In this document: one piece after another, positions 1-64,000 of the stretch
Position numbering within the stretch: the stretch's first letter is position 1
How the letters are laid out: the number at the start of each line of letters is the position of its first letter
Source: Patescibacteria group bacterium
GTDB taxonomy: Bacteria > Patescibacteriota > Microgenomatia > UBA1400 > MFAQ01
Reading direction: 5' to 3'
NCBI GenBank assembly: GCA_943355005.1
Contig: CALRDV010000001.1
Coordinates: 242,059-306,058, forward strand
Length of the DNA stretch: 64,000 nucleotides
Translations under genes and position numbers: made by a program
The notes under the pieces: model-generated
What the model saw: only the letters and a program-made list of their open reading frames with translations
What the model was told of the DNA's origin: nothing
Database searches by the model: none

Positions 1-2294
1 ATCCTACACGCACAGAAGAGCGGGAACAACGCCGCGGACTAATCATTGGCGATGTTCAATCTGGGAAGACAGTGAATTACAGCGGTACAATTTGTAAAGC
101 CGTAGATGCTGGATTCAGAGCAGTAATTATTATGACTGGAACAACTAATGACTTGCGTAAGCAGACTCAAATTCGTCTTGATGAAGCATTTACTGGTATT
201 GATACAGGAAGTGAAACCTTAAATTTTATCGGAGTAGGACAATATAATAAGAAATTACGCCCAATTTCGTTTACTACTGTAGACAAGGACTTCAGTAAGA
301 GTGCTGCCAAGCAATTGAGTAGTGCGTTATCACAAAGCGACGGCGACAGACCTATGCTGTTCGTAATCAAGAAGAATGTTTCAGTGCTTCGTAGCTTGCT
401 TGACTGGATCAAGACACACAACCAGTACGGCGAAAATAAAATTGACGGCTCTGTACTCATGATAGATGATGAGGCAGACTACGCCTCGGTCAACACAAGA
501 GCCGCCGGAGAAGATCGTAGCAAGACCAATGCTTATATTGAAGATTTATTAAATGTGTTTCGATTCGCAAGTTATGTCGGATTCACCGCTACACCTTATG
601 CCAATGTCTTTATAGACCCTGAAACTGATGAGGCTATGGAGAAAGAAGGCCTTTTTCCCAAAGACTACATTTATGCTCTGAGTTCACCGAGCAACTACAT
701 TGGTGCTAGAAATATTTTTCCCGAACACAGCGAGTACCATAACATGCTTAGACCGATTAGTGACGGAGAAGAATACTATCCATTGCGTCACAGAAAAGAT
801 GATGATCTGGACAAGCTATCCCCCAGTTTGAAGGATGCTGTAAATACATTCCTTTTAGCAAATGTTATCCGAGACTTGCGTGATAATGTAAATACACACA
901 GATCAATGATGATAAATGTGACGCGCTTCGTAAATACGCAACAGCTTGTCCGTAAAGCAGTTAGGAGCTATGTCGATGATGTAAAGCGGTCAATTAAGAA
1001 CTATGCCTCACTTCCAACTAGACGCGCACTCCAAGATTCGAATATCAATTTACTCTTTGAAACATTCAAACAAGAATACTCTGATAATGAGTTTAGCTGG
1101 GAAGAGGTACAAGCAACACTATTCAAGTCAGTGCTCCCTATTCAGGTACTCGCGGCACACGGTGGAGGTGATGATTTGAATTACGAGGAGTACGAAAATG
1201 GTCTACGCACGATTGTTGTCGGGGGACAGCGTTTATCACGAGGCTTAACGCTCGAAGGCTTAATAGTAAGTTACCTTTACCGCAATTCGATGGCATACGA
1301 CACCTTGATGCAAATGGGGCGTTGGTTTGGCTATCGTAGTAAGTATGATGATATTTGTAGACTTTGGATGGATAAAACTAGCCAGGATTGGTATGAATAT
1401 ATTTCCGATGCAACAGACGAATTACGCGCAGAGGTTAAACGCATGCGGGATATTGAAGCAACACCTCTAGATTTTGGCTTAAAGGTTCGTAATGATACCG
1501 ACATGAGGCTTACAATTACAGCTAGAAACAAGATGCGAACTGCTAAAGAGAAATCAATTAACGTATCTCTAAGCAAGGTTTATATCGAAACGGCATTTAT
1601 GTATAACGACGCCCGAAAGAATAAAGCAAACCTGGCGGCGGTAAGTGAATTAACTAATAGTGTTACATTTGAAAAATCCGAAAAACTATATGTTGCCAAG
1701 CAAGTTGATAAGAACTTAATAATTAGGTTATTTGAGGCTATAGATATGCCAGCTACTAACGTACAATTCGATCCTCAATCCATAGCGAAATTCATTGACC
1801 AGTATGCAGGAAACGAGCTCATTGATTGGGATGTAGCCATCAAGTCTGGTGAGCACGAGGATAGTTTCATTTTACCAAATGGAATATCAATTAATCCGAA
1901 TGATCGAAAATTTGAGCTAGTTAGAGAGGATCGAGTTATCAGAATGAATCGACGCAGGTTAGGTAGTCAAGGAGATGCTAAATTTGGGCTTAGTGAATCA
2001 CAATTGGCACTAGTCAAAGAAACTATCTCAAGTAACCCGGAGCGGAATTCATCAAACATTAACGACACCGATTACTTTGCAATCAGTCGCAAGCCATTAT
2101 TGCTTATTTACTTTGTTGAACCACGTAAAGAGGTCGAAGATTATGATCGACTTGTCGATTTTGATTCGATTCCGCTAATTGGTTTTAGTGTCGGAATTCC
2201 ACCACTTGGCGACATCAGGACCAGAAGTATTAGATACCAGATAAACAGAATTCATCAAGACTTTGGTGGCATAGAGGAGTTCGAAGATGAGTGA
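1..2294 (+). CDS. Z1-domain ATPase (5'-partial). The reading frame is open from the window edge and includes a Walker A motif (GDVQSGKT, nt ~36-59) upstream of the annotated ATG. A DEAD-like MIDDEADYAS box and a Z1-like GGQRLSRGLT motif are also present.
   Basis: Motifs read directly from the translation. The frame is open to nt 1. The gene is coupled to the downstream gene by an ATGA overlap. Z1 proteins are established Dcm-associated defense-island components. Confidence 0.6.
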   Translation, partial: PTRTEEREQRRGLIIGDVQSGKTVNYSGTICKAVDAGFRAVIIMTGTTNDLRKQTQIRLDEAFTGIDTGSETLNFIGVGQYNKKLRPISFTTVDKDFSKSAAKQLSSALSQSDGDRPMLFVIKKNVSVLRSLLDWIKTHNQYGENKIDGSVLMIDDEADYASVNTRAAGEDRSKTNAYIEDLLNVFRFASYVGFTATPYANVFIDPETDEAMEKEGLFPKDYIYALSSPSNYIGARNIFPEHSEYHNMLRPISDGEEYYPLRHRKDDDLDKLSPSLKDAVNTFLLANVIRDLRDNVNTHRSMMINVTRFVNTQQLVRKAVRSYVDDVKRSIKNYASLPTRRALQDSNINLLFETFKQEYSDNEFSWEEVQATLFKSVLPIQVLAAHGGGDDLNYEEYENGLRTIVVGGQRLSRGLTLEGLIVSYLYRNSMAYDTLMQMGRWFGYRSKYDDICRLWMDKTSQDWYEYISDATDELRAEVKRMRDIEATPLDFGLKVRNDTDMRLTITARNKMRTAKEKSINVSLSKVYIETAFMYNDARKNKANLAAVSELTNSVTFEKSEKLYVAKQVDKNLIIRLFEAIDMPATNVQFDPQSIAKFIDQYAGNELIDWDVAIKSGEHEDSFILPNGISINPNDRKFELVREDRVIRMNRRRLGSQGDAKFGLSESQLALVKETISSNPERNSSNINDTDYFAISRKPLLLIYFVEPRKEVEDYDRLVDFDSIPLIGFSVGIPPLGDIRTRSIRYQINRIHQDFGGIEEFEDE

Positions 2295-3204
2295 TTTAAT
2301 TGACCGTATCAAAAAGCTTCTGGAAGACCGACCTAATGAATCGTATCAGCGATTCGACGCCGAGCATCCGTTCGATGTTTACCTAGGAACAGATCAGGCT
2401 GGCAGGAAAAGTTTATCACTCGTAATGAACGCGCGACGCGAACGTATTACATCAACCAAAACCATTAATGCACAATTCTACAAGCGAGATGACGGCAAGC
2501 TAATGCTCAGCTTCTCTCTTGAGGACGACCAGCTTAAAGACATCTTTTATAAGTTTTGTGAAGACATCATTGAGAGCACCCGTCTGAATCGTGAGGAAGA
2601 TGGTTTTGCATCCGCAGTAGAACGTTGGAATACTTGGATTAAGTTCTTCTCGAAAACATCATTACCACTTTCTGAGAATGAGATTTTAGGGCTTATAGGA
2701 GAAATTTATTTCCTGAAAAATGTCATGATTCTGAAGTATGGTCAAGACGTTGCTCTTGAATCTTATATTGGTATAGATCGGGCTCATAAGGATTTTGAAG
2801 TACACGATACTTGGTATGAAGTGAAGTCTATTCATAACGGAGTACGAACAGTTAAAATCAGCTCAATTGAACAACTCGATTCCAGTCAAGTCGGACATTT
2901 AGAGATACTTACCTTTGATCAGAGTACACCAACATACGAGGACAATATTACTCTTAATAACGTTGTCGCTGGTTTCAGAGGCTCGCTTGAAGGTAAATGG
3001 CAGTTAAAGTTTGACGAGAAGATGCGTAAATCGGGTTATATTGAAGATGAGAGATATGATGAGTACAATTATCTATTTGTTCGTGTCGAGGAATATTCAG
3101 TTGGGAACAGCTTTCCTAAGATATCTAAAGCTGAGCTACCTAATGGAATTACAAAAGCCAGTTACGAAATTGATATATCTGCATTACAAGGATTTAAGGA
3201 ATAG
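2287..3204 (+). CDS. PD-(D/E)XK nuclease-fold protein (DUF4420-like)
   Basis: A D...EVK-type motif (DFEVHDTWYEVKS). The gene sits between the Z1 and AIPR genes and is translationally coupled to both. Confidence 0.5.
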   Translation: MSDLIDRIKKLLEDRPNESYQRFDAEHPFDVYLGTDQAGRKSLSLVMNARRERITSTKTINAQFYKRDDGKLMLSFSLEDDQLKDIFYKFCEDIIESTRLNREEDGFASAVERWNTWIKFFSKTSLPLSENEILGLIGEIYFLKNVMILKYGQDVALESYIGIDRAHKDFEVHDTWYEVKSIHNGVRTVKISSIEQLDSSQVGHLEILTFDQSTPTYEDNITLNNVVAGFRGSLEGKWQLKFDEKMRKSGYIEDERYDEYNYLFVRVEEYSVGNSFPKISKAELPNGITKASYEIDISALQGFKE

Positions 3205-3206
3205 GT

Positions 3207-5306
3207 ATGAATATAGAAGAATTTCGTTCGGATTGGATTGGTGACTTACGGGTCGCAGCTGAGGCGAATCAAAGTGACCCTCACAGTGAATTTGTTATAG
3301 ATGCAGTTAACCAGTTGCAAGATGCCGAAGAAGTGGAAAATGTTGAATTAGGCTACTTTGAGGGTATTGGACCAAATAGAACCAAGTTAATTGTCGACGG
3401 CTATGCTTTTGATGCAGTTGATAAATCATGTGTCTTACTTCTCAGTGATTACTCTAACAGTGATGAGGTTCAAACGCTTACCCGAACTGATATTGATCGT
3501 TTATATAACAACATGCGCAATCTTTTAGAAGCAGCAATTAGCGGCTACATTGTTTCTAACAAATTTGAAGAGAGTAGTATTGGCTATACTTTTGCAGTTG
3601 AGGCTAAACGACTCTTCGACATTGGTGAAATATCTAAATTCAGGTTTTACATTCTCACTGATAAAAAGCTCAGCGAAACTGTAAAGAATATCCGAAAAGA
3701 TCCAATTAATGGCAAAACAGTAGACTTAAATGCATGGGATATAAATCGATTTTATCAGCTGTTTACCTCTACACAGGGCAAGGAAGAGATAGAAATAGAT
3801 GTTTCAACATTACCAGGTGGTGGTATCCCATACGTCAGTGCTGCTAAGGGAGAAGATTACTCTGCTCACCTCGCTGTTGTTCCCGGGCAGTTTCTCGCAG
3901 ATATTTACCTCCAATATGGCTCTAGACTACTTGAAGGAAATGTACGGTCATTTTTAAGTATACGCGGTAAGGTTAATAAAGCTATACGAGGTACGATCTT
4001 ACAGCACCCTGACCTATTCTTTGCGTACAATAACGGAATAGCAGCGACAGCAACGTCCATTGAAACCGCTATTGAAAATGGTGTTCATCTCATCACCAAG
4101 ATTAACGATATGCAGATAATAAATGGTGGTCAGACTACTGCCTCGATAGCCAATGCAGTAATTCAGGATAAAGCTTCGCTTGAAGAAATATTTATTCCAA
4201 TGAAGCTATCTGTCTTAAATCACGATAAAGCAAAAGATATGATTCCGAATATTTCTCGTAGTGCCAACAGCCAGAACAAAGTAGATGAAGCGGACTTCTT
4301 CTCTAACCATCCTTATCATGTGCGCATTGAGGAGTATTCACGAAGAATACTGGCTCCTCCCGTAGACGGGAATCAATATCAAACAGCTTGGTTCTACGAA
4401 CGAGCGCGCGGCCAGTATGTCCAAGAGCAGATGAAGCTTACACGTTCAGAACGAAAACGATACCAACTTAAGAACCCTAAGACGCAATTATTACGCAAGG
4501 TGGATGTTGCTAAGTTCATTAATTCGTATGAGCAAAAACCACAAATCGTAAGCCGCGGCGCTCAATTTAATATGAGAATCTTTGCGGAAGAAATAAGTTC
4601 GCGGTGGCATCCAACAGATCAGAACATTAGCTTTAATGAATATTACTATAAAAAGTTGATATCACTCGCCATTCTATTCAAATCTACTGAAAAGCTCGTA
4701 ACTTCACAACAATGGTATCAGGAAGTTAAAGCATATCGTGCAAACATAGTTACTTACAGCATTGCTGTCATTATGCATAATATAGAGAAGAAATACTCCG
4801 GAAAAACCATTAATTTTTTACGTATATGGAATACCCAATCGATAAGTTCAGAACTTGAAGCTCAGATCTTAAAGACTACCCGTGAGGTATTTGATTTCAT
4901 TACCCGTGATGATAGAACAACATTGAATGTTACTCAGTGGTGCAAGCAAGAAGACTGCTGGAAGCGTGCTCAGAGTTTTGATTTTACGTTGCTCGAAAAG
5001 TTTACAGATACTCTTATAAGTACAGGTGATGAACAAGAGGAAAAAATTATTGCACAAAAAGAGCAGAAAGTAATTAACCAGATTAGCGCAGAGATTGAGC
5101 TTGTTAAATTAGGCGCTGATTACTGGAAGAAAGTACTTTACTTTGGCAGGAATGACAGATTACTAAGCGAAATGGAGGATGGATTGCTGAGTGTAGCTGC
5201 AAATTTTGATACTACAAGCAGAATTCCGTCTGACAAACAGGCGAAATTAATTATGCAGATACGCAAACGCTTATTCGACGAAGGGCTGTCAAGGGATTTA
5301 TCATGA
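3207..5306 (+). CDS. AIPR-family (abortive infection phage resistance-like) protein
   Basis: Size and N-terminal region resemble AIPR proteins. It sits in the canonical Z1/DUF4420/AIPR/Dcm arrangement. Confidence 0.5.
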   Translation: MNIEEFRSDWIGDLRVAAEANQSDPHSEFVIDAVNQLQDAEEVENVELGYFEGIGPNRTKLIVDGYAFDAVDKSCVLLLSDYSNSDEVQTLTRTDIDRLYNNMRNLLEAAISGYIVSNKFEESSIGYTFAVEAKRLFDIGEISKFRFYILTDKKLSETVKNIRKDPINGKTVDLNAWDINRFYQLFTSTQGKEEIEIDVSTLPGGGIPYVSAAKGEDYSAHLAVVPGQFLADIYLQYGSRLLEGNVRSFLSIRGKVNKAIRGTILQHPDLFFAYNNGIAATATSIETAIENGVHLITKINDMQIINGGQTTASIANAVIQDKASLEEIFIPMKLSVLNHDKAKDMIPNISRSANSQNKVDEADFFSNHPYHVRIEEYSRRILAPPVDGNQYQTAWFYERARGQYVQEQMKLTRSERKRYQLKNPKTQLLRKVDVAKFINSYEQKPQIVSRGAQFNMRIFAEEISSRWHPTDQNISFNEYYYKKLISLAILFKSTEKLVTSQQWYQEVKAYRANIVTYSIAVIMHNIEKKYSGKTINFLRIWNTQSISSELEAQILKTTREVFDFITRDDRTTLNVTQWCKQEDCWKRAQSFDFTLLEKFTDTLISTGDEQEEKIIAQKEQKVINQISAEIELVKLGADYWKKVLYFGRNDRLLSEMEDGLLSVAANFDTTSRIPSDKQAKLIMQIRKRLFDEGLSRDLS

Positions 5307-5342
5307 GCAGCGCAAAGTAATCCCTTATGCTATTATTTATCT

Positions 5343-6638
5343 ATGCTCAAGGTAGTTGAAACATTTAGCGGTATCGGTGCTCAATCAAAAGCCCTTAAGA
5401 ATATTGGCTGTGATTTTGAGATTATCGGTACGGCAGATTGGGACATTCACGCAATTATTGCATACGATTTGATTCATAATGGTAAACAAGACCTTTCAAA
5501 GTATAAAAACAATTCTCGCAAAGAGTTGCTAAAAAATTTAGAGAGGTTCACGCTAAGTATGGATGGTAAAGCCCCAACTGACTGGAAGAACATAAAAAAA
5601 TTGAATGTAGAAGTGTTAAGAAGGCTTTGTGCTGCAATCGATAGAACCAACAACTACGTTAGTGTTACTGATATAGACGGGGCACTTTTACCAACCGAAA
5701 TGAATACTTTGACCTATTCTTTTCCTTGTCAGGACCTATCAGTTGCTCATCAATGGCATGGAAAGACGGATGGTATAGACCGAAGCGCAGCTAACCGTTC
5801 TAGTCAGCTTTGGGAGATTGAACGCATTTTGAAGGAACGTAAAGCAAGCCCAAAGCCAATGCCTAAGTTCTTGTTAATGGAAAATGTTCCGAATATTATT
5901 TCCCGGTCGCACAGCAAGAACTTTGATGACTGGAAACAATCTCTCAAAGATTTGGGGTACTATAATCGTTTTATGGTAATTAATTCAGTCAATTTTGGTA
6001 CACCGCAGGTTCGCAAAAGAGCCTATCTAATGAGTTTCTATACAGGGGGTGTCCAAAAACTCGAAGCAAAACTAGATAAGTATTTTTCTGATAATAATCT
6101 AGAGGAAGTACGTAAAAAGTCCGTAAAACTATCTAAGTTTTTGAGGATTAATTACGAAAAAGGCACTTTTAGGCAAGAGGCTGACGAGTCAGTGCCTAAC
6201 GATACTCCTTCACGGAGAGACATTTTTATGAAGAGTGTTAAATTATATGACGGCGAGAGATATTCTGATTACGTGCCTACGATCACTACAAAACAAGACC
6301 GAAGGCCATGCTCAGGTGTCATTGTATACAACAATAAGCGTATTGGTAAAAGCGCGTATAGATATCTTACGGCAAGAGAATGTCTTTTATTGATGGGATT
6401 CGTAGATAGTGATTATGAAGCACTAATTGATGGTAACTTTAAGAAGAACATATCTACAAATTTTTTCACCACGAGAAAGATCGTTAAGATGGCTGGCAAT
6501 AGCATCGTCGTTTCAGTGCTGGAAGAGGTATTCAAACAAATGATATTTGTGGACGAACACATACTTTCTAAGGCAGCTATTGAGTTGCCAGTCGAAGAGT
6601 TGCAATCAGTTGGAGAGTTTAACTTCGCTTTAGCCTAG
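5343..6638 (+). CDS. dcm: DNA (cytosine-5)-methyltransferase
   Basis: Motif I FSGIGA, motif IV PCQDLS, motif VI ENVPN and motif VIII QVRKRAY are present, followed by a target-recognition region. Confidence 0.9.
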   Translation: MLKVVETFSGIGAQSKALKNIGCDFEIIGTADWDIHAIIAYDLIHNGKQDLSKYKNNSRKELLKNLERFTLSMDGKAPTDWKNIKKLNVEVLRRLCAAIDRTNNYVSVTDIDGALLPTEMNTLTYSFPCQDLSVAHQWHGKTDGIDRSAANRSSQLWEIERILKERKASPKPMPKFLLMENVPNIISRSHSKNFDDWKQSLKDLGYYNRFMVINSVNFGTPQVRKRAYLMSFYTGGVQKLEAKLDKYFSDNNLEEVRKKSVKLSKFLRINYEKGTFRQEADESVPNDTPSRRDIFMKSVKLYDGERYSDYVPTITTKQDRRPCSGVIVYNNKRIGKSAYRYLTARECLLLMGFVDSDYEALIDGNFKKNISTNFFTTRKIVKMAGNSIVVSVLEEVFKQMIFVDEHILSKAAIELPVEELQSVGEFNFALA

Positions 6639-6656
6639 CGATACGCTACATCACCA

Positions 6657-7856
6657 ATGAAAGTTTACGAATACAATGACCTAGACATAGCTCCTCTCAT
6701 TATCGATGCTGTGTATAAAAGCAAAAGTACTCTATTTGGAGATGGGCCGCTTGGGAAATTATTGCCGAAGATTGGCAATCAAGGTGGCTTTAGGTGTGTT
6801 AAGAGACAAGATAGTAGCGGTCAAATTGCGTACATAGTTTTGTACACCTCAGGTACTGAAATAGACTGGCCAGATTCACTTGATGTAGAGACGGGTATAT
6901 GGCGTTATTTTGGTGACAACCGAACCCCAGGAAAGTCATTATATGATACTCCTGCTAAAGGGAATCGTTACTTGAGTGATATTTTTGCTAGGATCGATAC
7001 ACCAGCAGAAAGAGCTAACATACCTCCATTTCTAATTTTTCAGTGGGCTGGGAATCAATTTGACGCAAAATTCCTCGGCGTGGCTGTTCCAGGCAACCCA
7101 AATATTCCTCCCGATAAAGAATTAAATGCGATATGGAGATCAAAGAATGGAAATAGATTCCAAAATTATGAAGCTTACTTCTCAGTTATCGATACGGGCC
7201 GAGAAGAAATATCGAAAGAATGGCTAAAGCTTTTGATTAGCGATCATAAAACCAGTATTTCGTTTGCCCCAACAGCGTGGAAGCAATTTATTAAATTTGG
7301 AAGACAAGGCATAAAACCTCTTTTATCTCCAAAGGGCTCTGAAATTCCCAATAAAGTGCAACAATTACCTCAAGATTCCAGTGGTAAAAAATTATTGCAA
7401 AAGATTCGTGACTACTACAATGACAATCCCTTTGGTTTTGAATTATGCTCCACAAAGATAGTTCAAATGATGGATAATAATTTTGAATTATTTGAGTTAA
7501 CACGTCCTTGGCGTGACGGCGGGAGAGACGCAATCGGCAAATACAAAATTGGGAATAGCCATAATCCGTTATTAGTAGAATTTGCGTTGGAAGCTAAATG
7601 TTACTCTACAGAAATTTCTGTTGGCGTCAAATCAATGTCAAGGCTAATTTCTAGGTTGAAGTATCGTCAATTCGGCGTTCTTATTACTACAAGCTATGTC
7701 CATTCACAGGCTTATAAAGAAATCGTGGAAGACGGACATCCAATCCTCGTAATAAACGCTTCAGACATTGCAAACATACTAAGGGCACATGGAACCAATT
7801 ATCAAAATGTTGATACATGGTTAAGTCAGATTGATCAGGAAAACATCGAGGCTTGA
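6657..7856 (+). CDS. Putative restriction endonuclease. An unknown N-terminal domain is fused to a C-terminal Mrr-like PD-(D/E)XK core (GGRDAIG...VEFALEAK).
   Basis: The C-terminal motif resembles the Mrr/restriction-endonuclease catalytic core. The gene lies immediately downstream of dcm in the same orientation. Confidence 0.4.
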   Translation: MKVYEYNDLDIAPLIIDAVYKSKSTLFGDGPLGKLLPKIGNQGGFRCVKRQDSSGQIAYIVLYTSGTEIDWPDSLDVETGIWRYFGDNRTPGKSLYDTPAKGNRYLSDIFARIDTPAERANIPPFLIFQWAGNQFDAKFLGVAVPGNPNIPPDKELNAIWRSKNGNRFQNYEAYFSVIDTGREEISKEWLKLLISDHKTSISFAPTAWKQFIKFGRQGIKPLLSPKGSEIPNKVQQLPQDSSGKKLLQKIRDYYNDNPFGFELCSTKIVQMMDNNFELFELTRPWRDGGRDAIGKYKIGNSHNPLLVEFALEAKCYSTEISVGVKSMSRLISRLKYRQFGVLITTSYVHSQAYKEIVEDGHPILVINASDIANILRAHGTNYQNVDTWLSQIDQENIEA

Positions 7857-7944
7857 GCCTTTGTTTAGTCGTACCCGCTAGAATACATGATTTAAAACTC
7901 TGAACTTCTAAAGGTTTTCAACGCATAAGTACGCAAATTGTGCA

Positions 7945-9354
7945 CTAGGCAATAATTTCTTTCAACTTTTCCCAAATTTTCACCATTGCCAGAGTGTCTA
8001 ACCCACAGTATTTGAGCAGTGATTCAGTAGTTTTCTGTTTTGCCTCCGCATCTGTACTATGTATCATCTCCCACCACGCAATCATGGCCATATCTCCCTT
8101 ATTGATATCAAGATCGTTATAGCTTAGCTCTGGTACCATGACGGGCAAAACATTTTTAATCGACCATCGTCCCTTAAAGTCTGGGTGAAGATAATATCCC
8201 TTAGACACGATTTCCATGAGATCGAACATTCGATTGTTAATATCGACTAAAAATTCTTTGTATTCAGGGTATAACTCTCCCATTTCCTTATTTTGTCCTC
8301 CCTCAAACCCTTTATTCCAGACAATGATTGATCCTGTATCGCAAATACGGCTTCTCAGATGCTTGAGTAGGTCTTTTGCTGGATCGCCTTGCTCTCTGGC
8401 AAGATACTCTTCATGTTGAATTTCATCGTTATTATTACTGACTATATGAAGGGAATACTGGAATACCATCTTTTGGTACGGTTTATGCCCTCGATAGAGT
8501 GGCATGGCTTCGTCATAGGTTTCGTAGTCTAAGAAATATAGTGGGTATATAAGGCCCTGTAGTAGCCCTCTGACCGTAGGTTTATCCAAAAAGGGAGTCC
8601 TGCTTTGCAATACATCCACAATCTTCTGTTGTTTTGGCGTGAAGGTGAAATTTAGGTCTACGTCATTGATTGCGATGGTTTTGGCATCTTCAAGCTCACG
8701 ACGTTTCTTGGGCGTAAGGTTTGGGACATTGTAGATCGAATATGGTGGCAAATCAGGGTGACATAAATCAATGCATGGGCAACTCTTGGGACTTAGACAG
8801 TTTAGGACTGATGAATATTCATCTAACTTGATTATTCTGAGCGCATCCCTCATTTGTGCAAGTACGTTTACGGTCATTTCCTCAACATCTGTTGTAATGT
8901 CCGGTACTTTGAATAATTGTTCGATATCAAGAGAATCACCTCGAACATACTCGTCATTTAGTAGTACGAGGTGGATCTTATCCACGTTGAGTGAGTCGCC
9001 GATTACAATTGACTGGACGGTGGCATCTGGTAGATGATCCTTTTTCTCTGATGTAGAGCTTTTTATTTCGTAGATATCATAGGTATCTGTGTCTAGGTTA
9101 TGGATAATTCCATCAGCCCTAGATTGATACTCGCCTGACACGTATGTTTGTTGCCACAGTAGTTCGGCATGTTTGTATTTTGGAAGTACATATTGCGTGA
9201 GGTAGTCATGTGCAACCTTTTCAACCTGATAGCCTTGCTTCATGAGGTGCTGGTCATACGTAGATGGAGCAGTTATTTGTAGTTTGCCGTGATCCTTTGC
9301 CCATAAATGCATGGGTGCCTCGAGATATAGGAGAAAATCTGATTTCGTTAGCAT
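7945..9354 (-). CDS. DUF2779-like predicted nuclease (LYFLDYETY motif)
   Basis: The conserved YFLD(F/Y)ET motif and Cys-containing region are typical of DUF2779. Confidence 0.45.
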   Translation of the reverse strand: MLTKSDFLLYLEAPMHLWAKDHGKLQITAPSTYDQHLMKQGYQVEKVAHDYLTQYVLPKYKHAELLWQQTYVSGEYQSRADGIIHNLDTDTYDIYEIKSSTSEKKDHLPDATVQSIVIGDSLNVDKIHLVLLNDEYVRGDSLDIEQLFKVPDITTDVEEMTVNVLAQMRDALRIIKLDEYSSVLNCLSPKSCPCIDLCHPDLPPYSIYNVPNLTPKKRRELEDAKTIAINDVDLNFTFTPKQQKIVDVLQSRTPFLDKPTVRGLLQGLIYPLYFLDYETYDEAMPLYRGHKPYQKMVFQYSLHIVSNNNDEIQHEEYLAREQGDPAKDLLKHLRSRICDTGSIIVWNKGFEGGQNKEMGELYPEYKEFLVDINNRMFDLMEIVSKGYYLHPDFKGRWSIKNVLPVMVPELSYNDLDINKGDMAMIAWWEMIHSTDAEAKQKTTESLLKYCGLDTLAMVKIWEKLKEIIA

Positions 9355-9396
9355 ATAATGGCATTATAGCCCATAAGTAGCATAAGGAGGATTTTA

Positions 9397-10365
9397 GTGA
9401 ATAGATTGCCAAAAACTGCTAAATTATTACTTGAAAAGGCGCGTGATTCTGCTACACAAGCTATTTCAACATACAACGATCCTCGAAGCTGTTTTAGAAC
9501 AGGAAATTTTACCATTTTAATGATTGTTGCTTGGACGGCATTGCTTCATAGTAATTTTGAAAAAAACAAAACTAGATATTATTACAAATTGCCAAATGGC
9601 AGATATCAAATGATAGATGGTGAGCGAAAAGCATGGGATTTATTAGAATCAGCGAACCATATATTTCAGGCCAATGATCCGGTATTAAAAAATTTAGAAC
9701 TGTTTATAAGACTCAGGAATAAAATAGAGCATCGGAATTTACCAGCGCTCGATCCAGAATTAGTTGGAGAATGTCAGGCTCTCGTTCTTAATTTTGAAGA
9801 ATGGTTGTTTTTGAAATATGGTAAGGATTACTCTTTAATTAACACTATATTTATTCCCATACAACTAACTTCTTCTAGAAGATCGCTACCTAAAACAAAA
9901 ATTGAAGATAATATAATTGATTTTATACAAGGTTATCGCAATGTTCTTCAACCAGACGTAATTAACTCCCAGCAGTTTTCTTTTAAAGCATATCTTGTTC
10001 CCAAAATTGGAAATCATAGATCTTCATCTGATATGGCTATCGAATTTGTGAAATATGATGAGAGTAATCCAAGGGAGATGGCTAAATATGATAAAGCCAT
10101 TATAGCTATAAAAGAAAAGCACATTTCTGTCGCCAATCAAAACTTATATAAACCAAGTGATGTAATTAAACAATTATCTAAGCGTGGAGTTGTTATTACT
10201 ATGAATTGGCATACTAATATATGGAAAAAATATAGTGTTCGACCAAATAAAATTGACAGTAATAAAACTAATTGTAAAAGTGAATATTGTGTCTACGATA
10301 GTGCACATAACGATTATCTATACACAGATAAATGGTTAGATTTATTAGTAAAAGAGCACAAATAA
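9397..10365 (+). CDS. Hypothetical protein (possibly DUF3644-like), defense-island associated
   Basis: Long ORF with no recognisable catalytic motifs. Confidence 0.3.
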   Translation: MNRLPKTAKLLLEKARDSATQAISTYNDPRSCFRTGNFTILMIVAWTALLHSNFEKNKTRYYYKLPNGRYQMIDGERKAWDLLESANHIFQANDPVLKNLELFIRLRNKIEHRNLPALDPELVGECQALVLNFEEWLFLKYGKDYSLINTIFIPIQLTSSRRSLPKTKIEDNIIDFIQGYRNVLQPDVINSQQFSFKAYLVPKIGNHRSSSDMAIEFVKYDESNPREMAKYDKAIIAIKEKHISVANQNLYKPSDVIKQLSKRGVVITMNWHTNIWKKYSVRPNKIDSNKTNCKSEYCVYDSAHNDYLYTDKWLDLLVKEHK

Positions 10366-10436
10366 TTAAGTATTTGAAACAAATCAGAACCAGGGTAAAT
10401 GTCAATGAGTTAGAGCGTTGAGACAGCGTGCTTGCA

Positions 10437-10757
10437 CTAAAAAGTCAAAACTTTGTCGCTATCGGAAACTAAATTATAGAGATCTTCTAGTCCACCTGCC
10501 GGACATTCTTTGGCACTATTTTGCTTACGAATCATCATGCAGGTACCACAGGCAATAATTTTTCCGTTTGATTCAAGAAAATTTAGCACCTGCTTAGAGA
10601 CATTAAATTGATCAGAGCTATTCTTTTCGTATTCAACACCTTCACCAACTAAAAAGATTGAAACACTGTCACCTTTACTAAGTGACAGATTCGCTAATCT
10701 AAGCGCGTTCCAATTAGTTTCCGCAATGCTACTAGAAATAATTATTCCTAATTTCAT
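10437..10757 (-). CDS. DsrE/DsrF (YchN)-like small protein
   Basis: About 106 aa with a conserved Cys pair (IACGTC) near the C-terminus. It overlaps the upstream DUF305 gene by 4 nt. Confidence 0.45.
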   Translation of the reverse strand: MKLGIIISSSIAETNWNALRLANLSLSKGDSVSIFLVGEGVEYEKNSSDQFNVSKQVLNFLESNGKIIACGTCMMIRKQNSAKECPAGGLEDLYNLVSDSDKVLTF

Positions 10758-11383
10758 AATGATCCTTCCTCAAGCCAAGAACGCATTTGATCAATTTCCT
10801 TTTCCTGAGCTGTAATAATATTTTGACCAAGCGTCTTCATTTCCGAGCGATTTGTTCCAGAGAGAAGCATTTGTGCCATCATTACAGCCATTTGATGGTG
10901 AGGAATCATTTCTTGTAAGAAAGCTTCATCAAAGTTGGTAGAATTTTTTAATGATGTAATATCAGATGTACTACCTCCCATCATGCCGCCTTGCATCATA
11001 CCTCGTCCCATTCCCATGCCGACTGCAGAGTCTACTGGTACTTCTGCTTTATACCAGTCTTTGTACCAACCTTTCATCTGAGTAATTTCTTCAGATTGGC
11101 TTTTAATAATCGCGTTAGCAAGATTGAGTATATTAGTATTTTTGGAGCGTACCTGAGCGAGCTTTGCCATTTCAATAGCGCCTTCATGGTGTGGAATCAT
11201 CTGTTCAATAAAATGTTTATCTATAGCACTATTGATTGAAGAGGTGTTATTTCCTAGCCGGATACCCATCATTTGCATCATCCCGTAATTATTGTTATTC
11301 ACTACACTTGTTGTTAGCACAAAAGTTAATAGACTGCCTGCTAACAAACCTATGACTAGATAAAGAATTGATTGATTTTTCAT
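10754..11383 (-). CDS. DUF305 metal-resistance protein (two IPHH repeats), signal-anchored
   Basis: MIPHHEGAI and MIPHHQMAV repeats, an N-terminal TM segment and a Met/Gly-rich linker. Confidence 0.75.
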   Translation of the reverse strand: MKNQSILYLVIGLLAGSLLTFVLTTSVVNNNNYGMMQMMGIRLGNNTSSINSAIDKHFIEQMIPHHEGAIEMAKLAQVRSKNTNILNLANAIIKSQSEEITQMKGWYKDWYKAEVPVDSAVGMGMGRGMMQGGMMGGSTSDITSLKNSTNFDEAFLQEMIPHHQMAVMMAQMLLSGTNRSEMKTLGQNIITAQEKEIDQMRSWLEEGSL

Positions 11384-11427
11384 ATATTCATCATATCAGT
11401 TTTGGCTTAACAAGCATAACAATAATT

Positions 11428-11937
11428 CTATTTTTGCAAGGGTTTACTCTCCAAATATTTTTTAAGATTCTGTCCCTCCTCTTGAATATGTTTCCTCATT
11501 GCTTCGGTTTTTACAAATAGTTGAAAGATTTTATCCAATAAAGCAAAGTGGTTTCCGTATTCTACGCGGGCAGTGAGTTTGGATAACTTATCTGATATAC
11601 GCTCTATGGCAAAAGATCCCATTCCCAAGTTAAATATTGAAAGAGGAAATATTGGTTTATATTCAATAAATTCATTCTTCTTTAATTTTGAGACCGTAAG
11701 GATTAAGTAAAGCGGAAAACCACCGATTATTTCCAAAAAATGAAAAATACAACCTCGTTCATTTAAATCTTTATATAGAGTTTTACAAAAAATATGGTCT
11801 TTGGGATGCCAGACTTTATAAAGAGAATCTATTCTAGAAAGAAAATTGAATATATTCTCAGGATTTGCTTCAATAATTGTTTCTTCTTTAATGGAGATCA
11901 TATTACCAAAACCTCCAACCTTTAAGGATCCTCTCAT
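11428..11937 (-). CDS. Hypothetical protein, SRPBCC-like
   Basis: ORF only; weak fold-level resemblance. Confidence 0.3.
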   Translation of the reverse strand: MRGSLKVGGFGNMISIKEETIIEANPENIFNFLSRIDSLYKVWHPKDHIFCKTLYKDLNERGCIFHFLEIIGGFPLYLILTVSKLKKNEFIEYKPIFPLSIFNLGMGSFAIERISDKLSKLTARVEYGNHFALLDKIFQLFVKTEAMRKHIQEEGQNLKKYLESKPLQK

Positions 11938-12835
11938 AGACGCGGTATGGTTTTGGACCCACTAACCCCTTGCCATTAATAAAGACGAGTGGAGTACCGT
12001 AGACGCTAGTTTTTTCGAGTTGAATACGTCTATCGACAACTGCTGAATTCGTTTCTGGGGAGGTACTACAGGAGTTGATTGCCTCAACATCATATCCAAT
12101 GTCCTTGAGGATGGTATCAACGAATTCTTTTTTCGCAATATCGCTTTTCTCACTAGCAAAAAGCTTGTCATTCAATTGCCAGAATTTATCTGGATCTTGT
12201 TTGTAGGCACAGTAACCAATGGGGAGAAGATAGAGTGTTTCCTCTTTAACTGGGTAGTGAGCAAAGGTGTAATTGACTTTGTTTTCACTGATGAGTTGTT
12301 TTACGAGCGGATAGGCTTTTCTTGTATAATCACAGCTATAGCAACCGATTAAAACTACTTCATCTTTTGAATCAGTTTTTTGAGACGGGAAAAGACTAAG
12401 GTCAACACCTTTAAGGGTAACCTTGCTTTCATCTCCCTCACCTGTCCCACAACTGCCACCAGTTTGAGAGACTTTGTTGTTTTCACCCTTAGGGTCAAGC
12501 GCACAAAAGCCTGATTTATTGAGGCCGTTGCAACTACCATACATGTAGAAGTTAAAGAGGCCTTTACCAGTCCAAAAAATACTGGCCACTGTGGTGATAA
12601 AAAGTAGCCATGCTAACAGTTCAAAATGTTTATTGAGAAATCTAGCTGCAGCAACTGACTTGGTGAGAAGTTTACCTACGAGCTTGGCTTGCATCTTCTC
12701 TTTAAATCCTGTGTTGCAAGGACGAAAGGTGATGCGACGAAAAACACATTCATAGGCTTCCTTGGCTAATTCTCTGTAGGAAACGTTAAAGATGCCGATA
12801 ATTGAGAGAACAATAAAAGCGATAATGCAAAACAT
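11903..12835 (-). CDS. Membrane-anchored DsbA-like thioredoxin-fold oxidoreductase (CYSC active site)
   Basis: An N-terminal TM region with Cys pairs and a C-terminal thioredoxin-like region carrying a CxxC motif. Confidence 0.5.
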   Translation of the reverse strand: MFCIIAFIVLSIIGIFNVSYRELAKEAYECVFRRITFRPCNTGFKEKMQAKLVGKLLTKSVAAARFLNKHFELLAWLLFITTVASIFWTGKGLFNFYMYGSCNGLNKSGFCALDPKGENNKVSQTGGSCGTGEGDESKVTLKGVDLSLFPSQKTDSKDEVVLIGCYSCDYTRKAYPLVKQLISENKVNYTFAHYPVKEETLYLLPIGYCAYKQDPDKFWQLNDKLFASEKSDIAKKEFVDTILKDIGYDVEAINSCSTSPETNSAVVDRRIQLEKTSVYGTPLVFINGKGLVGPKPYRVYERILKGWRFW

Positions 12836-12839
12836 ATAT

Positions 12840-14042
12840 TTATAATATACTCACTACTTTTTTTAACTCACGAATAAAAACCTCTGCTTCGTTCATAGTA
12901 TTGTAAAAATAAACCGAAGCCCGTACTGACCCAGGGATTTGATGGGCGTAAAACCAGGAATGGACACAATGTTGGCCAGAGCGAATCATAATTTTTGATG
13001 TTTCGTCAAGCATAAGTGCAATCTGGTGATGGTCTTTTCCGGGAATATAAAAAGAACAGATTCCACCACGCTCTTTTGGATCGGATGGCCCAATGATTTT
13101 TAGTCCAGAGATGGTTTTTAGTTCTGTGGTTATATACTTGTTTAACATTTGTTCTTGTTGTTCTATAAATTCGAATCCAATTGTATTCAGATAATTGACA
13201 GCGGCACCAAGACCAATGATGCCGGCATAGTCTTGCAATCCTGCCTCAAATTTTTCAGGGGGTGGTAAAAACTCATGAGTTTCGTAGGTTGAAGAGGCTA
13301 CCGTGTCTCCTCCAACCATGAACGGATCTAGTTTCGTAAGGAGTGAATATTTCCCGTACAAAACTCCAGTGCCAGATGGGCCAAGCATTTTGTGTCCCGA
13401 GAAAGCGAGAAAATCTACATCAAGGTCTTGTACATCGATTTTTCGGTGAGGGACAGCTTGAGCGCCATCAAGGAGCACTAACGCGCCTGCTTTATGTGCT
13501 AACGTTATAATCTCATTGGCAGGGATCGTTACTCCATCTAGGTTCGAAGTAAATCCCAGCGACACCAATTTCACCCGGTTGTTTAGTGCCTGTTTATATG
13601 CCTCAAGATCAAAAGTGTTGTCTTCTTTGGAATAGATGATTTTGTACTCAATGCCAATTTTATCTCGCAAGACTTGCCAGGGGATAAGATTGGAATTATG
13701 TTCTTTGTCAGAGATAATCACAATATCTCCCGCTTTAAGTCCAAGCGAGTGTGCGACTAAATTGATCCCCTCGGTGGTATTTCTGGTAAACACGATCTCT
13801 TCTTTTCGCTTAGCGTGCAAAAATGTAGAAATAATCGAGCGCGCCTCTTCACATTTGTGAGTTACTTTAGCAGCCAGGTGATGCATGCTACGCCCTCCAC
13901 ATGCAGGGTAGTCTTGGTAATACTCATTTATAGCCTCAATCACCTGCTTAGGTCGCAAAGTTTGACAGGCATTGTCAAAATACACGACTTTGCAGTCGCG
14001 GAGTAATGGAAAATCCTGTCTGTGAGTATTCATATTTTTCAT
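12840..14042 (-). CDS. sufS: Cysteine desulfurase (SufS/CsdA, class V aminotransferase)
   Basis: The PLP-lysine motif SGHKMLGPSGTG and the C-terminal RSGQHC active-site Cys loop. Confidence 0.85.
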   Translation of the reverse strand: MKNMNTHRQDFPLLRDCKVVYFDNACQTLRPKQVIEAINEYYQDYPACGGRSMHHLAAKVTHKCEEARSIISTFLHAKRKEEIVFTRNTTEGINLVAHSLGLKAGDIVIISDKEHNSNLIPWQVLRDKIGIEYKIIYSKEDNTFDLEAYKQALNNRVKLVSLGFTSNLDGVTIPANEIITLAHKAGALVLLDGAQAVPHRKIDVQDLDVDFLAFSGHKMLGPSGTGVLYGKYSLLTKLDPFMVGGDTVASSTYETHEFLPPPEKFEAGLQDYAGIIGLGAAVNYLNTIGFEFIEQQEQMLNKYITTELKTISGLKIIGPSDPKERGGICSFYIPGKDHHQIALMLDETSKIMIRSGQHCVHSWFYAHQIPGSVRASVYFYNTMNEAEVFIRELKKVVSIL

Positions 14043-15943
14043 ATATTCTTAGTTTGATCAAAAGAAAATAACCGTAATCCGTTAGCAACAACTAATACGG
14101 TTACCCCCACGTCAGCAAAAATAGCTAAAGCCAGGCTACTTTTACCTAAGAGAGCTAGAGCAAGAAAAATGAACTTAACACCAATAGCTGCAGCAACATT
14201 TACTTTAATAGTTTGATTAGCGTTACGTCCTAACTTTATCAAGAAAGGAATAAGAGTCAGATTGTTATTCATGAGAGCAATATCGGCGTTTTCTACAGCG
14301 ACCTCAGACCCGATGGCTCCCATAGCTATGCCAACTGAAGCAGTTGAGAGTGAGGGAGCATCGTTAACACCATCACCGACCATCGCAACGTTTTTGTATT
14401 TTTTAACCAAGTTTTTGAGCTGAATTACTTTTTCGTCAGGCAAGAGTCTGGCATGAACCTCATCAATGCCAACTTCTTTGGCAACATAGCCAGCAGCCGA
14501 AGGATTGTCACCGGTTAGGATGACCGCTTTCACTCCATTTCTATGTAATTGTTTTATTGTTTGAGCACTCTCTGGTCTGATTTCATCAACAATTCCCAAA
14601 ACGCCTTCAATCTTGTTATCGTCGGTGACAACAATAGCAGTTTTCCCTTCCTTTTCAAATTGCTCGACAATTTTAATTACACGCTCGTCAACTTTGTGTT
14701 CTTCCATGACAAACTGAAGAGTGCCGATACAGTGATGCTTATCGACACAAACGAGACACTCACCACTAATACCTTTCCCCATAATCGCTTTGAAATTTGC
14801 ATACTCATGGTCTTTTTCTGGAAACAGTTTTGAATTCTCGATGATACTTTTGGCGATAGGGTGTTCGGAAAATGCCTCTGCGCCCGCCACGCAAGCCAGT
14901 AGTTCGCCCTTAGTGTAACCGTTAAGTGGTATGACATCAGACACCATCGGCTCTCCTTTGGTGAGCGTACGGGTTTTGTCGAAAGCAACTGCTCTGATTC
15001 GACCCATTTCTTCCAAAAATTGGCCACCCTTAATTAAAACGCCTCTCTTGGTAGCATTTCCAATGGCAGAAAAAATCGTAATGGGGGTGGAGATAACTAA
15101 GGCACAAGGACAAGCAATTAAGAGAAGGGTTAGACTTTGAGGAAACCAAGCATTGAAAGGCTGCCCAAGGATAACAACAGGTATGGCAGTAAGAAAAATG
15201 GATGCAATAAATACAACCGGGGTGTAATAAGACGCGAATTTTTCAATGAATCTAGCGGCTTGAGATTTGTGTTCCGCTGCTTGGAAAGTCAAATCTATAA
15301 TCTTGGCAAGCGTTGTGTCTTTGGAAGTCTTTGTTATTTTAATCTCCAGGTATCCCTGGCTGTTTAGTGTACCGGCATAAACCAACTCACCTTCATATTT
15401 ATTTTTTGGAAGTGGTTCGCCGGTAATAGTACTCTCATCAACCAACGACTCGCCTTTGACGACTACACCGTCAAGGGGGATATAGTCACCCGGTTTTACC
15501 ACCACAATGTCATCAATCGCAATATTTTCGATTGGAGTTTTGATTTCCTGTCCCTTAATGAGTGCCGTTTTTGGAGTTTTATCAACCAATTCCTCAAGAG
15601 CGTTTTGACTGCGGGTAATGCCAAATTCTTCCAGCGCTTCGCTAACGGCAAACAAAACTATGATAATTACCGCTTCTTCAAGCTCACCTAAGTAGATAGC
15701 TCCGAAGGTAGCTACTGTCATCAGTAAGTTGATATTAGAAAACTTAAGCCGGATTAAGCCCTGCAAACCACCAAATATGACGTCTTTCCCGAAGAAATAG
15801 ATAATGCTTCCAAAAAGGGGGTACTCTATAAACCATGGCAGGTGGTAGGAAAAAAGCGACAACAACTCCAGGGGAACTATTAAACCAAGCGCTGCAAATA
15901 GACGCTTGAATTTTGTTTCTTTAAATAATTCCGATATAAGCAT
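14039..15943 (-). CDS. P1B-type heavy-metal ATPase with no N-terminal metal-binding domain, a CPC motif, and an atypical DKTRT phosphorylation motif
   Basis: CPCALVISTP, DKTRTLT (G to R confirmed at DNA level) and VGDGVNDAPSL. Confidence 0.85.
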   Translation of the reverse strand: MLISELFKETKFKRLFAALGLIVPLELLSLFSYHLPWFIEYPLFGSIIYFFGKDVIFGGLQGLIRLKFSNINLLMTVATFGAIYLGELEEAVIIIVLFAVSEALEEFGITRSQNALEELVDKTPKTALIKGQEIKTPIENIAIDDIVVVKPGDYIPLDGVVVKGESLVDESTITGEPLPKNKYEGELVYAGTLNSQGYLEIKITKTSKDTTLAKIIDLTFQAAEHKSQAARFIEKFASYYTPVVFIASIFLTAIPVVILGQPFNAWFPQSLTLLLIACPCALVISTPITIFSAIGNATKRGVLIKGGQFLEEMGRIRAVAFDKTRTLTKGEPMVSDVIPLNGYTKGELLACVAGAEAFSEHPIAKSIIENSKLFPEKDHEYANFKAIMGKGISGECLVCVDKHHCIGTLQFVMEEHKVDERVIKIVEQFEKEGKTAIVVTDDNKIEGVLGIVDEIRPESAQTIKQLHRNGVKAVILTGDNPSAAGYVAKEVGIDEVHARLLPDEKVIQLKNLVKKYKNVAMVGDGVNDAPSLSTASVGIAMGAIGSEVAVENADIALMNNNLTLIPFLIKLGRNANQTIKVNVAAAIGVKFIFLALALLGKSSLALAIFADVGVTVLVVANGLRLFSFDQTKNI

Positions 15944-16034
15944 AATTCGATTGTAGTCCTATGACGAGAAATCATATAGCTTTATAAACTTAAATCTCCA
16001 ATATACAGATCCTTTAATTTCTCGAGCGCCTGGG

Positions 16035-16700
16035 TTAGTAATTAACGAAATACTTGATTTTTGCGTTCGTTTTCAAATCTGTAACCCATTTTTGAGCTTC
16101 GGTCTGAAACTTTTGCTGTTTGAGTTGATCGCTTAATTGCTTTCTATAATCCTCTATTTTTACATCCTTTGGGGGGCTTGTCTTATTTTCTTTAATATAT
16201 GCATCAATCTCTGCATCAGAGACAGTCACTTTATCAGCTAACAATTTCTCCAATTTTTTCTGAACGGTAATTTGTTCTCGGAGCTTTTCTTCAGTCATGT
16301 TTTGTTGAGCAAGCGCGTCTTTAAGTGTACCGCCTTGACTTGTTACTTGTGCTTCAATCTGTTTTATTTGCTCGTCTACTTCTTCTTTTGTCAAGGTAAT
16401 ATTTTGTTTCGCAAGTTCAGTATCGATGAGTTTCTGAGTAATAATGCCTTCCAAAGTCTGCTTGCCACCTTGTTTTTCAAGATCTGTGATAACGGACAAA
16501 CGGCTGATAGGGCTGCCGTTTACAATTGCTGCAACGAAAAATCCTTTGGCAAAAAATAGTCCGGTAAGGACTATGATGAGAAGTATTGCAACCATGCCGA
16601 CAATCACCAATCGTTTTGGTTTTCTCACAGTTAGAGTTAAATCGTTTGGTTCACTTACTATTCGTGGTGTCTGAATATCTGATTTTTGTATTTTTTTCAT
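16035..16700 (-). CDS. SurA N-terminal-domain-like membrane-anchored chaperone-like protein
   Basis: A TM anchor and a charged helical domain similar to the SurA_N/PpiD N-region. Confidence 0.4.
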   Translation of the reverse strand: MKKIQKSDIQTPRIVSEPNDLTLTVRKPKRLVIVGMVAILLIIVLTGLFFAKGFFVAAIVNGSPISRLSVITDLEKQGGKQTLEGIITQKLIDTELAKQNITLTKEEVDEQIKQIEAQVTSQGGTLKDALAQQNMTEEKLREQITVQKKLEKLLADKVTVSDAEIDAYIKENKTSPPKDVKIEDYRKQLSDQLKQQKFQTEAQKWVTDLKTNAKIKYFVNY

Positions 16701-16726
16701 AGGTAATATTTATACTATTTATATTT

Positions 16727-17854
16727 TTATATGCAGTCTGTTCCCAATCCTCCCACACAATTCTCAGTTGGTGGTTTACCACGCTCTGGGCATTTTTCTG
16801 AATAAATACAGGCCCTGTCGGTCACTGCCGAAAGAGTAGTGGGTGAAAGTTTAAAATTGCCGTCACTAAAGCTCAAGGTTATCCTATCTAAGTCTTTAAA
16901 CTCATATTGCCTAAAGTCTGTCGTTTGTTTATTTGCGCCCAAATACCACTCCACATTCGTCGGTAATTCTATCTTCCACGAATCTACGAGTGTCCCAAGT
17001 GTTACACCAGTCTTATGTTTATGAATTACTTCCTCGGTATCTGCATGTGAATGAATATCGGGATCTTTTTCAAAGAACTCAGGTTTAGATTGCAATAGTG
17101 TTTTCTTGCCGTTTATATACAATGCTAAATCGGCATGCTCATGCACTTTATCTCCAACTCCCTCTGCTGCAGGTTTAGGTGCTTTCAGAATCGCGGCCTG
17201 AATGAAAGTTTTAAAGTCCTCGATAGTTTTGGGATTAGGGATTTTTTCGCCATTTAAGAAAAAGGTTGGAGTGCCGTTAACGCCTAATTGTGTACCGGAT
17301 GTTTTATCTCGATTGACTCGTTCACTAACCTCTTTTGATTTTATGTCTTTCTTGTATTGATCCATATTGAGACTAATCTTTTTAGCGTACTCCTCGAAAA
17401 TAGCCGGATCAGGCTGTTGTTTCTCACCCCAAGACTGCTGGTTTTCATAGAGAATATCGTGCATTTCCCAGTATTTTCCTTGCCTACCCGCCGCTTCTAC
17501 AGCAAGGGCAGCAGGTAAACCATTTTTATGTCCTGGGAGAGGAAAATAACGGTTAACAAATCGAACTTCTGTTTTAAATTCATCTGCCAATTGTTTAACT
17601 AGAGGATAATATGCTCGACATGCTTCACATTCAAAATCAAGATATTCAACAAGGGTAACAGTGGCATCTTTATTGCCTTTGATGTAATCATCAGCGACTA
17701 CTTCAAGAAGTTTTTGCTTTTCTTCCGAAACAGGAGTTGTCCCATTGGGATTTGCGGCAGTAGAAGAATCGAATTTACTAAAATAGACAACAGCTACAGC
17801 TATGATTAAAATCGTGATCCCTATGATACTGAGTACAAATTTATCTTTTAACAT
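16727..17854 (-). CDS. DsbA-like thiol:disulfide oxidoreductase (CEAC) with a C-terminal extension
   Basis: A TM anchor and a thioredoxin fold with a CxxC motif (FECEACRAYYP). Confidence 0.6.
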   Translation of the reverse strand: MLKDKFVLSIIGITILIIAVAVVYFSKFDSSTAANPNGTTPVSEEKQKLLEVVADDYIKGNKDATVTLVEYLDFECEACRAYYPLVKQLADEFKTEVRFVNRYFPLPGHKNGLPAALAVEAAGRQGKYWEMHDILYENQQSWGEKQQPDPAIFEEYAKKISLNMDQYKKDIKSKEVSERVNRDKTSGTQLGVNGTPTFFLNGEKIPNPKTIEDFKTFIQAAILKAPKPAAEGVGDKVHEHADLALYINGKKTLLQSKPEFFEKDPDIHSHADTEEVIHKHKTGVTLGTLVDSWKIELPTNVEWYLGANKQTTDFRQYEFKDLDRITLSFSDGNFKLSPTTLSAVTDRACIYSEKCPERGKPPTENCVGGLGTDCI

Positions 17855-17918
17855 ATGACTATATGTAATAGCATTATATTATTACATTCTCCTAGTATAA
17901 ATAATTTTTCTATATTCA

Positions 17919-18323
17919 TTAACGTACATTAACAGTAAAGTCCTTCTTTTCGCTACTTCCATCGGTCATTTTAACCGTAATACTAACTTTCCATGGACCC
18001 AGCATAGTCATCTTTGCAGAAATCGAGTATCGCCCATTACCCTGAGAAGTCGCGTTGCCATTTTGTTCACCCATATCCATAGTTGTCATATTGATGTTGT
18101 ATGAAACCTTCGCGTCATTAACCACTTTTCCATTTTTATCCTTTAAATCAATCAAAAATGTAGCCGGACCAGGTTTTAGGGGGTTGGGATTTGTGGAGAG
18201 TGAAATTAATCCACTGCCATTTGTACTCGTGCCAAGCACTGAGGATGAATTGACCTTTAAACTTAAATATCCAATTGCGCCAAACATAAGTATCAAAAGT
18301 ATTAATAGTATTTTAGTGTTCAT
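17919..18323 (-). CDS. Small secreted beta-sandwich protein (YtkA/FixH-like)
   Basis: A signal peptide and about 110 aa of beta-rich domain. Confidence 0.35.
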   Translation of the reverse strand: MNTKILLILLILMFGAIGYLSLKVNSSSVLGTSTNGSGLISLSTNPNPLKPGPATFLIDLKDKNGKVVNDAKVSYNINMTTMDMGEQNGNATSQGNGRYSISAKMTMLGPWKVSITVKMTDGSSEKKDFTVNVR

Positions 18324-18337
18324 ATTATCTTCCTAAA

Positions 18338-18871
18338 TTATTCCACTTTGCAGAGAAATGGTTGATTAATTTTTTTCATCGTGTAAATAATAGCCATAAG
18401 TAATATTGCAATGCCAAGAAAACCGAACTCCTGACCTCTAAAAGGCAATATCCCCAGAACTGTAGAGGCAGAACTAAGTCCTATCAGAGAAGTTAGGACA
18501 ACTGAACCACAGGACGCACAACCAACTCCTAGTAAGCTCGTAGCTACACCAAGAAGAGATACTCCCATTTCTCGCTGAACCATGATAGTTTGACGTAAAT
18601 AGTAGATGAGCAAACTGGTTTGAATACCAGTAAGAGTGGCACTGATTATGGTGACCGTTCGGGATAGCGGAGAAAAGTTAGTTTGGATCGATCCCAACAA
18701 ACTAGTTACTAGGTTTGTTTTTTGCCAGACAGTCATGGTTTTGGAGGTCATGGTTTTAGTAATAAGATGAATATTTGGCAACCACGCGGCCAGTGCGATC
18801 ACAGTCAAGGTTACGATTGCTATAACTAGCAAATACTTAGGTTGCTGGATTATTCTAAGTAAAGTTGTCAT
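18338..18871 (-). CDS. Polytopic membrane protein with an intramembrane CASC (CxxC) motif
   Basis: Hydrophobicity profile and a single CxxC motif. Confidence 0.3.
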   Translation of the reverse strand: MTTLLRIIQQPKYLLVIAIVTLTVIALAAWLPNIHLITKTMTSKTMTVWQKTNLVTSLLGSIQTNFSPLSRTVTIISATLTGIQTSLLIYYLRQTIMVQREMGVSLLGVATSLLGVGCASCGSVVLTSLIGLSSASTVLGILPFRGQEFGFLGIAILLMAIIYTMKKINQPFLCKVE

Positions 18872-18874
18872 ATA

Positions 18875-19678
18875 TTACTGGAGAAGAGGATCAATGACAG
18901 CTTGGAAAGCAGCAAATGGTTGTGCTCCAATAAGTAAGTCGCCGTCAATCTTTCCATCACTGGTTGATTTACCGATTAAGAAAGTTGGTGTACCAGATGC
19001 TCCGGCTGCAGAACCATCAGCTATATCTTTCTTCACCTCATCTTCCATCGCTTTGTTGGATAGACAGCTAGTAAATGAGTTTGTATTTAATCCCAAATCA
19101 CTTGCAATAGTTTTGATTTTGGCGTCATCTAGTCCGTTTCCGTTAGATGTGGTTCGCTTAAAGATTTCGCCATGGAATTCAAAGTATTTTTTGTCTCCAC
19201 CTTGTTCTTTAGCACAATTTGCCGCCACCGCTTCCTTTGTGGCCATGGGATCATGAAAGGATAAGGGAAAGTCTCTAAACACTAGCTTGGCTTTACCAGT
19301 GTCGATATATTCCTTGATCAGTTTTGGATAGGTATCAGTAAAATGACGCTTACAGAAAGGACATTCATAATCTGAAAATTCAATAATGGTGATTGGAGCG
19401 TTTTTATCACCTAATATAGGATCATCATCGATACTAGCGACACCTTTAGTTGGTTGTTGTGGTTGCGCGGGAGCTGCTTTCGCCTGATCATTGGTGGGAG
19501 CTTGAGCTCCTGCGGTAACACCGCCCTCTTCTAACAATTTAACTTTAGTGGTAAGTGAACCAAGGAAGAAAGATCCAATAATTAGTAAAATTACGAGAAC
19601 TGGTGTGAGAATGGGATTGAATTTATTTTCTGTCATATTACTACAAAGTGTAGTAGATATTAAGACAGTCGTCAACAC
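18875..19678 (-). CDS. DsbA-family thioredoxin (CPFC)
   Basis: A TM anchor, YECPFCKRHF and a DsbA-like fold. Confidence 0.7.
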   Translation of the reverse strand: MLTTVLISTTLCSNMTENKFNPILTPVLVILLIIGSFFLGSLTTKVKLLEEGGVTAGAQAPTNDQAKAAPAQPQQPTKGVASIDDDPILGDKNAPITIIEFSDYECPFCKRHFTDTYPKLIKEYIDTGKAKLVFRDFPLSFHDPMATKEAVAANCAKEQGGDKKYFEFHGEIFKRTTSNGNGLDDAKIKTIASDLGLNTNSFTSCLSNKAMEDEVKKDIADGSAAGASGTPTFLIGKSTSDGKIDGDLLIGAQPFAAFQAVIDPLLQ

Positions 19679-19690
19679 TATCTAACTACA

Positions 19691-20683
19691 TCAATATTGG
19701 GAACTAAAATTTCTGAGAGATTGTTTCGACATGTGGCTTTGCATATCTAAGAGAGCCCTCTGACGGCACACTAGGGCGCAATTGTCGCTATTATCAGCAC
19801 ATAGCACAACTGCGTCACCACCTGATTCATGAAGCTCTATCGCTTTGACTGGAGTGACCATCAAGCCTACGAGAATTAGAAGCGAAATAATACTCAAGCT
19901 TAAATTTTTATAACCGATTTTATTGTAGGTAGTCTTCTGTGAATAAAGTGATTGAATCCTAGCTTCAAGGCTATCTTCAGAAATAATATCAGGGATAAAA
20001 GCAAAGTGTGGCATCGGTTCATATCTTAAAAGTTTTTTTAAGACCTCTCCGATCGACTTATTTTCACTCATTCCATATACCGCTTCAGAATCCGCATGGA
20101 TTTCCCTACCGGTACGATAAACTCTGACAAAATCTGAGATAACTGGGAAAAATGGAAATAATGATTCAATCATGCTGGCTATAAAAAGGGTTAATGAGTC
20201 TCTATGCTCCAAATGAGACTTTTCATGCCTAAGTATTACCTCAAGCTCATTCATACTCATGAGTTCAATCATCCCTGTTGATACATAAATCTTGGGGCTC
20301 GTGATGCCAAAGCAGAAAGCTTGAGGCTTATTTTGATTAATAACCGATACATGGTTAGTTAGCCCAACTTTATCCAAAAGATCCGCAAGACCTTCGTATT
20401 TATTTACCGCCTGCTTTTTAAGTCTTAGTTTAAGAGAATATATTGCGATGATAGTTTTGAGTATTTTAAACAGAGTAAATAATGCTCCAAAGAAGAGGAC
20501 TCCAACAATTATTTTTCCCAAATCACCAGGGAGATGTAGATTCAACGCATTAACCATTTCTTGACAATAATAGATACTGTGGTGAATCAGTATTTGAAAG
20601 TATTTAAATACGACAAAAAAATAACTTATCATCAAAAACGATAATAGACCGACAAAGCCTATCAAGTAATTATTTATTTTCAT
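19691..20683 (-). CDS. M56-family (BlaR1/MecR1-like) membrane metalloprotease. It lacks the penicillin-binding sensor domain and has a Cys-rich C-terminus.
   Basis: HEKSHLEHRD (HExxH), four TM segments and a C-terminal C-x6-C-x3-C motif. It overlaps the blaI-like gene. Confidence 0.7.
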   Translation of the reverse strand: MKINNYLIGFVGLLSFLMISYFFVVFKYFQILIHHSIYYCQEMVNALNLHLPGDLGKIIVGVLFFGALFTLFKILKTIIAIYSLKLRLKKQAVNKYEGLADLLDKVGLTNHVSVINQNKPQAFCFGITSPKIYVSTGMIELMSMNELEVILRHEKSHLEHRDSLTLFIASMIESLFPFFPVISDFVRVYRTGREIHADSEAVYGMSENKSIGEVLKKLLRYEPMPHFAFIPDIISEDSLEARIQSLYSQKTTYNKIGYKNLSLSIISLLILVGLMVTPVKAIELHESGGDAVVLCADNSDNCALVCRQRALLDMQSHMSKQSLRNFSSQY

Positions 20684-21125
20684 TATGTTTCTCCAAGAGT
20701 TCTAAAAAGTATTTTTTCTTTTCTTTGGGCAGCTCTTCAATTGATTCAGCAAATGAAGCGATCGCTGTATCTCCAAATGACTGAAAAAACTTATTAAAGA
20801 AGGAGCCAGCTATTGATTTGCTGTAATCCTCTTTAGAAATTTTTGGCGAGTAAAGAATGGCAAAGTCTTTATCGTTTCTTTTGAGTAAACCCTTCTCTTG
20901 AAGTCTTGAAAGTACGGTTGCAACGGTTGTGTATGCTAATTCTTTTGTTTCAGATATCTTTTTTAGTACATCACGGACTGAACATGAGTCGTTATCCCAA
21001 ACGATGTTCATTACTTCTTGTTCGAGTTCGCTCAAAGCTTTTATCTTCATATGTCTACTACAGATTGTAGAGACTACCATGAAACATATCAATAGATATT
21101 TGATAGCAGAGATTAATATCAACAA
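20670..21125 (-). CDS. BlaI/MecI/CopY-family transcriptional repressor. The likely true start is the ATG at 21050 (MKIKALSELEQ...).
   Basis: A winged-helix N-terminus typical of the penicillinase-repressor/CopY family. It is immediately upstream of the M56 gene. Confidence 0.75.
   Translation of the reverse strand: MLILISAIKYLLICFMVVSTICSRHMKIKALSELEQEVMNIVWDNDSCSVRDVLKKISETKELAYTTVATVLSRLQEKGLLKRNDKDFAILYSPKISKEDYSKSIAGSFFNKFFQSFGDTAIASFAESIEELPKEKKKYFLELLEKHNENK
21054..21077. promoter_or_regulatory. TACA/TGTA-type dyad (CTACA-GAT-TGTAG overlapping GTAG-AGA-CTAC), a putative BlaI/CopY-type operator
   Basis: Perfect palindromes read directly. They lie 4-27 nt upstream of the probable blaI/copY start. 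Confidence 0.45.
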
Positions 21126-21129
21126 GATG

Positions 21130-21173
21130 GCCCGTCCAGTCGCGATTAATTATTTATAATCGCCGTAACGGGC
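21130..21173. repeat. Nested inverted repeat (GCCCGT...GCGATTA-N8-TAATCGC...ACGGGC) between the copA stop and the blaI-like gene
   Basis: Read directly. It may be a terminator or insulator hairpin, or a second operator. Confidence 0.4.
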
Positions 21174-21196
21174 TATCTTGCCGTATTTTTTACGAA

Positions 21197-24100
21197 TTAT
21201 TTTGCTTCGCTAATTTTGAATCCTTCTTTAACAAAGTGGTAGTTATCAGCCACTGAGTTAGATTTTGCCAAGACTCCTGAAATGATCACGTCATTCCCGA
21301 AGAATCCGGAAATAGTGTCGCCTTCTTTGGTGAAAAGCTTTTCCTTCATCATCAATTGGGCTTCATCGTAGCCGATATACACTGGTGTGTATTTCTTGCC
21401 ACCAATATAGACAGTATTAAATCCATCGCTTGGGAGTTTACTAGCTAACTCCTTGGAGGAGGTGCCGTTGATCATATAAAACTGCTTTTCCATGCCTTCC
21501 GCAGTTTTGGCTAGGACTACGTTTTTATCGACCTGTACTTGACCGGTCTTTTCCTTATTTTCCATATTTGTAGGTGCGGCCATAGTAGAGCTGAACCTGG
21601 CAAACTCGATAAACAAGAAAGTGAACGCTATCATCATGACAGCTGGTGCAAACATTGAGATATAGTTCTTCTTTCCTGGCTTGTAACGGCGCAAGAGTAG
21701 TGAATTCCCTACAACTGACACAGAACTTAAAGCCATGGCAAGGCCTGCAAGCTCTGGCTTTAATACCAATCCGACGAACGAGAATATGCGTGCGGCAATT
21801 GGAATTCCGATGACGTTATAGAAGAGCGCAAAGAACATGTTTTGCTGTATCTTCTGTACGGTCGTTTTGGAAAGTTCCAATGCGTGCACAACATCCCGGA
21901 GATCATTTTTGATAATCACGATGCCACCAGTTTCCATGGCCACATCCGTGCCAGATCCCATGGCAATACCCAAATCAGCTTGAGCAAGTGCGGGTGCATC
22001 ATTAATACCATCTCCAACCATTGCTACTTTCTTACCAGCATCTTGAAGTTTTTTGACTTCATTAGCTTTGTCCTGAGGCAATACCTCTGCCAGAATGTTT
22101 GTTATGCCAACCTGAGAGGCAATGGCTTTGGCAGTTTTTGTATTGTCACCAGTAATCATCCAGACCTCGATACCCATTTTGGTAAGCATTTCAACGGCTT
22201 CTCGAGAAGTCTCCTTGACGGTATCGGCTACTCCAATGAATCCAAGAACTCCCTTTTTGGTCGCCAGAATCATGGCAGTTTTACCTTGTTCTTCCAGACG
22301 AGTGAGCTTTCGGTCGAATTTGGCTATGTCTAAGCCCAACGTATCAGTAATGAGCTTACGGTTGCCAAAGAAATACTCAACTTTTCCAATCGTTCCTTTT
22401 ACACCATGCCCTGGAATGGCTGAGAATTTATCCACTTCTTTGAGAACAACCCCTTCTTCCTGTGCATAAGAATATATGGCTTCAGCTAGTGGATGTTCAG
22501 ATTGCTTTTCGAGACTAGCCGAAATCATGAGCACTTCTTCCTCGTCAAGTTCCCCTAAGTCCTCTACATCCGTCACTTCGGGCTTGCCCTTGGTGATCGT
22601 GCCTGTTTTATCAAAAACAATAGTATTGATCTTGCTGGCACTCTCAAGAGGCTCTCCACCTTTGATGAGGATCCCATGCTCAGCACCAACCCCAGTACCT
22701 ACCATAATGGCCGTAGGGGTAGCTAGACCAAGCGCACACGGGCAAGCAATAACAATCACGGCAGTGAATGCCATAAGGGCAAATGAGAGTGGTGCCCCCA
22801 AGAAGAAGTACCAGACCACAAATGTGAGCGCAGCTATCGCGATAACGCCTGGTACAAAGTATGCAGAAATACGATCTGCTACTGCCTGAATAGGTGCTTT
22901 AGACCCCTGCGCATCCTCAACGAGGCGAATGATCTGGGATAAAGTGGTTTCCGATCCAATACGGGTTGCCATAAACTCGAAGCTACCTACTTTATTAATA
23001 GTTCCGCCGATAACCATATCATCAACATGTTTTTCAACCGGCATACTTTCTCCCGTGATCATTGATTCATCGACTGAGGAGGAACCTTTCATAATTACGC
23101 CGTCTACTGGAACCTTTTCTCCGGGACGAACCACAATAATGTCATTTTTCACAACCTGATCAGTTGGGATATCTAGAGTTTCACCATTTCGTATTACTCT
23201 GGCAGTTTTTGCCTGAAGTCCCATGAGTTTTTTAATTGCCTCACCAGTTCTTCCTTTTGCTTTTGCCTCGAGATATTTACCCAAGATGACAAAGGTGATT
23301 AAGAACGCTGCTGTTTCAAAATATAGCTCTGGAATCTTCGCTCCAGCCAATCCAATAAGAGAATTGGTGGTCGCGTAGTACTGAATAAAATTGACAGCAC
23401 TGTAAAAATACGCCACTGATGTACCTATGGCTATCAGGCTATCCATGTTAAAGGTACGCATCTTTAGAGCTGAAATCATACCTTTATAGAAGCTCGAGCC
23501 GGTAATAAATTGAACCGGAGTAGCTAAAATAAACGACACTATGCCTATATAAGGAAGAAGTGTTTTACCACCAGGCAAGAAACTAAAGAAATCAAGGAAC
23601 ATGAAATATATCATTGGGAAAGATAAGATCAGGGCAAACAAGAACTTTTTCCATTGCCCTTTGATTTCTGATAATTGACGCTTGGCTTGAGCTTGTGAAT
23701 CTTCTGAGCTGGCTAGCATTCCCTTATATCCAGCTTTTTCCACTGCTTTTATTAGATCATCAGTTTTTGCTGATCCAGTGTTATAGAGAATCGAAGCTTT
23801 TTCTGAGGCAAAATTAACTTTTGCTTCTGCAACTCCCGGAACTTTCTTTAATTGACGTTCGATAATAGATGCACACGATGAGCAGTGCATGCCTGAAATA
23901 ACTAGGCTAGTCCGTTCTGTTTTACCTGTTAGGGCAACTTGTGATACAACGCCTTCAGATGTTATGGATTGTCCAGATTCTGTTCTTTGTGCTGATCCGA
24001 AACGCAAGATTCCTTTAATTGTCCAGTGTCCATCCTCGTCTTGGCCTACTTTACCGTCAATTTCAATTTCTGGAGGAAGTGTAAATAATGGCGTTGCTTG

Positions 24101-24340
24101 CTGTGCAAGGTTCATGCCTGTTTTTCCCACGATGAGACTCTGATACCCGGCACTTTTTACCGCGTCTATAATCGCCTGATCGGTTACCTGGCCATTGGTA
24201 GTGATAATTGTTGCTTTTCCAGCTTTGTGATCGACACTCACATCTTTGATCCCCGGAAGGGAAATAAGTTCGTCTTTAATCAGCATTTCGCATGATTGGC
24301 AGTGCATTCCTTTAATATCTAAGTTGATTGTTCTTTTCAT
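21197..24340 (-). CDS. copA: Cu(I)-translocating P1B-1 ATPase CopA with two N-terminal HMA domains, plus an extra C-terminal TM helix and a C-terminal domain of about 150 aa
   Basis: GMHCQSCE and [25 protein letters not shown] and [10 protein letters not shown]. After the canonical last TM there is another hydrophobic helix ([23 protein letters not shown]) and then a Met-containing soluble domain. Confidence 0.9.
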
Positions 24341-24352
24341 ATGTTTTTTGTT

Positions 24353-24556
24353 TTAAATGGTTTTATATGGTGTATCTTTCAATACGTTATTAATTTCTTG
24401 GGCAGAAATTTCTCGATTTGCCTCGATTGCTACCAGTCCGGTTTCAATCGTAGTTTCAACATTTGTAACGCCATCCAGCCCTCCTATTCTTTTTTCAGTA
24501 ATTTTTTTACAGGCTGGGCAGGTAAGGCCTGATAATTTAATGGTTTGTTTTTTCAT
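24353..24556 (-). CDS. copZ: Copper chaperone CopZ (HMA domain)
   Basis: GLTCPACKKITE; 67 aa. Confidence 0.8.
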   Translation of the reverse strand: MKKQTIKLSGLTCPACKKITEKRIGGLDGVTNVETTIETGLVAIEANREISAQEINNVLKDTPYKTI

Positions 24557-24567
24557 AATTTCCTCCT

Positions 24568-26382
24568 TTAAATAACTTGTATTTGACCTCTTTGCATCCC
24601 CATACCACAGGTAATGTTGTATGTTCCTTTACTCGTTGGGGTAAATTCAAAGACTACTTTTTCTCCTTTGGTTAATATTTCAATCTTTTGAGTGAGCGTG
24701 GGTACCGTAATGCTTCCCATGCACCCCTGACCATCTTCCTTGGCATCAATTTCAAATCGTACAGGTTGGTTTGCCTTGACGGTAAAGGTGTTTGGCTGGA
24801 TGTCACTGCTTGCGGTGTATGTCGTTTTGATAAGTTGGACATTTCCTTGGTTGACCGTTTCGCCCGCAGGTAAATTGTTATTTTGTGCAATAACCTGCTT
24901 TTTGGCACCGCAACCACACCCTCCGCCACTAGCACTGCACGAACCCGCCGCCTGTGTATTTTGTGTTTGTGTCGTACTGGCTATTTGGGTGGTAGATGGG
25001 GCACTGCCAGTTTCATCAACTACTGTGAACGATCCGGTATACATCCCCATGAGACATGAGAAACGAATGGTGCCTGTTTCTTTGGGAGTGAACTCAAAGA
25101 CATTTTCTCCGAGCTCTAAGCTTTTACGAATACCAAGCTGTTGGGAAACAATGCTGCTGGCACAGGAATAGATATCCTTTGATGTTACTATCCATTTAAC
25201 GGGAATACCTTTTTTAATCGTGAATTTATTCGGTGAATAGCCAGATGATGCTTGAGTCATACGGACAACTTGCACCCCATTTACCATAGTGACATTTGGA
25301 TCAGACTTTGCAGTCGCCTTTGAAGTAACTGCACCAAGTACCTGTGGAACACCCAGGAGATTTAATCCATTTCCGACATTAAAAAATGCAAGCATAATGA
25401 CGACCACTCCAGCTGTTTTGAAGAATAATCTCGCGCCATTTCCCTTGACGACTGATGTTAATCCGCCAACTCCCAAGAGACCAGGTGCTGTACCGAGGGC
25501 AAACACACCCATCGTTAAAGCTCCTTGTATGGGACTACCAGTACTCATAGCAAAGAGTTGCATTGCTTGGGTAAAGCCACAGGGGAGAAAGAAAGTAGTA
25601 GCTCCCATGATAGCTGCGTTTTTATTGCTATATTCAAGTTGCGTTTTCTCAGCAATACCAAGCATCCTGGATAATCCCTTGGGAAGAGTAAAGGATACTT
25701 TTTTCAAGATAGGAAAGATGTCGATTAACTGGCCTCCAAGAAGAAGCATAACTAATCCAACGGCTACCGTTAATAAACCAAGAACTGACGTGGATAATTG
25801 AAAGAATGATCCGGCTAACCCGATAACGCCACCAAGAATGGTATATGAAATGATTCTTCCAAGATTGAAAAACAAATGCGGCTTGAACTTTTCCATACCT
25901 GTTGCATTGGGGAATTGCTCAGAAAACCGAGATGAGGCACCAAGAACTAAGCCTCCAACGAGCGCCATACACGTAGAGACGCCAGCAGTTAAACCGACCA
26001 AGAAAACAATGGGAAGGCTAGAGTAACTACCTGAGATCGACTTACTTAGATCGAAAAGTCCGACGGATTTTGCAATTAGAAATAATGCAGTGGTGATAAA
26101 GAAAGCTATACCGACATCAATGTAGTCTCTGTGATTGCGGGAAAAGAAATGAATTTTGCCGTCTTCGCCAATCGTATAACCAGCTTTTTCAATAGCTTGC
26201 TTAACTTCGTTACCATCTAACTCACAGTCGCAGTTCACATCAGCAATTCCTGTTTTATGATTCACATAAACAGACTGGACGCCACGAACTTTTTTAAGTT
26301 CATCTTCAATTAATATCTCGCATGATCGGCAATGCATTCCTTTGATTTGGATTTTTTGTTTGCTCATTGTTAGAGCATACAA
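24568..26382 (-). CDS. Fusion protein: N-terminal HMA domain, DsbD_2/TauE-like polytopic membrane domain, and two C-terminal cupredoxin-like beta-sandwich repeats (C...C-x-MGM motif)
   Basis: GMHCRSCE; a multi-TM core with an intramembrane PCG motif; two about 75-aa repeats ending in FSCLMGMYTG and ITCGMGMQRG. The probable start is the ATG at 26367. Confidence 0.6.
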   Translation of the reverse strand: MYALTMSKQKIQIKGMHCRSCEILIEDELKKVRGVQSVYVNHKTGIADVNCDCELDGNEVKQAIEKAGYTIGEDGKIHFFSRNHRDYIDVGIAFFITTALFLIAKSVGLFDLSKSISGSYSSLPIVFLVGLTAGVSTCMALVGGLVLGASSRFSEQFPNATGMEKFKPHLFFNLGRIISYTILGGVIGLAGSFFQLSTSVLGLLTVAVGLVMLLLGGQLIDIFPILKKVSFTLPKGLSRMLGIAEKTQLEYSNKNAAIMGATTFFLPCGFTQAMQLFAMSTGSPIQGALTMGVFALGTAPGLLGVGGLTSVVKGNGARLFFKTAGVVVIMLAFFNVGNGLNLLGVPQVLGAVTSKATAKSDPNVTMVNGVQVVRMTQASSGYSPNKFTIKKGIPVKWIVTSKDIYSCASSIVSQQLGIRKSLELGENVFEFTPKETGTIRFSCLMGMYTGSFTVVDETGSAPSTTQIASTTQTQNTQAAGSCSASGGGCGCGAKKQVIAQNNNLPAGETVNQGNVQLIKTTYTASSDIQPNTFTVKANQPVRFEIDAKEDGQGCMGSITVPTLTQKIEILTKGEKVVFEFTPTSKGTYNITCGMGMQRGQIQVI

Positions 26383-26390
26383 GAGCCGGT

Positions 26391-26410
26391 ATTAAGATTT
26401 TATGAAGATT
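26391..26410. promoter_or_regulatory. Island motif copy 1: ATTAAGATTTTATGAAGATT, upstream of the HMA-DsbD_2 fusion/copZ/copA operon
   Basis: Exact 20-mer shared with copy 5, 8-23 nt from the start codon. Confidence 0.6.
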
Positions 26411-26431
26411 TGTGAGGAAGATTTAAAACTT

Positions 26432-28675
26432 TCAGACAGTTATCAAGTCTTTTTCAGCTCGTTTCAGGAGTACTGCGTTTGTAGCCACGATAATTGAAGA
26501 AATACTCATAAGAAGCGCGGAAAATTCTGGGCGTAAAGTGATACCATAGCGTGGATAGAGTACCCCAGCAGCGATTGGGATTGCCAAGATATTGTAAATA
26601 CTTGCCCAGACTAGGTTTTCCTTCATTTTTCTGACTGTGGCTTTAGAAAGTCGGATTGCTCGTAATATATCGGCAGGATCTGATTTCATGAGGACCACCT
26701 TGGCCGTTTCTATGGCTACATCGGTTCCTGCACCAATTGCAATCCCAATATCGGCCTGAGCCAAAGCTGGGGCATCATTTACCCCGTCGCCAACCATGGC
26801 AGTAAATTTACCCTCTGATTGGAGTTTCTTTACATACGAGGCTTTGTCTTCCGGTAATACTTCAGCAAAAATTCTATCTATACCCAGTTCTTTCCCAATC
26901 GCTTCAGCAGTTTTTTTATTGTCTCCGGTAATCATGGCAACTTCGAGTCCCATTTCCTTCATGCGGGTAACAGCTATTTTGGCGTTTGCCTTAATTGGAT
27001 CAGAGGCAGCGGCGACACCTGCGATTTTTTTATCTACTGCAAGTATCATGATCGTTTTTCCTTCTGAGAGCAGGCGGTCAATATCAGTTTGTAAGGTTGT
27101 CGTGTCTACTTTCCAGTCATTCATGAGCCTTGTTGTACCAACAAGCACATGTTTGCCATTTACTATAGCCTCAACGCCATGACCGGCAAGGTTATTGAAT
27201 TTTTCTACCTTTGATGGAACAACAATCTTTCTTCGCTTCGCTTCCTCAAGGATAGCCATGCTTAATGGGTGAGAAGATTTGGCCTCAGCAGCACTGTCCA
27301 GCTCAATTATTTGATCCTCTGTGAAGCCTTTGGCTGCCACTACGTCGGTTATGCGAGGCTTTCCTTCGGTGAGTGTGCCGGTTTTATCCAGTACTACCGA
27401 TTGTATCTTTGATACCTGTTCAAGAGTTGGTGCATCTTTGATGAGAATGTTATGTTTCGCACCAAGTCCCGTACCTACAGCTACCGCAGTTGGGGTGGCC
27501 AACCCAAGCGCATCTGGGCAAGCAATGACGACGGTCGAGATTGCAAAAGTAAGTGCTAATAGGAGAGGTTGCCCAAGTACAAAAAACCAGACGGTAAAAG
27601 TCAAGAGTCCACCACCAACAGCCACAATTACTAAATACTTTGCAAACTGATCAGCAATTTTTTGTCCGGGGGCTTTGGAGTTTTGAGCGGTTTCTACCAT
27701 CTTCACAATTTGGGCGAGCGCTGTATCTTCTCCAACCTTAGTCGCCTTAAACTTTACAGAACCCGAGGTGTTAATTGATCCGCCAATGACAGAATCTCCA
27801 ATCGACTTGGAAACAGGTAGCGATTCGCCTGTGACGAGCGATTCGTCGATGGCAGTCTCTCCCTCGATAATCTCACCATCAACAGGCACTTTATCACCAG
27901 GTTTTAAGATCAATATGTCACCAAGCACAATACTCGCTGTTGGAACCATTGATTCCACTCCATTTTTCCATAATCTGGCTTGCGGGGGAACAAGGTTAAA
28001 TAAGGCCTGAAGTGCATCGGTGGTGCCACGACGTGACTTCATTTCCATCCAATGGCCAAAGAGGACGAAAGTGATAAGCATCGCAGCAGCTTCATAATAT
28101 GAGTCACTACTTCCAAGGAGCGTTAAAACAACACTAAATCCGTAGGCAGCCGTAATACCCACAGCGATAAGAACCGACATGCCGAGGCGAAGCGTCTTGA
28201 GCTCAAAATAGGATGAATATAAGAATAACCAACCGCTATAGAAGAATACTGGCGTGGTAAGAATAAAAAGTAACCAAGGAATAGGTAGCGGGGATGGTAA
28301 ATTCCAGCCAAACATCGTTCGACCCATTGAATAAGCAAGAATTGGGATCGTAAGAAGTAGTGCGAAGAAGAATTTGTTTCTGATATCTTCTTCCATCAGT
28401 TTCGCCATTTCTCGTCCGGCGAGTCCCGTATGATCCATACCCATGGTCATAGTCATACTCATTTTGAGTTTTTCCCAAATGGACATCTCGGACGTTAGTT
28501 TCATCGTATGAGCTTTATGTTCCGAATGACCCATCTCTTCATGGTTCATTTCAACAGGAACGAGCGTCATGCCACACTTGGGACACTTCCCTGGCTTTTC
28601 TTTCCTGATTTCTGGATGCATCGTGCAGGTATACATGGTCATTTCCATAGGTTTCATACTTACTTCATTATGCAT
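26432..28675 (-). CDS. P1B-type Cu/Ag ATPase with an N-terminal HMBD (C-x-MHPE...GKCPKCGM) and a Met-rich segment. It has an unusual CPD transmembrane motif.
   Basis: [44 protein letters not shown] (verified in DNA), DKTGTLT and GDGVNDAPAL. Confidence 0.85.
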   Translation of the reverse strand: MHNEVSMKPMEMTMYTCTMHPEIRKEKPGKCPKCGMTLVPVEMNHEEMGHSEHKAHTMKLTSEMSIWEKLKMSMTMTMGMDHTGLAGREMAKLMEEDIRNKFFFALLLTIPILAYSMGRTMFGWNLPSPLPIPWLLFILTTPVFFYSGWLFLYSSYFELKTLRLGMSVLIAVGITAAYGFSVVLTLLGSSDSYYEAAAMLITFVLFGHWMEMKSRRGTTDALQALFNLVPPQARLWKNGVESMVPTASIVLGDILILKPGDKVPVDGEIIEGETAIDESLVTGESLPVSKSIGDSVIGGSINTSGSVKFKATKVGEDTALAQIVKMVETAQNSKAPGQKIADQFAKYLVIVAVGGGLLTFTVWFFVLGQPLLLALTFAISTVVIACPDALGLATPTAVAVGTGLGAKHNILIKDAPTLEQVSKIQSVVLDKTGTLTEGKPRITDVVAAKGFTEDQIIELDSAAEAKSSHPLSMAILEEAKRRKIVVPSKVEKFNNLAGHGVEAIVNGKHVLVGTTRLMNDWKVDTTTLQTDIDRLLSEGKTIMILAVDKKIAGVAAASDPIKANAKIAVTRMKEMGLEVAMITGDNKKTAEAIGKELGIDRIFAEVLPEDKASYVKKLQSEGKFTAMVGDGVNDAPALAQADIGIAIGAGTDVAIETAKVVLMKSDPADILRAIRLSKATVRKMKENLVWASIYNILAIPIAAGVLYPRYGITLRPEFSALLMSISSIIVATNAVLLKRAEKDLITV

Positions 28676-28684
28676 GCATTTGTT

Positions 28685-29209
28685 TTATTGCACAAACTTA
28701 CAATGTCCACGAATTTTTTGTTCAAATTTCTGAGGGTCAGCGAGGTTTGAAAGCAGGATTTGATCGAGATAATCGCCAGGAGCACTTATTTCTATGACAA
28801 TATCTCCGAAATTAAAGATTTTCCCCAATATACCCTGATTAATTGTAATTGAGCGAATATTGTCTAGATCAAATGTCTTTTCAATCACACTCATAATGCC
28901 ATCTCGTTTGACAAGGTGGGCGTCGTCGATAAAGTAAGAGCTACCGATCCATTTCATAACAAATTTCAACACAAATATGACCTGAAAGATGCTCTTTCCA
29001 ATATGAAGCATCGCTAAGATAAAGATGATATATCTATGGGTATCAAAAGGTAAAACTCCTTGCAAAAAATACACTTTCATCAAAAAGAAGTTAATTATGC
29101 TGTAGATAAGGTCGGTAAAAACAAGCAGACTGACGAGCTGTATGGCTAACGTTGCTACACTCGCCCTAATTGGTTCCCTGTTTGACATAGTGTTTGTTTC
29201 TTGATTCAT
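28685..29209 (-). CDS. Membrane-flanked bacterial PH-domain protein (YdbS/bPH_2-like)
   Basis: Two TM segments followed by a bPH_2-like C-terminal domain. Confidence 0.4.
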   Translation of the reverse strand: MNQETNTMSNREPIRASVATLAIQLVSLLVFTDLIYSIINFFLMKVYFLQGVLPFDTHRYIIFILAMLHIGKSIFQVIFVLKFVMKWIGSSYFIDDAHLVKRDGIMSVIEKTFDLDNIRSITINQGILGKIFNFGDIVIEISAPGDYLDQILLSNLADPQKFEQKIRGHCKFVQ

Positions 29210-29220
29210 AAGTTACCTAA

Positions 29221-29901
29221 TTAGATATTCGCAGAGGCAGGTTTGATTATTAATCTCTGTAGTACCTGCTGGGGCGATGGGATAAATGCAGATGTACGTT
29301 TTAAGTATCGTGTATAGGAAATGCCAAACTGCTTGTACATCTCCAGTTCTTCAGTCTTTGCAAGGCGGAAGTATCTCCATATAAGAACCGGCGCCATGAG
29401 TAACGTGATAAGTGTCGGCCACTGCACAAGAAATCCAAGGATGATGAGGATGAAAGCTAAATACTGAGGGTGTCGAATATATGTATAAATTCCGGACGTT
29501 GCTAGTTTTTGTCTTTTTTGAGCTTTGTACAATATCTCCCACGCATTAGCCAGGAGAGAGAATCCGCCAATAATAAGGGCATAACTGATGATATGAAGGA
29601 TGCTAAAGTGTGGATCACCCTTGATTCCTAAAAGCGTATTGAGGATGTGACCATTATCATGGGTGAAATCTAAACCAAGTTTTTTACCAAAAAATGATGT
29701 TAATAAATATATTGTGAGCGGGAAGCCATACATTTCTGCAAATAAGGCAACGATAAATGCCCCGAAGGTATGATATGTTCGCCAATCTGTTTTTGTTCTT
29801 GGCTTAAACGAACTTTTTAAGAAATAGAGAAATATACCGATATTGAGAAAAACGAGTAACCAGTTTCCATAGTCATACATATATCCGCAGTCTAGCAACA
29901 C
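29221..29901 (-). CDS. Isoprenylcysteine carboxyl methyltransferase (ICMT/PEMT)-family membrane methyltransferase
   Basis: YIRHPQY motif and a multi-TM segment. Confidence 0.6.
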   Translation of the reverse strand: MLLDCGYMYDYGNWLLVFLNIGIFLYFLKSSFKPRTKTDWRTYHTFGAFIVALFAEMYGFPLTIYLLTSFFGKKLGLDFTHDNGHILNTLLGIKGDPHFSILHIISYALIIGGFSLLANAWEILYKAQKRQKLATSGIYTYIRHPQYLAFILIILGFLVQWPTLITLLMAPVLIWRYFRLAKTEELEMYKQFGISYTRYLKRTSAFIPSPQQVLQRLIIKPASANI

Positions 29902-29947
29902 ATGTATGAAGAAATCGTGAGCTTAGGATTAATTCCGGGTGAAGAAA

Positions 29948-30046
29948 TTACTTTCCATTTTCTTCAAGAACTAAATCCATGCCACATTTTGGGCACTTAC
30001 CCGGCTCATCTTCTCTCACTTCCGGATGCATTGAGCAGGTATACAT
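29948..30046 (-). CDS. 32-aa free-standing heavy-metal-binding-domain mini-protein ([32 protein letters not shown])
   Basis: ATG..TAA ORF starting 2 nt after the DUF305 stop. It is about 70% identical to the N-terminal HMBD of the ATPase at 26432-28675. It is below the ORF-track length cutoff. Confidence 0.5.
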
Positions 30047-30048
30047 AT

Positions 30049-30696
30049 TTATTTATTCCAATTGGCAAGCCATGATCTCATCATTTCTATTTCACGAGTT
30101 TGAGCAGTGACAATATCGTCTGCTAGTTTTTTCATTTCAGGACGAGTCGTGCCATCCTTTAACATGCTTGCCATCATCACGGCCATTTGATGGTGTGGAA
30201 TCATGTCTTCAACAAAAGCGCGGTCAAAATCTTGAGCATCTTCTAGTCGTGTTGCGTCTGAGTCGTTGCCCATCATTCCCATATGCATGGAGGACGTGCT
30301 ACCCATCATGCCGTGCTGGTTCATGACTGCTCTGCCTGTAGGTAGGTCTTTCCCAAACCAAGATTTGTACCAAGATTTCATCTGGTCGATTTCTTTGCCT
30401 TGAGAATCAATTATGTTCTCTGCCAGCTGTTTTACTTCCGGAGTCTTAGCCTTTGTTTGAGCGAGCTTAGCCATGGTAATGGCATCCTCGTGATGAGGGA
30501 TCATTTGCTCGATAAAGTGGGCGTCAAGCTGGGAAGATTGCGTATTATTTGACTGATTAAAAGAAGAGAATCCCATCATTCGCATCATGCCGTAATTATT
30601 TGACCGGACACCTGAAGATATACTCAACCAGACCAGTACACCGCCGATAATCACACCTACAAATCCATACGTTATGTTATTATTTTTCATGTTCAC
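30049..30696 (-). CDS. DUF305 metal-resistance protein (second paralog)
   Basis: MIPHHEDAI and MIPHHQMAV repeats and an N-terminal anchor. Confidence 0.75.
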
Positions 30697-30767
30697 CCTC
30701 CTTAAGTTTCCAGATATAACAAGTCTTATCCCATCATACTACACGGGAGGAAATATGTTTCAAAGAG

Positions 30768-31157
30768 CTATTTAACAATGAGCGTGCCATTACCCATATT
30801 ATTTGCACAGTGCATCCTAAATTGTCCTGGTTTATCTGCAATAAATTCCAGCACATTACTTTCCGGGGTTATGTCTTTGCTTAATTCATAACCATCAATA
30901 ATAAGTCTACCCATGGATCCGGTGAGTGTGTTTGAATCTGCTTCGATTCTCACTTTTGTACCTAATTTTACCTTGACTGTTTTTGGTGTGTAATCGCCGT
31001 TTTGTAGGCTGGACAGTTTAATAGTTGTTAATTCATCTGTTTGAACAACATTATTTTGAGTATCTGTTTTCAGGTCAACTGGACTTGTCTGTTTCCATAT
31101 AATGAAGCCGGAAATAATTAGTACTACTACGATGATGAGCGGTTTATTTATTTTCAT
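30768..31157 (-). CDS. Secreted or anchored cupredoxin-like single-domain protein (RMHCANNMGNG)
   Basis: A signal anchor and a beta-sandwich homologous to the C-terminal repeats of the protein at 24568-26382. Confidence 0.5.
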   Translation of the reverse strand: MKINKPLIIVVVLIISGFIIWKQTSPVDLKTDTQNNVVQTDELTTIKLSSLQNGDYTPKTVKVKLGTKVRIEADSNTLTGSMGRLIIDGYELSKDITPESNVLEFIADKPGQFRMHCANNMGNGTLIVK

Positions 31158-31181
31158 ATAATTAATTTTACCGATTTAGTT

Positions 31182-31201
31182 ATTAAGAATTTATGAAGAT
31201 A
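31182..31201. promoter_or_regulatory. Island motif copy 2: ATTAAGAATTTATGAAGATA, upstream of the cupredoxin-like gene
   Basis: 18/20 match to the consensus. Confidence 0.55.
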
Positions 31202-31204
31202 GAG

Positions 31205-31432
31205 CTAGTGCTTATGTCCGCCATTTCGCATCATTAATATATGCATGAGTGGGCATGCTAGTATTGCTCCAAAGTACACCACATTTGTTAGTGGTACTGC
31301 GAATACTTTAACTGCTATTAATATCACCACAGCTACTCCTAGGCATATAAGCAGCCATTTTGTCTTTTTTTGAGTATTCTCATTGGTTGAATGATCCATT
31401 TTTGAATGATCCATATCTAACCTCCTTACCAT
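31205..31432 (-). CDS. DUF2933-like small membrane protein (ACPLMHILMMRNGGHKH)
   Basis: One TM segment and the C-terminal CPLMH..MM..GH motif typical of metal-island DUF2933 proteins. Confidence 0.5.
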   Translation of the reverse strand: MVRRLDMDHSKMDHSTNENTQKKTKWLLICLGVAVVILIAVKVFAVPLTNVVYFGAILACPLMHILMMRNGGHKH

Positions 31433-31449
31433 GATTATAGAAAAGACCA

Positions 31450-31469
31450 GATTAAGAAAGTATGAAGAT
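31450..31469. promoter_or_regulatory. Island motif copy 3: ATTAAGAAAGTATGAAGATT, upstream of the DUF2933 gene
   Basis: 17/20 match. Confidence 0.55.
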
Positions 31470-32929
31470 TAGGACTTGGCTTTCAGAGGAAGCGATATGG
31501 TGACGTGTGTTCCCTTACCGACTTTGCTTGCTATTGAAATAGTGCCACCGTGGGACTCTATGATTCCTTGAGCAATTGCGAGTCCAAGACCTGAGCCAAG
31601 TGTTTTAGCAGTTTTTGACCCACGATAGAAACGGTCGAATATATGGGGTAGGTCTTTTTCTAGAATGCCATTGCCTGAATCAATAACTTCAACCACCGCC
31701 TCACTGTTTTTGGTACGCAGAAAAATAGAAATTGTCTCATTCTTCGGCGTATATTTCACTGCGTTATCGAGGATATTAAGAATTGCGCGGGAAAGTTTGT
31801 CTTCTGATCCGGTAACCTGAATGCCTTCGGCAATATGACTTTTGACCGTGATATGTTTTTGAGCGGCTAGTTTGACGGCAATATCTTTCAGTTCCACAAG
31901 TACAGCCGTAAGATCAGTTTGTTGATTCGTACTTATTGCCTTGTCGGCGCCGATCCACGCTAAATCGAGAATGTTTCTGATCGTAGTAGACAATCGATTG
32001 ACATCGATAAGTGTTTCTCCAAACGCATTTTTATATTCCTCATTCGTGCGTTTTTTTGACAACGCTAACTCAATTTCTCCTTTTAACGTAGCTACTGGTG
32101 TTTTCAGTTCATGGGCAACGTCACCGATAAATTGACGTTCTCTTTTAAAAGATTCGTGAAGTCTTTGGAGTAATTCGTTAAACGTTACTGCAAGTTCTGA
32201 CACTTCATCTTCGGTATTGGGAACAGCTACGTGTCGATTCAAATCTTGGCTAGTAATTGATTGGAGGTCTGAAGATATCTTCTGAATCGGTTGTAAGGCG
32301 CTTTTTGCCAGTAAATAGCTCCCGATTATTGCAGGGATTGCGATAAGGAGATAAACCGCGGTCAGAGTCAAAATCAGGCTTTTGAAGGAGTCGTAGATTG
32401 CATCAACCGGATCACCCATAAAAATAAGACCGTTCGATTCACCATTTTGTATTATGGGGAATACGCCAATCCGGAGTGTTGTTGTGCCAATACGGCGTTC
32501 TACAAAGGTAGGTTTTATGATATTACTGGACTTTTCAATAAGGTCTTTAAGTATAGTATTTTCGTCCGCTCCGACTTGAGAACTGCCCGTAATTTTCCCG
32601 GATTTGTCGGTAATAAGGACGAGCATTCCCGGCATTTCCATAAATTGCTGACTAATAATTCCTTGGTTAAAAACTCCTTGAGCCATGCTCGGCTGTTCAT
32701 CTCCCACCATCTTCGTTAGCGTTTCTGCATGGGCAATGATCGAACGGTCTGTTTGGTTAAGAAGTGTCTGCTTGGTGATGTAGAAAAATACGGCAAAAAC
32801 AATAGCTGTACTGACAAAGAAAGCAATTGAATACCAAAGTGTTAGACGAAATCGGATTGATTTTTTATTCATGTTATCCAATCTTATACCCCACGCCGTG
32901 AACGGTCTGGATAAGCTTAACCTTTGCAC
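31469..32929 (-). CDS. Sensor histidine kinase (two TM segments, periplasmic domain, HAMP, HisKA, HATPase_c). The likely start is at 32872.
   Basis: H-box VAHELKTP and G1/G2 boxes (DSGNGI, GSGLGLAIA). Confidence 0.85.
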   Translation of the reverse strand: MQRLSLSRPFTAWGIRLDNMNKKSIRFRLTLWYSIAFFVSTAIVFAVFFYITKQTLLNQTDRSIIAHAETLTKMVGDEQPSMAQGVFNQGIISQQFMEMPGMLVLITDKSGKITGSSQVGADENTILKDLIEKSSNIIKPTFVERRIGTTTLRIGVFPIIQNGESNGLIFMGDPVDAIYDSFKSLILTLTAVYLLIAIPAIIGSYLLAKSALQPIQKISSDLQSITSQDLNRHVAVPNTEDEVSELAVTFNELLQRLHESFKRERQFIGDVAHELKTPVATLKGEIELALSKKRTNEEYKNAFGETLIDVNRLSTTIRNILDLAWIGADKAISTNQQTDLTAVLVELKDIAVKLAAQKHITVKSHIAEGIQVTGSEDKLSRAILNILDNAVKYTPKNETISIFLRTKNSEAVVEVIDSGNGILEKDLPHIFDRFYRGSKTAKTLGSGLGLAIAQGIIESHGGTISIASKVGKGTHVTISLPLKAKS

Positions 32930-33539
32930 CGGTATCTACTTTTTTCCTGAGAGTGCCGACAAACACATCAACCACGTTACTCATACCATCAAAATTGTAA
33001 TCCCAGACATGCTCGATAATCATCGTACGTGATACGACTTCTCCCTTATGGCGCATAAGGAGCTCAAGAACCGCAAATTCTTTCGGGGTGAGGGTGATAG
33101 CCTTATTCGCTCTTTGCACACTGTGTTTTAGTGGATCGAGAATAAGATCATTTTCAGACAAAATCGGTGATATATCCTGATGACTGCGGCGAATGAGGGC
33201 GTGTACTCGTGAGCGAAACTCAACGAAAGAGAATGGCTTGGTTATATAGTCGTCAGCACCGCTATCAAGTCCGGCGACTTTATCTTCTAATGTAGATTTA
33301 GCGGTGAGCATAAGCACAGGGGTCTTAATACTCTTTTTACGCAGTTCTTTACACACTTGTAGACCGTCAAGTTTGGGAAGCATGATATCGAGCACAATAA
33401 GGTCGTACTGCTCACTTTCGGCCAAATATTGACCTTCTTCACCGTCAAATGCTTGATCAACAGCAAAGCCGTCCTCGATAAAACCCTTTTTGATGATATT
33501 GGAGAGACGACGTTCGTCTTCGACAATTAAGACTCTCAT
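32874..33539 (-). CDS. OmpR-family response regulator (REC domain plus winged helix)
   Basis: MRVLIVEDE...DIMLPKLDG...; C-terminal trans_reg_C domain. Confidence 0.9.
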   Translation of the reverse strand: MRVLIVEDERRLSNIIKKGFIEDGFAVDQAFDGEEGQYLAESEQYDLIVLDIMLPKLDGLQVCKELRKKSIKTPVLMLTAKSTLEDKVAGLDSGADDYITKPFSFVEFRSRVHALIRRSHQDISPILSENDLILDPLKHSVQRANKAITLTPKEFAVLELLMRHKGEVVSRTMIIEHVWDYNFDGMSNVVDVFVGTLRKKVDTGAKVKLIQTVHGVGYKIG

Positions 33540-33550
33540 GAATCTATTAT

Positions 33551-33580
33551 ATTAAAAATTCATGAAGAAATCATTAAGAC
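33551..33580. promoter_or_regulatory. Island motif copy 4: ATTAAAAATTCATGAAGAAA plus a third half-site (TCATTAAGAC), upstream of the response-regulator gene
   Basis: Three AAGA-type half-sites at about 11-bp phasing. Confidence 0.5.
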
Positions 33581-33592
33581 TCGGTTTTAGGT

Positions 33593-33859
33593 CTACTTTT
33601 TTAGAAAGCTGTTATAGCTTGCGGCAAAGAGATAACCAGCAACCCACGCGGACGCGACCGCCGATATTAGCCCCACGATAAAGTTCCCTGTTGATATGCT
33701 CCAAGAGCCAATCGTGAGCCCATGGAACCAGGATTGTGCAATAGACATCATAAGATCAGGAAATAGACCGACCAACAGTCTACATACTACGTAGATAATA
33801 CCGACCGTTGTTGCGGCTGCGTTTGCTGTGGTCATAGGATTATGTTTCATGATGTTCAC
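33593..33859 (-). CDS. Small membrane protein, unknown
   Basis: ORF with two hydrophobic helices. Confidence 0.25.
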   Translation of the reverse strand: MNIMKHNPMTTANAAATTVGIIYVVCRLLVGLFPDLMMSIAQSWFHGLTIGSWSISTGNFIVGLISAVASAWVAGYLFAASYNSFLKK

Positions 33860-34358
33860 CTCCCTCTATACGAATAAAATATTTTTGCGTTCCGTAGAGC
33901 ATTTGTTGGACACACCATTTGGCATACCATCCGCTTAACAGCTTGCCAAGCCAGACGAAAGATTTTGGCAATTCATAGTCAATGGATACGGTAAGCTTAG
34001 AGCCCGAGCCATCAGGTTCAATTTCTACTTTCATCTGATACTGACCGATGATGAGAAGCTTTGGAGTGCCGACTGTTTTCCAAACCTTACGGTGTGGTGG
34101 AACATGCTCAGTTACCACTTCGTCCAGCGATATATAGATTCCAAACACTTTGCCGTCCATTTTGATATGAGATCCTACAGCCTTCCCTTTAAGCTCATCA
34201 ACATAGGTGTTCATTTTGCCGCCACCCATCATTGGACTTGCGGTATTCATGTGGGAGGAAAATTTATTATGGTCGTCGATATAATCAAATACTTCAGAAG
34301 GGGCAGCTAAAATCTTTGCGCTTTCACTATATGTGCGAACCTTCGATTGTGATGTCAT
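33840..34358 (-). CDS. SRPBCC-like hypothetical protein
   Basis: Weak fold-level resemblance. Confidence 0.35.
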   Translation of the reverse strand: MTSQSKVRTYSESAKILAAPSEVFDYIDDHNKFSSHMNTASPMMGGGKMNTYVDELKGKAVGSHIKMDGKVFGIYISLDEVVTEHVPPHRKVWKTVGTPKLLIIGQYQMKVEIEPDGSGSKLTVSIDYELPKSFVWLGKLLSGWYAKWCVQQMLYGTQKYFIRIEGGEHHET

Positions 34359-34361
34359 AGG

Positions 34362-34664
34362 TTAGGACTTATCTAGTTCTTTAATCATAATATCAGGAAT
34401 TTCCCCAATAGTGGATGTTGATAGTCGGTAATACATATTTTTCCCATCCCGTCTTGACGTTACTATGCCTACATTTTTTAATACCATGAGATGTTGTGAA
34501 ATATTTGATTGTCGATACTTCATGAAACTAACGAGCTCGTGCACATTTAATTCTTGCTTTCTCAGTAGCGACACTATGTTAAGACGCTTAGCATTAGCAA
34601 AGGCCTTAAAGATTTGCAATTCCTTTGTAAACATTACTGAAGTCATATGACTTAGACTCCACAT
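34362..34664 (-). CDS. ArsR/SmtB-family transcriptional regulator with no Cys residues
   Basis: A winged HTH typical of ArsR. There is no canonical Cys metal site. Confidence 0.7.
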   Translation of the reverse strand: MWSLSHMTSVMFTKELQIFKAFANAKRLNIVSLLRKQELNVHELVSFMKYRQSNISQHLMVLKNVGIVTSRRDGKNMYYRLSTSTIGEIPDIMIKELDKS

Positions 34665-35626
34665 CCACCACCTTGTTTAGGTGGTTGTTGTATAAGGCCT
34701 TTATCAGCTAACCATTGCTTGGCACTTTGCCAACCGGAAGCAGAAGAATAGTCTTTGCTTAATAAGGTTTTCGCATCAATATCTTTGAATGACTTACCCT
34801 CTTTGTTCTGAAAGTAGAGCGCCAAATCGTAATAATTGCCAGGGAACCAGAATGCATTCACATATTTAGCAGCTTCATACATTTCTTTTTCGGTTGCGCC
34901 ATTACTGGCCATGAGTTGCAGTACTCCTAAAAGTGCCATCCCGTGATTGCAGTCTGGAAATGCGGTCGAATTATTACAGCACGGTCTATAGATGTTTGAG
35001 GCCACCTGCTCAACTAATGCTTCCTGTTCTTTTGTAAGCGGAATGAGGGTAGATTTAGAGTAATAGTTCATGGCATTTCCCTTTGAGAGACTCCAACCAC
35101 CGGTTGAAGCAAAGTTGCCGGCACCCTCTTTGCCACCATATTTGATCATTTCTCCTTCATCTAAAATCTTAGATTTGTTAGCCAGCCCTACCGCCCAGAA
35201 GTAATTAAGGAGAAAATATGAATTCTCTCGAGTAATGGATATTGTCTCATCTGAACCTTTTGAGAGTATCAGCTCTTGCTCTGGAGTGAGTGGTTGATTG
35301 GACTTTTCATAAGTGTTTTTAAACTTGTCCGGATCGATAACTCCCATTGCAATCATTTTCGGACCGAGCTGGCCATAACTAGCATTAATTTTGAAGCCTG
35401 AAACAGGATTTACTTCGTCAAATACGTTGTCTTTATTTGCAGTCGATACTTGTGTTGTAGTTGATTTACTCACTGACTTAAACCCATTTGCTCTCCATAT
35501 TGATAACTTTGGGGCAAGTAAGACGGCTGCAAGAACAGTATTGGCTACGACACTGACGAGAAGGATTGGGAATAATTTATTTTTCACCTTGGCCTCCTTT
35601 GTAGCGCAGCAGTTTATAAAAGGCAT
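34652..35626 (-). CDS. Secreted Cys-containing protein of unknown function
   Basis: A signal anchor, CC/CN..C motifs and a C-terminal GGGCGV. Confidence 0.3.
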   Translation of the reverse strand: MPFINCCATKEAKVKNKLFPILLVSVVANTVLAAVLLAPKLSIWRANGFKSVSKSTTTQVSTANKDNVFDEVNPVSGFKINASYGQLGPKMIAMGVIDPDKFKNTYEKSNQPLTPEQELILSKGSDETISITRENSYFLLNYFWAVGLANKSKILDEGEMIKYGGKEGAGNFASTGGWSLSKGNAMNYYSKSTLIPLTKEQEALVEQVASNIYRPCCNNSTAFPDCNHGMALLGVLQLMASNGATEKEMYEAAKYVNAFWFPGNYYDLALYFQNKEGKSFKDIDAKTLLSKDYSSASGWQSAKQWLADKGLIQQPPKQGGGCGV

Positions 35627-36404
35627 ACAGGACTATTCCAAACACTGCCAGGTCAACCAGTGGGTTTTGGAAATATTTGGCGATCTCAAAAACAATCATT
35701 CGGATTTTTATGCTGTAGGGCTCCATCTGATTCATTTGAATCTTGCCAAGGTAATTAAAAATAGCAATCAGTATGCCTGTCAGGAAAAAGATTCCGGCTC
35801 CCAGATTTTTTAGTACCGTGTAGATTTTCTGCCTATTGGCCCCCGTGACTTTTCCAGTAGCTTTCTCATAGCACATCGACATGATAAAGAGGGGCATCAC
35901 GATACCAACGACATAGGCAAGAGATACTATTAATGCCTGGAATAGCGAAGGTGAAAGCGACGTTAACGTTACTGCGGCAAAAAGGACAGGCGCACAGCAG
36001 GCTGAGGTAAGGCCAGACATAAGGCCTAATCCAAACACACTTGCTGTATTTACTTTCTTGCCCTGTAATCCAGAGACGTGGAAAAACTGTGGCAAGTGAA
36101 AGACGGGTTTTAAGGTCATAACACCCATGAGTATCATGATGAGGGCTCCTAGATAGTAGATGGGTGTGTGATATGCATCTAAGAAAAATATAGCTGAACG
36201 AATGCCTAGCGCGATGGGAACGAGCACGAATGCGAGACCAAGCGCAAAGATAAGCGTGTAGTACATGATCCGTCCTCGTTCTTTAAAGATTGTGCCTAGA
36301 TATGAGGGCAGTAGGAACGTAATACAGCATGGGGCAAATAATGCCAAAACTCCCGCGAGGAACGAGGCCGTTAACGAGATGCCGAAGAGAAAGTTTGTAT
36401 CCAT
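35577..36404 (-). CDS. CcdA/DsbD-family membrane protein with paired Cys (PCC, ACCAP)
   Basis: Six to eight TM segments with Cys pairs in TM1 and TM4. Confidence 0.5.
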   Translation of the reverse strand: MDTNFLFGISLTASFLAGVLALFAPCCITFLLPSYLGTIFKERGRIMYYTLIFALGLAFVLVPIALGIRSAIFFLDAYHTPIYYLGALIMILMGVMTLKPVFHLPQFFHVSGLQGKKVNTASVFGLGLMSGLTSACCAPVLFAAVTLTSLSPSLFQALIVSLAYVVGIVMPLFIMSMCYEKATGKVTGANRQKIYTVLKNLGAGIFFLTGILIAIFNYLGKIQMNQMEPYSIKIRMIVFEIAKYFQNPLVDLAVFGIVLYAFYKLLRYKGGQGEK

Positions 36405-36406
36405 AG

Positions 36407-36904
36407 TTATTTGACCTTTGCCGTAATGCTAAATATCAATTTCGAGTTTGCAGGATCATTGGTCTCTACATATACTTCGCGTTCAACTAGCCCGTACACC
36501 GGCATTGAGGCTGGCCTGTAGGTTAGACGAATGGTGGCGGTATCACCTGGGGCAATTTCGGTGACAAACCCGCTCTGGGTATGCATGCTGTACTCTTTAC
36601 TGGTTTTACCTTGGTAGATAATCTGTCCGGCAGTACAGCCGCAACTTGAATTAACATTCAGGATTTGTAGTGGCTTGGTACCAGCGTTCTTAACTGTGTA
36701 GTCTTCAACTTTAACATCAGACACTTTTATCTCACCAAGATTTCTTGAAGTATTACTCGTTTCAGCCTTAGGGCGATCGGTGTCTTGCGTTGCAAATGAA
36801 GCTGTTGCAGGAGTAGGTGTCTGACCGGCAGTCAAAAGAAAAGCAATTCCAACAACCGAGGCTATAAAGACGAGCATCCAGATAATTAACGTTTTTGGTG
36901 ACAT
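36407..36904 (-). CDS. DUF1573 domain protein (CGCT motif)
   Basis: A TM anchor and SSCGCTAGQI, typical of DUF1573. Confidence 0.6.
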   Translation of the reverse strand: MSPKTLIIWMLVFIASVVGIAFLLTAGQTPTPATASFATQDTDRPKAETSNTSRNLGEIKVSDVKVEDYTVKNAGTKPLQILNVNSSCGCTAGQIIYQGKTSKEYSMHTQSGFVTEIAPGDTATIRLTYRPASMPVYGLVEREVYVETNDPANSKLIFSITAKVK

Positions 36905-36905
36905 A

Positions 36906-37199
36906 TTAGTTTATATAATTAAATGTTTTTATAAATTCAGTAATATTTTGTTGCGATTCGTCTGGTTTATGTTGTTTCTTTAATCTATTTGCTATGCAAA
37001 CCACAAGGTGATGAATGGCTAATCGGCGGTTCACATACCTCAATTGCGTCATGGCAACTACTAATTGCGTGTGTGCTAATTCCCAATCAATTCCGGCTTC
37101 CATTTGATCAATTAATTTACTGACAATATCCTTTACCAAACGTAATCTTCGGATCAATTCCTGCTTATCTAGGTCTTGAGACTTGATATTCATAGTCAA
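36906..37199 (-). CDS. Hypothetical small protein
   Basis: ORF. It is the first gene of an operon preceded by motif copy 5. Confidence 0.3.
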   Translation of the reverse strand: MTMNIKSQDLDKQELIRRLRLVKDIVSKLIDQMEAGIDWELAHTQLVVAMTQLRYVNRRLAIHHLVVCIANRLKKQHKPDESQQNITEFIKTFNYIN

Positions 37200-37216
37200 A
37201 TCGTACTCCTGCCGAT

Positions 37217-37236
37217 ATTAAGATTTTATGAAGATT
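37217..37236. promoter_or_regulatory. Island motif copy 5: ATTAAGATTTTATGAAGATT, upstream of the DUF1573/CcdA/ArsR operon
   Basis: Exact 20-mer identical to copy 1. Confidence 0.6.
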
Positions 37237-37252
37237 ACTAAGGCAGTTAAGA

Positions 37253-37273
37253 AGGGGTCTTACCCCTCTTTTT
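37253..37273 (+). terminator. Hairpin (AGGGGT-CTT-ACCCCT) plus a T-run
   Basis: Read directly. It is plus-strand oriented and lies 17 nt after motif copy 5. Confidence 0.4.
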
Positions 37274-37356
37274 GCAAGGGTTTTCGCTTCGCTTCAATAA
37301 ACTTCGTTTCACTACGCCCTTGCAAAATTTCACCCTGCTTTGGGTTCCCCTGGTAT

Positions 37357-37378
37357 GGGAAGCATGGGCATGCTTCCC
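37357..37378. repeat. Perfect 10-bp-arm palindrome GGGAAGCATG-GG-CATGCTTCCC in the non-coding region preceding the DUF2958-like gene
   Basis: Read directly. A larger IR (GCAAGGG...CCCTTGC) lies at 37274-37323. Confidence 0.4.
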
Positions 37379-37421
37379 AACTATTAATTTTCGGGAAGAA
37401 GCCAAAAGGAGGTGAGAAATT

Positions 37422-37736
37422 ATGAAACTACTTACAAAAGGACTACTAGAGAGGTTTGCCAAGCTAGGCAGACAAGAAGACAGCAGCGATCCTGTTGTGG
37501 TTGCGAAATTCTTTAACCCAACAGGCGCGGGTACATGGTACGCGACCGAATACGACCCAGAAGAGAAAATATTCTTCGGTTATGTCTCGATTTTTGGAGA
37601 CTGGAACGACGAATGGGGTTCTTTTTCTCTGGATGAGCTGGAAAGCTATCGCGGCCAGTTAGGTTTAGGGATAGAGCGAGATCTCTACTTTGGGGAAAAG
37701 AGAATTAGTGAGGTTATGCCAAAAGCAAAATTATAA
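37422..37736 (+). CDS. DUF2958-like protein (conjugative-element associated)
   Basis: FFNPTGAGTWYATEYD...FGYVSIFG...SL.ELE..RG.LGL.IERDL pattern and a strong RBS (AAAGGAGGTG). Confidence 0.45.
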   Translation: MKLLTKGLLERFAKLGRQEDSSDPVVVAKFFNPTGAGTWYATEYDPEEKIFFGYVSIFGDWNDEWGSFSLDELESYRGQLGLGIERDLYFGEKRISEVMPKAKL

Positions 37737-37746
37737 ATATTGGATC

Positions 37747-37772
37747 CACCGCGGGGCCCCAACCCCGCGGAT
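37747..37772. terminator. GC-rich hairpin CCGCGGGG-CCCCAA-CCCCGCGG
   Basis: A perfect 8-bp stem. It is intergenic if the downstream gene starts at 37797. Confidence 0.3.
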
Positions 37773-37796
37773 GGGTATTCAAGAAAGGAAAAATAT

Positions 37797-37995
37797 GATC
37801 AGAATATTACCAGTTTTTAAAGGTTACACTGTGGATATGCGGTTGCAGGAGTTTCGTAAAATTGAAATGGATAAATTGCCCGAGTTTATTCCATTCCTTA
37901 GTGATAAAGGGGCCGAATTATTTTATGAGTTCCGCCAGACGGAAGAAGGACGTAAAGAGCTGAATAGGTTCCTCGGACGAAGTGAAGATTACTAG
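37797..37995 (+). CDS. Small hypothetical protein (MIRILPVFKGY...), with an AGGAAA RBS
   Basis: ORF with an RBS. The longer track ORF reads through the upstream hairpin. Confidence 0.3.
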
Positions 37996-38018
37996 CTTAA
38001 AAGGTCTATAATAAAGGC

Positions 38019-38516
38019 ATGATTAAGAAAATAAGCCTATTGATCGTACTTTTATTGTTGGTATCTGGTGGATATAATTTCTTCACCAAACCCAACGAAG
38101 AAAATTTTAAAGCTCCTGGGAAAGACTGGGAATCAGCCAAAAAGGTAGAAGATTATTTCATTGAGCGCCTTAATATGTCCGTAGCCGAGGCAGAGCAAAT
38201 TAGATCGAAGCCAGGAGTAGACGGAACAGCAGATTTAAGGATTAGTACAGAGGTTACACTCGACGCTCTTATAGGGAATCTTTTCTATTACGGCTTTGTA
38301 CGAGACGAAAAAGCATTCAGATACGCTTTGGAACACACAAAAGACACCACGCCAAGCGATAAAGCAATTAAAGTGGGCAAGGATGGCACAATAGATACCA
38401 ACGCAGAATATAGAATTTCAGAAAACATGACTGCCTGGGAAATGGCTGATCTACTCTTGAACAAACCCGCCGGACACTTTCCATTTGATGAATATAACTA
38501 TTTCTTCATGCCGTAG
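38019..38516 (+). CDS. Secreted hypothetical protein
   Basis: A signal peptide and ORF. Confidence 0.3.
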   Translation: MIKKISLLIVLLLLVSGGYNFFTKPNEENFKAPGKDWESAKKVEDYFIERLNMSVAEAEQIRSKPGVDGTADLRISTEVTLDALIGNLFYYGFVRDEKAFRYALEHTKDTTPSDKAIKVGKDGTIDTNAEYRISENMTAWEMADLLLNKPAGHFPFDEYNYFFMP

Positions 38517-39287
38517 TTAGTCATTTTCTACTTTAACTTTGTATAACACTTCTCTTAATAAGCCTTTGGATTTTATATCCGATCTTAACGAGAGATAAAA
38601 CGATAATTCAGGACTTTGCTCTAGCTGCTTTTGAATTTGAAGGTTTGTATAGTTATATGATCTTGTATCCGGACATGCAAGGATAATTGCCGGAAAGGCA
38701 TTTTTGTTATGATCCTGCCAGTAGGCATTTTCAAAGTATTGAAAATATTGGCGGATACGTTTTCTTATCACCATTCTGGCTGGGAGTTCATCAAATACAT
38801 CGAGAAAGTAACTTTTTTTGTTCCCGTTCGGTTCTTCTATAGAAAAATAGGCATCTGGATGAGGCAATATCAGATACTTTAAACCCAGTAGATCAGTCTT
38901 AGTGTAGAAATGTAACTTTGCCCCAGTAGTTTTGACGAGCTTTACAAGGGATAAATAGCAATCTGCTATAAACAGGCAATGTTCGCGAAATTGATTTGAT
39001 AAGGTATGCTCTCTCCAGACTCTATCAAGAACCGTTAATTTAATCTGTTTAAGCTCTGGATTATCTTTTAAATATTTTCTTCCTTTAAGTCCTAGTGAAT
39101 ATACTGCGGGTAAAGTAACAGTTTTAGGGTTGTAGTAACGTCGGATATGTTCAGATGCGGTAAGTTGATCGAGCCAGATAATAATGCGATTAAATTGTTT
39201 ATGATTAAGTAATTGTTGAATATGGTTTCTATTTAAGAATCGGAATTTGTAGAGATGTAGTAGTATGTGATCTTGTTGTGTGTTCAT
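38517..39287 (-). CDS. Replication-relaxation (Replic_Relax) family protein
   Basis: N-terminal ILLHLYKFRFLNRNHIQQL, typical of Replic_Relax proteins in conjugative or integrative elements. Confidence 0.55.
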   Translation of the reverse strand: MNTQQDHILLHLYKFRFLNRNHIQQLLNHKQFNRIIIWLDQLTASEHIRRYYNPKTVTLPAVYSLGLKGRKYLKDNPELKQIKLTVLDRVWREHTLSNQFREHCLFIADCYLSLVKLVKTTGAKLHFYTKTDLLGLKYLILPHPDAYFSIEEPNGNKKSYFLDVFDELPARMVIRKRIRQYFQYFENAYWQDHNKNAFPAIILACPDTRSYNYTNLQIQKQLEQSPELSFYLSLRSDIKSKGLLREVLYKVKVEND

Positions 39288-39406
39288 GGTTGTTAGATAG
39301 TATTAATTATTCCATTCTCTTCCTTATATATAAGGAATATAGATGTAGGGATTTTGATTGTATTTAGCCTTAAGATATCGCATTTTCAGTGTAAACACGC
39401 TTACAC

Positions 39407-42316
39407 TCATAGCAATGACCCCACATCGTCGGTTGATTCAATCTTTTTAGATGATTTTTTAGTTTTTAGCTCTGATTGAACAGTTTTGCGAAGAGTTTTT
39501 TTATATACTGATGCATAGTTTTTTCTAGACTCAACAATGAGTCGTTCCACCCTGTCTTCATCCTTAATAAGCACCATTGGTAGTGTTTCTCCTGAAAACG
39601 GTTCTTCGGGCTCAACGGCTGAGAGCTTGAGATAAAATTTATACCGAGGGAGATTGACGATGTCATGCTGATCTACATACGGAGCAAATTGAGCGATCAT
39701 TAACTGTTCATCGATTGGACTTGCTGTCCTAAAACAGATTACCGTCCCTGTATTGGCCAAGATCACGTTTGTGATATTTCGATCTTCCTGCTGAGAAGTT
39801 GATTGCTCGGCAATGGTAAGGCGAAGACCAAATTTTCTCCCGCCAGATAAGAGCCTGGTGAATGAGGTGGTCGCGAAGTTCTGGAATTCATCGATAAAGA
39901 GATAAAAGGGTTTTCGCTCATTCTTGTTTGTCCTCACACGACGCATAGCCGCTTGTTGGAGTTTGGCAATGATCGTTGTGCCAAGTAACTGAGAGGTATC
40001 TTCTCCCAACTTTCCTTCGGCCAGATTACAAATTAAAATCTTACCTGAGTTGAGTATCTCGTCAAAATTAATCGTTGAGTTTGGTTGCTCAAGAATGCGT
40101 TTGGCCGTTGGAGAAAAGAGAAATCTTCCTACTCTCGCCGTCACTCCTGAAACCATTTTGACGATCTGGTAGTTGCCTGCCCTGCCAAACTCATTTTTCC
40201 AGAAGTTCTCGAGATTTTCGTCTTCAAGATTCTTTGTGACGCTTTTTTGAAATTTAGGATCATTGAGAAGGTCATAGACTGTGAATATGGTGGCATCCTT
40301 AATCGTAAAGGCCGTGTAGATGGTGTTTCTAAGGATGTATTCAATTCGGTGGGCATCGGTGTTTTCATCTTTTGAGAAAACTCGACGAAACACTGAGATT
40401 ACGCTTTCACAGACTAATTCTTTTTCCTGCTCTAGGTCGTCTTCCTTAAGCCCAGGTGTTAGCTCAAGCAGATTAACTCCAACGGGATAGCGTAAATCGA
40501 ACGGATTGAAGTAAATACAATCTCCTATGCGACTATCAGGCACCGTGGTTAACAAATCCTCTGCTAGATCGCCATGTGGATCGATAATCGCCACACCACG
40601 ACCTTTATTGATATCGTCTTTGGCCATATGGAACATGATCGTAGACTTACCCGAGCCCGTTTGACCGATGATATAGACATGGCGCGATCGATCATCATCT
40701 GTTAGACCTATGTCGGAGTCACTATTGCCGTAGGTATTCTTGCCAAAGATCACATCGAAAGCCGTATTGTTTTTAATTGATAACGGAGCCGGCAGCTCTC
40801 GACTATGAACTTTGACCATGTCTTCGATTTTCGACCCATCGGTATTAGGAAAATGATAAATGTCCGATACTTCTGAGGTTGAGAGAATTGGGTTTGCATT
40901 CAGAGATGTACTTAATGACAACTGCCGAAGCTTAAATTGCTTCAAAGCATGACTGTGACTCGATAATATCGAGTGTTTTACTACAAAGGTTTGATAAGGG
41001 CTTCCAAGCTGACCAAATGCCGCCAGAAGCCCGTTAAGCCTTGTACTGGCCTCGTCACCATTTGCCGAGACAACCAACACCCGAATCGATGTCTCAAAGA
41101 GTTTTTGATCTATTTTCTCCTTGATAATCTGGGATAGCTCTTTTTCATAGGGATTAAGTATATCCATGGGGAGAGTAATCCTTGGTGCCATTAAAAATGG
41201 CACAGACTTACCACTGGTATCGAATAGTCCAATAAACATACTGAAAACAAACATGGCGACAAACGACAATACCTTCCAAGTTGCTTGTATAAGAAACCAA
41301 ATGAGAGAAATTCCTGGTAAAGACACAAACTTCTGGAATGCACTCTTTTGAACAGCTTCCGTTAATGGTTGGCCATTATAGATACGAGAACGCAGGGATA
41401 GAATCTCAGCTATCACGTCCTTCTGGATTGATGTCAGTACTGGACTGATAACAACTTGGCAGGAGATTAGCTCACCTGGAAGTAATTTTGTCATGTTGCC
41501 GGTTAGATACGAGATAGGATCACTTTCTATGATTGTTGTTTGGGATTGAAGAGGTAGGGCAAAATGACTCGATAACTTTAATTCGATAATACCGACAGAC
41601 TTTTTATCTGCATTCTCGACCAAGGATCCAAGATAGTCGTTCATTTCACTTACCTTGATACCAGGTAGATAGGATCGAAGATTACGACTAATCGTCTCAA
41701 TAAATTTTGGTGAGGCTGCCAATACGTAGCGAATGCCTTCTTTCTTGGTGGAGACAATTTCTAGCGAATATTCGTTCTTTTGTTGAACAACGCTTTCCCA
41801 GAAGGAATGTTGTTTTGAGAGTGTGTGAAGAAGTGAGTACAGCTGCTCTGTCGCAAAAGCAGATTTATCCGTATCTGCGGGAAAGGTTAATTGGAGTAGC
41901 TTTTTTTCAGTCGCTCGTTTACCAAATTGTGACAGTATCCAGGGAATGACCACTCTCATTATCCACAGCAACAGAGATATAAGAGCAAATATAGCTATGA
42001 TGACCATAACTGGCCCTATAGTTATTAGAAGTGTGAGTTGTATTGGCGATACTTCTGGAAGTGGTAAAGATGTAAGCCAATGGTATATTTCGAGCTTCTT
42101 TGAAGTTGAAACCGGAAGCGCCATAGAAATGGAAAGTAAATACGCGTGGATATTAGAGATCTGATGATTTTGAACCTGTTGAATCAACTGCTGTAACTGA
42201 GAGTCCTGAGTGGTCATATTAACCCTCCCAGTGGCCACCAGTGGCAATATATGTGGATCGCTTGATTGTTTGTCATACCTGCCGTTACCTTCATAACTTG
42301 GGCAGGGAATTAACAA
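39407..42316 (-). CDS. FtsK/HerA-superfamily ATPase with N-terminal TM segments: putative T4SS coupling protein (TraD/TcpA-like)
   Basis: Walker A GQTGSGKST, Walker B LFIDEFQNF, two N-terminal TM helices, 969 aa. Confidence 0.6.
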   Translation of the reverse strand: MLIPCPSYEGNGRYDKQSSDPHILPLVATGRVNMTTQDSQLQQLIQQVQNHQISNIHAYLLSISMALPVSTSKKLEIYHWLTSLPLPEVSPIQLTLLITIGPVMVIIAIFALISLLLWIMRVVIPWILSQFGKRATEKKLLQLTFPADTDKSAFATEQLYSLLHTLSKQHSFWESVVQQKNEYSLEIVSTKKEGIRYVLAASPKFIETISRNLRSYLPGIKVSEMNDYLGSLVENADKKSVGIIELKLSSHFALPLQSQTTIIESDPISYLTGNMTKLLPGELISCQVVISPVLTSIQKDVIAEILSLRSRIYNGQPLTEAVQKSAFQKFVSLPGISLIWFLIQATWKVLSFVAMFVFSMFIGLFDTSGKSVPFLMAPRITLPMDILNPYEKELSQIIKEKIDQKLFETSIRVLVVSANGDEASTRLNGLLAAFGQLGSPYQTFVVKHSILSSHSHALKQFKLRQLSLSTSLNANPILSTSEVSDIYHFPNTDGSKIEDMVKVHSRELPAPLSIKNNTAFDVIFGKNTYGNSDSDIGLTDDDRSRHVYIIGQTGSGKSTIMFHMAKDDINKGRGVAIIDPHGDLAEDLLTTVPDSRIGDCIYFNPFDLRYPVGVNLLELTPGLKEDDLEQEKELVCESVISVFRRVFSKDENTDAHRIEYILRNTIYTAFTIKDATIFTVYDLLNDPKFQKSVTKNLEDENLENFWKNEFGRAGNYQIVKMVSGVTARVGRFLFSPTAKRILEQPNSTINFDEILNSGKILICNLAEGKLGEDTSQLLGTTIIAKLQQAAMRRVRTNKNERKPFYLFIDEFQNFATTSFTRLLSGGRKFGLRLTIAEQSTSQQEDRNITNVILANTGTVICFRTASPIDEQLMIAQFAPYVDQHDIVNLPRYKFYLKLSAVEPEEPFSGETLPMVLIKDEDRVERLIVESRKNYASVYKKTLRKTVQSELKTKKSSKKIESTDDVGSLL

Positions 42317-42455
42317 AGATTATATCGAACTATATCAAGTATTGAAAGAGAAGAAAAGCGCTCAATATGAGGGTAAATAAAGCGCTTGACATTATCCCTA
42401 GAGGGATAGTATATTATCTCTATAGGCATAATGATAATTTAAGAGAATACAGATA

Positions 42456-42628
42456 TGGGACGAATAAAAGGTTCAACAAATAAGACTTCTACAAGCAGAG
42501 TAATAGCTTCAACCTTATCACCTTCCGAGCGCGTTCAATTTATTGCTAATTTAATCATTGATCGAATTATTAAAGATCAAAATAACGGCAAACCACTGCT
42601 CAAGAAATTATCTATAGAACAATTATGA
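42456..42628 (+). CDS. 57-aa small ORF translationally coupled (ATGA overlap) to the serine recombinase; possible HTH/recombination directionality factor
   Basis: ATG..TGA ORF below the track cutoff. Its stop overlaps the recombinase start. Confidence 0.3.
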
Positions 42629-44409
42629 ATACAAATTTTAAACTTGATAACGCCGTCGCAGCGATTCGCATATCATCCGTTAAACAGAGTGTAGAAGGAG
42701 ATTCTCCAGAAGCTCAAAAAGAACAGATCGAGCGATACGCTCAAGCTCACAACATTCACATTAAAAAGATTTTTATATTTTTAGAGTCAGCCTCCAAAGA
42801 GCAACAACCTGTACAAGAGGCTATTGATTACTGTAAAAACCCTAAAAACGACATCCAGTTATTCGTCATTAAATCTATCGACCGATTCACCCGAGGAGGA
42901 TCATTTTTCTATGAAGAATTAAAAATGCAGCTTGATAAATGCAAAGTTAGGTTAATCGATATATACGGAGTTATCGGACAGCAACAAGTAAATACGCTTG
43001 AGCACTTAGGGCTCTCATTTAAATGGAGCGTGTACTCACCGACCAAGAAATCTGAAATGCTTGAGGCCGAACGTGCTAAAGACGAGATGCGTGACATCAT
43101 GAGTCGTATGATAGGGGCCGAAATCCGCTATTCTCGAATGGGTTACTGGGTGCGGAATGCGCCATTTGGATTTGTAAATGAAAAAATAGAAACGCCAAAT
43201 GGTAAACGAGTCATATTAAAGCCACATCCCGTAGAATCTGCTTGGATTATAAAAATGTTTGAGCTACGCTGTCGTGGGACGCTAGGCGATTATCAGATCG
43301 TTGACGAGATAAATAATCTAGGCTTCAAAACAAGAATTATGCACTTCCGAGACCCTCGTGACCGCACAAAGATTATTAAGGAAAAAGGTAGTAAAAAACT
43401 TAACATTAAGGGGTTTTGGAGATATATCAAAAACCCACTCTATGCAGGTATAAACCTCACGAGCTGGACTAAAGAAAATCCTCAAAAAGGTCATTTTGAC
43501 GGCTTGGTCTCAATTGAAACATTTAATAAAGCCAATCGAGGCAAAATATCTATTATCGAAGAAAATAATGGCATAAAGATCTACAAGAAGCGACCGCCTG
43601 AATACTTAATTAATAAAGGTGCAAGAAATCCTGATTTTCCATACAAACGCATCGTCTTATGTCCACATTGTGAGAAACCACTCTTTGGGAGTGCCTCACG
43701 GGGTCATTTGGGTAAGTATTACCCGGCATATCACTGCAACAAACGTGGCCATTACTTTAGAGTCCGTAAAAAGGACTTTGACGAGACTATTACGAAGTTT
43801 GTGAAAAACATACACCTAGCTGATGGATACTCTGATGCGTTGGTCAAAGCAGTGATTGATGAATGGGAGAAACGCCAGAAAGAGTCGAGTACAGATAATG
43901 TAAATATTGACGCCAAAATCACAGATCTAAAAGCCCAAGCGAAGCTTACGGCTGACAAAATAAAGTATGTAACGTCTGAGGTTGCTATGAAATACATCGA
44001 AGAAGAATTAGTGAAAAATGATCAAGAGATTTCAGGACTTTTGGCTGAAAAACAAAAAGCTATACAAGAAAAACCATCAGATATACACGTTGTCATGGCC
44101 TACATAAAATATTTTCTGGAACACCTAGAAGATTTGTTGATACATAGCACTGATCCTGTTGCTAAGGCATCACATTTCGGGGTACTTTTCGACCGAGCGC
44201 CGACATATCAAGAAATAGTTTCTGGAACCGGTGAATTTGCCCAATGTATCGCACTAAACGAGGTCTTTGCACTTTCAAAAACCAACTTAGTGACCCCGGC
44301 GGGAGTCGAACCCGCGATCTTTTGGATGAGAACCAAATGTCCTGGACCACTAGACGACGGGGCCGTCAGTCTACGCTCCTATTTTATCATCCCGAAGCGG
44401 GTGGACTAA
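42625..44409 (+). CDS. Large serine recombinase (resolvase N-domain, recombinase domain, zinc ribbon)
   Basis: Catalytic AIRISSVKQS, a recombinase domain and C-x2-C...H-C zinc ribbon. The C-terminal 40 codons overlap the tRNA-Glu on the opposite strand. Confidence 0.85.
   Translation: MNTNFKLDNAVAAIRISSVKQSVEGDSPEAQKEQIERYAQAHNIHIKKIFIFLESASKEQQPVQEAIDYCKNPKNDIQLFVIKSIDRFTRGGSFFYEELKMQLDKCKVRLIDIYGVIGQQQVNTLEHLGLSFKWSVYSPTKKSEMLEAERAKDEMRDIMSRMIGAEIRYSRMGYWVRNAPFGFVNEKIETPNGKRVILKPHPVESAWIIKMFELRCRGTLGDYQIVDEINNLGFKTRIMHFRDPRDRTKIIKEKGSKKLNIKGFWRYIKNPLYAGINLTSWTKENPQKGHFDGLVSIETFNKANRGKISIIEENNGIKIYKKRPPEYLINKGARNPDFPYKRIVLCPHCEKPLFGSASRGHLGKYYPAYHCNKRGHYFRVRKKDFDETITKFVKNIHLADGYSDALVKAVIDEWEKRQKESSTDNVNIDAKITDLKAQAKLTADKIKYVTSEVAMKYIEEELVKNDQEISGLLAEKQKAIQEKPSDIHVVMAYIKYFLEHLEDLLIHSTDPVAKASHFGVLFDRAPTYQEIVSGTGEFAQCIALNEVFALSKTNLVTPAGVEPAIFWMRTKCPGPLDDGAVSLRSYFIIPKRVD
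44291..44364 (-). tRNA. tRNA-Glu (anticodon CUC)
   Basis: Manual fold. The acceptor stem GGCCCCG/CGGGGUC has one G-U pair. The D-loop is AGUGGUCCAGG. The anticodon stem UUUGG/CCAAA has loop UUCUCAU. The T-arm is GCGGG-UUCGACU-CCCGC, and the discriminator is A. Confidence 0.8.
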
Positions 44410-44504
44410 GGCAAAATGAGCTTAACGGCTTAAATTGGCCAAGGAATCAATTTTTGGGCAGGAATTTAATGTATATTAGTATTTATCACTCATAAGACTA
44501 ATTA

Positions 44505-45131
44505 ATGAAAAAAACCCAGCTTTCCCCGGCCACCTATATTTTTGAGGGAAAAATCAAGACTAACTCTGGACTATTTATCATCAAAGATGAATCTCAAGAA
44601 TTCGAAGAAGATACCCCATTAGAGGGAAAATTGTTTTCCCTTATTCACTCTGGGAAAATTTTCGCCTTTATGGCGAGCCAACCAACAACCTTTGGCTTAA
44701 AAGTCAAATATGCAGGAAACAATCTATCCATCGATGGTATTAAGTTTGACGAGCACCTAGGTAGAACAAATAGGGCAGTAATTGAAGTAAAATCCGGATT
44801 ATTATCTATAGCTGATGTGTCTTATATATCTTCACCGGGAACTCACCAAATCACTTTCACCGAAAAGATTGCATCTAGGTTGTTAGCTCTTTCAGTTTTG
44901 ACAAAGCTAGTTCTTTTTGGAATCAGATTGGTAAAAAGAATAGACCCTTCACTTTTCTCAGACCATTTAGAACAAAAAAAGATAACTTTACCTGTCCCTC
45001 CTGGAAATTACAGTGTGACAGTACATTTTATAAAGGATGCCGAGTTCTTAGGGTTTATTGTTAATATCAAGAAAACCTTAGAGTCTCCACTGGCAAACAA
45101 GGTAATTTCGTCAATTAAAAAATTTGATTAA
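44505..45131 (+). CDS. Hypothetical protein
   Basis: ORF only. Confidence 0.35.
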   Translation: MKKTQLSPATYIFEGKIKTNSGLFIIKDESQEFEEDTPLEGKLFSLIHSGKIFAFMASQPTTFGLKVKYAGNNLSIDGIKFDEHLGRTNRAVIEVKSGLLSIADVSYISSPGTHQITFTEKIASRLLALSVLTKLVLFGIRLVKRIDPSLFSDHLEQKKITLPVPPGNYSVTVHFIKDAEFLGFIVNIKKTLESPLANKVISSIKKFD

Positions 45132-45145
45132 CATTTACAAAAACT

Positions 45146-45367
45146 ATGGATAAACATAAAACCAAGTATCTTGATTCGAAAGAAACCTTACTGAGGGTGC
45201 TCGATGAAATCAAGGAAATACTTGTAAAGTCGGGAACAGAACCTATTTCTGGAGAAATGCGCACTACTCTCATGGATAAATTTTCTCTTATAGATCACAG
45301 GCTTCTTGACCAATTAGACGTGGCTTCTTACGAGTATTACGAAGAAAAGCTCAAAGAGGTTAACTAG
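45146..45367 (+). CDS. Hypothetical small protein
   Basis: ORF followed by a terminator. Confidence 0.3.
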   Translation: MDKHKTKYLDSKETLLRVLDEIKEILVKSGTEPISGEMRTTLMDKFSLIDHRLLDQLDVASYEYYEEKLKEVN

Positions 45368-45400
45368 AAAAAACTAATCACGGTGGTAACCCTATAAATT

Positions 45401-45434
45401 AAAAAACCCACGGATTATCCGTGGGTATAAATTT
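45401..45434. terminator. Bidirectional rho-independent terminator (CCCACGGA-TTA-TCCGTGGG flanked by an A-run and a T-rich tract)
   Basis: An 8-bp perfect stem between convergent genes. Confidence 0.6.
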
Positions 45435-45437
45435 TGT

Positions 45438-45791
45438 CTACTTTCTGGATTTTTTGGTGGATTCACTCGCAGCAAAACCTAATGCTCCAAGCCCAAGTAG
45501 AAATCCAAAATTGTAGTTGTTCCCATCATTATGGACTTCGTATATGCCATTCTCTTCATCCATGAATACGTTGGAAAAAAGAGCCCAACCTGATAAGGCT
45601 CCATCTTCTAAACCTTCCAAAAAACCGGAAACCTTACCGGTAGATTCCAATGGCACGTTGGTAAAGGGGTTCTGGGAGGCACAAGAAGTGAGCAGTAATA
45701 GTAGTACCACAAGAGCAATTATTGTCAAAATCGGATTTTTCAAAGTCTTCTCCTTCGTCCTAATGGACACTTTTAAGGTATAAACCGACAC
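45438..45791 (-). CDS. Putative lipoprotein
   Basis: Signal peptide with an LTSC lipobox. Confidence 0.3.
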   Translation of the reverse strand: MSVYTLKVSIRTKEKTLKNPILTIIALVVLLLLLTSCASQNPFTNVPLESTGKVSGFLEGLEDGALSGWALFSNVFMDEENGIYEVHNDGNNYNFGFLLGLGALGFAASESTKKSRK

Positions 45792-45889
45792 TTTAGCTTG
45801 TCAGCTCTGGTATTTTACCACCACATTCGATTCATGCCTATAAGGGTATATAATATGCCATCAGTACTTTAGCTTATTAGGAGGTCGCA

Positions 45890-46141
45890 ATGAAACGTAT
45901 TTTCAGCATTCTCTGGCTTTTCTTGACTTTGGTATACAGCTTGGCACCATTCTGGGCCATGGTATTTGGCATCGGCGCTCTCATCTTTCTGGTAATTCTG
46001 TTTTCTGTGCCCGCAACCCCTCTTTTTTGGCCGATTGCCTTTGTCATTCTATTCCTGATTTCCCTGATTGCCTCAAACGCCCAATATGGCGGGCGATCGC
46101 ATACAACTCTTGTAGCTCCCGCTCCGGTTACAAAAAAATAA
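45890..46141 (+). CDS. Small membrane protein (two TM segments), with an AGGAGG RBS and a TATAAT box upstream
   Basis: A strong RBS at 45878-45883; a terminator follows. Confidence 0.4.
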   Translation: MKRIFSILWLFLTLVYSLAPFWAMVFGIGALIFLVILFSVPATPLFWPIAFVILFLISLIASNAQYGGRSHTTLVAPAPVTKK

Positions 46142-46163
46142 TTGACATTACTCTTCACCTAAT

Positions 46164-46187
46164 CCCGCTCTCAGTAGCGGGTTTTTT
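46164..46187 (+). terminator. Rho-independent terminator CCCGCT-CTCAGT-AGCGGG-TTTTTT
   Basis: Read directly. Confidence 0.6.
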
Positions 46188-46328
46188 GTGCCTAAATAGC
46201 CACTTACAAGACCGACCAAACTTGACAAGAACCACCTTTTCGTCTAAAATACAGATACATCTAAAGAGTTAGTTGCCTTCCGGTTTCCAGAACCCCCAGG
46301 AGCTGGTTTTTTTTGACCCTAAATTGGT

Positions 46329-46356
46329 CTTGACTTCCAGTCTGCAACCTCTATAT
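46329..46356 (+). promoter_or_regulatory. Putative sigma70-like promoter for greA (TTGACT-16nt-TATATT)
   Basis: Read directly, about 30 nt upstream of the greA start. Confidence 0.3.
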
Positions 46357-46387
46357 TAGAACGATAGTTAAATAAAATATAAAGCAA

Positions 46388-46861
46388 ATGACACAAGCTA
46401 CACAAAGAGTTCAGATGACACCTTTAGGCTACAGAGCCTTGGTCGAAGAGCTAAAAACACTAGAGACAGTCGGCCGACCCGAAGGCATTGAACGCGTGGC
46501 CAAAGCCCGCGAATTCGGTGATCTCTCCGAGAATGCCGAGTATCATTCTGCCAGAGAAGATCTCGCCGCCTTAGAAGGACGCATCGAAGAGCTCAAGGAT
46601 ATCATCAATAGAGTCAACGTTGTGGACTTAAAGAAAGCCGGCGAAGAAGAAGTTGGCATTGGCAGTGTCGTCATGGTTTCTATTAATGGTAGCCAGCACG
46701 AATTCACCATCGTTGGTGAATGGGAAGCCGACCCGGCCGCCAAAAAGATTTCTCACGAATCTCCTTTAGGAAAAGCACTTCTTGGTAAAAAAGTTGGTGA
46801 CAATGTCGAAGTCGATGCTCCCGTAGGTAAAGTCACCTACGCCATTAAAGCCGTCAAATAA
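46388..46861 (+). CDS. greA: Transcription elongation factor GreA
   Basis: An N-terminal coiled coil with the acidic tip (GDLSENAEY) and a C-terminal FKBP-like domain. Confidence 0.9.
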   Translation: MTQATQRVQMTPLGYRALVEELKTLETVGRPEGIERVAKAREFGDLSENAEYHSAREDLAALEGRIEELKDIINRVNVVDLKKAGEEEVGIGSVVMVSINGSQHEFTIVGEWEADPAAKKISHESPLGKALLGKKVGDNVEVDAPVGKVTYAIKAVK

Positions 46862-46886
46862 AATATTTAAAAAAGTATTTAGAAAA

Positions 46887-46910
46887 CCCGCTCTTAGGCG
46901 GGTTTTCTTT
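46887..46910. terminator. Bidirectional terminator AAAACCCGC-TCTTAG-GCGGGTTTTCTTT
   Basis: Read directly between convergent greA and the DUF2207 gene. Confidence 0.55.
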
Positions 46911-48679
46911 TACCAACTACCACCTCCACCTCCGCCACCTCCACCACCCGAAGAACCTCCTGAAAATCCCGAACCGCCCATTGAGGATGACGAAGAGTTG
47001 TAAGAAAGTCCAGAGGCTGCTGAGGTACTAAAGTCAGACATCGATCTGGACCAATCATTCATATTAGTCCCAAGTCCCACCGCCATATACTTTGGCGGTT
47101 CCAGATTTAATATCGCCATGTCTTTGGCCAACTTATCTATGACCCCGAGTGAAATCGCAAAAGGCAGTACTTCTTCGATAAACAAATGTTTTTCTTTAAT
47201 TTCTTCTCGCCATTTACCAAGTCGGATTGTGTCCCGCAGTCCTTTAGCTTGAAGCGACAAATTCGTACCCACTGCCGTTTTCTGGGGCATATTCCAAGCA
47301 AAGATTACAGATGAAACATAGGAAATCACAAAAAGTATCACCGGCCACGCCTCTCCAAGAAAGCCAATCGTACTTACTGTAGTTGCAAAGATTAAACAAC
47401 AAACCAAAATAGTTCCCACGAACCAATACCCACGAACATTGTTTGGATTCCCCGTGTAGAGTTTTTTATCCCGTAGCCCTTCGTTTATCATCGCTTTTAC
47501 CTTCGTCATGTGCGAATAAAAATTTCCTTTGAGATTACTAAGTTTTACGGTATCGCCGGTCTCAAATATCTTTTCCATCAAATACGTCTGGGTATTGGGA
47601 ATATTACTCGGTTCTTTTAGTTTAGAAAATAAATAATCGCTTCCAAACTTCAGAAATCCTTTAGCTTCCACCTTCTCAATCTTCAGATATTTCCTTCTGG
47701 CCAAATCAATAATCTCCGATACTACATCCTGGTTATCCACTTTTTCGTCCAGCAGTGCTCCCGCCTCACCGGGTGTTAGATTTTTGAATGGTTCATAGAC
47801 CATGGGAATATTTATTGGTTCGAATACAGGTCTCATTCTCTGAAGTTGGTCGGGATCCATATTAAAGACGTTGGGAGAATCAAATCGGAAATCTCTGCCT
47901 TTCTTATACCAGAAGAAAAACATCCCCAATCCCGGTAGGAAGAGTAAAGCAAAGGGGTAATTATTATAGATAAAGCTTGATATTCTCTCTGAAGTTGTCG
48001 GGAATACTAAGGAATTATTTTTATCCAGCTTTACAGCGACTGTAAAATTTTCACCATTATTTGTAGGCGATGTCGTAAAAGCCGTAACGGCTCCTCCTAC
48101 CCCGAAGACACAGTCCGAGGCCTCACCACCTACAGGACCGGTAAAGCACTTAGACTCGATTGTGGTAGCAAAAGGGGAAGTAATAAATACTCTCGCTTTA
48201 GAAATCGGGAACTGCCACCCCTCGCCGGTGATATCCCAATATAGTTCGTCAAATTCTTTTTGTCTGCTGATAGCTTTCGAAATCCGATAAGAAATTGTGT
48301 AAGCTCTAAGTCCTGTGAAGGTCGTATCTGGATCGCCAATTTTTATGGTTACATTGCCATCACCTCTGCTAGTTTGAAAAGGGATAGTCTCCCCTTTGTC
48401 GTTTTTGACGGAAATATCTGAAACCTTTTTACTCTCGATTATCCCGTTTTTCTTGTATTTCTCGGGAATATATCGATATATTCCATGTTTATCTATGGGG
48501 GTGAAATAATCGATGTTTTCGATGATAGAGAGTGAAGTATCCTGATTAATCGTAATATACGAATCAAATTTTTCTATTTCTTCGATACTGTAAGCGACGG
48601 GAATCTCTGCAGCCATTATCTGACGAGTAAAAAGCATTCCTGCACAGAGAAACGCAATCAAAATAATTATTCTCTTCAT
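46910..48679 (-). CDS. DUF2207-like membrane protein with a C-terminal poly-Gly/Ser tail
   Basis: A signal peptide, a large extracytoplasmic domain, TM segments and a C-terminal GGSSGGGGGGGGGGSW. Confidence 0.5.
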   Translation of the reverse strand: MKRIIILIAFLCAGMLFTRQIMAAEIPVAYSIEEIEKFDSYITINQDTSLSIIENIDYFTPIDKHGIYRYIPEKYKKNGIIESKKVSDISVKNDKGETIPFQTSRGDGNVTIKIGDPDTTFTGLRAYTISYRISKAISRQKEFDELYWDITGEGWQFPISKARVFITSPFATTIESKCFTGPVGGEASDCVFGVGGAVTAFTTSPTNNGENFTVAVKLDKNNSLVFPTTSERISSFIYNNYPFALLFLPGLGMFFFWYKKGRDFRFDSPNVFNMDPDQLQRMRPVFEPINIPMVYEPFKNLTPGEAGALLDEKVDNQDVVSEIIDLARRKYLKIEKVEAKGFLKFGSDYLFSKLKEPSNIPNTQTYLMEKIFETGDTVKLSNLKGNFYSHMTKVKAMINEGLRDKKLYTGNPNNVRGYWFVGTILVCCLIFATTVSTIGFLGEAWPVILFVISYVSSVIFAWNMPQKTAVGTNLSLQAKGLRDTIRLGKWREEIKEKHLFIEEVLPFAISLGVIDKLAKDMAILNLEPPKYMAVGLGTNMNDWSRSMSDFSTSAASGLSYNSSSSSMGGSGFSGGSSGGGGGGGGGGSW

Positions 48680-48701
48680 AAAGTTAGTATAATCGAGTCT
48701 T

Positions 48702-49289
48702 ATGAACGACGACTACCGAAAGGCCCTAAAAACTCAATTAGACGAAAAAATCTATACTCACTCTCTAGCTCTTGAGGCTTGTATGGGTGGACTTTACGAT
48801 TATTTTCAGTCAAACGGATTACTTAATGAAGATGAACCTCCCAAAGATGATTGGCTTCTCGCCGGCTTAATTCATGACATTGATTACTCGGCCGAATACA
48901 AAGAGGAACATCCGGCGCATACCAAAGAAGTTCTTGCCAAATATGGCTTAGAGCTTTCTAATACTGTGCATCACATCGTTCTTTCCCACGCTCCGGATCT
49001 CACCGGCGTCAAGCCAGTTACCAAAGCCGACTGGTCAATTTTTTGTGCCGACTCTCTTACCGGTTTAATTATGGCGGTTGCCTACGTATATCCCAGTCGC
49101 AAGCTGTCCGATGTCAAAGTCAGCTCCGTCTTAAAAAGATTTCTGAAAGAGCCAAAATTCGCCGCCGGCACTCGCCGTGATGAAGTCGCACTTTGTGCCA
49201 ATCCGAATACTCTAGACCTTTCTCTCGAAAAATTCATCGAAATTTGCTTGGTTTCCATGCAAGGGGTTGCTTCAGACCTGGGTCTGTAA
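48702..49289 (+). CDS. HD-domain phosphohydrolase-like protein
   Basis: An H...HD motif (LIHDIDY). Confidence 0.45.
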   Translation: MNDDYRKALKTQLDEKIYTHSLALEACMGGLYDYFQSNGLLNEDEPPKDDWLLAGLIHDIDYSAEYKEEHPAHTKEVLAKYGLELSNTVHHIVLSHAPDLTGVKPVTKADWSIFCADSLTGLIMAVAYVYPSRKLSDVKVSSVLKRFLKEPKFAAGTRRDEVALCANPNTLDLSLEKFIEICLVSMQGVASDLGL

Positions 49290-50088
49290 GACAATATGGA
49301 AAACCTCCAAAATGGAAAAAACAAAACCGAGCGATAGAAATAATTTTCCGGAACTATTTTCGGTTGATGCTCTAAAGCAGAAACTTCCCTCTCTTCGTGC
49401 CGAATTAATGGAAATAAGTACCAATAGTTATATCCAATCTTTCATAGCTTCACTTACAGACAACGATTTTCTTCTTATGTATTCTGAATGGTTTTTCCGG
49501 AAAAAGACTCAGGATGAAATTATGCAAAACGGTTTTATTTTCGAAATCTTAAGTCAGAGATATGTAAAGTCTGTAGAACAAACTTCTGAAATTGGTGAAT
49601 TTGTTAGGGAATCTATTATGTTTCTGAATCAATCTCAGAACAATCATAAGATGTGGAATGCGGAGAGAAGTAATCCTGATGATATCGGAATTTTGGAAAC
49701 CGAGGATACTATTTTTGTTAATCGAGTTTACGAAAGTAAGATGTCGCTTAAGGCTATGCGTCGCAGCACCTCCCAGCGTGCAGAATCTATGATTACTGTG
49801 AGGTTTATCGTGAATGCGCTAAACGGGTCGGACAACAAGATCAAGACTCGAGCCGGTTGGAAGGTCTTGGTTCAGTCGATGGAAAATATTTTTGGCCGGT
49901 GCGATCTCCCCATCGAGTTATCTACCGATTGTGCCTACTGTTATATTTTGCCGGCGGATCAAAAATATATTCAAAGTCCTTACGAGCCGATAGAGTTCCA
50001 AACCCTAAACATCCCCCTAAGCACTTCACACATCGAAAGGTTACGGTCACTTACTATTGGCTGTTTCGGGAAAAATTTCGGTATATAA
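49267..50088 (+). CDS. Hypothetical protein
   Basis: ORF only. Confidence 0.35.
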   Translation: MLQTWVCKTIWKTSKMEKTKPSDRNNFPELFSVDALKQKLPSLRAELMEISTNSYIQSFIASLTDNDFLLMYSEWFFRKKTQDEIMQNGFIFEILSQRYVKSVEQTSEIGEFVRESIMFLNQSQNNHKMWNAERSNPDDIGILETEDTIFVNRVYESKMSLKAMRRSTSQRAESMITVRFIVNALNGSDNKIKTRAGWKVLVQSMENIFGRCDLPIELSTDCAYCYILPADQKYIQSPYEPIEFQTLNIPLSTSHIERLRSLTIGCFGKNFGI

Positions 50089-50089
50089 T

Positions 50090-50315
50090 GTAGTTACAGG
50101 CAATGGGTGGCTTCCAACCATCCTGCCCCGCCAAGTCGGGGCATGCTTCCCGAGGTCACAATCGGGACGGTTCGGCCCGTCAAAGCTAAATTGAGTATTT
50201 GTTATATGGTGGCAACTATCCCGCCGAGGCGGGGTCCGATAACGCGCAATTCCTTGCGTGTTTTTTTGTAGATAAAGGGAATATTATTAATAAGTAGTAA
50301 TAAAAATAAATAAAA
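50090..50315 (+). promoter_or_regulatory. Structured GC-rich serS leader with a terminal rho-independent terminator (50243-50267): candidate attenuator or T-box-like riboswitch
   Basis: A TATAAT box at 50084-50089. Several GC hairpins sit in an otherwise AT-rich genome. There is a GGUGGCA element about 35 nt before the terminator. The terminator is CGCGCAA-TTCC-TTGCGTG plus T7. Confidence 0.4.
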
Positions 50316-51590
50316 ATGTTAGACATCAACTATATCCGTGAAAACGCAGACCTTGTAAAACTAGCTGCAAAAAATAAAAACCGCAATCCCAACGCTGTCG
50401 ATCAAGCAATTGCCGCCGACACTGAGCGCCGTAAACTCATTGTCACTGTTGAGAGTATTCGCGCCGAAAGAAATAAGCTAAATGAGCAGTTAAAGAAAGG
50501 TCGTAGTCCTGAATTGATCCAAGAATCAACCAAGCTTAAAGCGCAGCTACAAGATCTTGAACCTCAATTACGTAAAATAGAAAAGGATTTTGAGGATTTT
50601 ATGCTTCAAATACCCAATGTCCCATTTGAAGAAGTCCCTGTAGGAAAAGACGAATCAGGAAATCAAACCATTAGAACTTGGGGAGAAATCAAAAAATATG
50701 ATTTCGAACCCAAAAGTCACATCGAAATCGCCAAGAGTTTAGACATCATTGATTTCGATAGGGGTTCTAAGGTTGCCGGTTTCCGAGGCTACTTCCTCAA
50801 AGGGGATGCTGTAATGTTGCAGTTTGCTCTTATGAATTACACATTGCAAAAATTTATATCCAAAGGTTTCACACCCTTCGTTCCCCCGGTAATCCTCAAA
50901 AGACGTAACTTTGTGAATAGTGCACATTTCCCCTGGAGTGAGCAGGATGTCTACAAATTTGTAACCGAAGAAGGTGAGGATGAATACTTCCTTACAGGTA
51001 CCGCCGAGGTCCCTCTGGTTTCGTACTATCAGGACGAAGTATTAAACGAAAAAGATTTTCCCATCAAGATGATAGGCTTTTCTCCTTGTTATCGAAAAGA
51101 AGCCGGTAGTTATGGTAGAGATACTCAGGGAGTCTATCGGGTACATGAATTTGTCAAAACGGAGCAGGTAGTTATCTGTAAAAACGATGCTGAAGAGTCT
51201 CGTCGACTTCATGAGGAAATGTTGTCTTACACCGAAGAGATAGCTCAGGAACTCGGTCTTCCTTATCGCATCCTCCTCATGTGTACCGGAGACATGGGAG
51301 AACCGCAGACCAAAAAATACGACCTTGAAGCCTGGATGCCGGGGCGAAATAATTGGGGTGAGTTAGCTTCCGATTCAATCGTTACAGATTTTCAATCGCG
51401 CCGCGCCAACATTCGCTATCGAGATGCTAATAACGAAATGCAATATGTTTACATGCTAAACAATACCGCCAGCAACTCTCCTAGATGGCTAGTGGCTATA
51501 TTGGAAAATTATCAGCAGGCCGATGGCTCTGTGAAAGTTCCTGCGGTATTAGTTCCATTTATGGGTAAAGATGTCATTAAGCTTGCTTAA
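50316..51590 (+). CDS. serS: Seryl-tRNA synthetase
   Basis: An N-terminal coiled-coil arm and class II motifs (FRGY, GTAEVPL, CYRKEAGS..GVYRVHEF). Confidence 0.95.
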   Translation: MLDINYIRENADLVKLAAKNKNRNPNAVDQAIAADTERRKLIVTVESIRAERNKLNEQLKKGRSPELIQESTKLKAQLQDLEPQLRKIEKDFEDFMLQIPNVPFEEVPVGKDESGNQTIRTWGEIKKYDFEPKSHIEIAKSLDIIDFDRGSKVAGFRGYFLKGDAVMLQFALMNYTLQKFISKGFTPFVPPVILKRRNFVNSAHFPWSEQDVYKFVTEEGEDEYFLTGTAEVPLVSYYQDEVLNEKDFPIKMIGFSPCYRKEAGSYGRDTQGVYRVHEFVKTEQVVICKNDAEESRRLHEEMLSYTEEIAQELGLPYRILLMCTGDMGEPQTKKYDLEAWMPGRNNWGELASDSIVTDFQSRRANIRYRDANNEMQYVYMLNNTASNSPRWLVAILENYQQADGSVKVPAVLVPFMGKDVIKLA

Positions 51591-52632
51591 AAAATTATTA
51601 ATCCTCCTCCCCATAACTCTCTTGGTTGCCGGAGGGGCGGTGTTTGCCTTGTATAAACGTCCAACTCTTTCGTTAATCTCTCCCTTTTCCAAAGGAAAGG
51701 ACCAGTCGGAAAAAATCTCGGCAAAAGTCTCTACTTTTAATCTCGATTTTTCCAAATCAAAGACCCTTACAGCACTGGAAAATGTTCCCAGATATCTGGT
51801 CTACAATCAAGAAACCGGCTTGGTCTACTACAGTAAAGGTACGGAGATAAAGATGTCGCCGGCTTCATTTACTAAGTTGCTTTCCGCTCAAATTGCCTTA
51901 GATTTAATTCCCTTGGACACTCCCATTACCGTTACTGCCAAATCAATTGAGAAAGTTCCAACAGTCCTGGGTTTGAAGGCAGGGGAGATTCTTTCTGCTG
52001 CAGATCTTTTGCGTGGTGCAATTGCAACGAGTGCCAACGATTCTGCTCAAGCACTTGCAGATGGAGCAGCCGAAAAAGCCGGTATTTATTCTTCGGAGTT
52101 TGTTTATTATATGAATAAGAAAGCCGAGCTTTTGGGCATGACTCACTCGCATTTTGCCAATCCGGATGGTTTGGATGAACAAAATCAGTACTCAACACTG
52201 GTAGACATTTCCAGACTGGTTAATAATGTACAAAGAAATTACCCGGATATTTTAGCCGCGGGTAAATCGGACAATCAAGATATTGGTCTGGCTTCCGAAC
52301 ATGGTAAATATTATTTACCAAACTGGAACGGTCTACTGGGCATCTATCCGGGTGTTGATGGTTTAAAAATTGCATACACAGAGGAGGCGGGCTACTCTAC
52401 TATTGTTACAGCTCTTAGAGATGGTATGAAAGTGGTAGCTATTGTTTCGGGAACAGATTCTTATCTGGAGAGGGATAGAGCGGCCGCAGATTTATTGGAT
52501 GCCGCATTTTTGACCAAGGGTCTGCCTCCGGTCCGGGTTAGTACTTTGATGTTAAATAGACGCTATCAAGTCTGGGGAGATCTGGCGCGGAAAATTAGAA
52601 GCGAAATCAAGTCTCTACAGTCAGTCAATTAG
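51571..52632 (+). CDS. D-alanyl-D-alanine carboxypeptidase (S11, PBP5-like)
   Basis: SPASFTK (SxxK), SAND (SxN) and a signal anchor. Confidence 0.8.
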   Translation: MSLSLLKKLLILLPITLLVAGGAVFALYKRPTLSLISPFSKGKDQSEKISAKVSTFNLDFSKSKTLTALENVPRYLVYNQETGLVYYSKGTEIKMSPASFTKLLSAQIALDLIPLDTPITVTAKSIEKVPTVLGLKAGEILSAADLLRGAIATSANDSAQALADGAAEKAGIYSSEFVYYMNKKAELLGMTHSHFANPDGLDEQNQYSTLVDISRLVNNVQRNYPDILAAGKSDNQDIGLASEHGKYYLPNWNGLLGIYPGVDGLKIAYTEEAGYSTIVTALRDGMKVVAIVSGTDSYLERDRAAADLLDAAFLTKGLPPVRVSTLMLNRRYQVWGDLARKIRSEIKSLQSVN

Positions 52633-52633
52633 T

Positions 52634-53263
52634 ATGCCATTACAGCATTTATTCTTCCCCCAAACTCTCAAATTTCCGGACACAAAATATAACAAAAATA
52701 TTTCCATGCGTCGGTATTTTCTTCAGCCAACTCTTTATGTAGATGGGCTCATTGAGTCGGGGGATATCCTTACTCGTATCTGGAAAACTGGTATAAAACG
52801 ATTAATTCCAAGAACTTTTATTCCGAAAAAAATATTGCTGTTGGGTCTGGGTGGTGGCTCAAATACCTTATTGGTCAGCAAGCTTTATCCCAAAGCAGAA
52901 ATCACCGCCGTCGAGATAGATCCTTTTATGAAGGAAGTTGGCGAAAAGTATTTCGGCCTAAAAAAAGTAAAACATCTTCAAATAGTCATCGCCGACGCGC
53001 TTGATTATGTCAACAAGTTTACAGACAAGGATCAATACGATCTTGTACTGGTGGATTGTTTCGAGGGTAAATATATTCCCAAGAAGTTAGAAAACTTAGA
53101 TTTTATGGATAAGTTAAAAAATCATTCGCGCTACACCTTAATCAATCGTATTCATTGGTACGATCATCACGAATCAACCATGAACTTCATTAGACATTTA
53201 AACACTCGTTTTTTCTTCGTCAATGCCTACACTTTATCCAATGTCCTCATTTCCCTCGTATAA
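52634..53263 (+). CDS. Spermidine-synthase-like class I SAM methyltransferase-fold protein
   Basis: LLLGLGGGS and VLVDCF motifs. Confidence 0.45.
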   Translation: MPLQHLFFPQTLKFPDTKYNKNISMRRYFLQPTLYVDGLIESGDILTRIWKTGIKRLIPRTFIPKKILLLGLGGGSNTLLVSKLYPKAEITAVEIDPFMKEVGEKYFGLKKVKHLQIVIADALDYVNKFTDKDQYDLVLVDCFEGKYIPKKLENLDFMDKLKNHSRYTLINRIHWYDHHESTMNFIRHLNTRFFFVNAYTLSNVLISLV

Positions 53264-53370
53264 TTAATGTATGCCTATCAAACGTGTCATTCCCGACCTG
53301 ATCGGGAATCCATCTGGTAATATGTCATATTAGTCATTAATCATTTCATTTAGCTATATAATCAATTGAC

Positions 53371-56028
53371 ATGTTTTCTTTTCTAGATTCAATCCTAAAT
53401 CCCAATAAAATCGAAGTTGAAAAACTGAAGACGATTGTTGCGTCCATCAACTCACTTGAAGACTGGGCCAAAGGGCTCAAGGACGACGAGTTCAAGCCGG
53501 AAATTGCTCAAATCAAAGAAGAGCTGAAAGGTGAAAAAACTCTTGACGATGTTCTTCCTCAAGTTTTCGCCCTTACTCGTGAAGCCTCTGCCCGAACACT
53601 CGGTAAGCGGCTCTATGATGTACAGCTCATGGCCGCCACTGTTTTTCATCAGGGCAAGATCGCCGAACAAAAAACCGGTGAAGGAAAAACTTTATCCGCG
53701 GTTCCCGCCATGGTTCTAAATGCACTCACGGATGAAGGAGCACACTTGGTCACGGTCAACGATTACTTGGCTCGACGTGATGCTGGCTGGAATGGACCGA
53801 TATATCATTTTCTTGGTTTAACTGTCGGCTGTATTTTTTCCGGTCAAGGAGATTTACCGGCCGTCATCTATGACCCCGAATATACCGACTCTTCCCATTC
53901 CGACTCTCGTCTTCAGCACATGAGGCCTGCTACCCGTGCCGAAGCTTATCTCTGCGACATTACCTACGGTACCAATAATGAATTTGGTTTTGATTATCTT
54001 CGCGACAATATGGCGAAGTCTCCGGAGCAGCTTTCTCAGCGTCCTCATCACTTTGCAATTGTCGATGAGGTCGACTCCATTCTTATAGACGAAGCTCGCA
54101 CCCCTCTTATCATTTCTTCACCGGACTCCGAAGCTACCGATCAGTACTACCGTTTTTCGGAGCTTATCAAAGCACTTTCCGGAGATACTGATTTCGAAGT
54201 CGATGAGAAACAGCGTACCGCCAATCTTACCGATCATGGTTTAAGAAAGTTGGAGAAAACTTTAAATGTCGAAAATCTTTATCAGCAGGATTATCAAACT
54301 CTTCATCATTTGGAGCAGGCTTTAAAGGCTAAAACTCTTTTTATCAAAGACAGAGATTATGTGGTGAAAGATGATCAAGTAATTATTGTGGACGATCACA
54401 CAGGTCGTCTTATGTTTGGTCGTCGTTATTCCGACGGCTTACATCAAGCCATCGAAGCCAAAGAAGGTGTGAAGATTCAGCAAGAAAGTCGAACTCTAGC
54501 CACCATTTCACTCCAAAACTATTTCCGTCTTTACAAAAAATTAGCCGGCATGACAGGTACTGCCTCCACCGAAGCCGAAGAATTCAAAAAGATTTACAAC
54601 CTTGATGTCATCATTATCCCCACGAATAAGCCAAATGTCCGCGAAGACTTTACTGACATTGTTTACAAGACTCAGTCCGCCAAATACACCGCCTTGGTCG
54701 CCGAAGTAGCCGAGCTTCATGCCAAGGGTCAGCCCATTCTTATTGGTACCAAATCTATTGAGCAGAATGATGTTGTGGGTCAGTATCTGAAGAAGAAAAG
54801 AATTCCACACCAAGTTCTAAACGCCAAGAACCATGAGAATGAAGCCATGATTATTTCCGAGGCCGGTCGTCTCGGAGCAGTTACTGTTGCTACCAATATC
54901 GCCGGTCGTGGAGTTGATATTGTTCTTGGTGGTGAGACTACCGGACGAGATCTGAAAGAGTGGAAAGCGGAAGCCGATAAAGTTCGCGAAGCTGGCGGTC
55001 TCCATATCATTGGTGCCGTCCGTCACGAATCTCGTCGCATAGACAATCAGCTCCGAGGTCGTTCCGGTCGTCAAGGAGATCCTGGCTCTTCTCGCTTCTA
55101 TATTTCTTTGGAGGACGATATCATGCGCATCTTTGGAGGAGAACAGGTTGGTAAATTGATGGATTTCTTAAAAGTTCCGGACGATCAGCCGCTTGAAGCC
55201 GGCATGGTAAATAGAGCCATCGAAACAGCCCAGACAAAAGTTGAGTCCTTTTACTTTGATCAGCGAAAGCATTTAGTGGATTACGACGATGTCATGAACA
55301 AGCAGCGTAAGATTTTTTACGCCAGACGTCACAATATCCTTGCTGGTGATGCCTCAGTGCCCACTGCCCAAGTTGAGCAAGGTCTCCAAAAAGAAGTTGA
55401 ATATTTATCCGGGATTTATGCCGCCTCCGGCATAGATAAAGTCGAAGCCGACGAGATTATGAAAGGTTTCCAGAGCATTCTTCCTCTAGACCCACGTTCT
55501 GCCGATGCTTTGGAGAAAAATTTAGTCGGGAAGACAGGAGAAGAAGTCCAAGAAATATTGAATAATATTGTTTCTCAAGCCAGAACTTCTCAAAAGGAGC
55601 ATTTTGGAAAAGATGTTGTTCCTCAAGTGGAAAGATACATTCTTTTAGAAACTTACGATGAACTTTGGATGAATCACCTCGATTCTATAGATAATCTAAG
55701 AGATGGTATAGGTCTTCGTGGTTATGCTCAGAAAGATCCGTTGGTGGAATACAAGCAAGAATCTTTCTCCATGTTCGAGAGCTTACTTAATCGGATTGAC
55801 TCCACAGTCGCTCATCGCATCTTCCGGGTTCAGCTCAACGCCCCGGAGACTGCTTCCAGACCCAGACGGACAGTCGAGCAATCATCTTCCAATTCTGCAC
55901 TTCCCGGTTCGCCAAACAATCCACCCCAGACCACCATCGTAAAGGGCAATAAAATTGGCCGAAACGATCCTTGTTGGTGCGGCTCCGGCAAGAAATTCAA
56001 ATCCTGCCACTACCCCAAGCTAGGTTAA
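53371..56028 (+). CDS. secA: Preprotein translocase ATPase SecA (C-terminal zinc-binding CWCGSGKKFKSCH)
   Basis: GEGKTL Walker A, DEVDSILIDEARTPLIIS and the C-terminal Zn finger. Confidence 0.95.
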   Translation: MFSFLDSILNPNKIEVEKLKTIVASINSLEDWAKGLKDDEFKPEIAQIKEELKGEKTLDDVLPQVFALTREASARTLGKRLYDVQLMAATVFHQGKIAEQKTGEGKTLSAVPAMVLNALTDEGAHLVTVNDYLARRDAGWNGPIYHFLGLTVGCIFSGQGDLPAVIYDPEYTDSSHSDSRLQHMRPATRAEAYLCDITYGTNNEFGFDYLRDNMAKSPEQLSQRPHHFAIVDEVDSILIDEARTPLIISSPDSEATDQYYRFSELIKALSGDTDFEVDEKQRTANLTDHGLRKLEKTLNVENLYQQDYQTLHHLEQALKAKTLFIKDRDYVVKDDQVIIVDDHTGRLMFGRRYSDGLHQAIEAKEGVKIQQESRTLATISLQNYFRLYKKLAGMTGTASTEAEEFKKIYNLDVIIIPTNKPNVREDFTDIVYKTQSAKYTALVAEVAELHAKGQPILIGTKSIEQNDVVGQYLKKKRIPHQVLNAKNHENEAMIISEAGRLGAVTVATNIAGRGVDIVLGGETTGRDLKEWKAEADKVREAGGLHIIGAVRHESRRIDNQLRGRSGRQGDPGSSRFYISLEDDIMRIFGGEQVGKLMDFLKVPDDQPLEAGMVNRAIETAQTKVESFYFDQRKHLVDYDDVMNKQRKIFYARRHNILAGDASVPTAQVEQGLQKEVEYLSGIYAASGIDKVEADEIMKGFQSILPLDPRSADALEKNLVGKTGEEVQEILNNIVSQARTSQKEHFGKDVVPQVERYILLETYDELWMNHLDSIDNLRDGIGLRGYAQKDPLVEYKQESFSMFESLLNRIDSTVAHRIFRVQLNAPETASRPRRTVEQSSSNSALPGSPNNPPQTTIVKGNKIGRNDPCWCGSGKKFKSCHYPKLG

Positions 56029-56032
56029 ATAT

Positions 56033-56569
56033 ATGTCTGGAGAAACACTAGATTACTTAACTCTCGAAGAAAAGTTCAATCTACAGGAGTCAGTTTTTGT
56101 GTTTTCTGTGCCTGAACTGGTAAAAGGCTCAAAAGAAGAATTCAGAGATCCCGGAATCGATTTAATTACAAAATTAAAAAAGAGTGGGGTCAAAGTTCTC
56201 ACCCCTAGAGACATAGATTTTTCAAAATTAAAGTCAGATGCGGAGAGAGTTAAGCTCAGGGAAAAACTGGGTGGCATTTTTATCATCCCCTCTGCTGAAA
56301 TGATGAAAGAAAACGAAGACCTGGTCAAATTTTTGTTCGAGGTAAATATTGGGAATATCGGTGGTGTGGACAGAACCATATTTTTTCTAACCGAACATTC
56401 GCAAGCAAAACCACTTGGGTATCTGTCTGAATACAGAGAGTCAATCGTTGTTATGTCTTTAGTGGGTGATGAGGACTATGATTCATATCCGAGAGTTAGA
56501 ATTGCGGGTCAAGAAAAATTCACCAAATTTGTAAACTTTTACAAAGAAAAATGCCTCCAGAATAGGTAA
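56033..56569 (+). CDS. Hypothetical protein
   Basis: ORF. Confidence 0.35.
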   Translation: MSGETLDYLTLEEKFNLQESVFVFSVPELVKGSKEEFRDPGIDLITKLKKSGVKVLTPRDIDFSKLKSDAERVKLREKLGGIFIIPSAEMMKENEDLVKFLFEVNIGNIGGVDRTIFFLTEHSQAKPLGYLSEYRESIVVMSLVGDEDYDSYPRVRIAGQEKFTKFVNFYKEKCLQNR

Positions 56570-57088
56570 TTATTTTTCTAAAATCTTCCTAACTCCCTCC
56601 AAGAAACTTTTCCCTGAATTTATGTCTCCAATTTTGTGAACTCCACCTTTTGCTTTTAAATAATCCTCACTAATTTTGACATGGTCACCAATAACAACTG
56701 TTTTATCTCTAATAAATTTTAGTGGCTTTGCAAGTGTACCCGGAAGTCTGTCAGTATTGTAATCAAATTCGTAAGGTGTATTTTGTAGATTGTAAGCAAT
56801 ATTTATTGGTGCCCCGTACAAGCTAACATCTTTGTCGTCAGGAAGTACTATTAAAATATCAGCATCCATAATATCTTCTCTTAATAGGTTTAATGGTTTG
56901 TTCTTCCTAACATCATCCGCGTACTCAAGAAAACAAACATCTTCAAGTTTTTGTGGTAAAAAATAAAACAGCTTGTCATTTTGTCTTCCGGAAAATATTA
57001 TCACTACCTTTTTATCCTCAAGTAACTTTTCAAGCCCTTTAGCTTCAGCCCAAAAAGACACAATTTCTTTATCATTCAATGTTTCCAT
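56570..57088 (-). CDS. Hypothetical protein
   Basis: ORF. Confidence 0.35.
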   Translation of the reverse strand: METLNDKEIVSFWAEAKGLEKLLEDKKVVIIFSGRQNDKLFYFLPQKLEDVCFLEYADDVRKNKPLNLLREDIMDADILIVLPDDKDVSLYGAPINIAYNLQNTPYEFDYNTDRLPGTLAKPLKFIRDKTVVIGDHVKISEDYLKAKGGVHKIGDINSGKSFLEGVRKILEK

Positions 57089-57801
57089 TATCCCTCTATT
57101 TTATCACAACCTATAGCTTTGTAAATAGAAAGGCTCATGTGGTTGGGCGTATAATTCGACCCATGGGAAATTCAAGATTTGAAACAGATTGTCGTGTAGC
57201 AAGAGAAGATTATTTATCTTCTCTGAAGATTCCCACCTTCAAAGACTCCGGGATGTCCCACATTGGATATCATGAGCTACTAAGAGATCCGGCTCAAAAC
57301 AGACAAGCTCTAGAGAAAATCATCGAAAATTATCTCATGTCATTTGCCATGAATGATTCTTTGGATTTATTACTTGGTCCGGATCCGGACGCCAAAAAGG
57401 GTTCCAATTTCCCCGGGGCAGAGTGGAGAGACAGAACCATAGTCGAAGAACTAATTTATGGATCCAAAAAATTACTGGAAGGAGAATATACACCGTACAA
57501 TCTTCGTTCGGCTTCTTGCCTAATATCCGCTTATTACGATGTGTGTCAGAGAGGTATAGACGAAGCTCTGAGAAACATCGAAGACTCCAGCGTAGATGCC
57601 AAGAAGATAAGAAACAGTATCAGAAGACTAAATGTAGAGTCGAAGGAGCCGGAAACTTTAGAAGAAATTTCGGACAAAATTAGAGAAGTTGAAGGTTGTC
57701 TAACTATCGTAGATTTTAATCACTTCAGATTACTGGAAGATATAGGGAATCTTAAATTGTGTCTTCAAGCATCTCGATTCACCACGACATTGTGCAAGTA
57801 G
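57079..57801 (+). CDS. Hypothetical protein
   Basis: ORF. Confidence 0.3.
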   Translation: MFPLSLYFITTYSFVNRKAHVVGRIIRPMGNSRFETDCRVAREDYLSSLKIPTFKDSGMSHIGYHELLRDPAQNRQALEKIIENYLMSFAMNDSLDLLLGPDPDAKKGSNFPGAEWRDRTIVEELIYGSKKLLEGEYTPYNLRSASCLISAYYDVCQRGIDEALRNIEDSSVDAKKIRNSIRRLNVESKEPETLEEISDKIREVEGCLTIVDFNHFRLLEDIGNLKLCLQASRFTTTLCK

Positions 57802-60695
57802 CTGTAAATCCTCAAGGTAATATGAACTATTAAAGCTACTAGGATGACTCGATAAAAGGCTCCGGTGGCTGAGGCTGATGCCAGGAACAGGACTGTAAAC
57901 ACAAAAGCGTAAAAGAGTGGTGAGAGCATGGACAAGAAAGATTCAAACGCTCGAATAGATTTATTAATTCCCGTTGGTATCTTCGGATCCATAGGGAGAG
58001 ACATTCTTGCTACTTTCCTTTCCGGTTCCGTCACCGATACTTCCAGACCGGGAATATAAATATTTGAATAGACGGAATCTTCACTAATGGTAATTATTTT
58101 TGATGGGAAGTCATAGCTAAGTGCATCCGCCCTAATTCTGTATGTGTCCGGTTCCGGCTTTACATAATATCTTCCGGCGTTATCTGTAAAGTCTGTTGCT
58201 AGGTTTCCCGAGGGTGAGTAGAGGATTACATATGCTCCGGATATAGGTCTGTGATTGAGAGAATCAAAAACCAAACCATCACTACGGGGCTGGATAAACA
58301 TATCTCCGGCAAATAAAGCCAGTCCATTCGTCGCTAGTCTCTTTCCCCATTTACCCAAACCCTTCAAAAAGTTCAGAGGAAGACTCGCCAGACCTTTCCC
58401 CATCTCAGAATAAATAGCCAGAAAAGTTTTTAAAATCACAAAACCGGAAGTAGTTAAGCCAAAAGCAATATAAGCCAATAAAGAAATTCCGGAAACTTTG
58501 ACTCCGGTCTCAGAAATTTTCTCGGCTTTAAGAATCATCTTTGGTAGGGGGTTAGAAGCCATAAGAGTTCTCCAATCCACAGGAAGTCTGAGTTGTATCG
58601 TTTGTCCAGCCTTGACTTCTATCGAAGAGAAAGTAAAGGTGCTTACTCCGGTCGAAATTGTTATCTGGTAATTTCCATCAGCCAGATTTACCGAAAGTTG
58701 GCCGTTACTATTAGTTATTTCTCCAAAGATGTTATTAATTAAATTTGAGATTTGCTCAATCGGGTTTGCAGCCCGAATCTCCGATGTTGTGTCGGCTGAG
58801 ACACTCGTAATTAGCTCCGGAGCGCCCACTGTATTTACTTGAGTAGATGGAGGCAAGTTTGTAGTATCAAACGTAAGGCCTACTCCGCTTACAGGATTTC
58901 CATTTATATCCACAATCACTATATTAGTTCCGGATGGTAATGTGTTCGAATTTGTAGTGTCTGTGGGATCTATTGTTCCTGTGGTAGAAGGCACACTTGT
59001 TACCACCGGAACGTCTTGATCGGGAGTGGCAGTACCTGTTGGAGTAGTGATGTATGTTGGAGTAGGTGTCGAAGGGGAACTCGTAACGACAATGTTTCCG
59101 GATACAAACTTACTGTTAGACCATGGTCCCGGTACACAATCATTCATCGCCCTTACTCGAAAATAGTACTGGGTGTAAGGATCTAGACTATTTATAGTAT
59201 AGGAAATTGCTGTGCTGGACGAGCTTACGGGATGGATGACACTAAATATTTCCTGATTTTCCAAATAGCCGTAAGAAATATTGTATCCGGTGTAACTTCC
59301 TGCGATAGGGGAGAAGCTTAGTGCCACGCTTGTTCCATTTCTTGTCGCGCTATACAATTCCGGCGAGGAAATGGGAGTACTGGCGGTGCACCCGGGAGGT
59401 GGGGGGACAATGTCTGTTGGGATCTCCGTGCTTGTCGTAATGTCTGCTGTCGGAGTCGCAGTCGCTGTGGGTACGGCAGTGACAGTGAAGGAATAGCTGG
59501 GCAAAGTTCCTCCGGAATTTGTATTCGATTTGCTGTCTGTCGCCCGTATAGTCACGCTATGAGAAGCTAGTGTAAGTGGTGTTCCTACTGTACAAGTGAA
59601 AGTTTCGGACAGTTCATCAAAAGCTCCATCGTCGGCCACACAAGCGCTGTATGACCCACCATCTATCGCGTATTCTACATTTGTAAGTGTAGAGGTTGCA
59701 TCAGTCGCTGTACCGGAGAATGTCGGCGTCGTATCTGTCGTAGTATTTCCGGACAGGGGGTTTATCGTTACGGCAGCGTCTGTGGCATCAAAAGTTATTT
59801 TCAGAATTCTGGAATTATCTCCGACATACAGTGTGCCTGTGCCATAAAAACCCATGCCGTTAAAATAAGAATATGTAGGTGCGGAGGCATTGATATCTGC
59901 ACTTGTAATATTTTGTTGGAATGTTCCGCTTGCATTAAATATTTGAATCCGATTATTTCCTGAATCTGCTACAAAAATATTGCCCGTACTGTCTACCGCC
60001 ATAGCCTCCGGATAATTAAAAGCCCCACCATTTCCGGTTACCGTCATTATAAAAGTACCCGTGGGGCCAAACTTCTGGACTCTATTATTGCCGGAATCTA
60101 ATATGTATACATTGTCGCTTCCGTCTGTAGTTACAAACTGTGGTTGATTAAAGCTACCACCGGAACCCGTAATCGTATATTGGAAGGCTCCCGCAGAATT
60201 GTATTTCCATATATCATCAGCATCACCATTTCCATGAATATCAGCAACGTAAACATTTCCTGAAGTATCTACCGCGATAGTATATGCAGACGCAAACACC
60301 TTATCTCCCAAATTTGTACCTGTAATGGAAATTGGAGTTCCGGTATTGGTGTACTTAAATATCTTTCCTGTCGATTGATAATCCGCCACCAAAATATTTC
60401 CATCAAGGTCAACTGCCACTCCTAGTGCGCCCCATGGTCCAAAACTGGTTTGGAATGCTCCGGACGAGTTGTACTTTGCAATTCCATTTCCTCCGAAGCC
60501 TTGATATGCTCCTGCGTATACATTTCCACTCCCATCAGTATCAATCTGAACCACATAGTTAAGACCTGTGGTAAACGAGCTAATCGACAGAGGAGACCCA
60601 GCCCCACCCCAAGCAAAAACCTTGCTAATTGCATGCCCAAATACGAAAGTAAAAATAATTAATCCGACAAAAATCTTTTTCCAATGGCAGGTCAC
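57765..60695 (-). CDS. Large surface protein: signal peptide, NHL-repeat beta-propeller, Thr/Pro-rich linker, FN3-like domain, carboxypeptidase-regulatory-like domain, and a C-terminal multi-TM anchor
   Basis: Repeated NHL signatures (GNVYVAD, DSGNNRVQKF, DSGNNRIQIF), the FN3 pattern (YYFRVRAMN) and a hydrophobic C-terminus. Confidence 0.6.
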   Translation of the reverse strand: MTCHWKKIFVGLIIFTFVFGHAISKVFAWGGAGSPLSISSFTTGLNYVVQIDTDGSGNVYAGAYQGFGGNGIAKYNSSGAFQTSFGPWGALGVAVDLDGNILVADYQSTGKIFKYTNTGTPISITGTNLGDKVFASAYTIAVDTSGNVYVADIHGNGDADDIWKYNSAGAFQYTITGSGGSFNQPQFVTTDGSDNVYILDSGNNRVQKFGPTGTFIMTVTGNGGAFNYPEAMAVDSTGNIFVADSGNNRIQIFNASGTFQQNITSADINASAPTYSYFNGMGFYGTGTLYVGDNSRILKITFDATDAAVTINPLSGNTTTDTTPTFSGTATDATSTLTNVEYAIDGGSYSACVADDGAFDELSETFTCTVGTPLTLASHSVTIRATDSKSNTNSGGTLPSYSFTVTAVPTATATPTADITTSTEIPTDIVPPPPGCTASTPISSPELYSATRNGTSVALSFSPIAGSYTGYNISYGYLENQEIFSVIHPVSSSSTAISYTINSLDPYTQYYFRVRAMNDCVPGPWSNSKFVSGNIVVTSSPSTPTPTYITTPTGTATPDQDVPVVTSVPSTTGTIDPTDTTNSNTLPSGTNIVIVDINGNPVSGVGLTFDTTNLPPSTQVNTVGAPELITSVSADTTSEIRAANPIEQISNLINNIFGEITNSNGQLSVNLADGNYQITISTGVSTFTFSSIEVKAGQTIQLRLPVDWRTLMASNPLPKMILKAEKISETGVKVSGISLLAYIAFGLTTSGFVILKTFLAIYSEMGKGLASLPLNFLKGLGKWGKRLATNGLALFAGDMFIQPRSDGLVFDSLNHRPISGAYVILYSPSGNLATDFTDNAGRYYVKPEPDTYRIRADALSYDFPSKIITISEDSVYSNIYIPGLEVSVTEPERKVARMSLPMDPKIPTGINKSIRAFESFLSMLSPLFYAFVFTVLFLASASATGAFYRVILVALIVHITLRIYSYLHNVVVNRDA

Positions 60696-60722
60696 AATTC
60701 AGTTTAGCAATTACACTCCCTC

Positions 60723-60971
60723 TTGTATACTGTAACTATGAGGAAAATTACTTGGTTGATCCTGCTTTTTATCTTGATTACTTGGCTATCAATCTCTGCA
60801 TACTGGACCGGCACCGGGAGCTCACAAAAAATACCTCAGGAAAATCAAATCACAAGTACTCCGGCTCCCGAACCATCCGTTACTACACCGGAACTTCCAA
60901 TCTCCCCCTCGGCTACACCTTCATCAATTCCTACCGTCACTCCATCTGCCGGATCCAAACTAAAGTTTTAA
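60723..60971 (+). CDS. Small secreted Pro/Thr-rich protein
   Basis: A signal anchor and low complexity. Confidence 0.25.
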   Translation: MYTVTMRKITWLILLFILITWLSISAYWTGTGSSQKIPQENQITSTPAPEPSVTTPELPISPSATPSSIPTVTPSAGSKLKF

Positions 60972-61008
60972 ATATTTCGGAAAAAAGAAATACGAAGTAT
61001 ACTGAATT

Positions 61009-62886
61009 GTGAATGCAAAGAGTGGGCTAATAGGTTTATTTGTTTTAACTTTTTTTCTATCCGGTATTGGCATGGCTCTTTTGGTAGAGGATGACCGCAA
61101 TGATCTCTCTAGTCGCGCATCTATCGGTCTGGTAAGCAATTTATTGCCGGCCATGCCAGAAGAGAGATATCTTTCTTCGGGGAATTCCGTCGACATTAAA
61201 TACGGAGAAAAAGCAACTATCAACGTGAAGTTCAATCCCGTTTTGTGGGCACCTCCCAAGCAAGGAGATATGATTTTTTATCATCTCGGTCAGCCTGTCA
61301 CTTTTAGGATTATTCCCGGACGCGTCGATTTGATAAAACTTTCCAACATTCTTGGTCCGGACTTTACTTCTCCCAAATTCAACGAAAGTATCAAAACTCA
61401 AATTGGTCAATGGGTAATTCAGAGTTATTCCTACTCTTTTTTTGGTGCCACCAAGTTTGTAGATGTGTGGTCCGATTCTTTGGGCATTTCTCTCATTGCC
61501 GTTATGCCGGAAAAATCAGCCAGGAAGGATATTGAGGAGCTGGCAGCAGGGATTTCCATTAGTGAAACTCAAGTTAAGGGTCTGAGTACTATGGATGATT
61601 CCGCTCGCCTGGCTGCACAGGTAAGACCTTCCGTGGTTATGATTGTTGATAACTACTGTGCCGTCATCAAAACTCTAGAAAAGACTTATCCTTTTTGCCT
61701 TGCCCAAGCCGGTAGTGGTTTCTTTATAAACAAAAATGGCTATATAGCTACCAACGGGCATGTCGTTTCCAATCTTCCCGATACCACCATTCTCTTCGCT
61801 GTCGAATCTGGTTCTTTAGATAATTTTTTAATCGATTATTTTCAAGTATATTTAACTGTTATGACGGGAGCTCCGGTAGATCGTTCTGTGGTGGAGCAGA
61901 AAGTTAAGGATGCCCACAAAAACAAGGAGACTATTTATCAAATGGCTGCTTTGGTCCAGGATTTGTATAAGAAGAATCTCTTGACTATCGCGAACGCGGA
62001 GAGTCACTACTTTGTTCAGCTGGGGAATACTCCAATTCAAATTTCCAAGTCCGGAGTAAATATTGGAAAAGATATTTTGGTTGCCACCTTTATTGATGCC
62101 GATTATGCAGCACCGGACCCCATTAAGGGTTTTAATAGTTCCGACGTAGCCATATTAAAAGTCGAAGGCACTAACTACCCGGTTCTTCCTCTGGGTAAAA
62201 TTGATGATGTTAGCGTTGGCTCCGATGTCTTGGTAGTTGGTTATCCGGGCATAGTTATGGGAAGTAACAGCATGCTTTTGGATACATCGGCAAACGCGGA
62301 GCCTACTTTTACCAAAGGTGTTGTAAGTAGTTTTAAACAAGCCAAAGGAAATAAGAAGAATTTAATTCAGACAGACGCATCTATCAATCACGGAAATAGT
62401 GGGGGACCCGCCATATCCTCAAACGGTACCGTCATCGGCATTGCCACTTATGGATTAATACCGGAACAGGGAGTAGGCAATTACAACTTTCTTCGTGATA
62501 TTGCAGATCTCAAAGAACTTATGTCCAAAAATAAAATCTCTGAGACGGATAGTGAAACCTATACTGCCTGGAAAAATGGCCTCAACAATTATTGGGTTGC
62601 GTACTTTAAATACGCCAAAGGCGACTTTGATACTGTTTCCTCTCTTTACCCCACCCACCCCACTGTCGGCAAATACCTAAAAGAGACAACTGCCAAGACT
62701 GATTCAGTAGAAGATCAGACACCGGCTCTCTCTCGTACCCAGAGAAGACTCTATATCAATCTGTCCGGCGGAACCATGATTTTCTCCATCTTAATGGTAA
62801 TTATTATTTCCATTTTTAGTTTCATCGATTCCAAAAGGAGAAATGCTCCCATTAGTATCCCACCTCGTCCCATCCAAACCTTCTAA
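61009..62886 (+). CDS. Trypsin-like (S1/HtrA-type) serine protease with N- and C-terminal TM segments and no obvious PDZ domain
   Basis: TNGHVV (His), DVAILKV (Asp) and HGNSGGPAIS (Ser). Confidence 0.75.
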   Translation: MNAKSGLIGLFVLTFFLSGIGMALLVEDDRNDLSSRASIGLVSNLLPAMPEERYLSSGNSVDIKYGEKATINVKFNPVLWAPPKQGDMIFYHLGQPVTFRIIPGRVDLIKLSNILGPDFTSPKFNESIKTQIGQWVIQSYSYSFFGATKFVDVWSDSLGISLIAVMPEKSARKDIEELAAGISISETQVKGLSTMDDSARLAAQVRPSVVMIVDNYCAVIKTLEKTYPFCLAQAGSGFFINKNGYIATNGHVVSNLPDTTILFAVESGSLDNFLIDYFQVYLTVMTGAPVDRSVVEQKVKDAHKNKETIYQMAALVQDLYKKNLLTIANAESHYFVQLGNTPIQISKSGVNIGKDILVATFIDADYAAPDPIKGFNSSDVAILKVEGTNYPVLPLGKIDDVSVGSDVLVVGYPGIVMGSNSMLLDTSANAEPTFTKGVVSSFKQAKGNKKNLIQTDASINHGNSGGPAISSNGTVIGIATYGLIPEQGVGNYNFLRDIADLKELMSKNKISETDSETYTAWKNGLNNYWVAYFKYAKGDFDTVSSLYPTHPTVGKYLKETTAKTDSVEDQTPALSRTQRRLYINLSGGTMIFSILMVIIISIFSFIDSKRRNAPISIPPRPIQTF

Positions 62887-62888
62887 AT

Positions 62889-64000
62889 ATGAAAAACATT
62901 TTAATCTCAGGTGGCAGCGACGGGTTAGGGAAAGAAATAGCCAAGAAACTCTCTCCGGACAACAAGGTCATCATTCTTTCGCACAATCGGGAAAAATTGC
63001 TGTCGGTTTCCCAAGAACTTAAGTGTGATTTTGTCGAAGCCGATGTCACTGATTATTCTTCCGTAAGCACAGCCATAGAAACTGTTCTGAAAAAATATTC
63101 CAATATCGATGTTTTGGTAAACAATGCAGGAATTTGGACGGAAGGTGGATTGGAAGAAAATGAACCGGAAAAGATTAAAGAAATCCTTAATGTAAATACA
63201 CTTGGAACTATTTTTCTTTCCAAGGCAGTGATTCCGGCTATGAAGGCAAATAAGGGTGGACGGATAATAAATATCATTTCTCAAGACGGATTGAAATCCA
63301 AGAAGAATCGTTCTGTTTATTCGGCTTCCAAGTGGGCCATTACCGGCTTTACCAAATGCCTACAGGAAGATTTATCCGGCTTTCATATCGGAGTCACTGG
63401 TATCCATCCAGGCTTGATGAACACGACTCTCTTTGCTAAGCAGGGGATAAAAAGGGATTTAAGTAACTCACTTGAGCTGTCGGAGGTCGCTTCTCTCGTA
63501 GAATATGTTATAAACTTATCACCAGATACTTTCTTACCTGAAATTAGTATTAAAAATATAAACAATACAAACACTATGGATGACACATCAGCACCCAAAA
63601 CAAATTTAGATTTAAATCCGGATATGATGACGACTCAGACCAGTATTCCGGTGATAGATCCTCTTACTACGGTCGCCTCCAAATCTAGTGGGGTTATCGA
63701 TATTACTCCAGGAGTCTCAGACGCGAGTCATCCTTCAAAGGTTGAGGACATCACTCCCAAAGATTTTGGTCTAGGAGCTCCTAAGACTGAACCGGTTGTT
63801 TCCGCCCCCGCTCCAATTACTACAATTTCGGATGTCATCACTGATACAGCTGAGCCGGCAGGAATTATCGACATTACTCCCGGTGCTTCTAATACTACTA
63901 CTCAGGTAGTGACTCCGGTTGTTGGTACCGCAACAGCCGTTCCGGAAAATACCATTTCGGACACGGGAACTCACTTAGCCGACTTTGTTCCCTCAACTCC
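62889..64000 (+). CDS. SDR-family oxidoreductase (3'-partial) with a C-terminal Thr/Pro-rich repeat extension (IDITPG repeats)
   Basis: ISGGSDGLGKEIA (TGxxxGxG-like), NNAGI and YSASK. The frame is open to the window end and is absent from the ORF track. Confidence 0.75.
   Translation, partial: MKNILISGGSDGLGKEIAKKLSPDNKVIILSHNREKLLSVSQELKCDFVEADVTDYSSVSTAIETVLKKYSNIDVLVNNAGIWTEGGLEENEPEKIKEILNVNTLGTIFLSKAVIPAMKANKGGRIINIISQDGLKSKKNRSVYSASKWAITGFTKCLQEDLSGFHIGVTGIHPGLMNTTLFAKQGIKRDLSNSLELSEVASLVEYVINLSPDTFLPEISIKNINNTNTMDDTSAPKTNLDLNPDMMTTQTSIPVIDPLTTVASKSSGVIDITPGVSDASHPSKVEDITPKDFGLGAPKTEPVVSAPAPITTISDVITDTAEPAGIIDITPGASNTTTQVVTPVVGTATAVPENTISDTGTHLADFVPST

Follow-up and report, generated by a model that had tools for sequence, protein, structure and literature searches.

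A phased direct repeat as the predicted operator of a CopR/CusR-like two-component system on a mobile copper-resistance island of a CPR bacterium

What recognizes the short repeat that opens one gene after another in the mobile copper-resistance island of this uncultivated CPR bacterium? We analysed a 64-kb stretch of its DNA (the window), in which the repeat, AATCTTCATAAAATCTTAAT in gene orientation, has five strong copies, all on the minus strand, confined to the 26.4-37.2 kb island and lying immediately 5' of genes; a weaker sixth site precedes the ICMT gene. We propose that the 20-mer is probably the operator bound by the CopR/CusR-like response regulator of the OmpR family that the island itself encodes, paired with the adjacent sensor kinase. 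The type of circuit is familiar, its host an unusual one.

The repeat family

The exact 20-mer, ATTAAGATTTTATGAAGATT, occupies 26391-26410 and 37217-37236, as an earlier note had reported, and the close variant that it placed at 31182 (31182-31201) is also there, with two mismatches. A further variant, with three mismatches, exists as well but lies at 31451-31470, one nucleotide off the start of 31450 given previously. Matches with at most three mismatches number four in the window against 0.04 expected, a count that none of 100 shuffles reached. The copy at 33551-33570, together with an extra half-site, TCTTAAT (33573-33579), was recovered by the core pattern TCTTMAT-N4-TCTTMAT; the note had recognized both, but the conserved register is 33562-33581 rather than 33551-33570. 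An independent repeat search of the window yielded the identical five-copy family.

The motif is built of two 11-bp units, each comprising seven conserved bases (TCTTMAT) and four variable ones. The units keep an exact 11-bp phase and a single orientation, as expected from their earlier description as a direct repeat at one helical turn, and the four-nucleotide linker varies (AAAA, AAAT, ACTT, GATT, CGCT, ACTA). Scanned with a position weight matrix (PWM), the whole window contains five sites of 27-28 bits, with one of 20 bits overlapping. All of these top sites lie on the minus strand within the island, in keeping with the uniform orientation claimed for the strong copies, and the next best score elsewhere in the window is 12.4. 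The scan for positional bias that the note had suggested thus found strong sites solely upstream of island genes in the window, which is the part of the source genome covered. Across 1.28 Mb of unrelated regulator loci the same matrix scored 18.4 at most, with no hit at a promoter, and an Rfam search of the region found no family. The boxes and their surroundings are as follows.

S1, 26391..26410, minus strand: box AATCTTCATAAAATCTTAAT, PWM 28.3 bits; 11-nt spacer, -10 TATGCT (26379-26374), 6 nt, ATG 26367; target, the HMA-DsbD_2-cupredoxin / CopZ / CopA operon
S6 (weak), 29906..29925, minus strand: box TAAGCTCACGATTTCTTCAT, PWM score below 10 bits; 11-nt spacer, -10 TAGACT (29894-29889), 8 nt, ATG 29880; target, the ICMT / bPH / HMBD-ATPase operon
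S2, 31182..31201, minus strand: box TATCTTCATAAATTCTTAAT, PWM 27.8 bits; 11-nt spacer, -10 TAAAAT (31170-31165), 7 nt, ATG 31157; target, the cupredoxin / DUF305 / HMBD mini-ORF unit
S3, 31451..31470, minus strand: box AATCTTCATACTTTCTTAAT, PWM 27.3 bits, overlapping the kinase stop codon; 11-nt spacer, -10 TATAAT (31439-31434), leader of about 13 nt, AAGGAGG (31427-31421), ATG 31414; target, a small DUF2933-like gene
S4, 33551..33581, minus strand: predicted autoregulatory site, PWM 28.0 and 20.3 bits; 10-nt spacer, -10 TATAAT (33551-33546), 6 nt, ATG 33539 of the response regulator
S5, 37217..37236, minus strand: box AATCTTCATAAAATCTTAAT, PWM 28.3 bits; 11-nt spacer, -10 TACGAT (37205-37200), 6 nt, ATG 37193; target, the CsoR-like / DUF1573 / two unknown proteins / ArsR / SRPBCC / DUF5676 operon

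S4 consists of three phased half-sites, TCTTAAT (33579-33573), TCTTCAT (33568-33562) and TTTTAAT (33557-33551); the first two form the conserved pair TCTTAAT-gatt-TCTTCAT (33581-33562), and the third overlaps the -10 hexamer. The degenerate copy that the note located at about 29915 corresponds to S6, whose proximal half-site, TCTTCAT (29906-29912), is intact and whose distal one is poor; its promoter is conserved in relatives.

Promoter geometry and the predicted regulon

Downstream of the motif come, in order, 10-11 nt, a TAnnnT hexamer as the -10, mostly 6-8 nt and an ATG. The hexamer was present at all 20 sites compared, which came from the window and seven related CPR (Microgenomates) loci, were not selected for TAnnnT and cover seven non-homologous promoter classes; its distance from the motif is 11 nt at 13 sites, 10 nt at six and 9 nt at one. 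At 27 of 35 sites the start codon falls 22-25 nt past the motif. The motif ends 23 nt from the likely start at ATG 26367, 24 nt from ATG 31157 and 23 nt from ATG 37193, whereas at S3 it ends 36 nt from ATG 31414, which AAGGAGG precedes, and 18 nt from an upstream in-frame ATG. ATG 33539 lies 11 nt from the motif in the register first given and 22 nt in the conserved one. The previous estimate of 8-24 nt between motif and start codon was roughly right but mixed mechanical ORF starts with real ones. A generic sigma-70 scan found no -35/-10 pair at the predicted promoters, and for want of a -35 these appear to be promoters of the pho-box type that depend on an activator and yield mRNAs mostly without a leader. 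Other operon starts in the window commonly show leaderless -10-to-ATG spacing, and the predicted start sites therefore suit the host.

21197..37193, minus strand: predicted regulon of six co-oriented transcription units, with a box at each 5' end

According to Pfam scans, the regulon encodes two P1B-type ATPases, CopZ, an HMA-DsbD_2-cupredoxin protein, a cupredoxin, DUF305, an HMBD peptide, ICMT, bPH, a DUF2933-like protein, the regulator and kinase, DUF1573, ArsR, SRPBCC and DUF5676. Pfam agrees overall with the downstream genes named before, except for CcdA, which is not confirmed: the 275-aa and 324-aa proteins have no Pfam match. The DUF2933 match is below its cut-off (19.5 against 21), as is that of the 95-aa product of the first gene past 37217, which is weakly CsoR-like (17.7 bits against 22.8).

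We propose the following model. In each promoter, which has a TAnnnT -10 but lacks a -35 element, the operator would span positions from about -43 to -24. Metal, most likely copper, would activate the kinase, and the phosphorylated regulator would bind the two units head-to-tail, substitute for the absent -35 contact and recruit sigma-70 RNA polymerase, in the manner of PhoB at pho boxes. In this way five to six units would be co-induced, supplying two P1B ATPases, CopZ, cupredoxins, DUF305, the ICMT unit, the DUF1573 unit and the regulator/kinase pair, which would switch on its own promoter in positive autoregulation. Five of the six promoters are predicted to yield leaderless mRNAs, their start sites coinciding with the ATG or falling only a few nucleotides from it, while the sixth would produce a 13-nt leader with a Shine-Dalgarno sequence. 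From the sequence we infer binding by this regulator, activation over repression, the start sites and the copper signal; repression from a position of -43 to -24 is conceivable too.

The regulator, its kinase and their relatives

The proposed binder of the boxes and its partner are encoded side by side, the kinase start codon lying 1 nt past the regulator stop codon.

32874..33539, minus strand: OmpR-family response regulator, 221 aa, with receiver Asp51 and a winged-helix Trans_reg_C domain
31469..32872, minus strand: sensor histidine kinase, TM-sensor-TM-HAMP-HisKA-HATPase, cognate of the regulator

The receiver residues E7, D8, D51, T79 and K101 are intact. The best-scoring family for both proteins is the proteobacterial CusR/CopR/AgrR one, below the curated NCBIfam cut-off in each case: the regulator scores 260.4 bits with TIGR01387 (heavy-metal response regulator; cut-off 279.2), compared with 202.6 bits for the PhoB family, and the kinase scores 241.1 bits with TIGR01386 (heavy-metal sensor kinase; cut-off 292.55). 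The closest named relatives of the regulator (50-53% identity) are of the proteobacterial heavy-metal type. Because recognition-helix residues differ within the CPR clade (GT, VA, AS), specificity is unreadable from the regulator protein.

The motif is conserved in seven CPR loci whose regulator shares 79-92% identity and in metagenome contigs whose regulator shares 65-74%. Across these relatives motif and geometry precede equivalent gene classes, while spacers and linkers diverge, and the gene modules are shuffled among loci, each opening with the motif. Sites orthologous to S1 occur in L083, L087, L122, L132, L139, L175 and L197, to S2 in L162, to S3 in L162 and L197 (with weaker phased versions in L081, L082, L083, L085 and L086), and to S5 in L081-L088, L170 and L207. 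The S6 form, AGCTCAC-gatt-TCTTMAT, is shared by L082 and L086 and has full-strength counterparts in L081, L085 and L183. The S4 pair and its geometry are kept at position 9959 of L081, L083, L085 and L086, and also in L162 and L170; in all, at least ten loci have a conserved site ahead of the regulator gene, which supports the autoregulation predicted earlier. In the loci of more distant regulators (L098, L138, L115) this is an ordinary two-unit site at 11 nt. The regulator/kinase pair also co-occurs with the motif in contigs retrieved by the motif alone, many of which lack ArsR, CsoR-like and BlaI genes; these contigs are short, and in the seven CPR loci (L081-L088), retrieved via the regulator, co-occurrence is partly built in. 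An inverted repeat, TTACTAC-N5-GTAGTAA, adjoins the BlaI-like genes of L082, L086 and L088.

Known operators and alternative readings

What is the relation of the motif to operators of known function? The CopR box of Corynebacterium glutamicum, AATCTTCATcAAATCTTcAa, is identical to AATCTTCATAAAATCTTAAT at 17 of 20 positions and was proven experimentally, through mutagenesis and through EMSA with phosphorylated CopR (Schelder et al. 2011, PMC3140484); CopR is an activator (PMC3140484). Both systems have direct repeats with an 11-bp period and an autoregulated OmpR-family regulator beside a sensor kinase, binding and autoregulation being predicted for the island. The Corynebacterium cop locus parallels the island in its copper ATPase, HMA protein, DUF305, CcdA/DsbD-type protein and multicopper oxidase, the last of these present in the island's relatives. 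Unlike the five to six island boxes, each of which abuts a -10 in gene orientation, the Corynebacterium box is the only one in its locus and genome, is located 59-78 bp ahead of copR, faces away from that gene and has no TAnnnT 11 nt off on either side. Given these differences in number, distance, orientation and -10, the mechanism in Corynebacterium need not equal that of the island. The hosts are a CPR bacterium of about 40% G+C and a high-G+C actinobacterium, and the operator match, which is not backed by close orthology since the regulator is 42% identical to Corynebacterium CopR and 52% to proteobacterial-type regulators such as a Burkholderia heavy-metal regulator, could be convergent. 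As far as sequence can tell, position, conservation, co-occurrence and this precedent together support the note's suggestion of a regulon of the island two-component system.

The PHO box likewise consists of two 11-bp direct-repeat units of seven conserved and four less conserved bases (PMC4415409), an anatomy identical to that of the island motif. The pho box replaces the -35, as the island motif is predicted to do, with activation presumably via sigma-70 region 4, but the half-sites (TCTTMAT as opposed to CTGTCAT), signal and regulon differ, and the island transcripts are predicted to be mostly leaderless, unlike those of the PhoB system. Reportedly, about 10 bp separate the pho box from the -10 hexamer, a spacing like that in the island. 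Among the proteobacterial copper regulators, AgrR combines a type II activator position with positive autoregulation, and the copper box is an inverted repeat, ATKACA-N4-TGTMAT (PMC7380067). This pattern is present upstream of the Burkholderia relative of the regulator and absent from the island, where we searched for it. In Streptococcus pneumoniae, the box of the OmpR-family regulator CiaR, TTTAAG-N5-TTTAAG, is likewise a direct repeat with 11-bp spacing, placed some 10 bp ahead of the -10. Read on its opposite strand, the island motif gives TTAAG-N6-TGAAG, a resemblance that is a lead only, given the opposite orientation to transcription, the other half-sites (longer in the island) and the unrelated regulon.

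Three further proteins encoded on the island enter into the choice between readings.

34362-34664: ArsR/SmtB protein
36906-37193: weak CsoR-like protein
20670-21125: BlaI/CopY-like protein

The alternative raised in the earlier note, a constitutive promoter core whose internal TAAAAT serves as the -10 and gives leaders of about 23 nt, is very improbable. S5 is the one site where the generic scan joins TTAACT to the internal TAAAAT over a 16-nt spacer (37250-37223), and AGGAG lies 6 nt ahead of an in-frame TTG at 37199; this AGGAG, however, is missing from the orthologous promoters of L086, L082 and L087, which retain TAnnnT, 6 nt and ATG. The TAAAAT itself falls in the variable linker, which reads ACTT at S3, GATT at S4, CGCT in L081 and ACTA in L085, and for this variability we reject it as a -10. 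The TAnnnT 9-11 nt downstream at 20 of 20 sites would also be left unexplained. That the motif is instead the operator of the ArsR/SmtB, CsoR-like or BlaI/CopY-like protein, with metal relieving repression, seems quite improbable, even though the island encodes all three and a repressor could act from a site over the -35 region. Members of these families are known to bind inverted repeats, in the form of symmetric dimers or tetramers; the motif, by contrast, is a strict direct repeat, and promoters without a -35 fit activation, not repression. Moreover, the ArsR gene is missing in L083, L087, L088, L089, L115, L122, L138 and L170, the CsoR-like gene in most loci and BlaI in L083 and L087, and the inverted repeat beside the BlaI-like genes is separate from the motif.

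It is conceivable, but unlikely, that the response regulator binds the boxes yet mainly represses or acts dually, for example by silencing its own promoter when the phosphorylated form is abundant. Depending on where it binds, an OmpR-family member can act as a repressor (PMC7380067), and the third S4 half-site overlaps TATAAT, a T-rich TTTAAT-like third unit recurring in relatives. That unit coincides with promoter-constrained sequence (TAATATAAT), however, so its conservation is uninformative, and the distant regulators show the plain two-unit site. The weak -10s and missing -35s of the target promoters, together with the activator role of C. glutamicum CopR, also speak for activation by the response regulator. 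Least credible are recombination or mobile-element sites at cassette boundaries of a mosaic island. In their favour, the island, an integrative element, carries a serine recombinase, and its shuffled modules each begin with the motif; yet the motif is always co-oriented with the downstream gene at exact spacing to -10 and start codon, its tandem direct repeat with variable linker is unlike recombinase core sites, and it matches a proven transcription-factor box.

Motif copies and promoter geometry

The exact 20-mer ATTAAGATTTTATGAAGATT occurs twice in the window, as the earlier note had stated, and two of the variant copies that it described (31182 and 31451) carry two to three mismatches, the latter starting at 31451 rather than at 31450. 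A minus-strand search with TCTTMAT-N4-TCTTMAT adds two overlapping registers (33551–33568 and 33562–33579) 5' of the response-regulator gene. For the 20-mer with its mismatch variants, shuffled sequence gave a mean of 0.04 matches, with four reached in 0 of 100 shuffles, and an independent repeat search of the window also recovered the five-copy family.

Motif boxes and predicted −10 hexamers in the window
S1, 26391–26410, minus strand: exact 20-mer; hexamer TATGCT
S2, 31182–31201, minus strand: variant copy; hexamer TAAAAT
S3, 31451–31470, minus strand: variant copy; hexamer TATAAT
S4, 33551–33581, minus strand: box fronting the regulator gene; hexamer TATAAT
S5, 37217–37236, minus strand: exact 20-mer; hexamer TACGAT
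S6, 29906–29925, minus strand: weak box, followed by 11 nt, TAGACT (29894–29889), 8 nt and ATG 29880 of the ICMT gene

Scored with a position weight matrix (PWM) built from the sites, the 64-kb window holds five positions at 27–28 bits and one overlapping position at 20 bits, the best score elsewhere being 12.4. All strong sites lie on the minus strand within 26.4–37.2 kb and immediately 5' of genes. Pfam agrees with the gene calls made there for the downstream genes, except that "CcdA" lacks confirmation and the DUF2933 match is sub-threshold. The first gene after the 37217 box encodes a 95-aa protein whose CsoR-like match is sub-threshold only. The S1 and S5 promoters (26364–26420 and 37190–37246) are 75% identical over 57 nt, a likeness not limited to the 20-mer but taking in spacer, −10 and first codon as well, and the two may have originated by promoter duplication.

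In gene orientation the site reads AATCTTCAT-AAAA-TCTTAAT, and each site consists of two 11-bp units, a conserved 7-mer (TCTTMAT) followed by a variable 4-mer. The 11-bp phase is exact at all sites, while the linker is variable, the linker and spacer columns carrying nearly no information. The PhoB pho box sits about 10 bp from the −10 element. The units of our motif and their placement beside the −10 are those of this box, which has been defined as a 7+4 unit structure (PMC4415409).

Downstream of the motif, a TAnnnT hexamer, the predicted −10, lies 9–11 nt past the 20-mer at 20 of 20 sites in the window and its relatives (11 nt at 13 sites, 10 nt at six and 9 nt at one), the position expected of a class II activator site. 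This set was not chosen for a −10, metagenome sites having been left out since their search pattern demanded TAnnnT; it covers seven non-homologous promoter classes, and composition predicts the hexamer at about 8% per site. Within the window the spacer is 11 nt, or 10 nt at the regulator promoter, and the hexamer stands 6–7 nt before the ATG except at the small DUF2933-like gene, where a leader of about 13 nt with AAGGAGG precedes ATG 31414. Of 35 sites with an alignment from residue 1 onward, 27 have the start codon 22–25 nt past the motif. Based on this geometry, the motif is predicted to span about −43 to −24, the A of the initiation codon being the predicted transcription start; 5' ends would accordingly fall no more than 2 nt from 26367, 29880, 31157, 33539 and 37193, and close to 31427. 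When scanned for generic sigma-70 promoters, the sequence showed zero −35/−10 pairs at the motif promoter positions, and the absence of a −35 would fit activator-dependent promoters.

Leaderless geometry does not look specific to the island. Many operon-first genes outside it have a TATAAT-like hexamer 6–8 nt before the ATG and no Shine-Dalgarno sequence (window gene starts 5343, 9354, 12835, 15943, 38019, 48679, 48702 and 53371), and leaderless mRNAs seem common in this CPR genome; a literature search for such mRNAs in Patescibacteria found nothing.

The copy near 29915 that the earlier note called degenerate follows the same scheme, with a good proximal unit (TCTTCAT, 29906–29912) and a poor distal one. 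The ICMT upstream region (29906–29947) holds four units in 11-bp phase on the minus strand, starting at 29945, 29934, 29923 and 29912 and reading TCTTCAC, AATTAAT, AGCTCAC and TCTTCAT, the outer two good and the inner two poor. It is conceivable that this array could act as an extended low-affinity site.

Related loci and the regulator's own promoter

Homologs 79–100% identical to the regulator occur in many Microgenomates assemblies (Shapiro-, Woese-, Roizman- and Collierbacteria), a distribution suggesting that the island moved horizontally between Microgenomates recently. Eight loci were fetched through regulator homologs and reduced to seven, two being near duplicates. In all seven the island is present, either syntenic or with its genes reshuffled, and the PWM finds strong sites in 7 of 7, each oriented as its downstream gene. 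These sites front the CsoR-like/DUF1573 operon (in all seven loci) and the regulator, ICMT, HMA-DsbD_2-cupredoxin and second kinase genes. Metagenomes were scanned with the motif plus TAnnnT; about three quarters of 120 stretches were AT-rich chance matches, and sites were kept only if island-type genes lay downstream, namely regulators (65–74% identity), DUF1573, HMA-DsbD_2, ICMT, cupredoxin and DUF2933-like genes. Unique sites number 46 in total. Most contigs picked up through the motif by itself also contain the regulator and kinase if long enough.

At the regulator promoter, the pair conserved in relatives is TCTTAAT-gatt-TCTTCAT, which corresponds to window 33562–33581 and lies 10 nt from TATAAT (33551–33546). 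The register of the earlier note (33551–33570) takes in a third, less conserved unit that overlaps the −10, and is better replaced by 33562–33581; its reading of autoregulation holds up, a conserved site fronting the regulator gene in relatives. Autoregulation would be a conserved feature, because this pair is kept in relatives and the site of more distant regulators is an ordinary two-unit one with 11-nt spacing. We speculate that the three-unit site of the window could form an autoregulatory switch that activates and then limits.

How far does the motif extend beyond these lineages? Scanning contigs with the regulator, we found no motif core in relatives at most 51% identical, among the matches listed. 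A relaxed search for ATCTTCA pairs in these relatives and in Nonomuraea gave scattered chance matches only, plus different repeats: ATCCTCA-N4-ATCCTCA 5' of a Streptomyces regulator, and CTGAGAC repeats in Nonomuraea. Within the wider regulator family the motif is probably not general, since its core was not found in the distant relatives listed. A Saccharibacteria assembly whose regulator is 50% identical (locus L003, 6568–6611) has the direct repeat ATGTTCAtggtATGTTCA, followed by 12 nt, TATAAT, 6 nt and ATG, with a divergent partner at 6568–6584; the layout, class II and leaderless, appears to recur here with a different half-site and in a different CPR lineage.

The two-component system and its likely operator code

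The regulator (32874–33539, minus strand) has Response_reg and Trans_reg_C domains, a receiver with D51 as phospho-acceptor and a winged-helix output, as in OmpR-type regulators. The kinase (31469–32872, minus strand) has a TM-sensor-TM-HAMP-HisKA-HATPase architecture with an H-box, and starts 1 nt past the regulator stop, translationally coupled. The best NCBIfam models are those of heavy-metal regulators (TIGR01387, 260.4 bits) and heavy-metal kinases (TIGR01386, 241.1 bits); both proteins score below the cut-offs (279.2 and 292.55 bits, respectively), but these models are nonetheless top-scoring. Among named relatives, the nearest are "heavy metal response regulators" of Proteobacteria (50–53% identity).

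The motif itself resembles an operator from a different phylum. The CopR box of Corynebacterium glutamicum, TGAAGATTTgaTGAAGATTT, was established by EMSA with phosphorylated CopR and by mutagenesis (PMC3140484). Written as TGAAGATTT-nn-TGAAGATTT, it matches the motif at 17 of 20 positions in the 20-mer register and at 17 of 18 in two 9-mers (S1 and S5). With its flanks, taken from the oligonucleotide table of that paper and from the identical region on a C. marinum plasmid, its reverse complement is AATCTTCATcAAATCTTcAa, a 17/20 match to the window motif. Gene content runs parallel too, with multicopper oxidase, CcdA, TlpA, HMA protein, copper ATPase and DUF305 at the Corynebacterium locus. 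In contrast, Corynebacterium has one box, in the divergent copR-cg3286 intergenic region, 59–78 bp 5' of copR and facing away from it, with TAnnnT 11 nt off on neither side, whereas here five to six co-oriented boxes lie at about −43 to −24. The operator code thus appears to be shared with Corynebacterium and the promoter architecture not, because the sequences match, yet the proteins are only 42% identical and the single distant box lacks a −10. We considered whether the C. glutamicum box holds a class II position for a divergent hypothetical ORF, which would have accounted for a puzzle in that paper, and rejected this, the C. marinum copy having CGACCG, not TAnnnT, 11 nt past the box.

The 45-bp region round the C. 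glutamicum box is 100% identical on C. marinum pCmarinum1 (L210, 52335–52379) and on Rothia terrae plasmids, and because of this identity the actinobacterial cop module would appear to be plasmid-borne and mobile. On the C. marinum plasmid, GATACT lies 7 nt before the ATG of copR, which may be leaderless too.

Proteobacterial AgrR, CusR and CopR use the inverted repeat ATKACA-N4-TGTMAT (PMC7380067). This repeat is present 5' of the Burkholderia relative and absent from the island, with one chance-level match in the window at 55280. Over the full length the regulator is 42% identical to CopR (Cg3285; WP_003859491.1), and the Burkholderia heavy-metal regulator is nearer, at 52%. The recognition helix was compared as a possible source of the shared specificity: the small residues GT, VA, AS or GN, which vary within the CPR clade, replace the RR of the Burkholderia protein.

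We propose the following model. A copper-type signal would activate the kinase; the phosphorylated regulator would bind two units head to tail, standing in for the absent −35; and five to six transcription units would be switched on together, the regulator's own gene included. That this kinase and regulator activate all units at tandem boxes is, in our judgment, likely. The anatomy of the sites, their statistics, their conservation, their co-occurrence with the regulator and their identity with a box already proven all favor the island regulon that the earlier note had suggested. From sequence we infer that this regulator binds, whether it activates or represses, where transcription starts and which metal is sensed; copper-dependent induction is deduced from gene content only.

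Other explanations fare less well. The earlier note had considered that the motif is a conserved promoter core containing the −10, a view contradicted by the variable linker and by the conserved hexamer, which sits downstream. An operator of ArsR, the CsoR-like protein or BlaI is at odds with the direct-repeat symmetry, and many motif-bearing loci are without these repressor genes; ArsR, CsoR-like and BlaI genes are frequently missing from the contigs found by the motif alone. The fixed promoter geometry likewise contradicts a recombination site, and a structured RNA finds no counterpart in an Rfam search of the region, which returned no family. The same regulator might nevertheless repress or exert dual control, above all at S4.

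Systems of this kind are known, as OmpR-family heavy-metal two-component regulons with tandem-repeat operators. New are the CPR host, a group for which neither a regulon nor a promoter architecture turned up in the literature searched, the arrangement of several such promoters on a mobile element, their leaderless design without a −35, and the cross-phylum operator match of a regulator nearer to a subfamily with a different box. We tentatively entertain, as a rather doubtful whole, a self-contained and self-regulating copper module (sensor kinase, regulator and five to six −35-less, mostly leaderless promoters under one operator code) that spreads among Microgenomates on a serine-recombinase integrative element, its regulator being heavy-metal-type by overall sequence yet using a near-CopR direct-repeat operator. 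A proteobacterial-type regulator with a near-actinobacterial operator would mean that the recognition code is either anciently conserved or convergent, which poses a modest evolutionary question about codes shared across phyla. If true, this would be the first CPR cis-regulatory code open to direct tests in a cultivable host, for instance C. glutamicum or E. coli, near identity with the Corynebacterium box allowing simple heterologous tests. For the mostly uncultivated CPR, the locus offers a concrete circuit with defined operator, regulator and promoters, and activator-dependent, mostly leaderless transcription predicted from sequence alone. The PWM and spacing rule could annotate copper-responsive genes in CPR metagenomes, including DUF1573, DUF5676, DUF2933-like, the ICMT-bPH pair and two families without a Pfam match. 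Specialists may find this neat and useful, not surprising.

Backbone and passenger genes

Integrative-element backbone in the window, 37422–44409
Within 37422–44409: DUF2958
38517–39287: Replic_Relax
39407–42316: TraG/TrwB-like ATPase
42625–44409: serine recombinase

The metal island sits on this backbone, which two fetched loci, L081 (1–6100) and L085 (1–5900), share; a megablast of the island against a plasmid collection gave zero matches. The 3' end of the serine recombinase ORF overlaps a minus-strand tRNA-Glu (44290–44364), which may be the attachment site.

The inverted repeat TTACTAC-N5-GTAGTAA adjoins BlaI/CopY-like genes in relatives and looks like a BlaI/CopY-type operator.

Copies of TTACTAC-N5-GTAGTAA
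L082, about 18665–18690
L086, about 17690–17715
L088, about 19135–19160
Window, 19638–19656 (one mismatch)

The window's sole copy lies just 3' of a BlaR1-like gene, at the 5' end of a DsbA-like ORF, and a BlaI-type operator sought 5' of the window's BlaI-like gene was not found there. A free-standing 32-aa ORF (29948–30046) is a complete HMBD metal-binding domain (Pfam E = 6.7e-16), and its DNA is 74% identical to 28549–28644, which codes for the N-terminal HMBD of the downstream ATPase. Two conserved proteins of 324 and 275 aa (34652–36404), with no Pfam or NCBIfam match, always follow DUF1573 under a motif promoter and show 64–98% identity across loci; they are candidates for new copper-related functions.

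Follow-up and report, generated by a model that had tools for sequence, protein, structure and literature searches.

What does a reading frame of 32 codons encode when it sits directly behind a DUF305 gene in a bacterial copper locus, and is it a gene at all? In the 64,000-nucleotide stretch of Patescibacteria DNA analysed here (hereafter, the window), such a frame runs on the minus strand from an ATG at 30046 to a TAA stop at 29948-29950, and its ATG lies exactly 2 nt past the TAA stop of DUF305 (30049-30051). These coordinates, including both start and stop, are confirmed and agree with the original prediction, according to which the frame specifies a free-standing heavy-metal-binding domain (HMBD) translationally coupled to DUF305, and represents either a small metallochaperone or the degraded 5' end of an ATPase gene. 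We estimate at about 0.65 the probability that the frame is functional and encodes a free-standing, Cu(I)-binding HMBD microprotein that is coupled to DUF305 and serves as a chaperone or sensor for the HMBD-CopA ATPase encoded nearby. The narrower claim that the frame is a real protein-coding gene of a stand-alone HMBD family is, in our judgement, very probably correct. The evidence and the competing explanations are described below; the features of the locus are summarized in Table 1.

The locus and the short reading frame

The genes around the frame make up a large copper-homeostasis cluster. In the order of the minus strand, a response regulator, a histidine kinase, a DUF2933-like gene, a cupredoxin-like gene and DUF305 precede the 32-aa HMBD frame, which is followed by an ICMT/PEMT methyltransferase, a bPH_2 protein, an HMBD-CopA ATPase, an HMA-CcdA/DsbD-cupredoxin protein, a CopZ-like protein, a two-HMA ATPase and a BlaI/CopY-like repressor. 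At the N-terminus of the DUF305/CopM protein lies a membrane or signal segment. The gene behind the HMBD-CopA ATPase has a syntenic counterpart at the same place in relatives, and its equivalent in the related locus L165 comprises HMA, DsbD_2 and Cupredoxin_1 domains. Related loci (designated here by L and a number) come from metagenome-assembled genomes (MAGs) of Levyibacteriota, Gottesman-, Roizman-, Davies- and Chisholmbacteria, which places the window among the Microgenomates within the Patescibacteria.

Table 1. Features of the copper cluster that surrounds the 32-codon frame, listed from the upstream to the downstream end of the minus strand.
Feature	Position in the window	Strand	Evidence or remark
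Response regulator	32874..33539	-	
Histidine kinase	31469..32929	-	
DUF2933-like gene	31205..31432	-	
Cupredoxin-like protein	30768..31157	-	upstream of DUF305
DUF305/CopM-family gene	30049..30696	-	Pfam DUF305, E 6e-45; NCBIfam CopM metallochaperone family
32-codon stand-alone HMBD gene (very probable)	29948..30046	-	Pfam HMBD, AF2 model, dN/dS well below 1
Spacer, 67 nt, from the small frame to ICMT	29881..29947	-	no ATPase-like codons
ICMT/PEMT-family membrane methyltransferase, 219 aa from ATG at 29880	29221..29880	-	domain match; P0154 99% identical, 219 aa
bPH_2 (bacterial PH domain) membrane protein	28685..29209	-	
P1B-type copper ATPase; residues 15-41, near its N-terminus, form an HMBD	26432..28675	-	
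Membrane protein with HMA domain, CcdA/DsbD-like domain and cupredoxin-like region	24568..26382	-	
Classical CopZ-like HMA protein, 67 aa	24353..24556	-	directly upstream of the two-HMA ATPase
ATPase with two HMA domains	21197..24340	-	
BlaI/CopY-like repressor	20670..21125	-	

Several further observations pertain to this cluster and its relatives. Two pairs of a free domain and a pump are present in the window, namely, a free HMA protein with an HMA pump (20670-24556, minus strand) and, in the region of the small frame, a free HMBD with an HMBD pump. The histidine kinase frame, read from a GTG start at 32929, overlaps the 3' end of the response regulator by 56 nt (32874-32929), and the overlap in L001 is similar; the true start of the kinase is probably located further downstream. 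A second DUF305 gene (10754..11383, minus strand, 209 aa) shares a 4-nt ATGA overlap with a 106-aa gene of the DsrE/DsrF family (10437..10757), so that the pair of DUF305 and a DsrE-like partner originally pointed out at 10437-11383 is indeed there. L001, L002, L004 and many other related loci come from MAG records of "uncultured Gammaproteobacteria/Pseudomonadales" that carry the Patescibacteria-type copper cluster, with proteins 60-93% identical, and these taxonomic labels look unreliable. Scans for promoter and terminator consensus sequences yielded nothing better than was obtained with shuffled sequence, and an Rfam scan of positions 24000-34000 returned no match.

The similarity of roughly 70% between the predicted peptide and the HMBD of the resident ATPase was borne out, with 21 of 30 amino acids (70%) identical to residues 14-43 of the pump. 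The assignment to the HMBD family holds as well: Pfam HMBD (PF19335) is matched end to end (profile positions 2-26 of 28) and, because the score is 58.4 bits (E 6.7e-16) against a gathering cutoff of 23.6 bits, the resemblance is far beyond chance. At the DNA level, 66 of 90 nucleotides (73%) are shared with the ATPase HMBD, including only 16 of the 30 third codon positions (53%), which rules out a recent duplication of the resident domain. An exact-sequence look-up in a public gene-position index found no called gene for the 32-aa product, and the window copy was thus rightly described as unannotated. The protein contains no signal peptide and therefore should be cytoplasmic; of the two adjacent gene products, only DUF305 possesses an N-terminal membrane segment.

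Stand-alone HMBD genes in Patescibacteria

A search with a 41-aa extended version of the frame from L001 retrieved P0151, a called gene of 40 aa with the same tail, and a second search was performed with a profile of five stand-alone copies. At least 18 clusters (at 90% identity) of stand-alone HMBD proteins were found, 37-42 aa in length and sharing the tail DLVLEE; they are unnamed or "hypothetical" in their sources, yet are labelled PF19335. The tail of the window protein, DLVLEENGK followed by the stop, aligns with 18 of these stand-alone family members, and the protein conforms to the pattern of the family, that is, one HMBD and a short acidic and lysine-containing tail, with the stop within about 10 codons. 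The stand-alone Patescibacteria proteins P0151, P0331, P0369 and P0383 are 61-78% identical to the window protein and share with it the tail and the copper-cluster context. In a search of representative proteins, the best 150 of 8684 matches were all multi-HMBD repeat proteins, which makes this sample uninformative on single-domain forms.

All stand-alone HMBD genes examined, in L081, L087, L165-170, L171-174 and L175-180, reside in copper clusters, usually after a multicopper oxidase and YtkA. Downstream, the genes that recur are those for ICMT, bPH_2 and the HMBD-ATPase, an arrangement that several loci have in common with the window. In L087 and L165-170, genes for a BlaI-like protein, an M56 peptidase, a DsbA-like protein, a multicopper oxidase and YtkA are followed by the HMBD gene (37 aa), ICMT, bPH_2, the HMBD-ATPase and HMA-DsbD, and the window order from HMBD through ICMT, bPH_2 and HMBD-ATPase to HMA-DsbD is matched in L087 and L165-166. 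In L171-180, the small gene comes after YtkA or an alpha/beta hydrolase and is the last in the operon, and in L081 it is located between a gene for an HXXEE protein and a truncated ICMT. L085 and L086, in which ICMT is 89-94% identical, lack the small gene, and the YtkA stop runs into the conserved leader of ICMT. The small gene is, then, dispensable, being absent from these close relatives of the ICMT-ATPase module and, since L085 and L086 retain that module without it, it is an accessory, separately inherited unit rather than a by-product of one junction.

Conserved stand-alone HMBD genes thus exist in several lineages, as the comparison with related genomes recommended along with the original prediction was meant to reveal. 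The window frame is a newly recognised, previously uncalled member of an existing, uncharacterised stand-alone HMBD family. What was already known includes the HMBD family, its structure in cis and the called single-domain free forms that are labelled by Pfam. A full-text literature search with the motif recovered only A. baumannii CopA/CueA and no account of stand-alone HMBD forms; the PF19335 label that appears in work on APE1/PCC1 refers to a ferredoxin-like chaperone with an MxCxxC motif, hence not to an HMBD, and was discarded.

Some members of the family, or of its neighbourhood, are of separate interest. In L019 (7689-8713), the gene for a stand-alone HMBD protein of 49 aa overlaps the beginning of one for a class I SAM methyltransferase (Methyltransf_25), and a Cys-rich 77-aa frame that matches nothing in Pfam comes before the HMBD gene; a free HMBD thus occurs beside a methyltransferase for a second time. 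In L081 (667-813 and downstream), the ICMT that follows the HMBD ends after 48 codons; the genes beyond it, for DUF2958, a DNA methylase, a restriction enzyme of the NgoFVII type and a protein kinase, look like an insertion of mobile DNA.

Selection on the protein

Over the common 25-28 codons of the stand-alone genes, dN is 0.05-0.23, dS is saturated or greater than 0.7 in most pairs, and dN/dS, where computable, is 0.03-0.25. The genes in L001 and L081 differ at 13 nucleotides and 2 amino acids (dN/dS 0.03), the value for L081 and L087 is 0.15, and the window copy differs from that of L175 at 19 nucleotides and 3 amino acids, with dS saturated and the ratio not computable. Across 22 sequences, ten residues never vary (Y2, C4, M6, H7, E9, C18, C21, G22, L25 and V26). 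Judging from these codon comparisons, the stand-alone HMBD genes are subject to purifying selection at the protein level.

L001, the one close relative of the window copy, contains an intact frame, an identical junction with DUF305 and all ligand residues, and its DUF305 is 93% identical to that of the window. The two small frames differ at 6 nucleotides, with three synonymous changes and the replacements E14K and K17S at variable positions; this pair provides no statistical power for detecting selection because the adjacent non-coding spacer is equally conserved.

The possibility of an ATPase remnant

Could the frame be the degraded 5' end of a P1B-ATPase gene that was left behind when ICMT and bPH_2 were inserted between DUF305 and the ATPase? 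The idea is not without a basis, given that in L003, L020 and L024, which are otherwise syntenic with the window (response regulator, histidine kinase, DUF2933, cupredoxin, DUF305), an HMBD-ATPase starts 3-4 nt after the DUF305 stop, so that the small frame occupies the very site of the ATPase 5' end in these loci and shares the unusual motif YTCSMHPEV with the ATPase of L003. The junction between DUF305 and the frame may derive from a DUF305-ATPase arrangement of the L003 type. What follows the frame is nonetheless not what a decaying pump gene would leave: across 29881-29950 no ATPase-like codons occur in any frame, and phmmer with the ATPase as the query finds the HMBD only. The search for ATPase remnants downstream, which had been proposed as a check, thus came out negative in all three frames of the 67 nt that separate the frame from ICMT. 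Moreover, the frame ends in DLVLEEN(GK) and is followed by a conserved leader, both of them features of the stand-alone family rather than of an ATPase linker, the stand-alone genes show strong purifying selection with conserved stop positions, and the 73% DNA identity to the resident ATPase HMBD, with 53% at third positions, is incompatible with a recent duplication.

A genuine truncated ATPase N-terminus, which provides a control, is found in L010 (3551-3784), where a 77-aa frame contains the HMBD followed by the ATPase linker DHAGLAGREM and then unrelated sequence; the window frame lacks this linker. We consider the pseudogene reading largely refuted by these comparisons and assign it a very low probability. 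Of the two readings initially left side by side, the stand-alone HMBD, that is, the candidate small metallochaperone, is the one favoured by conservation and purifying selection, whereas the degraded ATPase end is unsupported.

Predicted fold and putative ligands

An AlphaFold2 model of the 32-aa protein, for which 21 sequences were used, averages 90.3 in pLDDT, and its top match in Foldseek is 8OVL (TM 0.74, rmsd 1.1 A over 28 columns, 61% identity), with the N-terminal site of SilB (5A4G) among the further matches. By sequence, the N-terminal domain of Legionella CopA (8OVL and 3RFU) is matched in the PDB. As in 8OVL, the predicted fold combines an antiparallel sheet of three strands with a rubredoxin-knuckle loop. 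All residues of the CxMH...CPxCGM signature are present (C4, M6, H7, C18, P19, C21, G22 and M23), and the putative ligands C4, M6, H7, C18, C21 and M23 correspond to C42, M44, H45, C56, C59 and M61 of LpCopA.

For LpCopA, NMR and ICP-MS have demonstrated that Ag+/Cu+ is held by three residues of the structured core (residues 35-68), M44, C59 and M61, with C42, H45 and C56 close to the metal site in a zinc-ribbon-like arrangement (PMC11970713). Binding of Cu(I) or Ag(I) by the 32-aa protein is inferred from the conservation of these ligands together with the LpCopA data (PMC11970713). The correspondence is not complete throughout the family. In P0331 (37 aa; L087, 3110-3223, and L165-L170; 21 contigs), a lysine occupies the position equivalent to M61 of LpCopA, within CPKCGK and, judging from this replacement, the tri-sulfur site is not universal among free HMBD proteins.

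The known systems that resemble the window protein differ from it in distinct ways. The LpCopA core (LpMBDcore, residues 35-68; 8OVL, 3RFU) belongs to the same Pfam family, PF19335, and shares the CxMH...CPxCGM signature and 61% identity over 28 positions but is embedded in a 736-aa pump behind an autoinhibitory tail and functions as a copper sensor in cis, whereas the window HMBD is a whole protein of 32 aa with neither tail nor tether. The N-terminal site of SilB/CusB-type RND adaptors (5A4G) has the same knuckle fold (rmsd 1.4 A over 24 positions), and P0153 is an exported, lipoprotein-like single HMBD encoded beside a CusAB-type operon (an RND copper/silver exporter); in contrast to the window protein, which has no signal peptide, these are periplasmic, with either a signal peptide or a fusion to the adaptor. 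The chaperones CopZ and Atx1, which consist of an HMA domain (PF00403), are comparable by functional analogy only: CopZ is about twice as long as the window protein, the latter has no match to PF00403, and its predicted fold differs from the ferredoxin-like fold of HMA with its MxCxxC loop.

The junction with DUF305

In the other copies of the family, a Shine-Dalgarno sequence (AAAGGAGGTG, AAAGGTGGTG, AGCGAGGTG) precedes the ATG at a distance of 8-10 nt, and the protein starts with M[DE]EKQQx. Both features are missing from the copies in the window and L001, where the 3' end of DUF305 (attggaataaataaatATG) lies upstream, across a 2-nt gap, and the product starts with M-Y-T-C. We class these two as a family variant, truncated and re-coupled, that lost its own Shine-Dalgarno sequence and about the first seven codons. 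Translational coupling to DUF305, as originally proposed, appears plausible because of the 2-nt gap combined with the lack of a Shine-Dalgarno sequence. The notion of DUF305 as the partner of the small protein fared less well: the junction is specific to one lineage, being found only in the window and L001 among 81 DUF305 loci, and elsewhere the gene upstream of the small HMBD encodes YtkA, a hydrolase or an HXXEE protein, and the small gene has its own Shine-Dalgarno sequence.

In relatives, genes headed by an HMBD begin 0-4 nt past the DUF305 stop (L003:6634, L020:6634, L024:1871, L015:6607, L060:1239, L066:6592 and L067:2201) and encode a CopA ATPase or fusions to DUF4396 or MauE-like proteins, which suggests a recurrent expression link from DUF305 to HMBD. 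As to the origin of the window junction, one possibility is recombination of an L003-type DUF305-ATPase junction with an L087-type stand-alone gene; the sequence YTCSMHPEV shared by the frame and the L003 ATPase hints at such an event but does not prove it.

Lacking the Shine-Dalgarno sequence and the seven N-terminal residues, and with the first beta-strand shortened, the window copy could be poorly expressed or less stable. Taken further, this leads to another explanation, namely, that the family is real whereas the window copy is a silent relic, which lost its Shine-Dalgarno sequence and N-terminus behind DUF305 after recombination and is no longer translated. The features just described, the presence of a Shine-Dalgarno sequence in all other copies, the lack of a database call for the product and the equal conservation of frame and spacer between the window and L001, from which pair no evidence of selection can be drawn, are all compatible with a relic. 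However, the frame and all its ligands are intact in two genomes in which the DUF305 proteins differ by 7%, and the changes that accumulated between the two copies are either synonymous or confined to variable positions. Furthermore, the 2-nt distance between stop and start is the classic geometry of reinitiation, similar to that of the HMBD-headed genes after DUF305 in relatives, and the AF2 fold of the 32-mer is still confident. A silent relic is, we believe, unlikely, and an expressed truncated variant is the reading that we retain.

The methyltransferase and its leader

Just before the ICMT start, a segment of about 45 nt (29881-29925, minus strand), CTCACGATTTCTTCATA.ATGT.TTG.TAGACT..., hardly varies among six loci, namely, the window, L001, L081, L085, L086 and L087, which differ in the upstream gene and in whether the small frame is present. 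This segment, which has no match in Rfam, may be a promoter, an operator or a 5' leader.

The proximity of this element raises the possibility that the frame is a regulatory upstream ORF, or leader peptide, the translation of which, rather than its product, controls the ICMT-bPH_2-ATPase genes. The frame is short, it lies directly upstream of the conserved leader, and the operon should respond to metal. Yet purifying selection acts on the amino acids and the metal ligands, the fold is predicted with confidence, there are family members without the downstream genes, and the same leader is conserved in L085 and L086, which have no such frame; a purely regulatory function of translation is highly improbable.

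Alternatively, the microprotein might be a metal-sensing subunit that acts in trans on the ICMT methyltransferase, on bPH_2 or on both, rather than a partner of the ATPase; it would then be the split form of an architecture in which an HMBD is fused to a membrane protein. The small gene is succeeded by ICMT, with the conserved leader, in the window, L001, L081, L087 and L165-170; in loci of this kind, HMBDs are fused to diverse membrane proteins (ATPase, DUF4396 and MauE); the stand-alone HMBD of L019 overlaps the start of another methyltransferase; and the ICMT-family proteins CzcN and NccN are known members of metal-resistance determinants, in which they are functionally unexplained (PMC7563307). 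No HMBD-ICMT fusion was detected, however, among the best 120 of 7999 ICMT homologues, most ICMT loci lack the small gene, and the small genes of L171-180 end their operons with no ICMT adjacent. These latter two facts also dispose of a strict linkage of the small gene to ICMT. We regard a subunit of ICMT or bPH_2 as a decidedly unlikely role. A related candidate, in which the frame would be the leading part of an HMBD-ICMT fusion that has been split, did not hold up given the lack of such fusions in the same set of 120 homologues, the different reading frames with stops in between, and the same structure in L001.

Proposed role of the free HMBD

The preferred reading, a Cu(I)-handling microprotein associated with the HMBD pump, would work as follows. 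Ribosomes that terminate at the DUF305 stop would probably reinitiate at the ATG of the frame, since it starts only 2 nt further on, and the small protein would be co-expressed with the copper-responsive operon. In the cytoplasm, it would bind Cu(I), most likely via Met6, Cys21 and Met23, with Cys4, His7 and Cys18 adjacent. The free HMBD would buffer cytoplasmic Cu(I) and either hand it over to, or signal the copper load to, the HMBD-CopA ATPase encoded three genes downstream, where the target would be the pump's own HMBD or the transport site. The analogy behind this proposed partnership is offered by the window itself, in which a CopZ-like HMA gene adjoins that of an HMA-ATPase. Provided that the 32-aa protein is expressed, we consider the odds of this chaperone or sensor mechanism to be even. 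The pure chaperone variant is weakened by the conclusion reached for LpCopA, the HMBD of which is a copper sensor that relieves autoinhibition and is regulatory rather than involved in ion delivery (PMC11970713).

More speculatively, free HMBDs of 32-42 aa might constitute a second, CopZ-independent class of cytoplasmic Cu(I) chaperones or sensors that pair specifically with HMBD-type P1B-ATPases, and the window copy would then be the smallest metallochaperone known, made only by reinitiation after DUF305/CopM. The pairing with pumps that carry the "TCPMHPE" signature, of the LpCopA/CueA/SilP type, would mirror that of CopZ with HMA-type pumps; the motif "TCPMHPEIR" characterizes the LpCopA/CueA/SilP-type pumps (PMC6387184). 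This general scheme is doubtful as a whole, and we offer it tentatively. If it holds, reinitiation after DUF305/CopM would tie the dosage of the microprotein to that of an extracytoplasmic copper-binding protein.

Implications

Very small proteins routinely escape gene callers, and the window copy is missing from the public gene calls; annotation pipelines would do well to retain HMBD-positive frames of about 30-40 codons in copper loci. The HMBD has so far been studied only within pumps (LpCopA) or adaptors (SilB). If the free form is a chaperone or sensor, it would provide a minimal, chemically synthesisable model of Cu(I) handling, and a second fold would come under the rule by which a free chaperone resembles the N-terminal domain of its pump. 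The maintenance of a free HMBD, under selection, in the copper clusters of Patescibacteria, organisms with reduced genomes, suggests that this domain can act in trans.

What the first reader, a model, noticed from the sequence alone, without database searches (positions are those of the whole stretch)
37422..44409. Integrative-element module whose serine recombinase gene overlaps a tRNA-Glu on the opposite strand
DUF2958-like, Replic_Relax and an FtsK/HerA-type coupling ATPase are followed by a small ORF coupled to a large serine recombinase. The last 120 nt of the recombinase ORF run antisense through tRNA-Glu(CUC) at 44291-44364. The tRNA 3' end faces the element, as expected for integration into a tRNA gene. 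Tyrosine integrases commonly use tRNA targets; large serine recombinases do so less often, which makes this att configuration worth defining. The metal island, and possibly the defense island, may be cargo.
Basis: partly seen in the sequence, partly recalled or inferred. Interest (0 to 1): 0.6.

Follow-up and report, generated by a model that had tools for sequence, protein, structure and literature searches.

The report
Serine-recombinase mobile element capping a tRNA gene
This is the integrase end of a mobilizable genomic island from a Patescibacteria (CPR) bacterium. Its large serine recombinase gene ends exactly inside the last six bases of tRNA-Glu, so the element rebuilds the tRNA when it integrates, and this layout recurs across hundreds of related elements.

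Summary
ORF 42625-44409 (+) is a divergent large serine recombinase (LSR), and its last 120 nt run antisense through an intact tRNA-Glu(CUC) at 44290-44364 (-).

This is not chance. In 60 of 67 related loci with enough sequence, the LSR 3' end overlaps an intact antisense tRNA (Glu, Gln, Lys, Arg, Asp, Asn, Ser or Val).

The same LSR (at least 90% identical) occurs in four contexts: tRNA-Glu(CUC), tRNA-Glu(UUC), tRNA-Lys(CUU) and a non-tRNA site. All four are identical up to ...AACTTAGTGA (window 44293) and unrelated after it. The element therefore ends at 44293 and supplies tRNA nucleotides 71-76. The LSR has no stop codon of its own and reads into host DNA, giving a predicted disordered tail.

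The conserved backbone is 37253-44293. It holds a structured non-coding block, DUF2958, a MobC-type relaxase, a VirD4-like coupling ATPase, a 57-aa ORF and the LSR. This is an integrative mobilizable element with no secretion system of its own.

The metal-resistance island to the left very probably travels with it. The true left end was not found within 52 kb. No long repeat of the tRNA 3' end exists, as expected for a serine recombinase.

I rate it a new variant of a known kind. The closest precedents are streptococcal IME class 8 and the Dehalococcoides ssrA islands.

The parts
37253..37421 (+). Conserved structured non-coding block that opens the backbone. It has a hairpin GGGGTCTTACCCC followed by a T-run (terminator-like), a long stem TTTTGCAAGGG/CCCTTGCAAAA enclosing a variable hairpin, a hairpin GGGAAGCATG/CATGCTTCCC, and a CACCC motif able to pair with the DUF2958 Shine-Dalgarno sequence. 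It is a candidate oriT and/or leader RNA.
   Evidence: Sequence homology among at least 20 loci starts sharply at 37253, and the sequence upstream is unrelated. Compensatory changes occur in all three stems. The DNA fold has z = -4.3. The first hairpin is flagged as terminator-like.
37422..37736 (+). DUF2958 protein (104 aa)
   Evidence: Pfam PF11171, E = 8.7e-20. A homologue is present in 23 of 48 related loci with at least 6.5 kb upstream.
37837..38516 (+). Two variable small ORFs: 52 aa as called in the source assembly, or 101 aa from 37690, and a 165-aa ORF at 38019-38516. Function unknown.
   Evidence: No Pfam or NCBIfam hits. Both are absent from L001 and present in L002, L098, L005 and L039.
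38517..39287 (-). MobC-superfamily relaxase (Replic_Relax, 256 aa)
   Evidence: Pfam PF13814 scores 37 bits against a cut-off of 25.3. PF13814 equals the MobC superfamily according to PMC5357655. A homologue is present in 43 of 48 related loci.
39407..42316 (-). VirD4/TraD-like type IV coupling ATPase (969 aa) with a long N-terminal extension
   Evidence: Pfam TrwB_AAD_bind, DUF87 and TraG-D_C all score above their cut-offs. NCBIfam gives sub-threshold similarity to CedD, TraD and the VirD4-like CD1115 family. A homologue is present in 36 of 48 related loci.
42386..42415 (+). Promoter-like site TTGACA-18-TATATT for the orf57-LSR operon. The perfect palindrome TATCCCTAGAGGGATA lies between the hexamers and overlaps a weaker minus-strand promoter for the coupling-protein and relaxase operon. 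It is a likely shared operator.
   Evidence: The promoter and terminator scan gives an 11 of 12 match and flags the palindrome. The equivalent region of L001 matches this one in inverted orientation.
42455..42628 (+). 57-aa basic ORF translationally coupled (ATGA) to the LSR. It is a candidate directionality or regulatory factor.
   Evidence: A homologue lies directly upstream of the LSR in 31 of 48 loci. No family hit.
42625..44293 (+). Element-encoded part of the large serine recombinase (aa 1-556). The last roughly 60 nt double as the P arm of the attachment site.
   Evidence: Pfam Resolvase scores 33.2 bits against a cut-off of 23.3. R15, S17, D86, R87 and R90 are invariant. The AlphaFold model shows catalytic, recombinase, zinc-ribbon and coiled-coil parts, and Foldseek matches full-length serine integrase complexes at E = 1.8e-15. 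The last 63 nt are identical in four loci whose genes are otherwise 91-93% identical.
44288..44293 (+). TAGTGA, the element-borne copy of tRNA nucleotides 76-71 (read as U71 C72 A73 C74 U75 A76 on the tRNA strand). The crossover lies at or just inside its right edge.
   Evidence: The four-context alignment is identical through 44293 and diverges after it. Independent pairs L048/L039/L074 and L055/L056 agree.
44290..44364 (-). tRNA-Glu(CUC). It is intact, with a 7/7 acceptor stem that includes G2-U71. Its encoded 3' end reads CUA instead of CCA.
44294..44409 (+). Host-encoded read-through tail of the LSR ORF (aa 557-594), antisense to the tRNA and its 5' flank
   Evidence: pLDDT is below 50 for residues 557-594. 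The tail differs in each of the four contexts, giving proteins of 594, 567, 589 and 593 aa.
10437..37252 (-). Metal-resistance island, probable cargo. It holds three P-type ATPases, DsbD/cupredoxin proteins, DsbA-like thioredoxins, a CopY/BlaR-like pair, two DUF305 genes, a two-component system, and ArsR- and CsoR-like regulators. Co-mobility is shown for 32332-37252 and inferred further left.
   Evidence: Pfam annotation. L002 shares 32332-44293 at 91% identity at another tRNA. L087-L093 link homologous metal genes to the same backbone.

Best explanation
Window 37253-44293 is the conserved integration and mobilization backbone, at the right-hand end, of an integrative mobilizable element (IME) of a Patescibacteria/CPR bacterium.

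Shown:
- The element's large serine recombinase gene is its outermost gene. The last roughly 60 nt of the gene form one arm of the attachment site and end in TAGTGA, a copy of the last six nucleotides (71-76) of tRNAs that have G1, G2 and discriminator A.
- The element DNA stops at 44293, inside tRNA-Glu(CUC), and the tRNA is intact.
- The same element sits at tRNA-Glu(UUC) and tRNA-Lys(CUU) elsewhere, with the same junction.
- The recombinase ORF has no stop codon before the junction. Its C-terminal tail therefore depends on the neighbouring DNA.

Inferred:
- The recombinase pairs this arm with the tRNA 3' end and reads the universally conserved T-arm DNA as the other half-site.
- It exchanges strands at a dinucleotide around tRNA positions 71-73. 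The chimeric tRNA keeps a full acceptor stem and is finished by 3' trimming and CCA addition.
- After excision, the MobC-type relaxase nicks an oriT, possibly the structured block at 37253-37421. The VirD4-like coupling ATPase then hands the DNA to a type IV secretion system encoded elsewhere, because none is on the element.
- Cargo, here metal resistance, lies to the left of the structured block. The left attachment site lies further left and was not located.
For: - Family-wide association: 60 of 67 loci have an intact antisense tRNA at the LSR 3' end. The C-terminal peptides of the homologues are tRNA antisense translations.
- Mobility and exact junction: the alignment of four contexts is identical to 44293 and diverges after it. 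All four LSRs belong to one cluster at 90% identity.
- Att-site constraint: the last 63 nt are identical in all four, although the genes are 91-93% identical overall.
- Arm matches target identity: Glu and Lys junctions end TGGTGA or TAGTGA, while Gln junctions end TGGCTG, which fits U1:A72 and G73.
- LSR architecture: Pfam Resolvase, invariant catalytic residues, the AlphaFold model and Foldseek hits to serine integrase-att complexes.
- No other recombinase lies between 10.4 and 44.3 kb.
- Mobilization module: the MobC relaxase and coupling protein are linked to the LSR in 43 and 36 of 48 loci.
- No VirB4 or mating-pair genes were seen among the annotated genes of the window or in the further left flank shown by L083.
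- Cargo.
- The right flank holds core host genes, including GreA, SerRS and SecA.
Against: - The left end (attL) was not found. No excised or empty-site sequence was recovered: the pattern scans gave 0 hits in viral contigs and one chance hit in metagenome contigs.
- The exact crossover dinucleotide is bounded only on its right side.
- Recombinase, relaxase and oriT activities are all inferred from homology.
- Seven of 67 loci lack a detectable tRNA at the junction.
- The reconstructed arms show no obvious dyad symmetry, which LSR sites usually have.
- The host's secretion system was not seen, because it lies outside the available sequence.
Confidence: 0.8

Rival explanations
1. The mobile element is only the 7-kb unit 37253-44293. 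Under this reading the left edge of the structured block is attL. The metal and defence islands would be older, independent islands that happen to lie next to the same tRNA hotspot, and are at most co-mobilized by accretion.
For: Homology among at least 20 loci begins sharply at 37253, and the upstream sequence is unrelated. The window has GA immediately before the block and GA at the right junction. The block is duplicated in L005, L043 and L045, and contigs L001 and L098 break inside it. Accretion with cis-mobilization is known for LSR islands at ssrA (PMC3146451).
Against: L002 carries 5 kb of the same metal island plus the backbone at 91% identity at a different tRNA with a different host flank. 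Metal genes are linked to the backbone again in L087 and L088, with only 29 nt between an ATPase gene and the block in L088. In ten other loci the genes upstream of the block are accessory or defence genes, never core genes. In the other loci the dinucleotide before the block is mostly TA or AA, which does not match the junction dinucleotide at their tRNA.
Confidence: 0.15
2. The tRNA belongs to the element as a cargo tRNA. The true attachment site would be elsewhere, and the overlap would simply reflect compact gene packing.
For: Mobile elements sometimes carry tRNA genes. The blastn match between the window and L002 runs through the whole tRNA.
Against: The tRNAs next to the same LSR differ: Glu-CUC, Glu-UUC, Lys-CUU, or none. 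Similarity stops at tRNA nucleotide 71. Core host genes follow directly after the tRNA. The window-to-L002 match across the tRNA reflects only the similarity between two tRNA-Glu genes.
Confidence: 0.03
3. The overlap is an ORF-calling artefact or coincidence. The recombinase would be a resolvase or invertase unrelated to the tRNA.
For: Sequence similarity to characterized LSRs is weak. The Pfam Zn_ribbon_recom match is below threshold, phmmer finds nothing in the PDB, and the NCBIfam CcrB match scores only 19 bits.
Against: 60 of 67 loci show the same arrangement. The fold matches full-length serine integrases. The junction is identical at three tRNAs.
Confidence: 0.01

Closest known systems
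Streptococcal IME class 8 (Coluzzi et al. 2017, PMC5357655)
   Same: Both have a compact module of a VirD4-type coupling protein, a MobC (PF13814 Replic_Relax) relaxase and a serine integrase at one end facing outward. Neither has a secretion system of its own.
   Different: According to that paper, the serine-integrase IMEs that could be placed insert into protein-coding genes (rumA and ICE genes). Here the target is the extreme 3' end of tRNA genes and the tRNA is preserved. The host phylum differs (Patescibacteria), and the LSR is very divergent, with no tblastn hit in the plasmid or phage collections.
Dehalococcoides ssrA-specific genomic islands with the CcrB-like serine recombinase DsiB (McMurdie et al. 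2011, PMC3146451)
   Same: In both, a large serine recombinase sits at the island edge next to a tRNA-like RNA gene, insertion is in the 3' part of that gene, the cargo is variable, and the islands are proposed to be integrative mobilizable elements.
   Different: The ssrA islands target the single tmRNA gene in the T-loop and leave a 20-bp direct repeat. They also carry a second small serine recombinase, DsiA. Here many canonical tRNA genes are used, the crossover is at nucleotides 71-73, only 6 nt are duplicated in function, and no 16-24 nt repeat is present in 52 kb. There is no DsiA-like partner, but there is a MobC relaxase and a coupling protein. The recombinase ORF runs through the RNA gene.
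Tyrosine-integrase genomic islands, ICEs and prophages at tRNA 3' ends
   Same: Both preserve the tRNA by having the element supply a copy of the tRNA 3' end. In both, the integrase gene lies next to the tRNA and the tRNA 3' end faces the element.
   Different: The enzyme family and chemistry differ. Tyrosine systems have identity segments of 15 to more than 45 bp that give detectable direct repeats. No tyrosine recombinase is present here.
Fusellovirus SSV1-type integrases, whose attP lies inside the integrase gene (from general knowledge, not tested here)
   Same: In both, the attachment site lies within the recombinase coding sequence, so integration changes the gene product.
   Different: SSV1 uses a tyrosine integrase, and integration splits the gene into two parts. 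Here only the dispensable C-terminal tail beyond residue 556 is exchanged.

Membership tests
Large serine recombinases (serine integrases) | N-terminal resolvase-type catalytic domain with the nucleophilic serine and conserved arginines | tested here: met
   Pfam PF00239 scores 33.2 bits against a cut-off of 23.3. R15, S17, D86, R87 and R90 are invariant in 28 homologues.
Large serine recombinases (serine integrases) | C-terminal recombinase domain, zinc ribbon and coiled-coil | tested here: met
   The AlphaFold model has a well-predicted domain at 183-330, a Cys/His-rich beta ribbon at 346-381 and long helices at 402-480. Foldseek matches full-length serine integrase-att complexes 9y66, 9dxh, 9dxd and Bxb1 9iu2 over about 570 columns at E = 1.8e-15. 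Some homologues hit Pfam Recombinase PF07508. The sequence-level Zn_ribbon_recom match is below threshold.
Large serine recombinases (serine integrases) | Short att sites that share only a central dinucleotide, with no long direct repeats flanking the element | tested here: inconclusive
   No repeat of the tRNA 3' end exists in 52 kb, which is consistent with this feature. However, attL, attP and attB were not recovered, so the core could not be defined.
Large serine recombinases (serine integrases) | Demonstrated integration and excision activity | not testable with these tools
   There is only comparative evidence: the same element sits at three tRNAs with an identical junction.
Integrative mobilizable elements (IMEs) | Own integrase plus a relaxase, with or without a coupling protein, and no mating-pair formation genes | tested here: met
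   An LSR, a MobC relaxase and a coupling protein are present. No VirB4 or other secretion-system component was found among the annotated genes of the window or in the further left flank shown by L083.
Integrative mobilizable elements (IMEs) | Defined attL and attR, with an excisable circular form | tested here: not met
   The right junction is defined at 44293. The left end was not found. Scans for an attP-type junction returned nothing usable.
Integrative mobilizable elements (IMEs) | A functional oriT | not testable with these tools
   The candidate is the conserved structured block at 37253-37421. It cannot be told apart from a leader RNA or a terminator.
MobC relaxase superfamily | Match to PF13814 (Replic_Relax) above the curated threshold | tested here: met
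   37 bits against a cut-off of 25.3, covering profile positions 2-188 of 191. The equivalence of PF13814 and MobC comes from PMC5357655.
tRNA-targeting islands of the tyrosine-integrase type | A tyrosine recombinase and a direct repeat of at least about 15 nt of the tRNA 3' end at the distal boundary | tested here: not met
   No Phage_integrase-type protein was found. No repeat was found.
Dehalococcoides-type ssrA islands (DsiB/DsiA) | tmRNA gene target, 20-bp direct repeat and a paired small serine recombinase | tested here: not met
   The target is a tRNA, no repeat is present, and there is no second resolvase-domain gene in the backbone.

The most novel reading that the evidence does not exclude
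The last two conserved codons of this recombinase family (Leu-Val or Leu-Ala, TTR-GTG-A or TTG-GCT-G) may double as an antisense copy of the tRNA CCA end, discriminator and positions 72/71. If so, a few base changes inside the recombinase's own coding sequence would re-aim the element at a different class of tRNA, while the protein reads the universal T-arm as its constant half-site. That would be a naturally retargetable serine integrase.

The same elements carry a MobC relaxase and a coupling protein. They could therefore be the missing DNA-transfer clients of the type IV secretion systems that are widespread in Patescibacteria and usually lack a relaxase.
Probability: 0.35. Interest if true: 0.8.

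Novelty: new variant of a known kind. Interest (0 to 1): 0.62.

Why it matters
1. In the cases I read, serine integrases of integrative elements insert into protein-coding genes or intergenic sites, while tRNA genes are used by tyrosine integrases. This family is large and conserved, with at least 331 loci among species-representative genomes and more than 1,700 protein hits. It systematically uses tRNA 3' ends without leaving a long repeat. Repeat-based island finders will therefore miss these elements.

2. The attachment arm lies inside the recombinase gene, and the gene lacks its own stop codon. Its annotated C-terminus is therefore partly host tRNA antisense, which is a source of misannotation. 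One homologue is even named 'NUDIX hydrolase' by its source.

3. A 2025 survey (PMC12102498) found type IV secretion systems across Patescibacteria but few relaxases, and left open whether these systems conjugate. Here MobC relaxases and coupling proteins sit on mobile islands that carry metal-resistance cargo and probably defence cargo. The copper ATPases are about 80% identical across many CPR lineages. This makes conjugative mobilization in CPR directly testable.

4. Serine integrases with a tRNA-defined target that may be retargetable could be of interest as genome-engineering tools.

Tried and rejected
- Direct repeat of the tRNA 3' end. I searched a 30-mer with up to 3 mismatches in the window, and 12-24-mers with up to 5 mismatches over 52 kb including the extra left flank L083. 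Nothing was found beyond the tRNA itself.
- L001's downstream sequence (ACTATCTGTCCC...) as a candidate P' arm. It has no match in the window, L083 or L002. A shared 10-mer with L028 is compatible with chance.
- attP-type junction, meaning an LSR 3' end followed directly by the structured block. There were 0 hits in viral contigs, and one unrelated high-GC hit in metagenome contigs.
- Block left edge as attL. I rejected this because the dinucleotide there does not match the junction dinucleotide in the other loci, and because cargo co-travels with the backbone.
- Empty-site search by all-against-all comparison of the 80 loci. Several pairs share right flanks, but none shares a left host flank.
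- Extending the source contig further left.
- The two recombinases to the left of the window as tandem-accretion markers. Their 3' ends carry normal stop codons and no tRNA-like remnant.
- A second 'block' in L028. It lies inside an ORF and is a chance motif match.
- Direct sequence searches of the LSR against the PDB, plasmid and phage collections found nothing. A profile search of the PDB gave only marginal hits.
- Strand of the block structure. RNA folding energies of the two strands differ too little to decide, -56.6 against -61.2 kcal/mol.
Full report
**Observation**

ARAGORN finds a single tRNA in the window, tRNA-Glu(CUC), at 44290-44364 on the minus strand. Rfam scores it at 64.3 bits. 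ORF 42625-44409 on the plus strand (594 aa) covers it completely. Codon 556 begins at 44290, so the last 120 nt of the ORF are antisense to the tRNA and to 45 nt of its 5' flank.

- DUF2958 at 37422-37736.
- Replic_Relax at 38517-39287.
- A 969-aa ATPase at 39407-42316 with TrwB_AAD_bind, DUF87/HerA and TraG-D_C matches.
- A Resolvase domain in the 594-aa ORF.

A 57-aa ORF (42455-42628) overlaps the recombinase start by ATGA. The relaxase and the ATPase are on the minus strand, divergent from the orf57-recombinase operon. The intergenic region holds a near-consensus promoter (TTGACA-18-TATATT, 42386-42415) with the perfect palindrome TATCCCTAGAGGGATA between its hexamers.

**The overlap is a family trait**

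The recombinase has more than 1,700 database relatives at 55-97% identity, almost all from Patescibacteria (CPR) metagenomes. In an alignment of 28 of them, conservation ends at residue 555. After that most sequences carry tails such as LAxxxGFEPxxxSExxVLPLDD. GFEP is the antisense reading of the tRNA T-loop (GGTTCGAA).

Of the 120 best hits, about 85% have such tails, in one of two reading frames. A scan of species-representative genomes found 331 loci, and I fetched the best 80. Counting the window, 60 of 67 loci with at least 100 nt after the recombinase match have a minus-strand tRNA overlapping the recombinase 3' end. The tRNAs are Glu, Gln, Lys, Arg, Asp, Asn, Ser or Val, and every one has a complete 7-bp acceptor stem.

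**The recombinase is a true large serine recombinase, but a divergent one**

Sequence searches against the PDB, plasmid and phage collections gave nothing significant. The catalytic residues R15, S17, D86, R87 and R90 are invariant.

An AlphaFold model (mean pLDDT 68.7) shows a catalytic domain, a long helix, a confident recombinase domain, a zinc ribbon and a coiled-coil. Foldseek aligns about 570 columns to full-length serine integrase-att complexes and to Bxb1, at E = 1.8e-15. The tRNA-encoded tail, residues 557-594, has pLDDT below 50.

**Exact right end of the element**

The cluster at 90% identity that contains the window's recombinase has members in four contexts:
- The window: tRNA-Glu(CUC), followed by GreA, SerRS and SecA.
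- L002: tRNA-Glu(UUC), followed by a gene that looks like lgt.
- L098: tRNA-Lys(CUU), followed by tRNA-Arg and other genes.
- L001: no tRNA.

Aligned, all four are identical through ...CAAAAACCAACTTAGTGA (window 44293). After that they read CCCCGGCGGG, CCCCACCGGG, GCGCAGGAGG and ACTATCTGTC.

The element DNA therefore ends at 44293 and contributes tRNA nucleotides 71-76 (U71 C72 A73 C74 U75 A76). Both chimeric tRNAs examined, tRNA-Glu in the window and tRNA-Lys in L098, keep G1-C72 and G2-U71. The encoded CCA reads CUA, so 3' trimming and CCA addition must be assumed.

Two other sets of related loci agree, because their shared arms end in TGGTG(A): L048/L039/L074 and L055/L056. Elements at tRNA-Gln have junctions ending TGGCTG, which reproduces the U1:A72 and G73 identity of tRNA-Gln. 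In those loci I could not separate element sequence from host sequence.

The last 63 nt of the gene are identical in all four contexts, although the genes are 91-93% identical overall. This fits a double constraint, as coding sequence and as attachment arm.

No family member has a stop codon before the junction. The four near-identical recombinases have four different tails and lengths of 594, 567, 589 and 593 aa.

**No long repeat**

Nothing resembling 12-30 nt of the tRNA 3' end occurs in the 52 kb to the left of the tRNA, which is the window plus 7.7 kb obtained from the source contig. For a tyrosine integrase this would argue against integration. For a serine recombinase, which needs only a central dinucleotide, it does not.

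**Backbone and its left edge**

Similarity to more than 20 other loci starts abruptly at 37253 with AGGGGTCTTACCCCTC. The 169-nt block before DUF2958 folds into three parts:
- A terminator-like hairpin.
- A long stem enclosing a variable hairpin.
- A third hairpin.

Compensatory changes occur in each part, and a CACCC motif can pair with the DUF2958 ribosome-binding site.

Among 48 loci with at least 6.5 kb upstream of the recombinase, a MobC-type relaxase homologue is present in 43, the coupling ATPase in 36, DUF2958 in 23 and the 57-aa ORF in 31. PF13814 corresponds to the MobC relaxase superfamily (PMC5357655).

No secretion-system genes were seen in the window or in the further left flank shown by L083. 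The element is therefore an integrative mobilizable element.

**Is 37253 the element's end?**

I first thought so, but the evidence favours a module boundary with cargo to its left:
- L002 shares window 32332-44293 at 91% identity while sitting at a different tRNA with a different host flank.
- Contigs found through the copper ATPase again place metal-resistance genes directly to the left of the same block and backbone, in a different order and with extra ars genes (L087-L093).
- The genes upstream of the block in ten other loci are restriction, helicase, transposase and other accessory genes, never core genes.
- The dinucleotide before the block in the other loci does not match their tRNA-side junction.

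The left attachment site was not found. The element is at least 12 kb. Linkage suggests about 30 kb or more, and it may include the defence island at 1-10365, because a DUF3644 homologue lies inside the L005 element. Two further serine recombinases lie 2.6-7.3 kb beyond the window's left edge. They have ordinary stop codons and no tRNA-like remnants.

**Comparison with known systems**

The gene module matches streptococcal IME class 8, which has a VirD4 coupling protein, a MobC relaxase and a serine integrase. According to that paper, the serine-integrase IMEs that could be placed insert into protein-coding genes, and all tRNA targets there belong to tyrosine integrases (PMC5357655).

The nearest precedent for the target is the Dehalococcoides ssrA islands. 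There a CcrB-like serine recombinase inserts in the tmRNA gene and leaves a 20-bp repeat and tandem islands (PMC3146451).

Eight full-text literature searches found no description of this CPR family or of serine recombinases at canonical tRNA genes. A 2025 survey of Patescibacteria secretion systems reports few relaxases, mostly MOBC and often next to t4cp, and does not mention recombinases or tRNAs (PMC12102498).

**Verdict**

What remains open is the left end, the exact crossover dinucleotide, the role of the structured block, and all biochemical activities.

Noticed in passing
window 26390-26409, 31181-31200, 37216-37235: A 20-nt motif, TATTAAGATTTTATGAAGAT, occurs three times, each just upstream (on the minus strand) of a metal-resistance operon. 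At 37250-37223 it coincides with a promoter-like site (TTAACT-16-TAAAAT). It is probably a shared promoter or operator of the metal genes.
   Followed up: partly
window 1-10365 and L083 5879-10008: A defence island. It holds HATPase_c_3, Z1, DUF4420 (PD-(D/E)XK) and AIPR genes followed by a C5 cytosine methylase, then an AspBHI-N/Mrr-type endonuclease, DUF2779 and DUF3644. A DUF3644 homologue (68% nt identity) lies inside the related element in L005, the WWE3 RAAC2 complete genome.
   Followed up: partly
L083 367-1692 and 3663-5132 (2.6-7.3 kb left of window position 1): Two more large serine recombinases (441 and 489 aa, with standard Recombinase and, in the 441-aa one, Zn-ribbon domains) lie here with SLFN_AlbA_2 and PLD-like genes. 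Relatives of the 441-aa enzyme sit at the end of restriction-modification and SNF2/PLD islands in other contigs (L094). Their target sites are unknown.
   Followed up: partly
window 37253-37421; L005 1392 and 3713; L043 4223, 4820 and 5722; L045 4276 and 5480: The first-hairpin motif of the block recurs in some loci: twice in L005 and L045 and three times in L043. The second L005 copy matches only the first 92 nt of the block. Contigs L001 and L098 begin inside the block. Together these suggest recombination or population heterogeneity at this point.
   Followed up: partly
L098 7120-7170: Next to the occupied tRNA-Lys lies an orphan fragment that repeats the 5' part of that tRNA (ctctaccgttgagctatgcg...) without a 3' part. 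It may be a remnant of an earlier recombination event.
   Followed up: no
window 26432-28675 (copper P-type ATPase): More than 100 homologues at 78-93% identity are spread over many CPR lineages, including Roizman-, Woese-, Davies-, Levy-, Gottesman- and Amesbacteria. That is much closer than expected for such diverged hosts, and it points to recent horizontal spread of the metal island.
   Followed up: no
window 10754-11383 and 30049-30696; 28549-28644 and 29959-30054; 14039-15943, 21197-24340 and 26432-28675: The metal island contains internal paralogues: two DUF305 genes, two copies of a Cys-rich N-terminal segment, and three P-type ATPases. Parts of it are inverted relative to related islands.
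   Followed up: no
L039 10001-12100; L011, L041 and L056 junctions: Seven loci lack a detectable tRNA at the recombinase 3' end. In L039 the ORF runs on to 700 aa into a neighbouring gene. L011 and L041 both have TCGAAAAAATTCGAAC after the junction, and L056 looks like a tRNA with an internal deletion. These may be decayed or secondary sites.
   Followed up: partly
protein P0008: One homologue of the recombinase, from the WWE3 RAAC2 complete genome, is named 'NUDIX hydrolase' by its source. This is very likely a misannotation.
   Followed up: no
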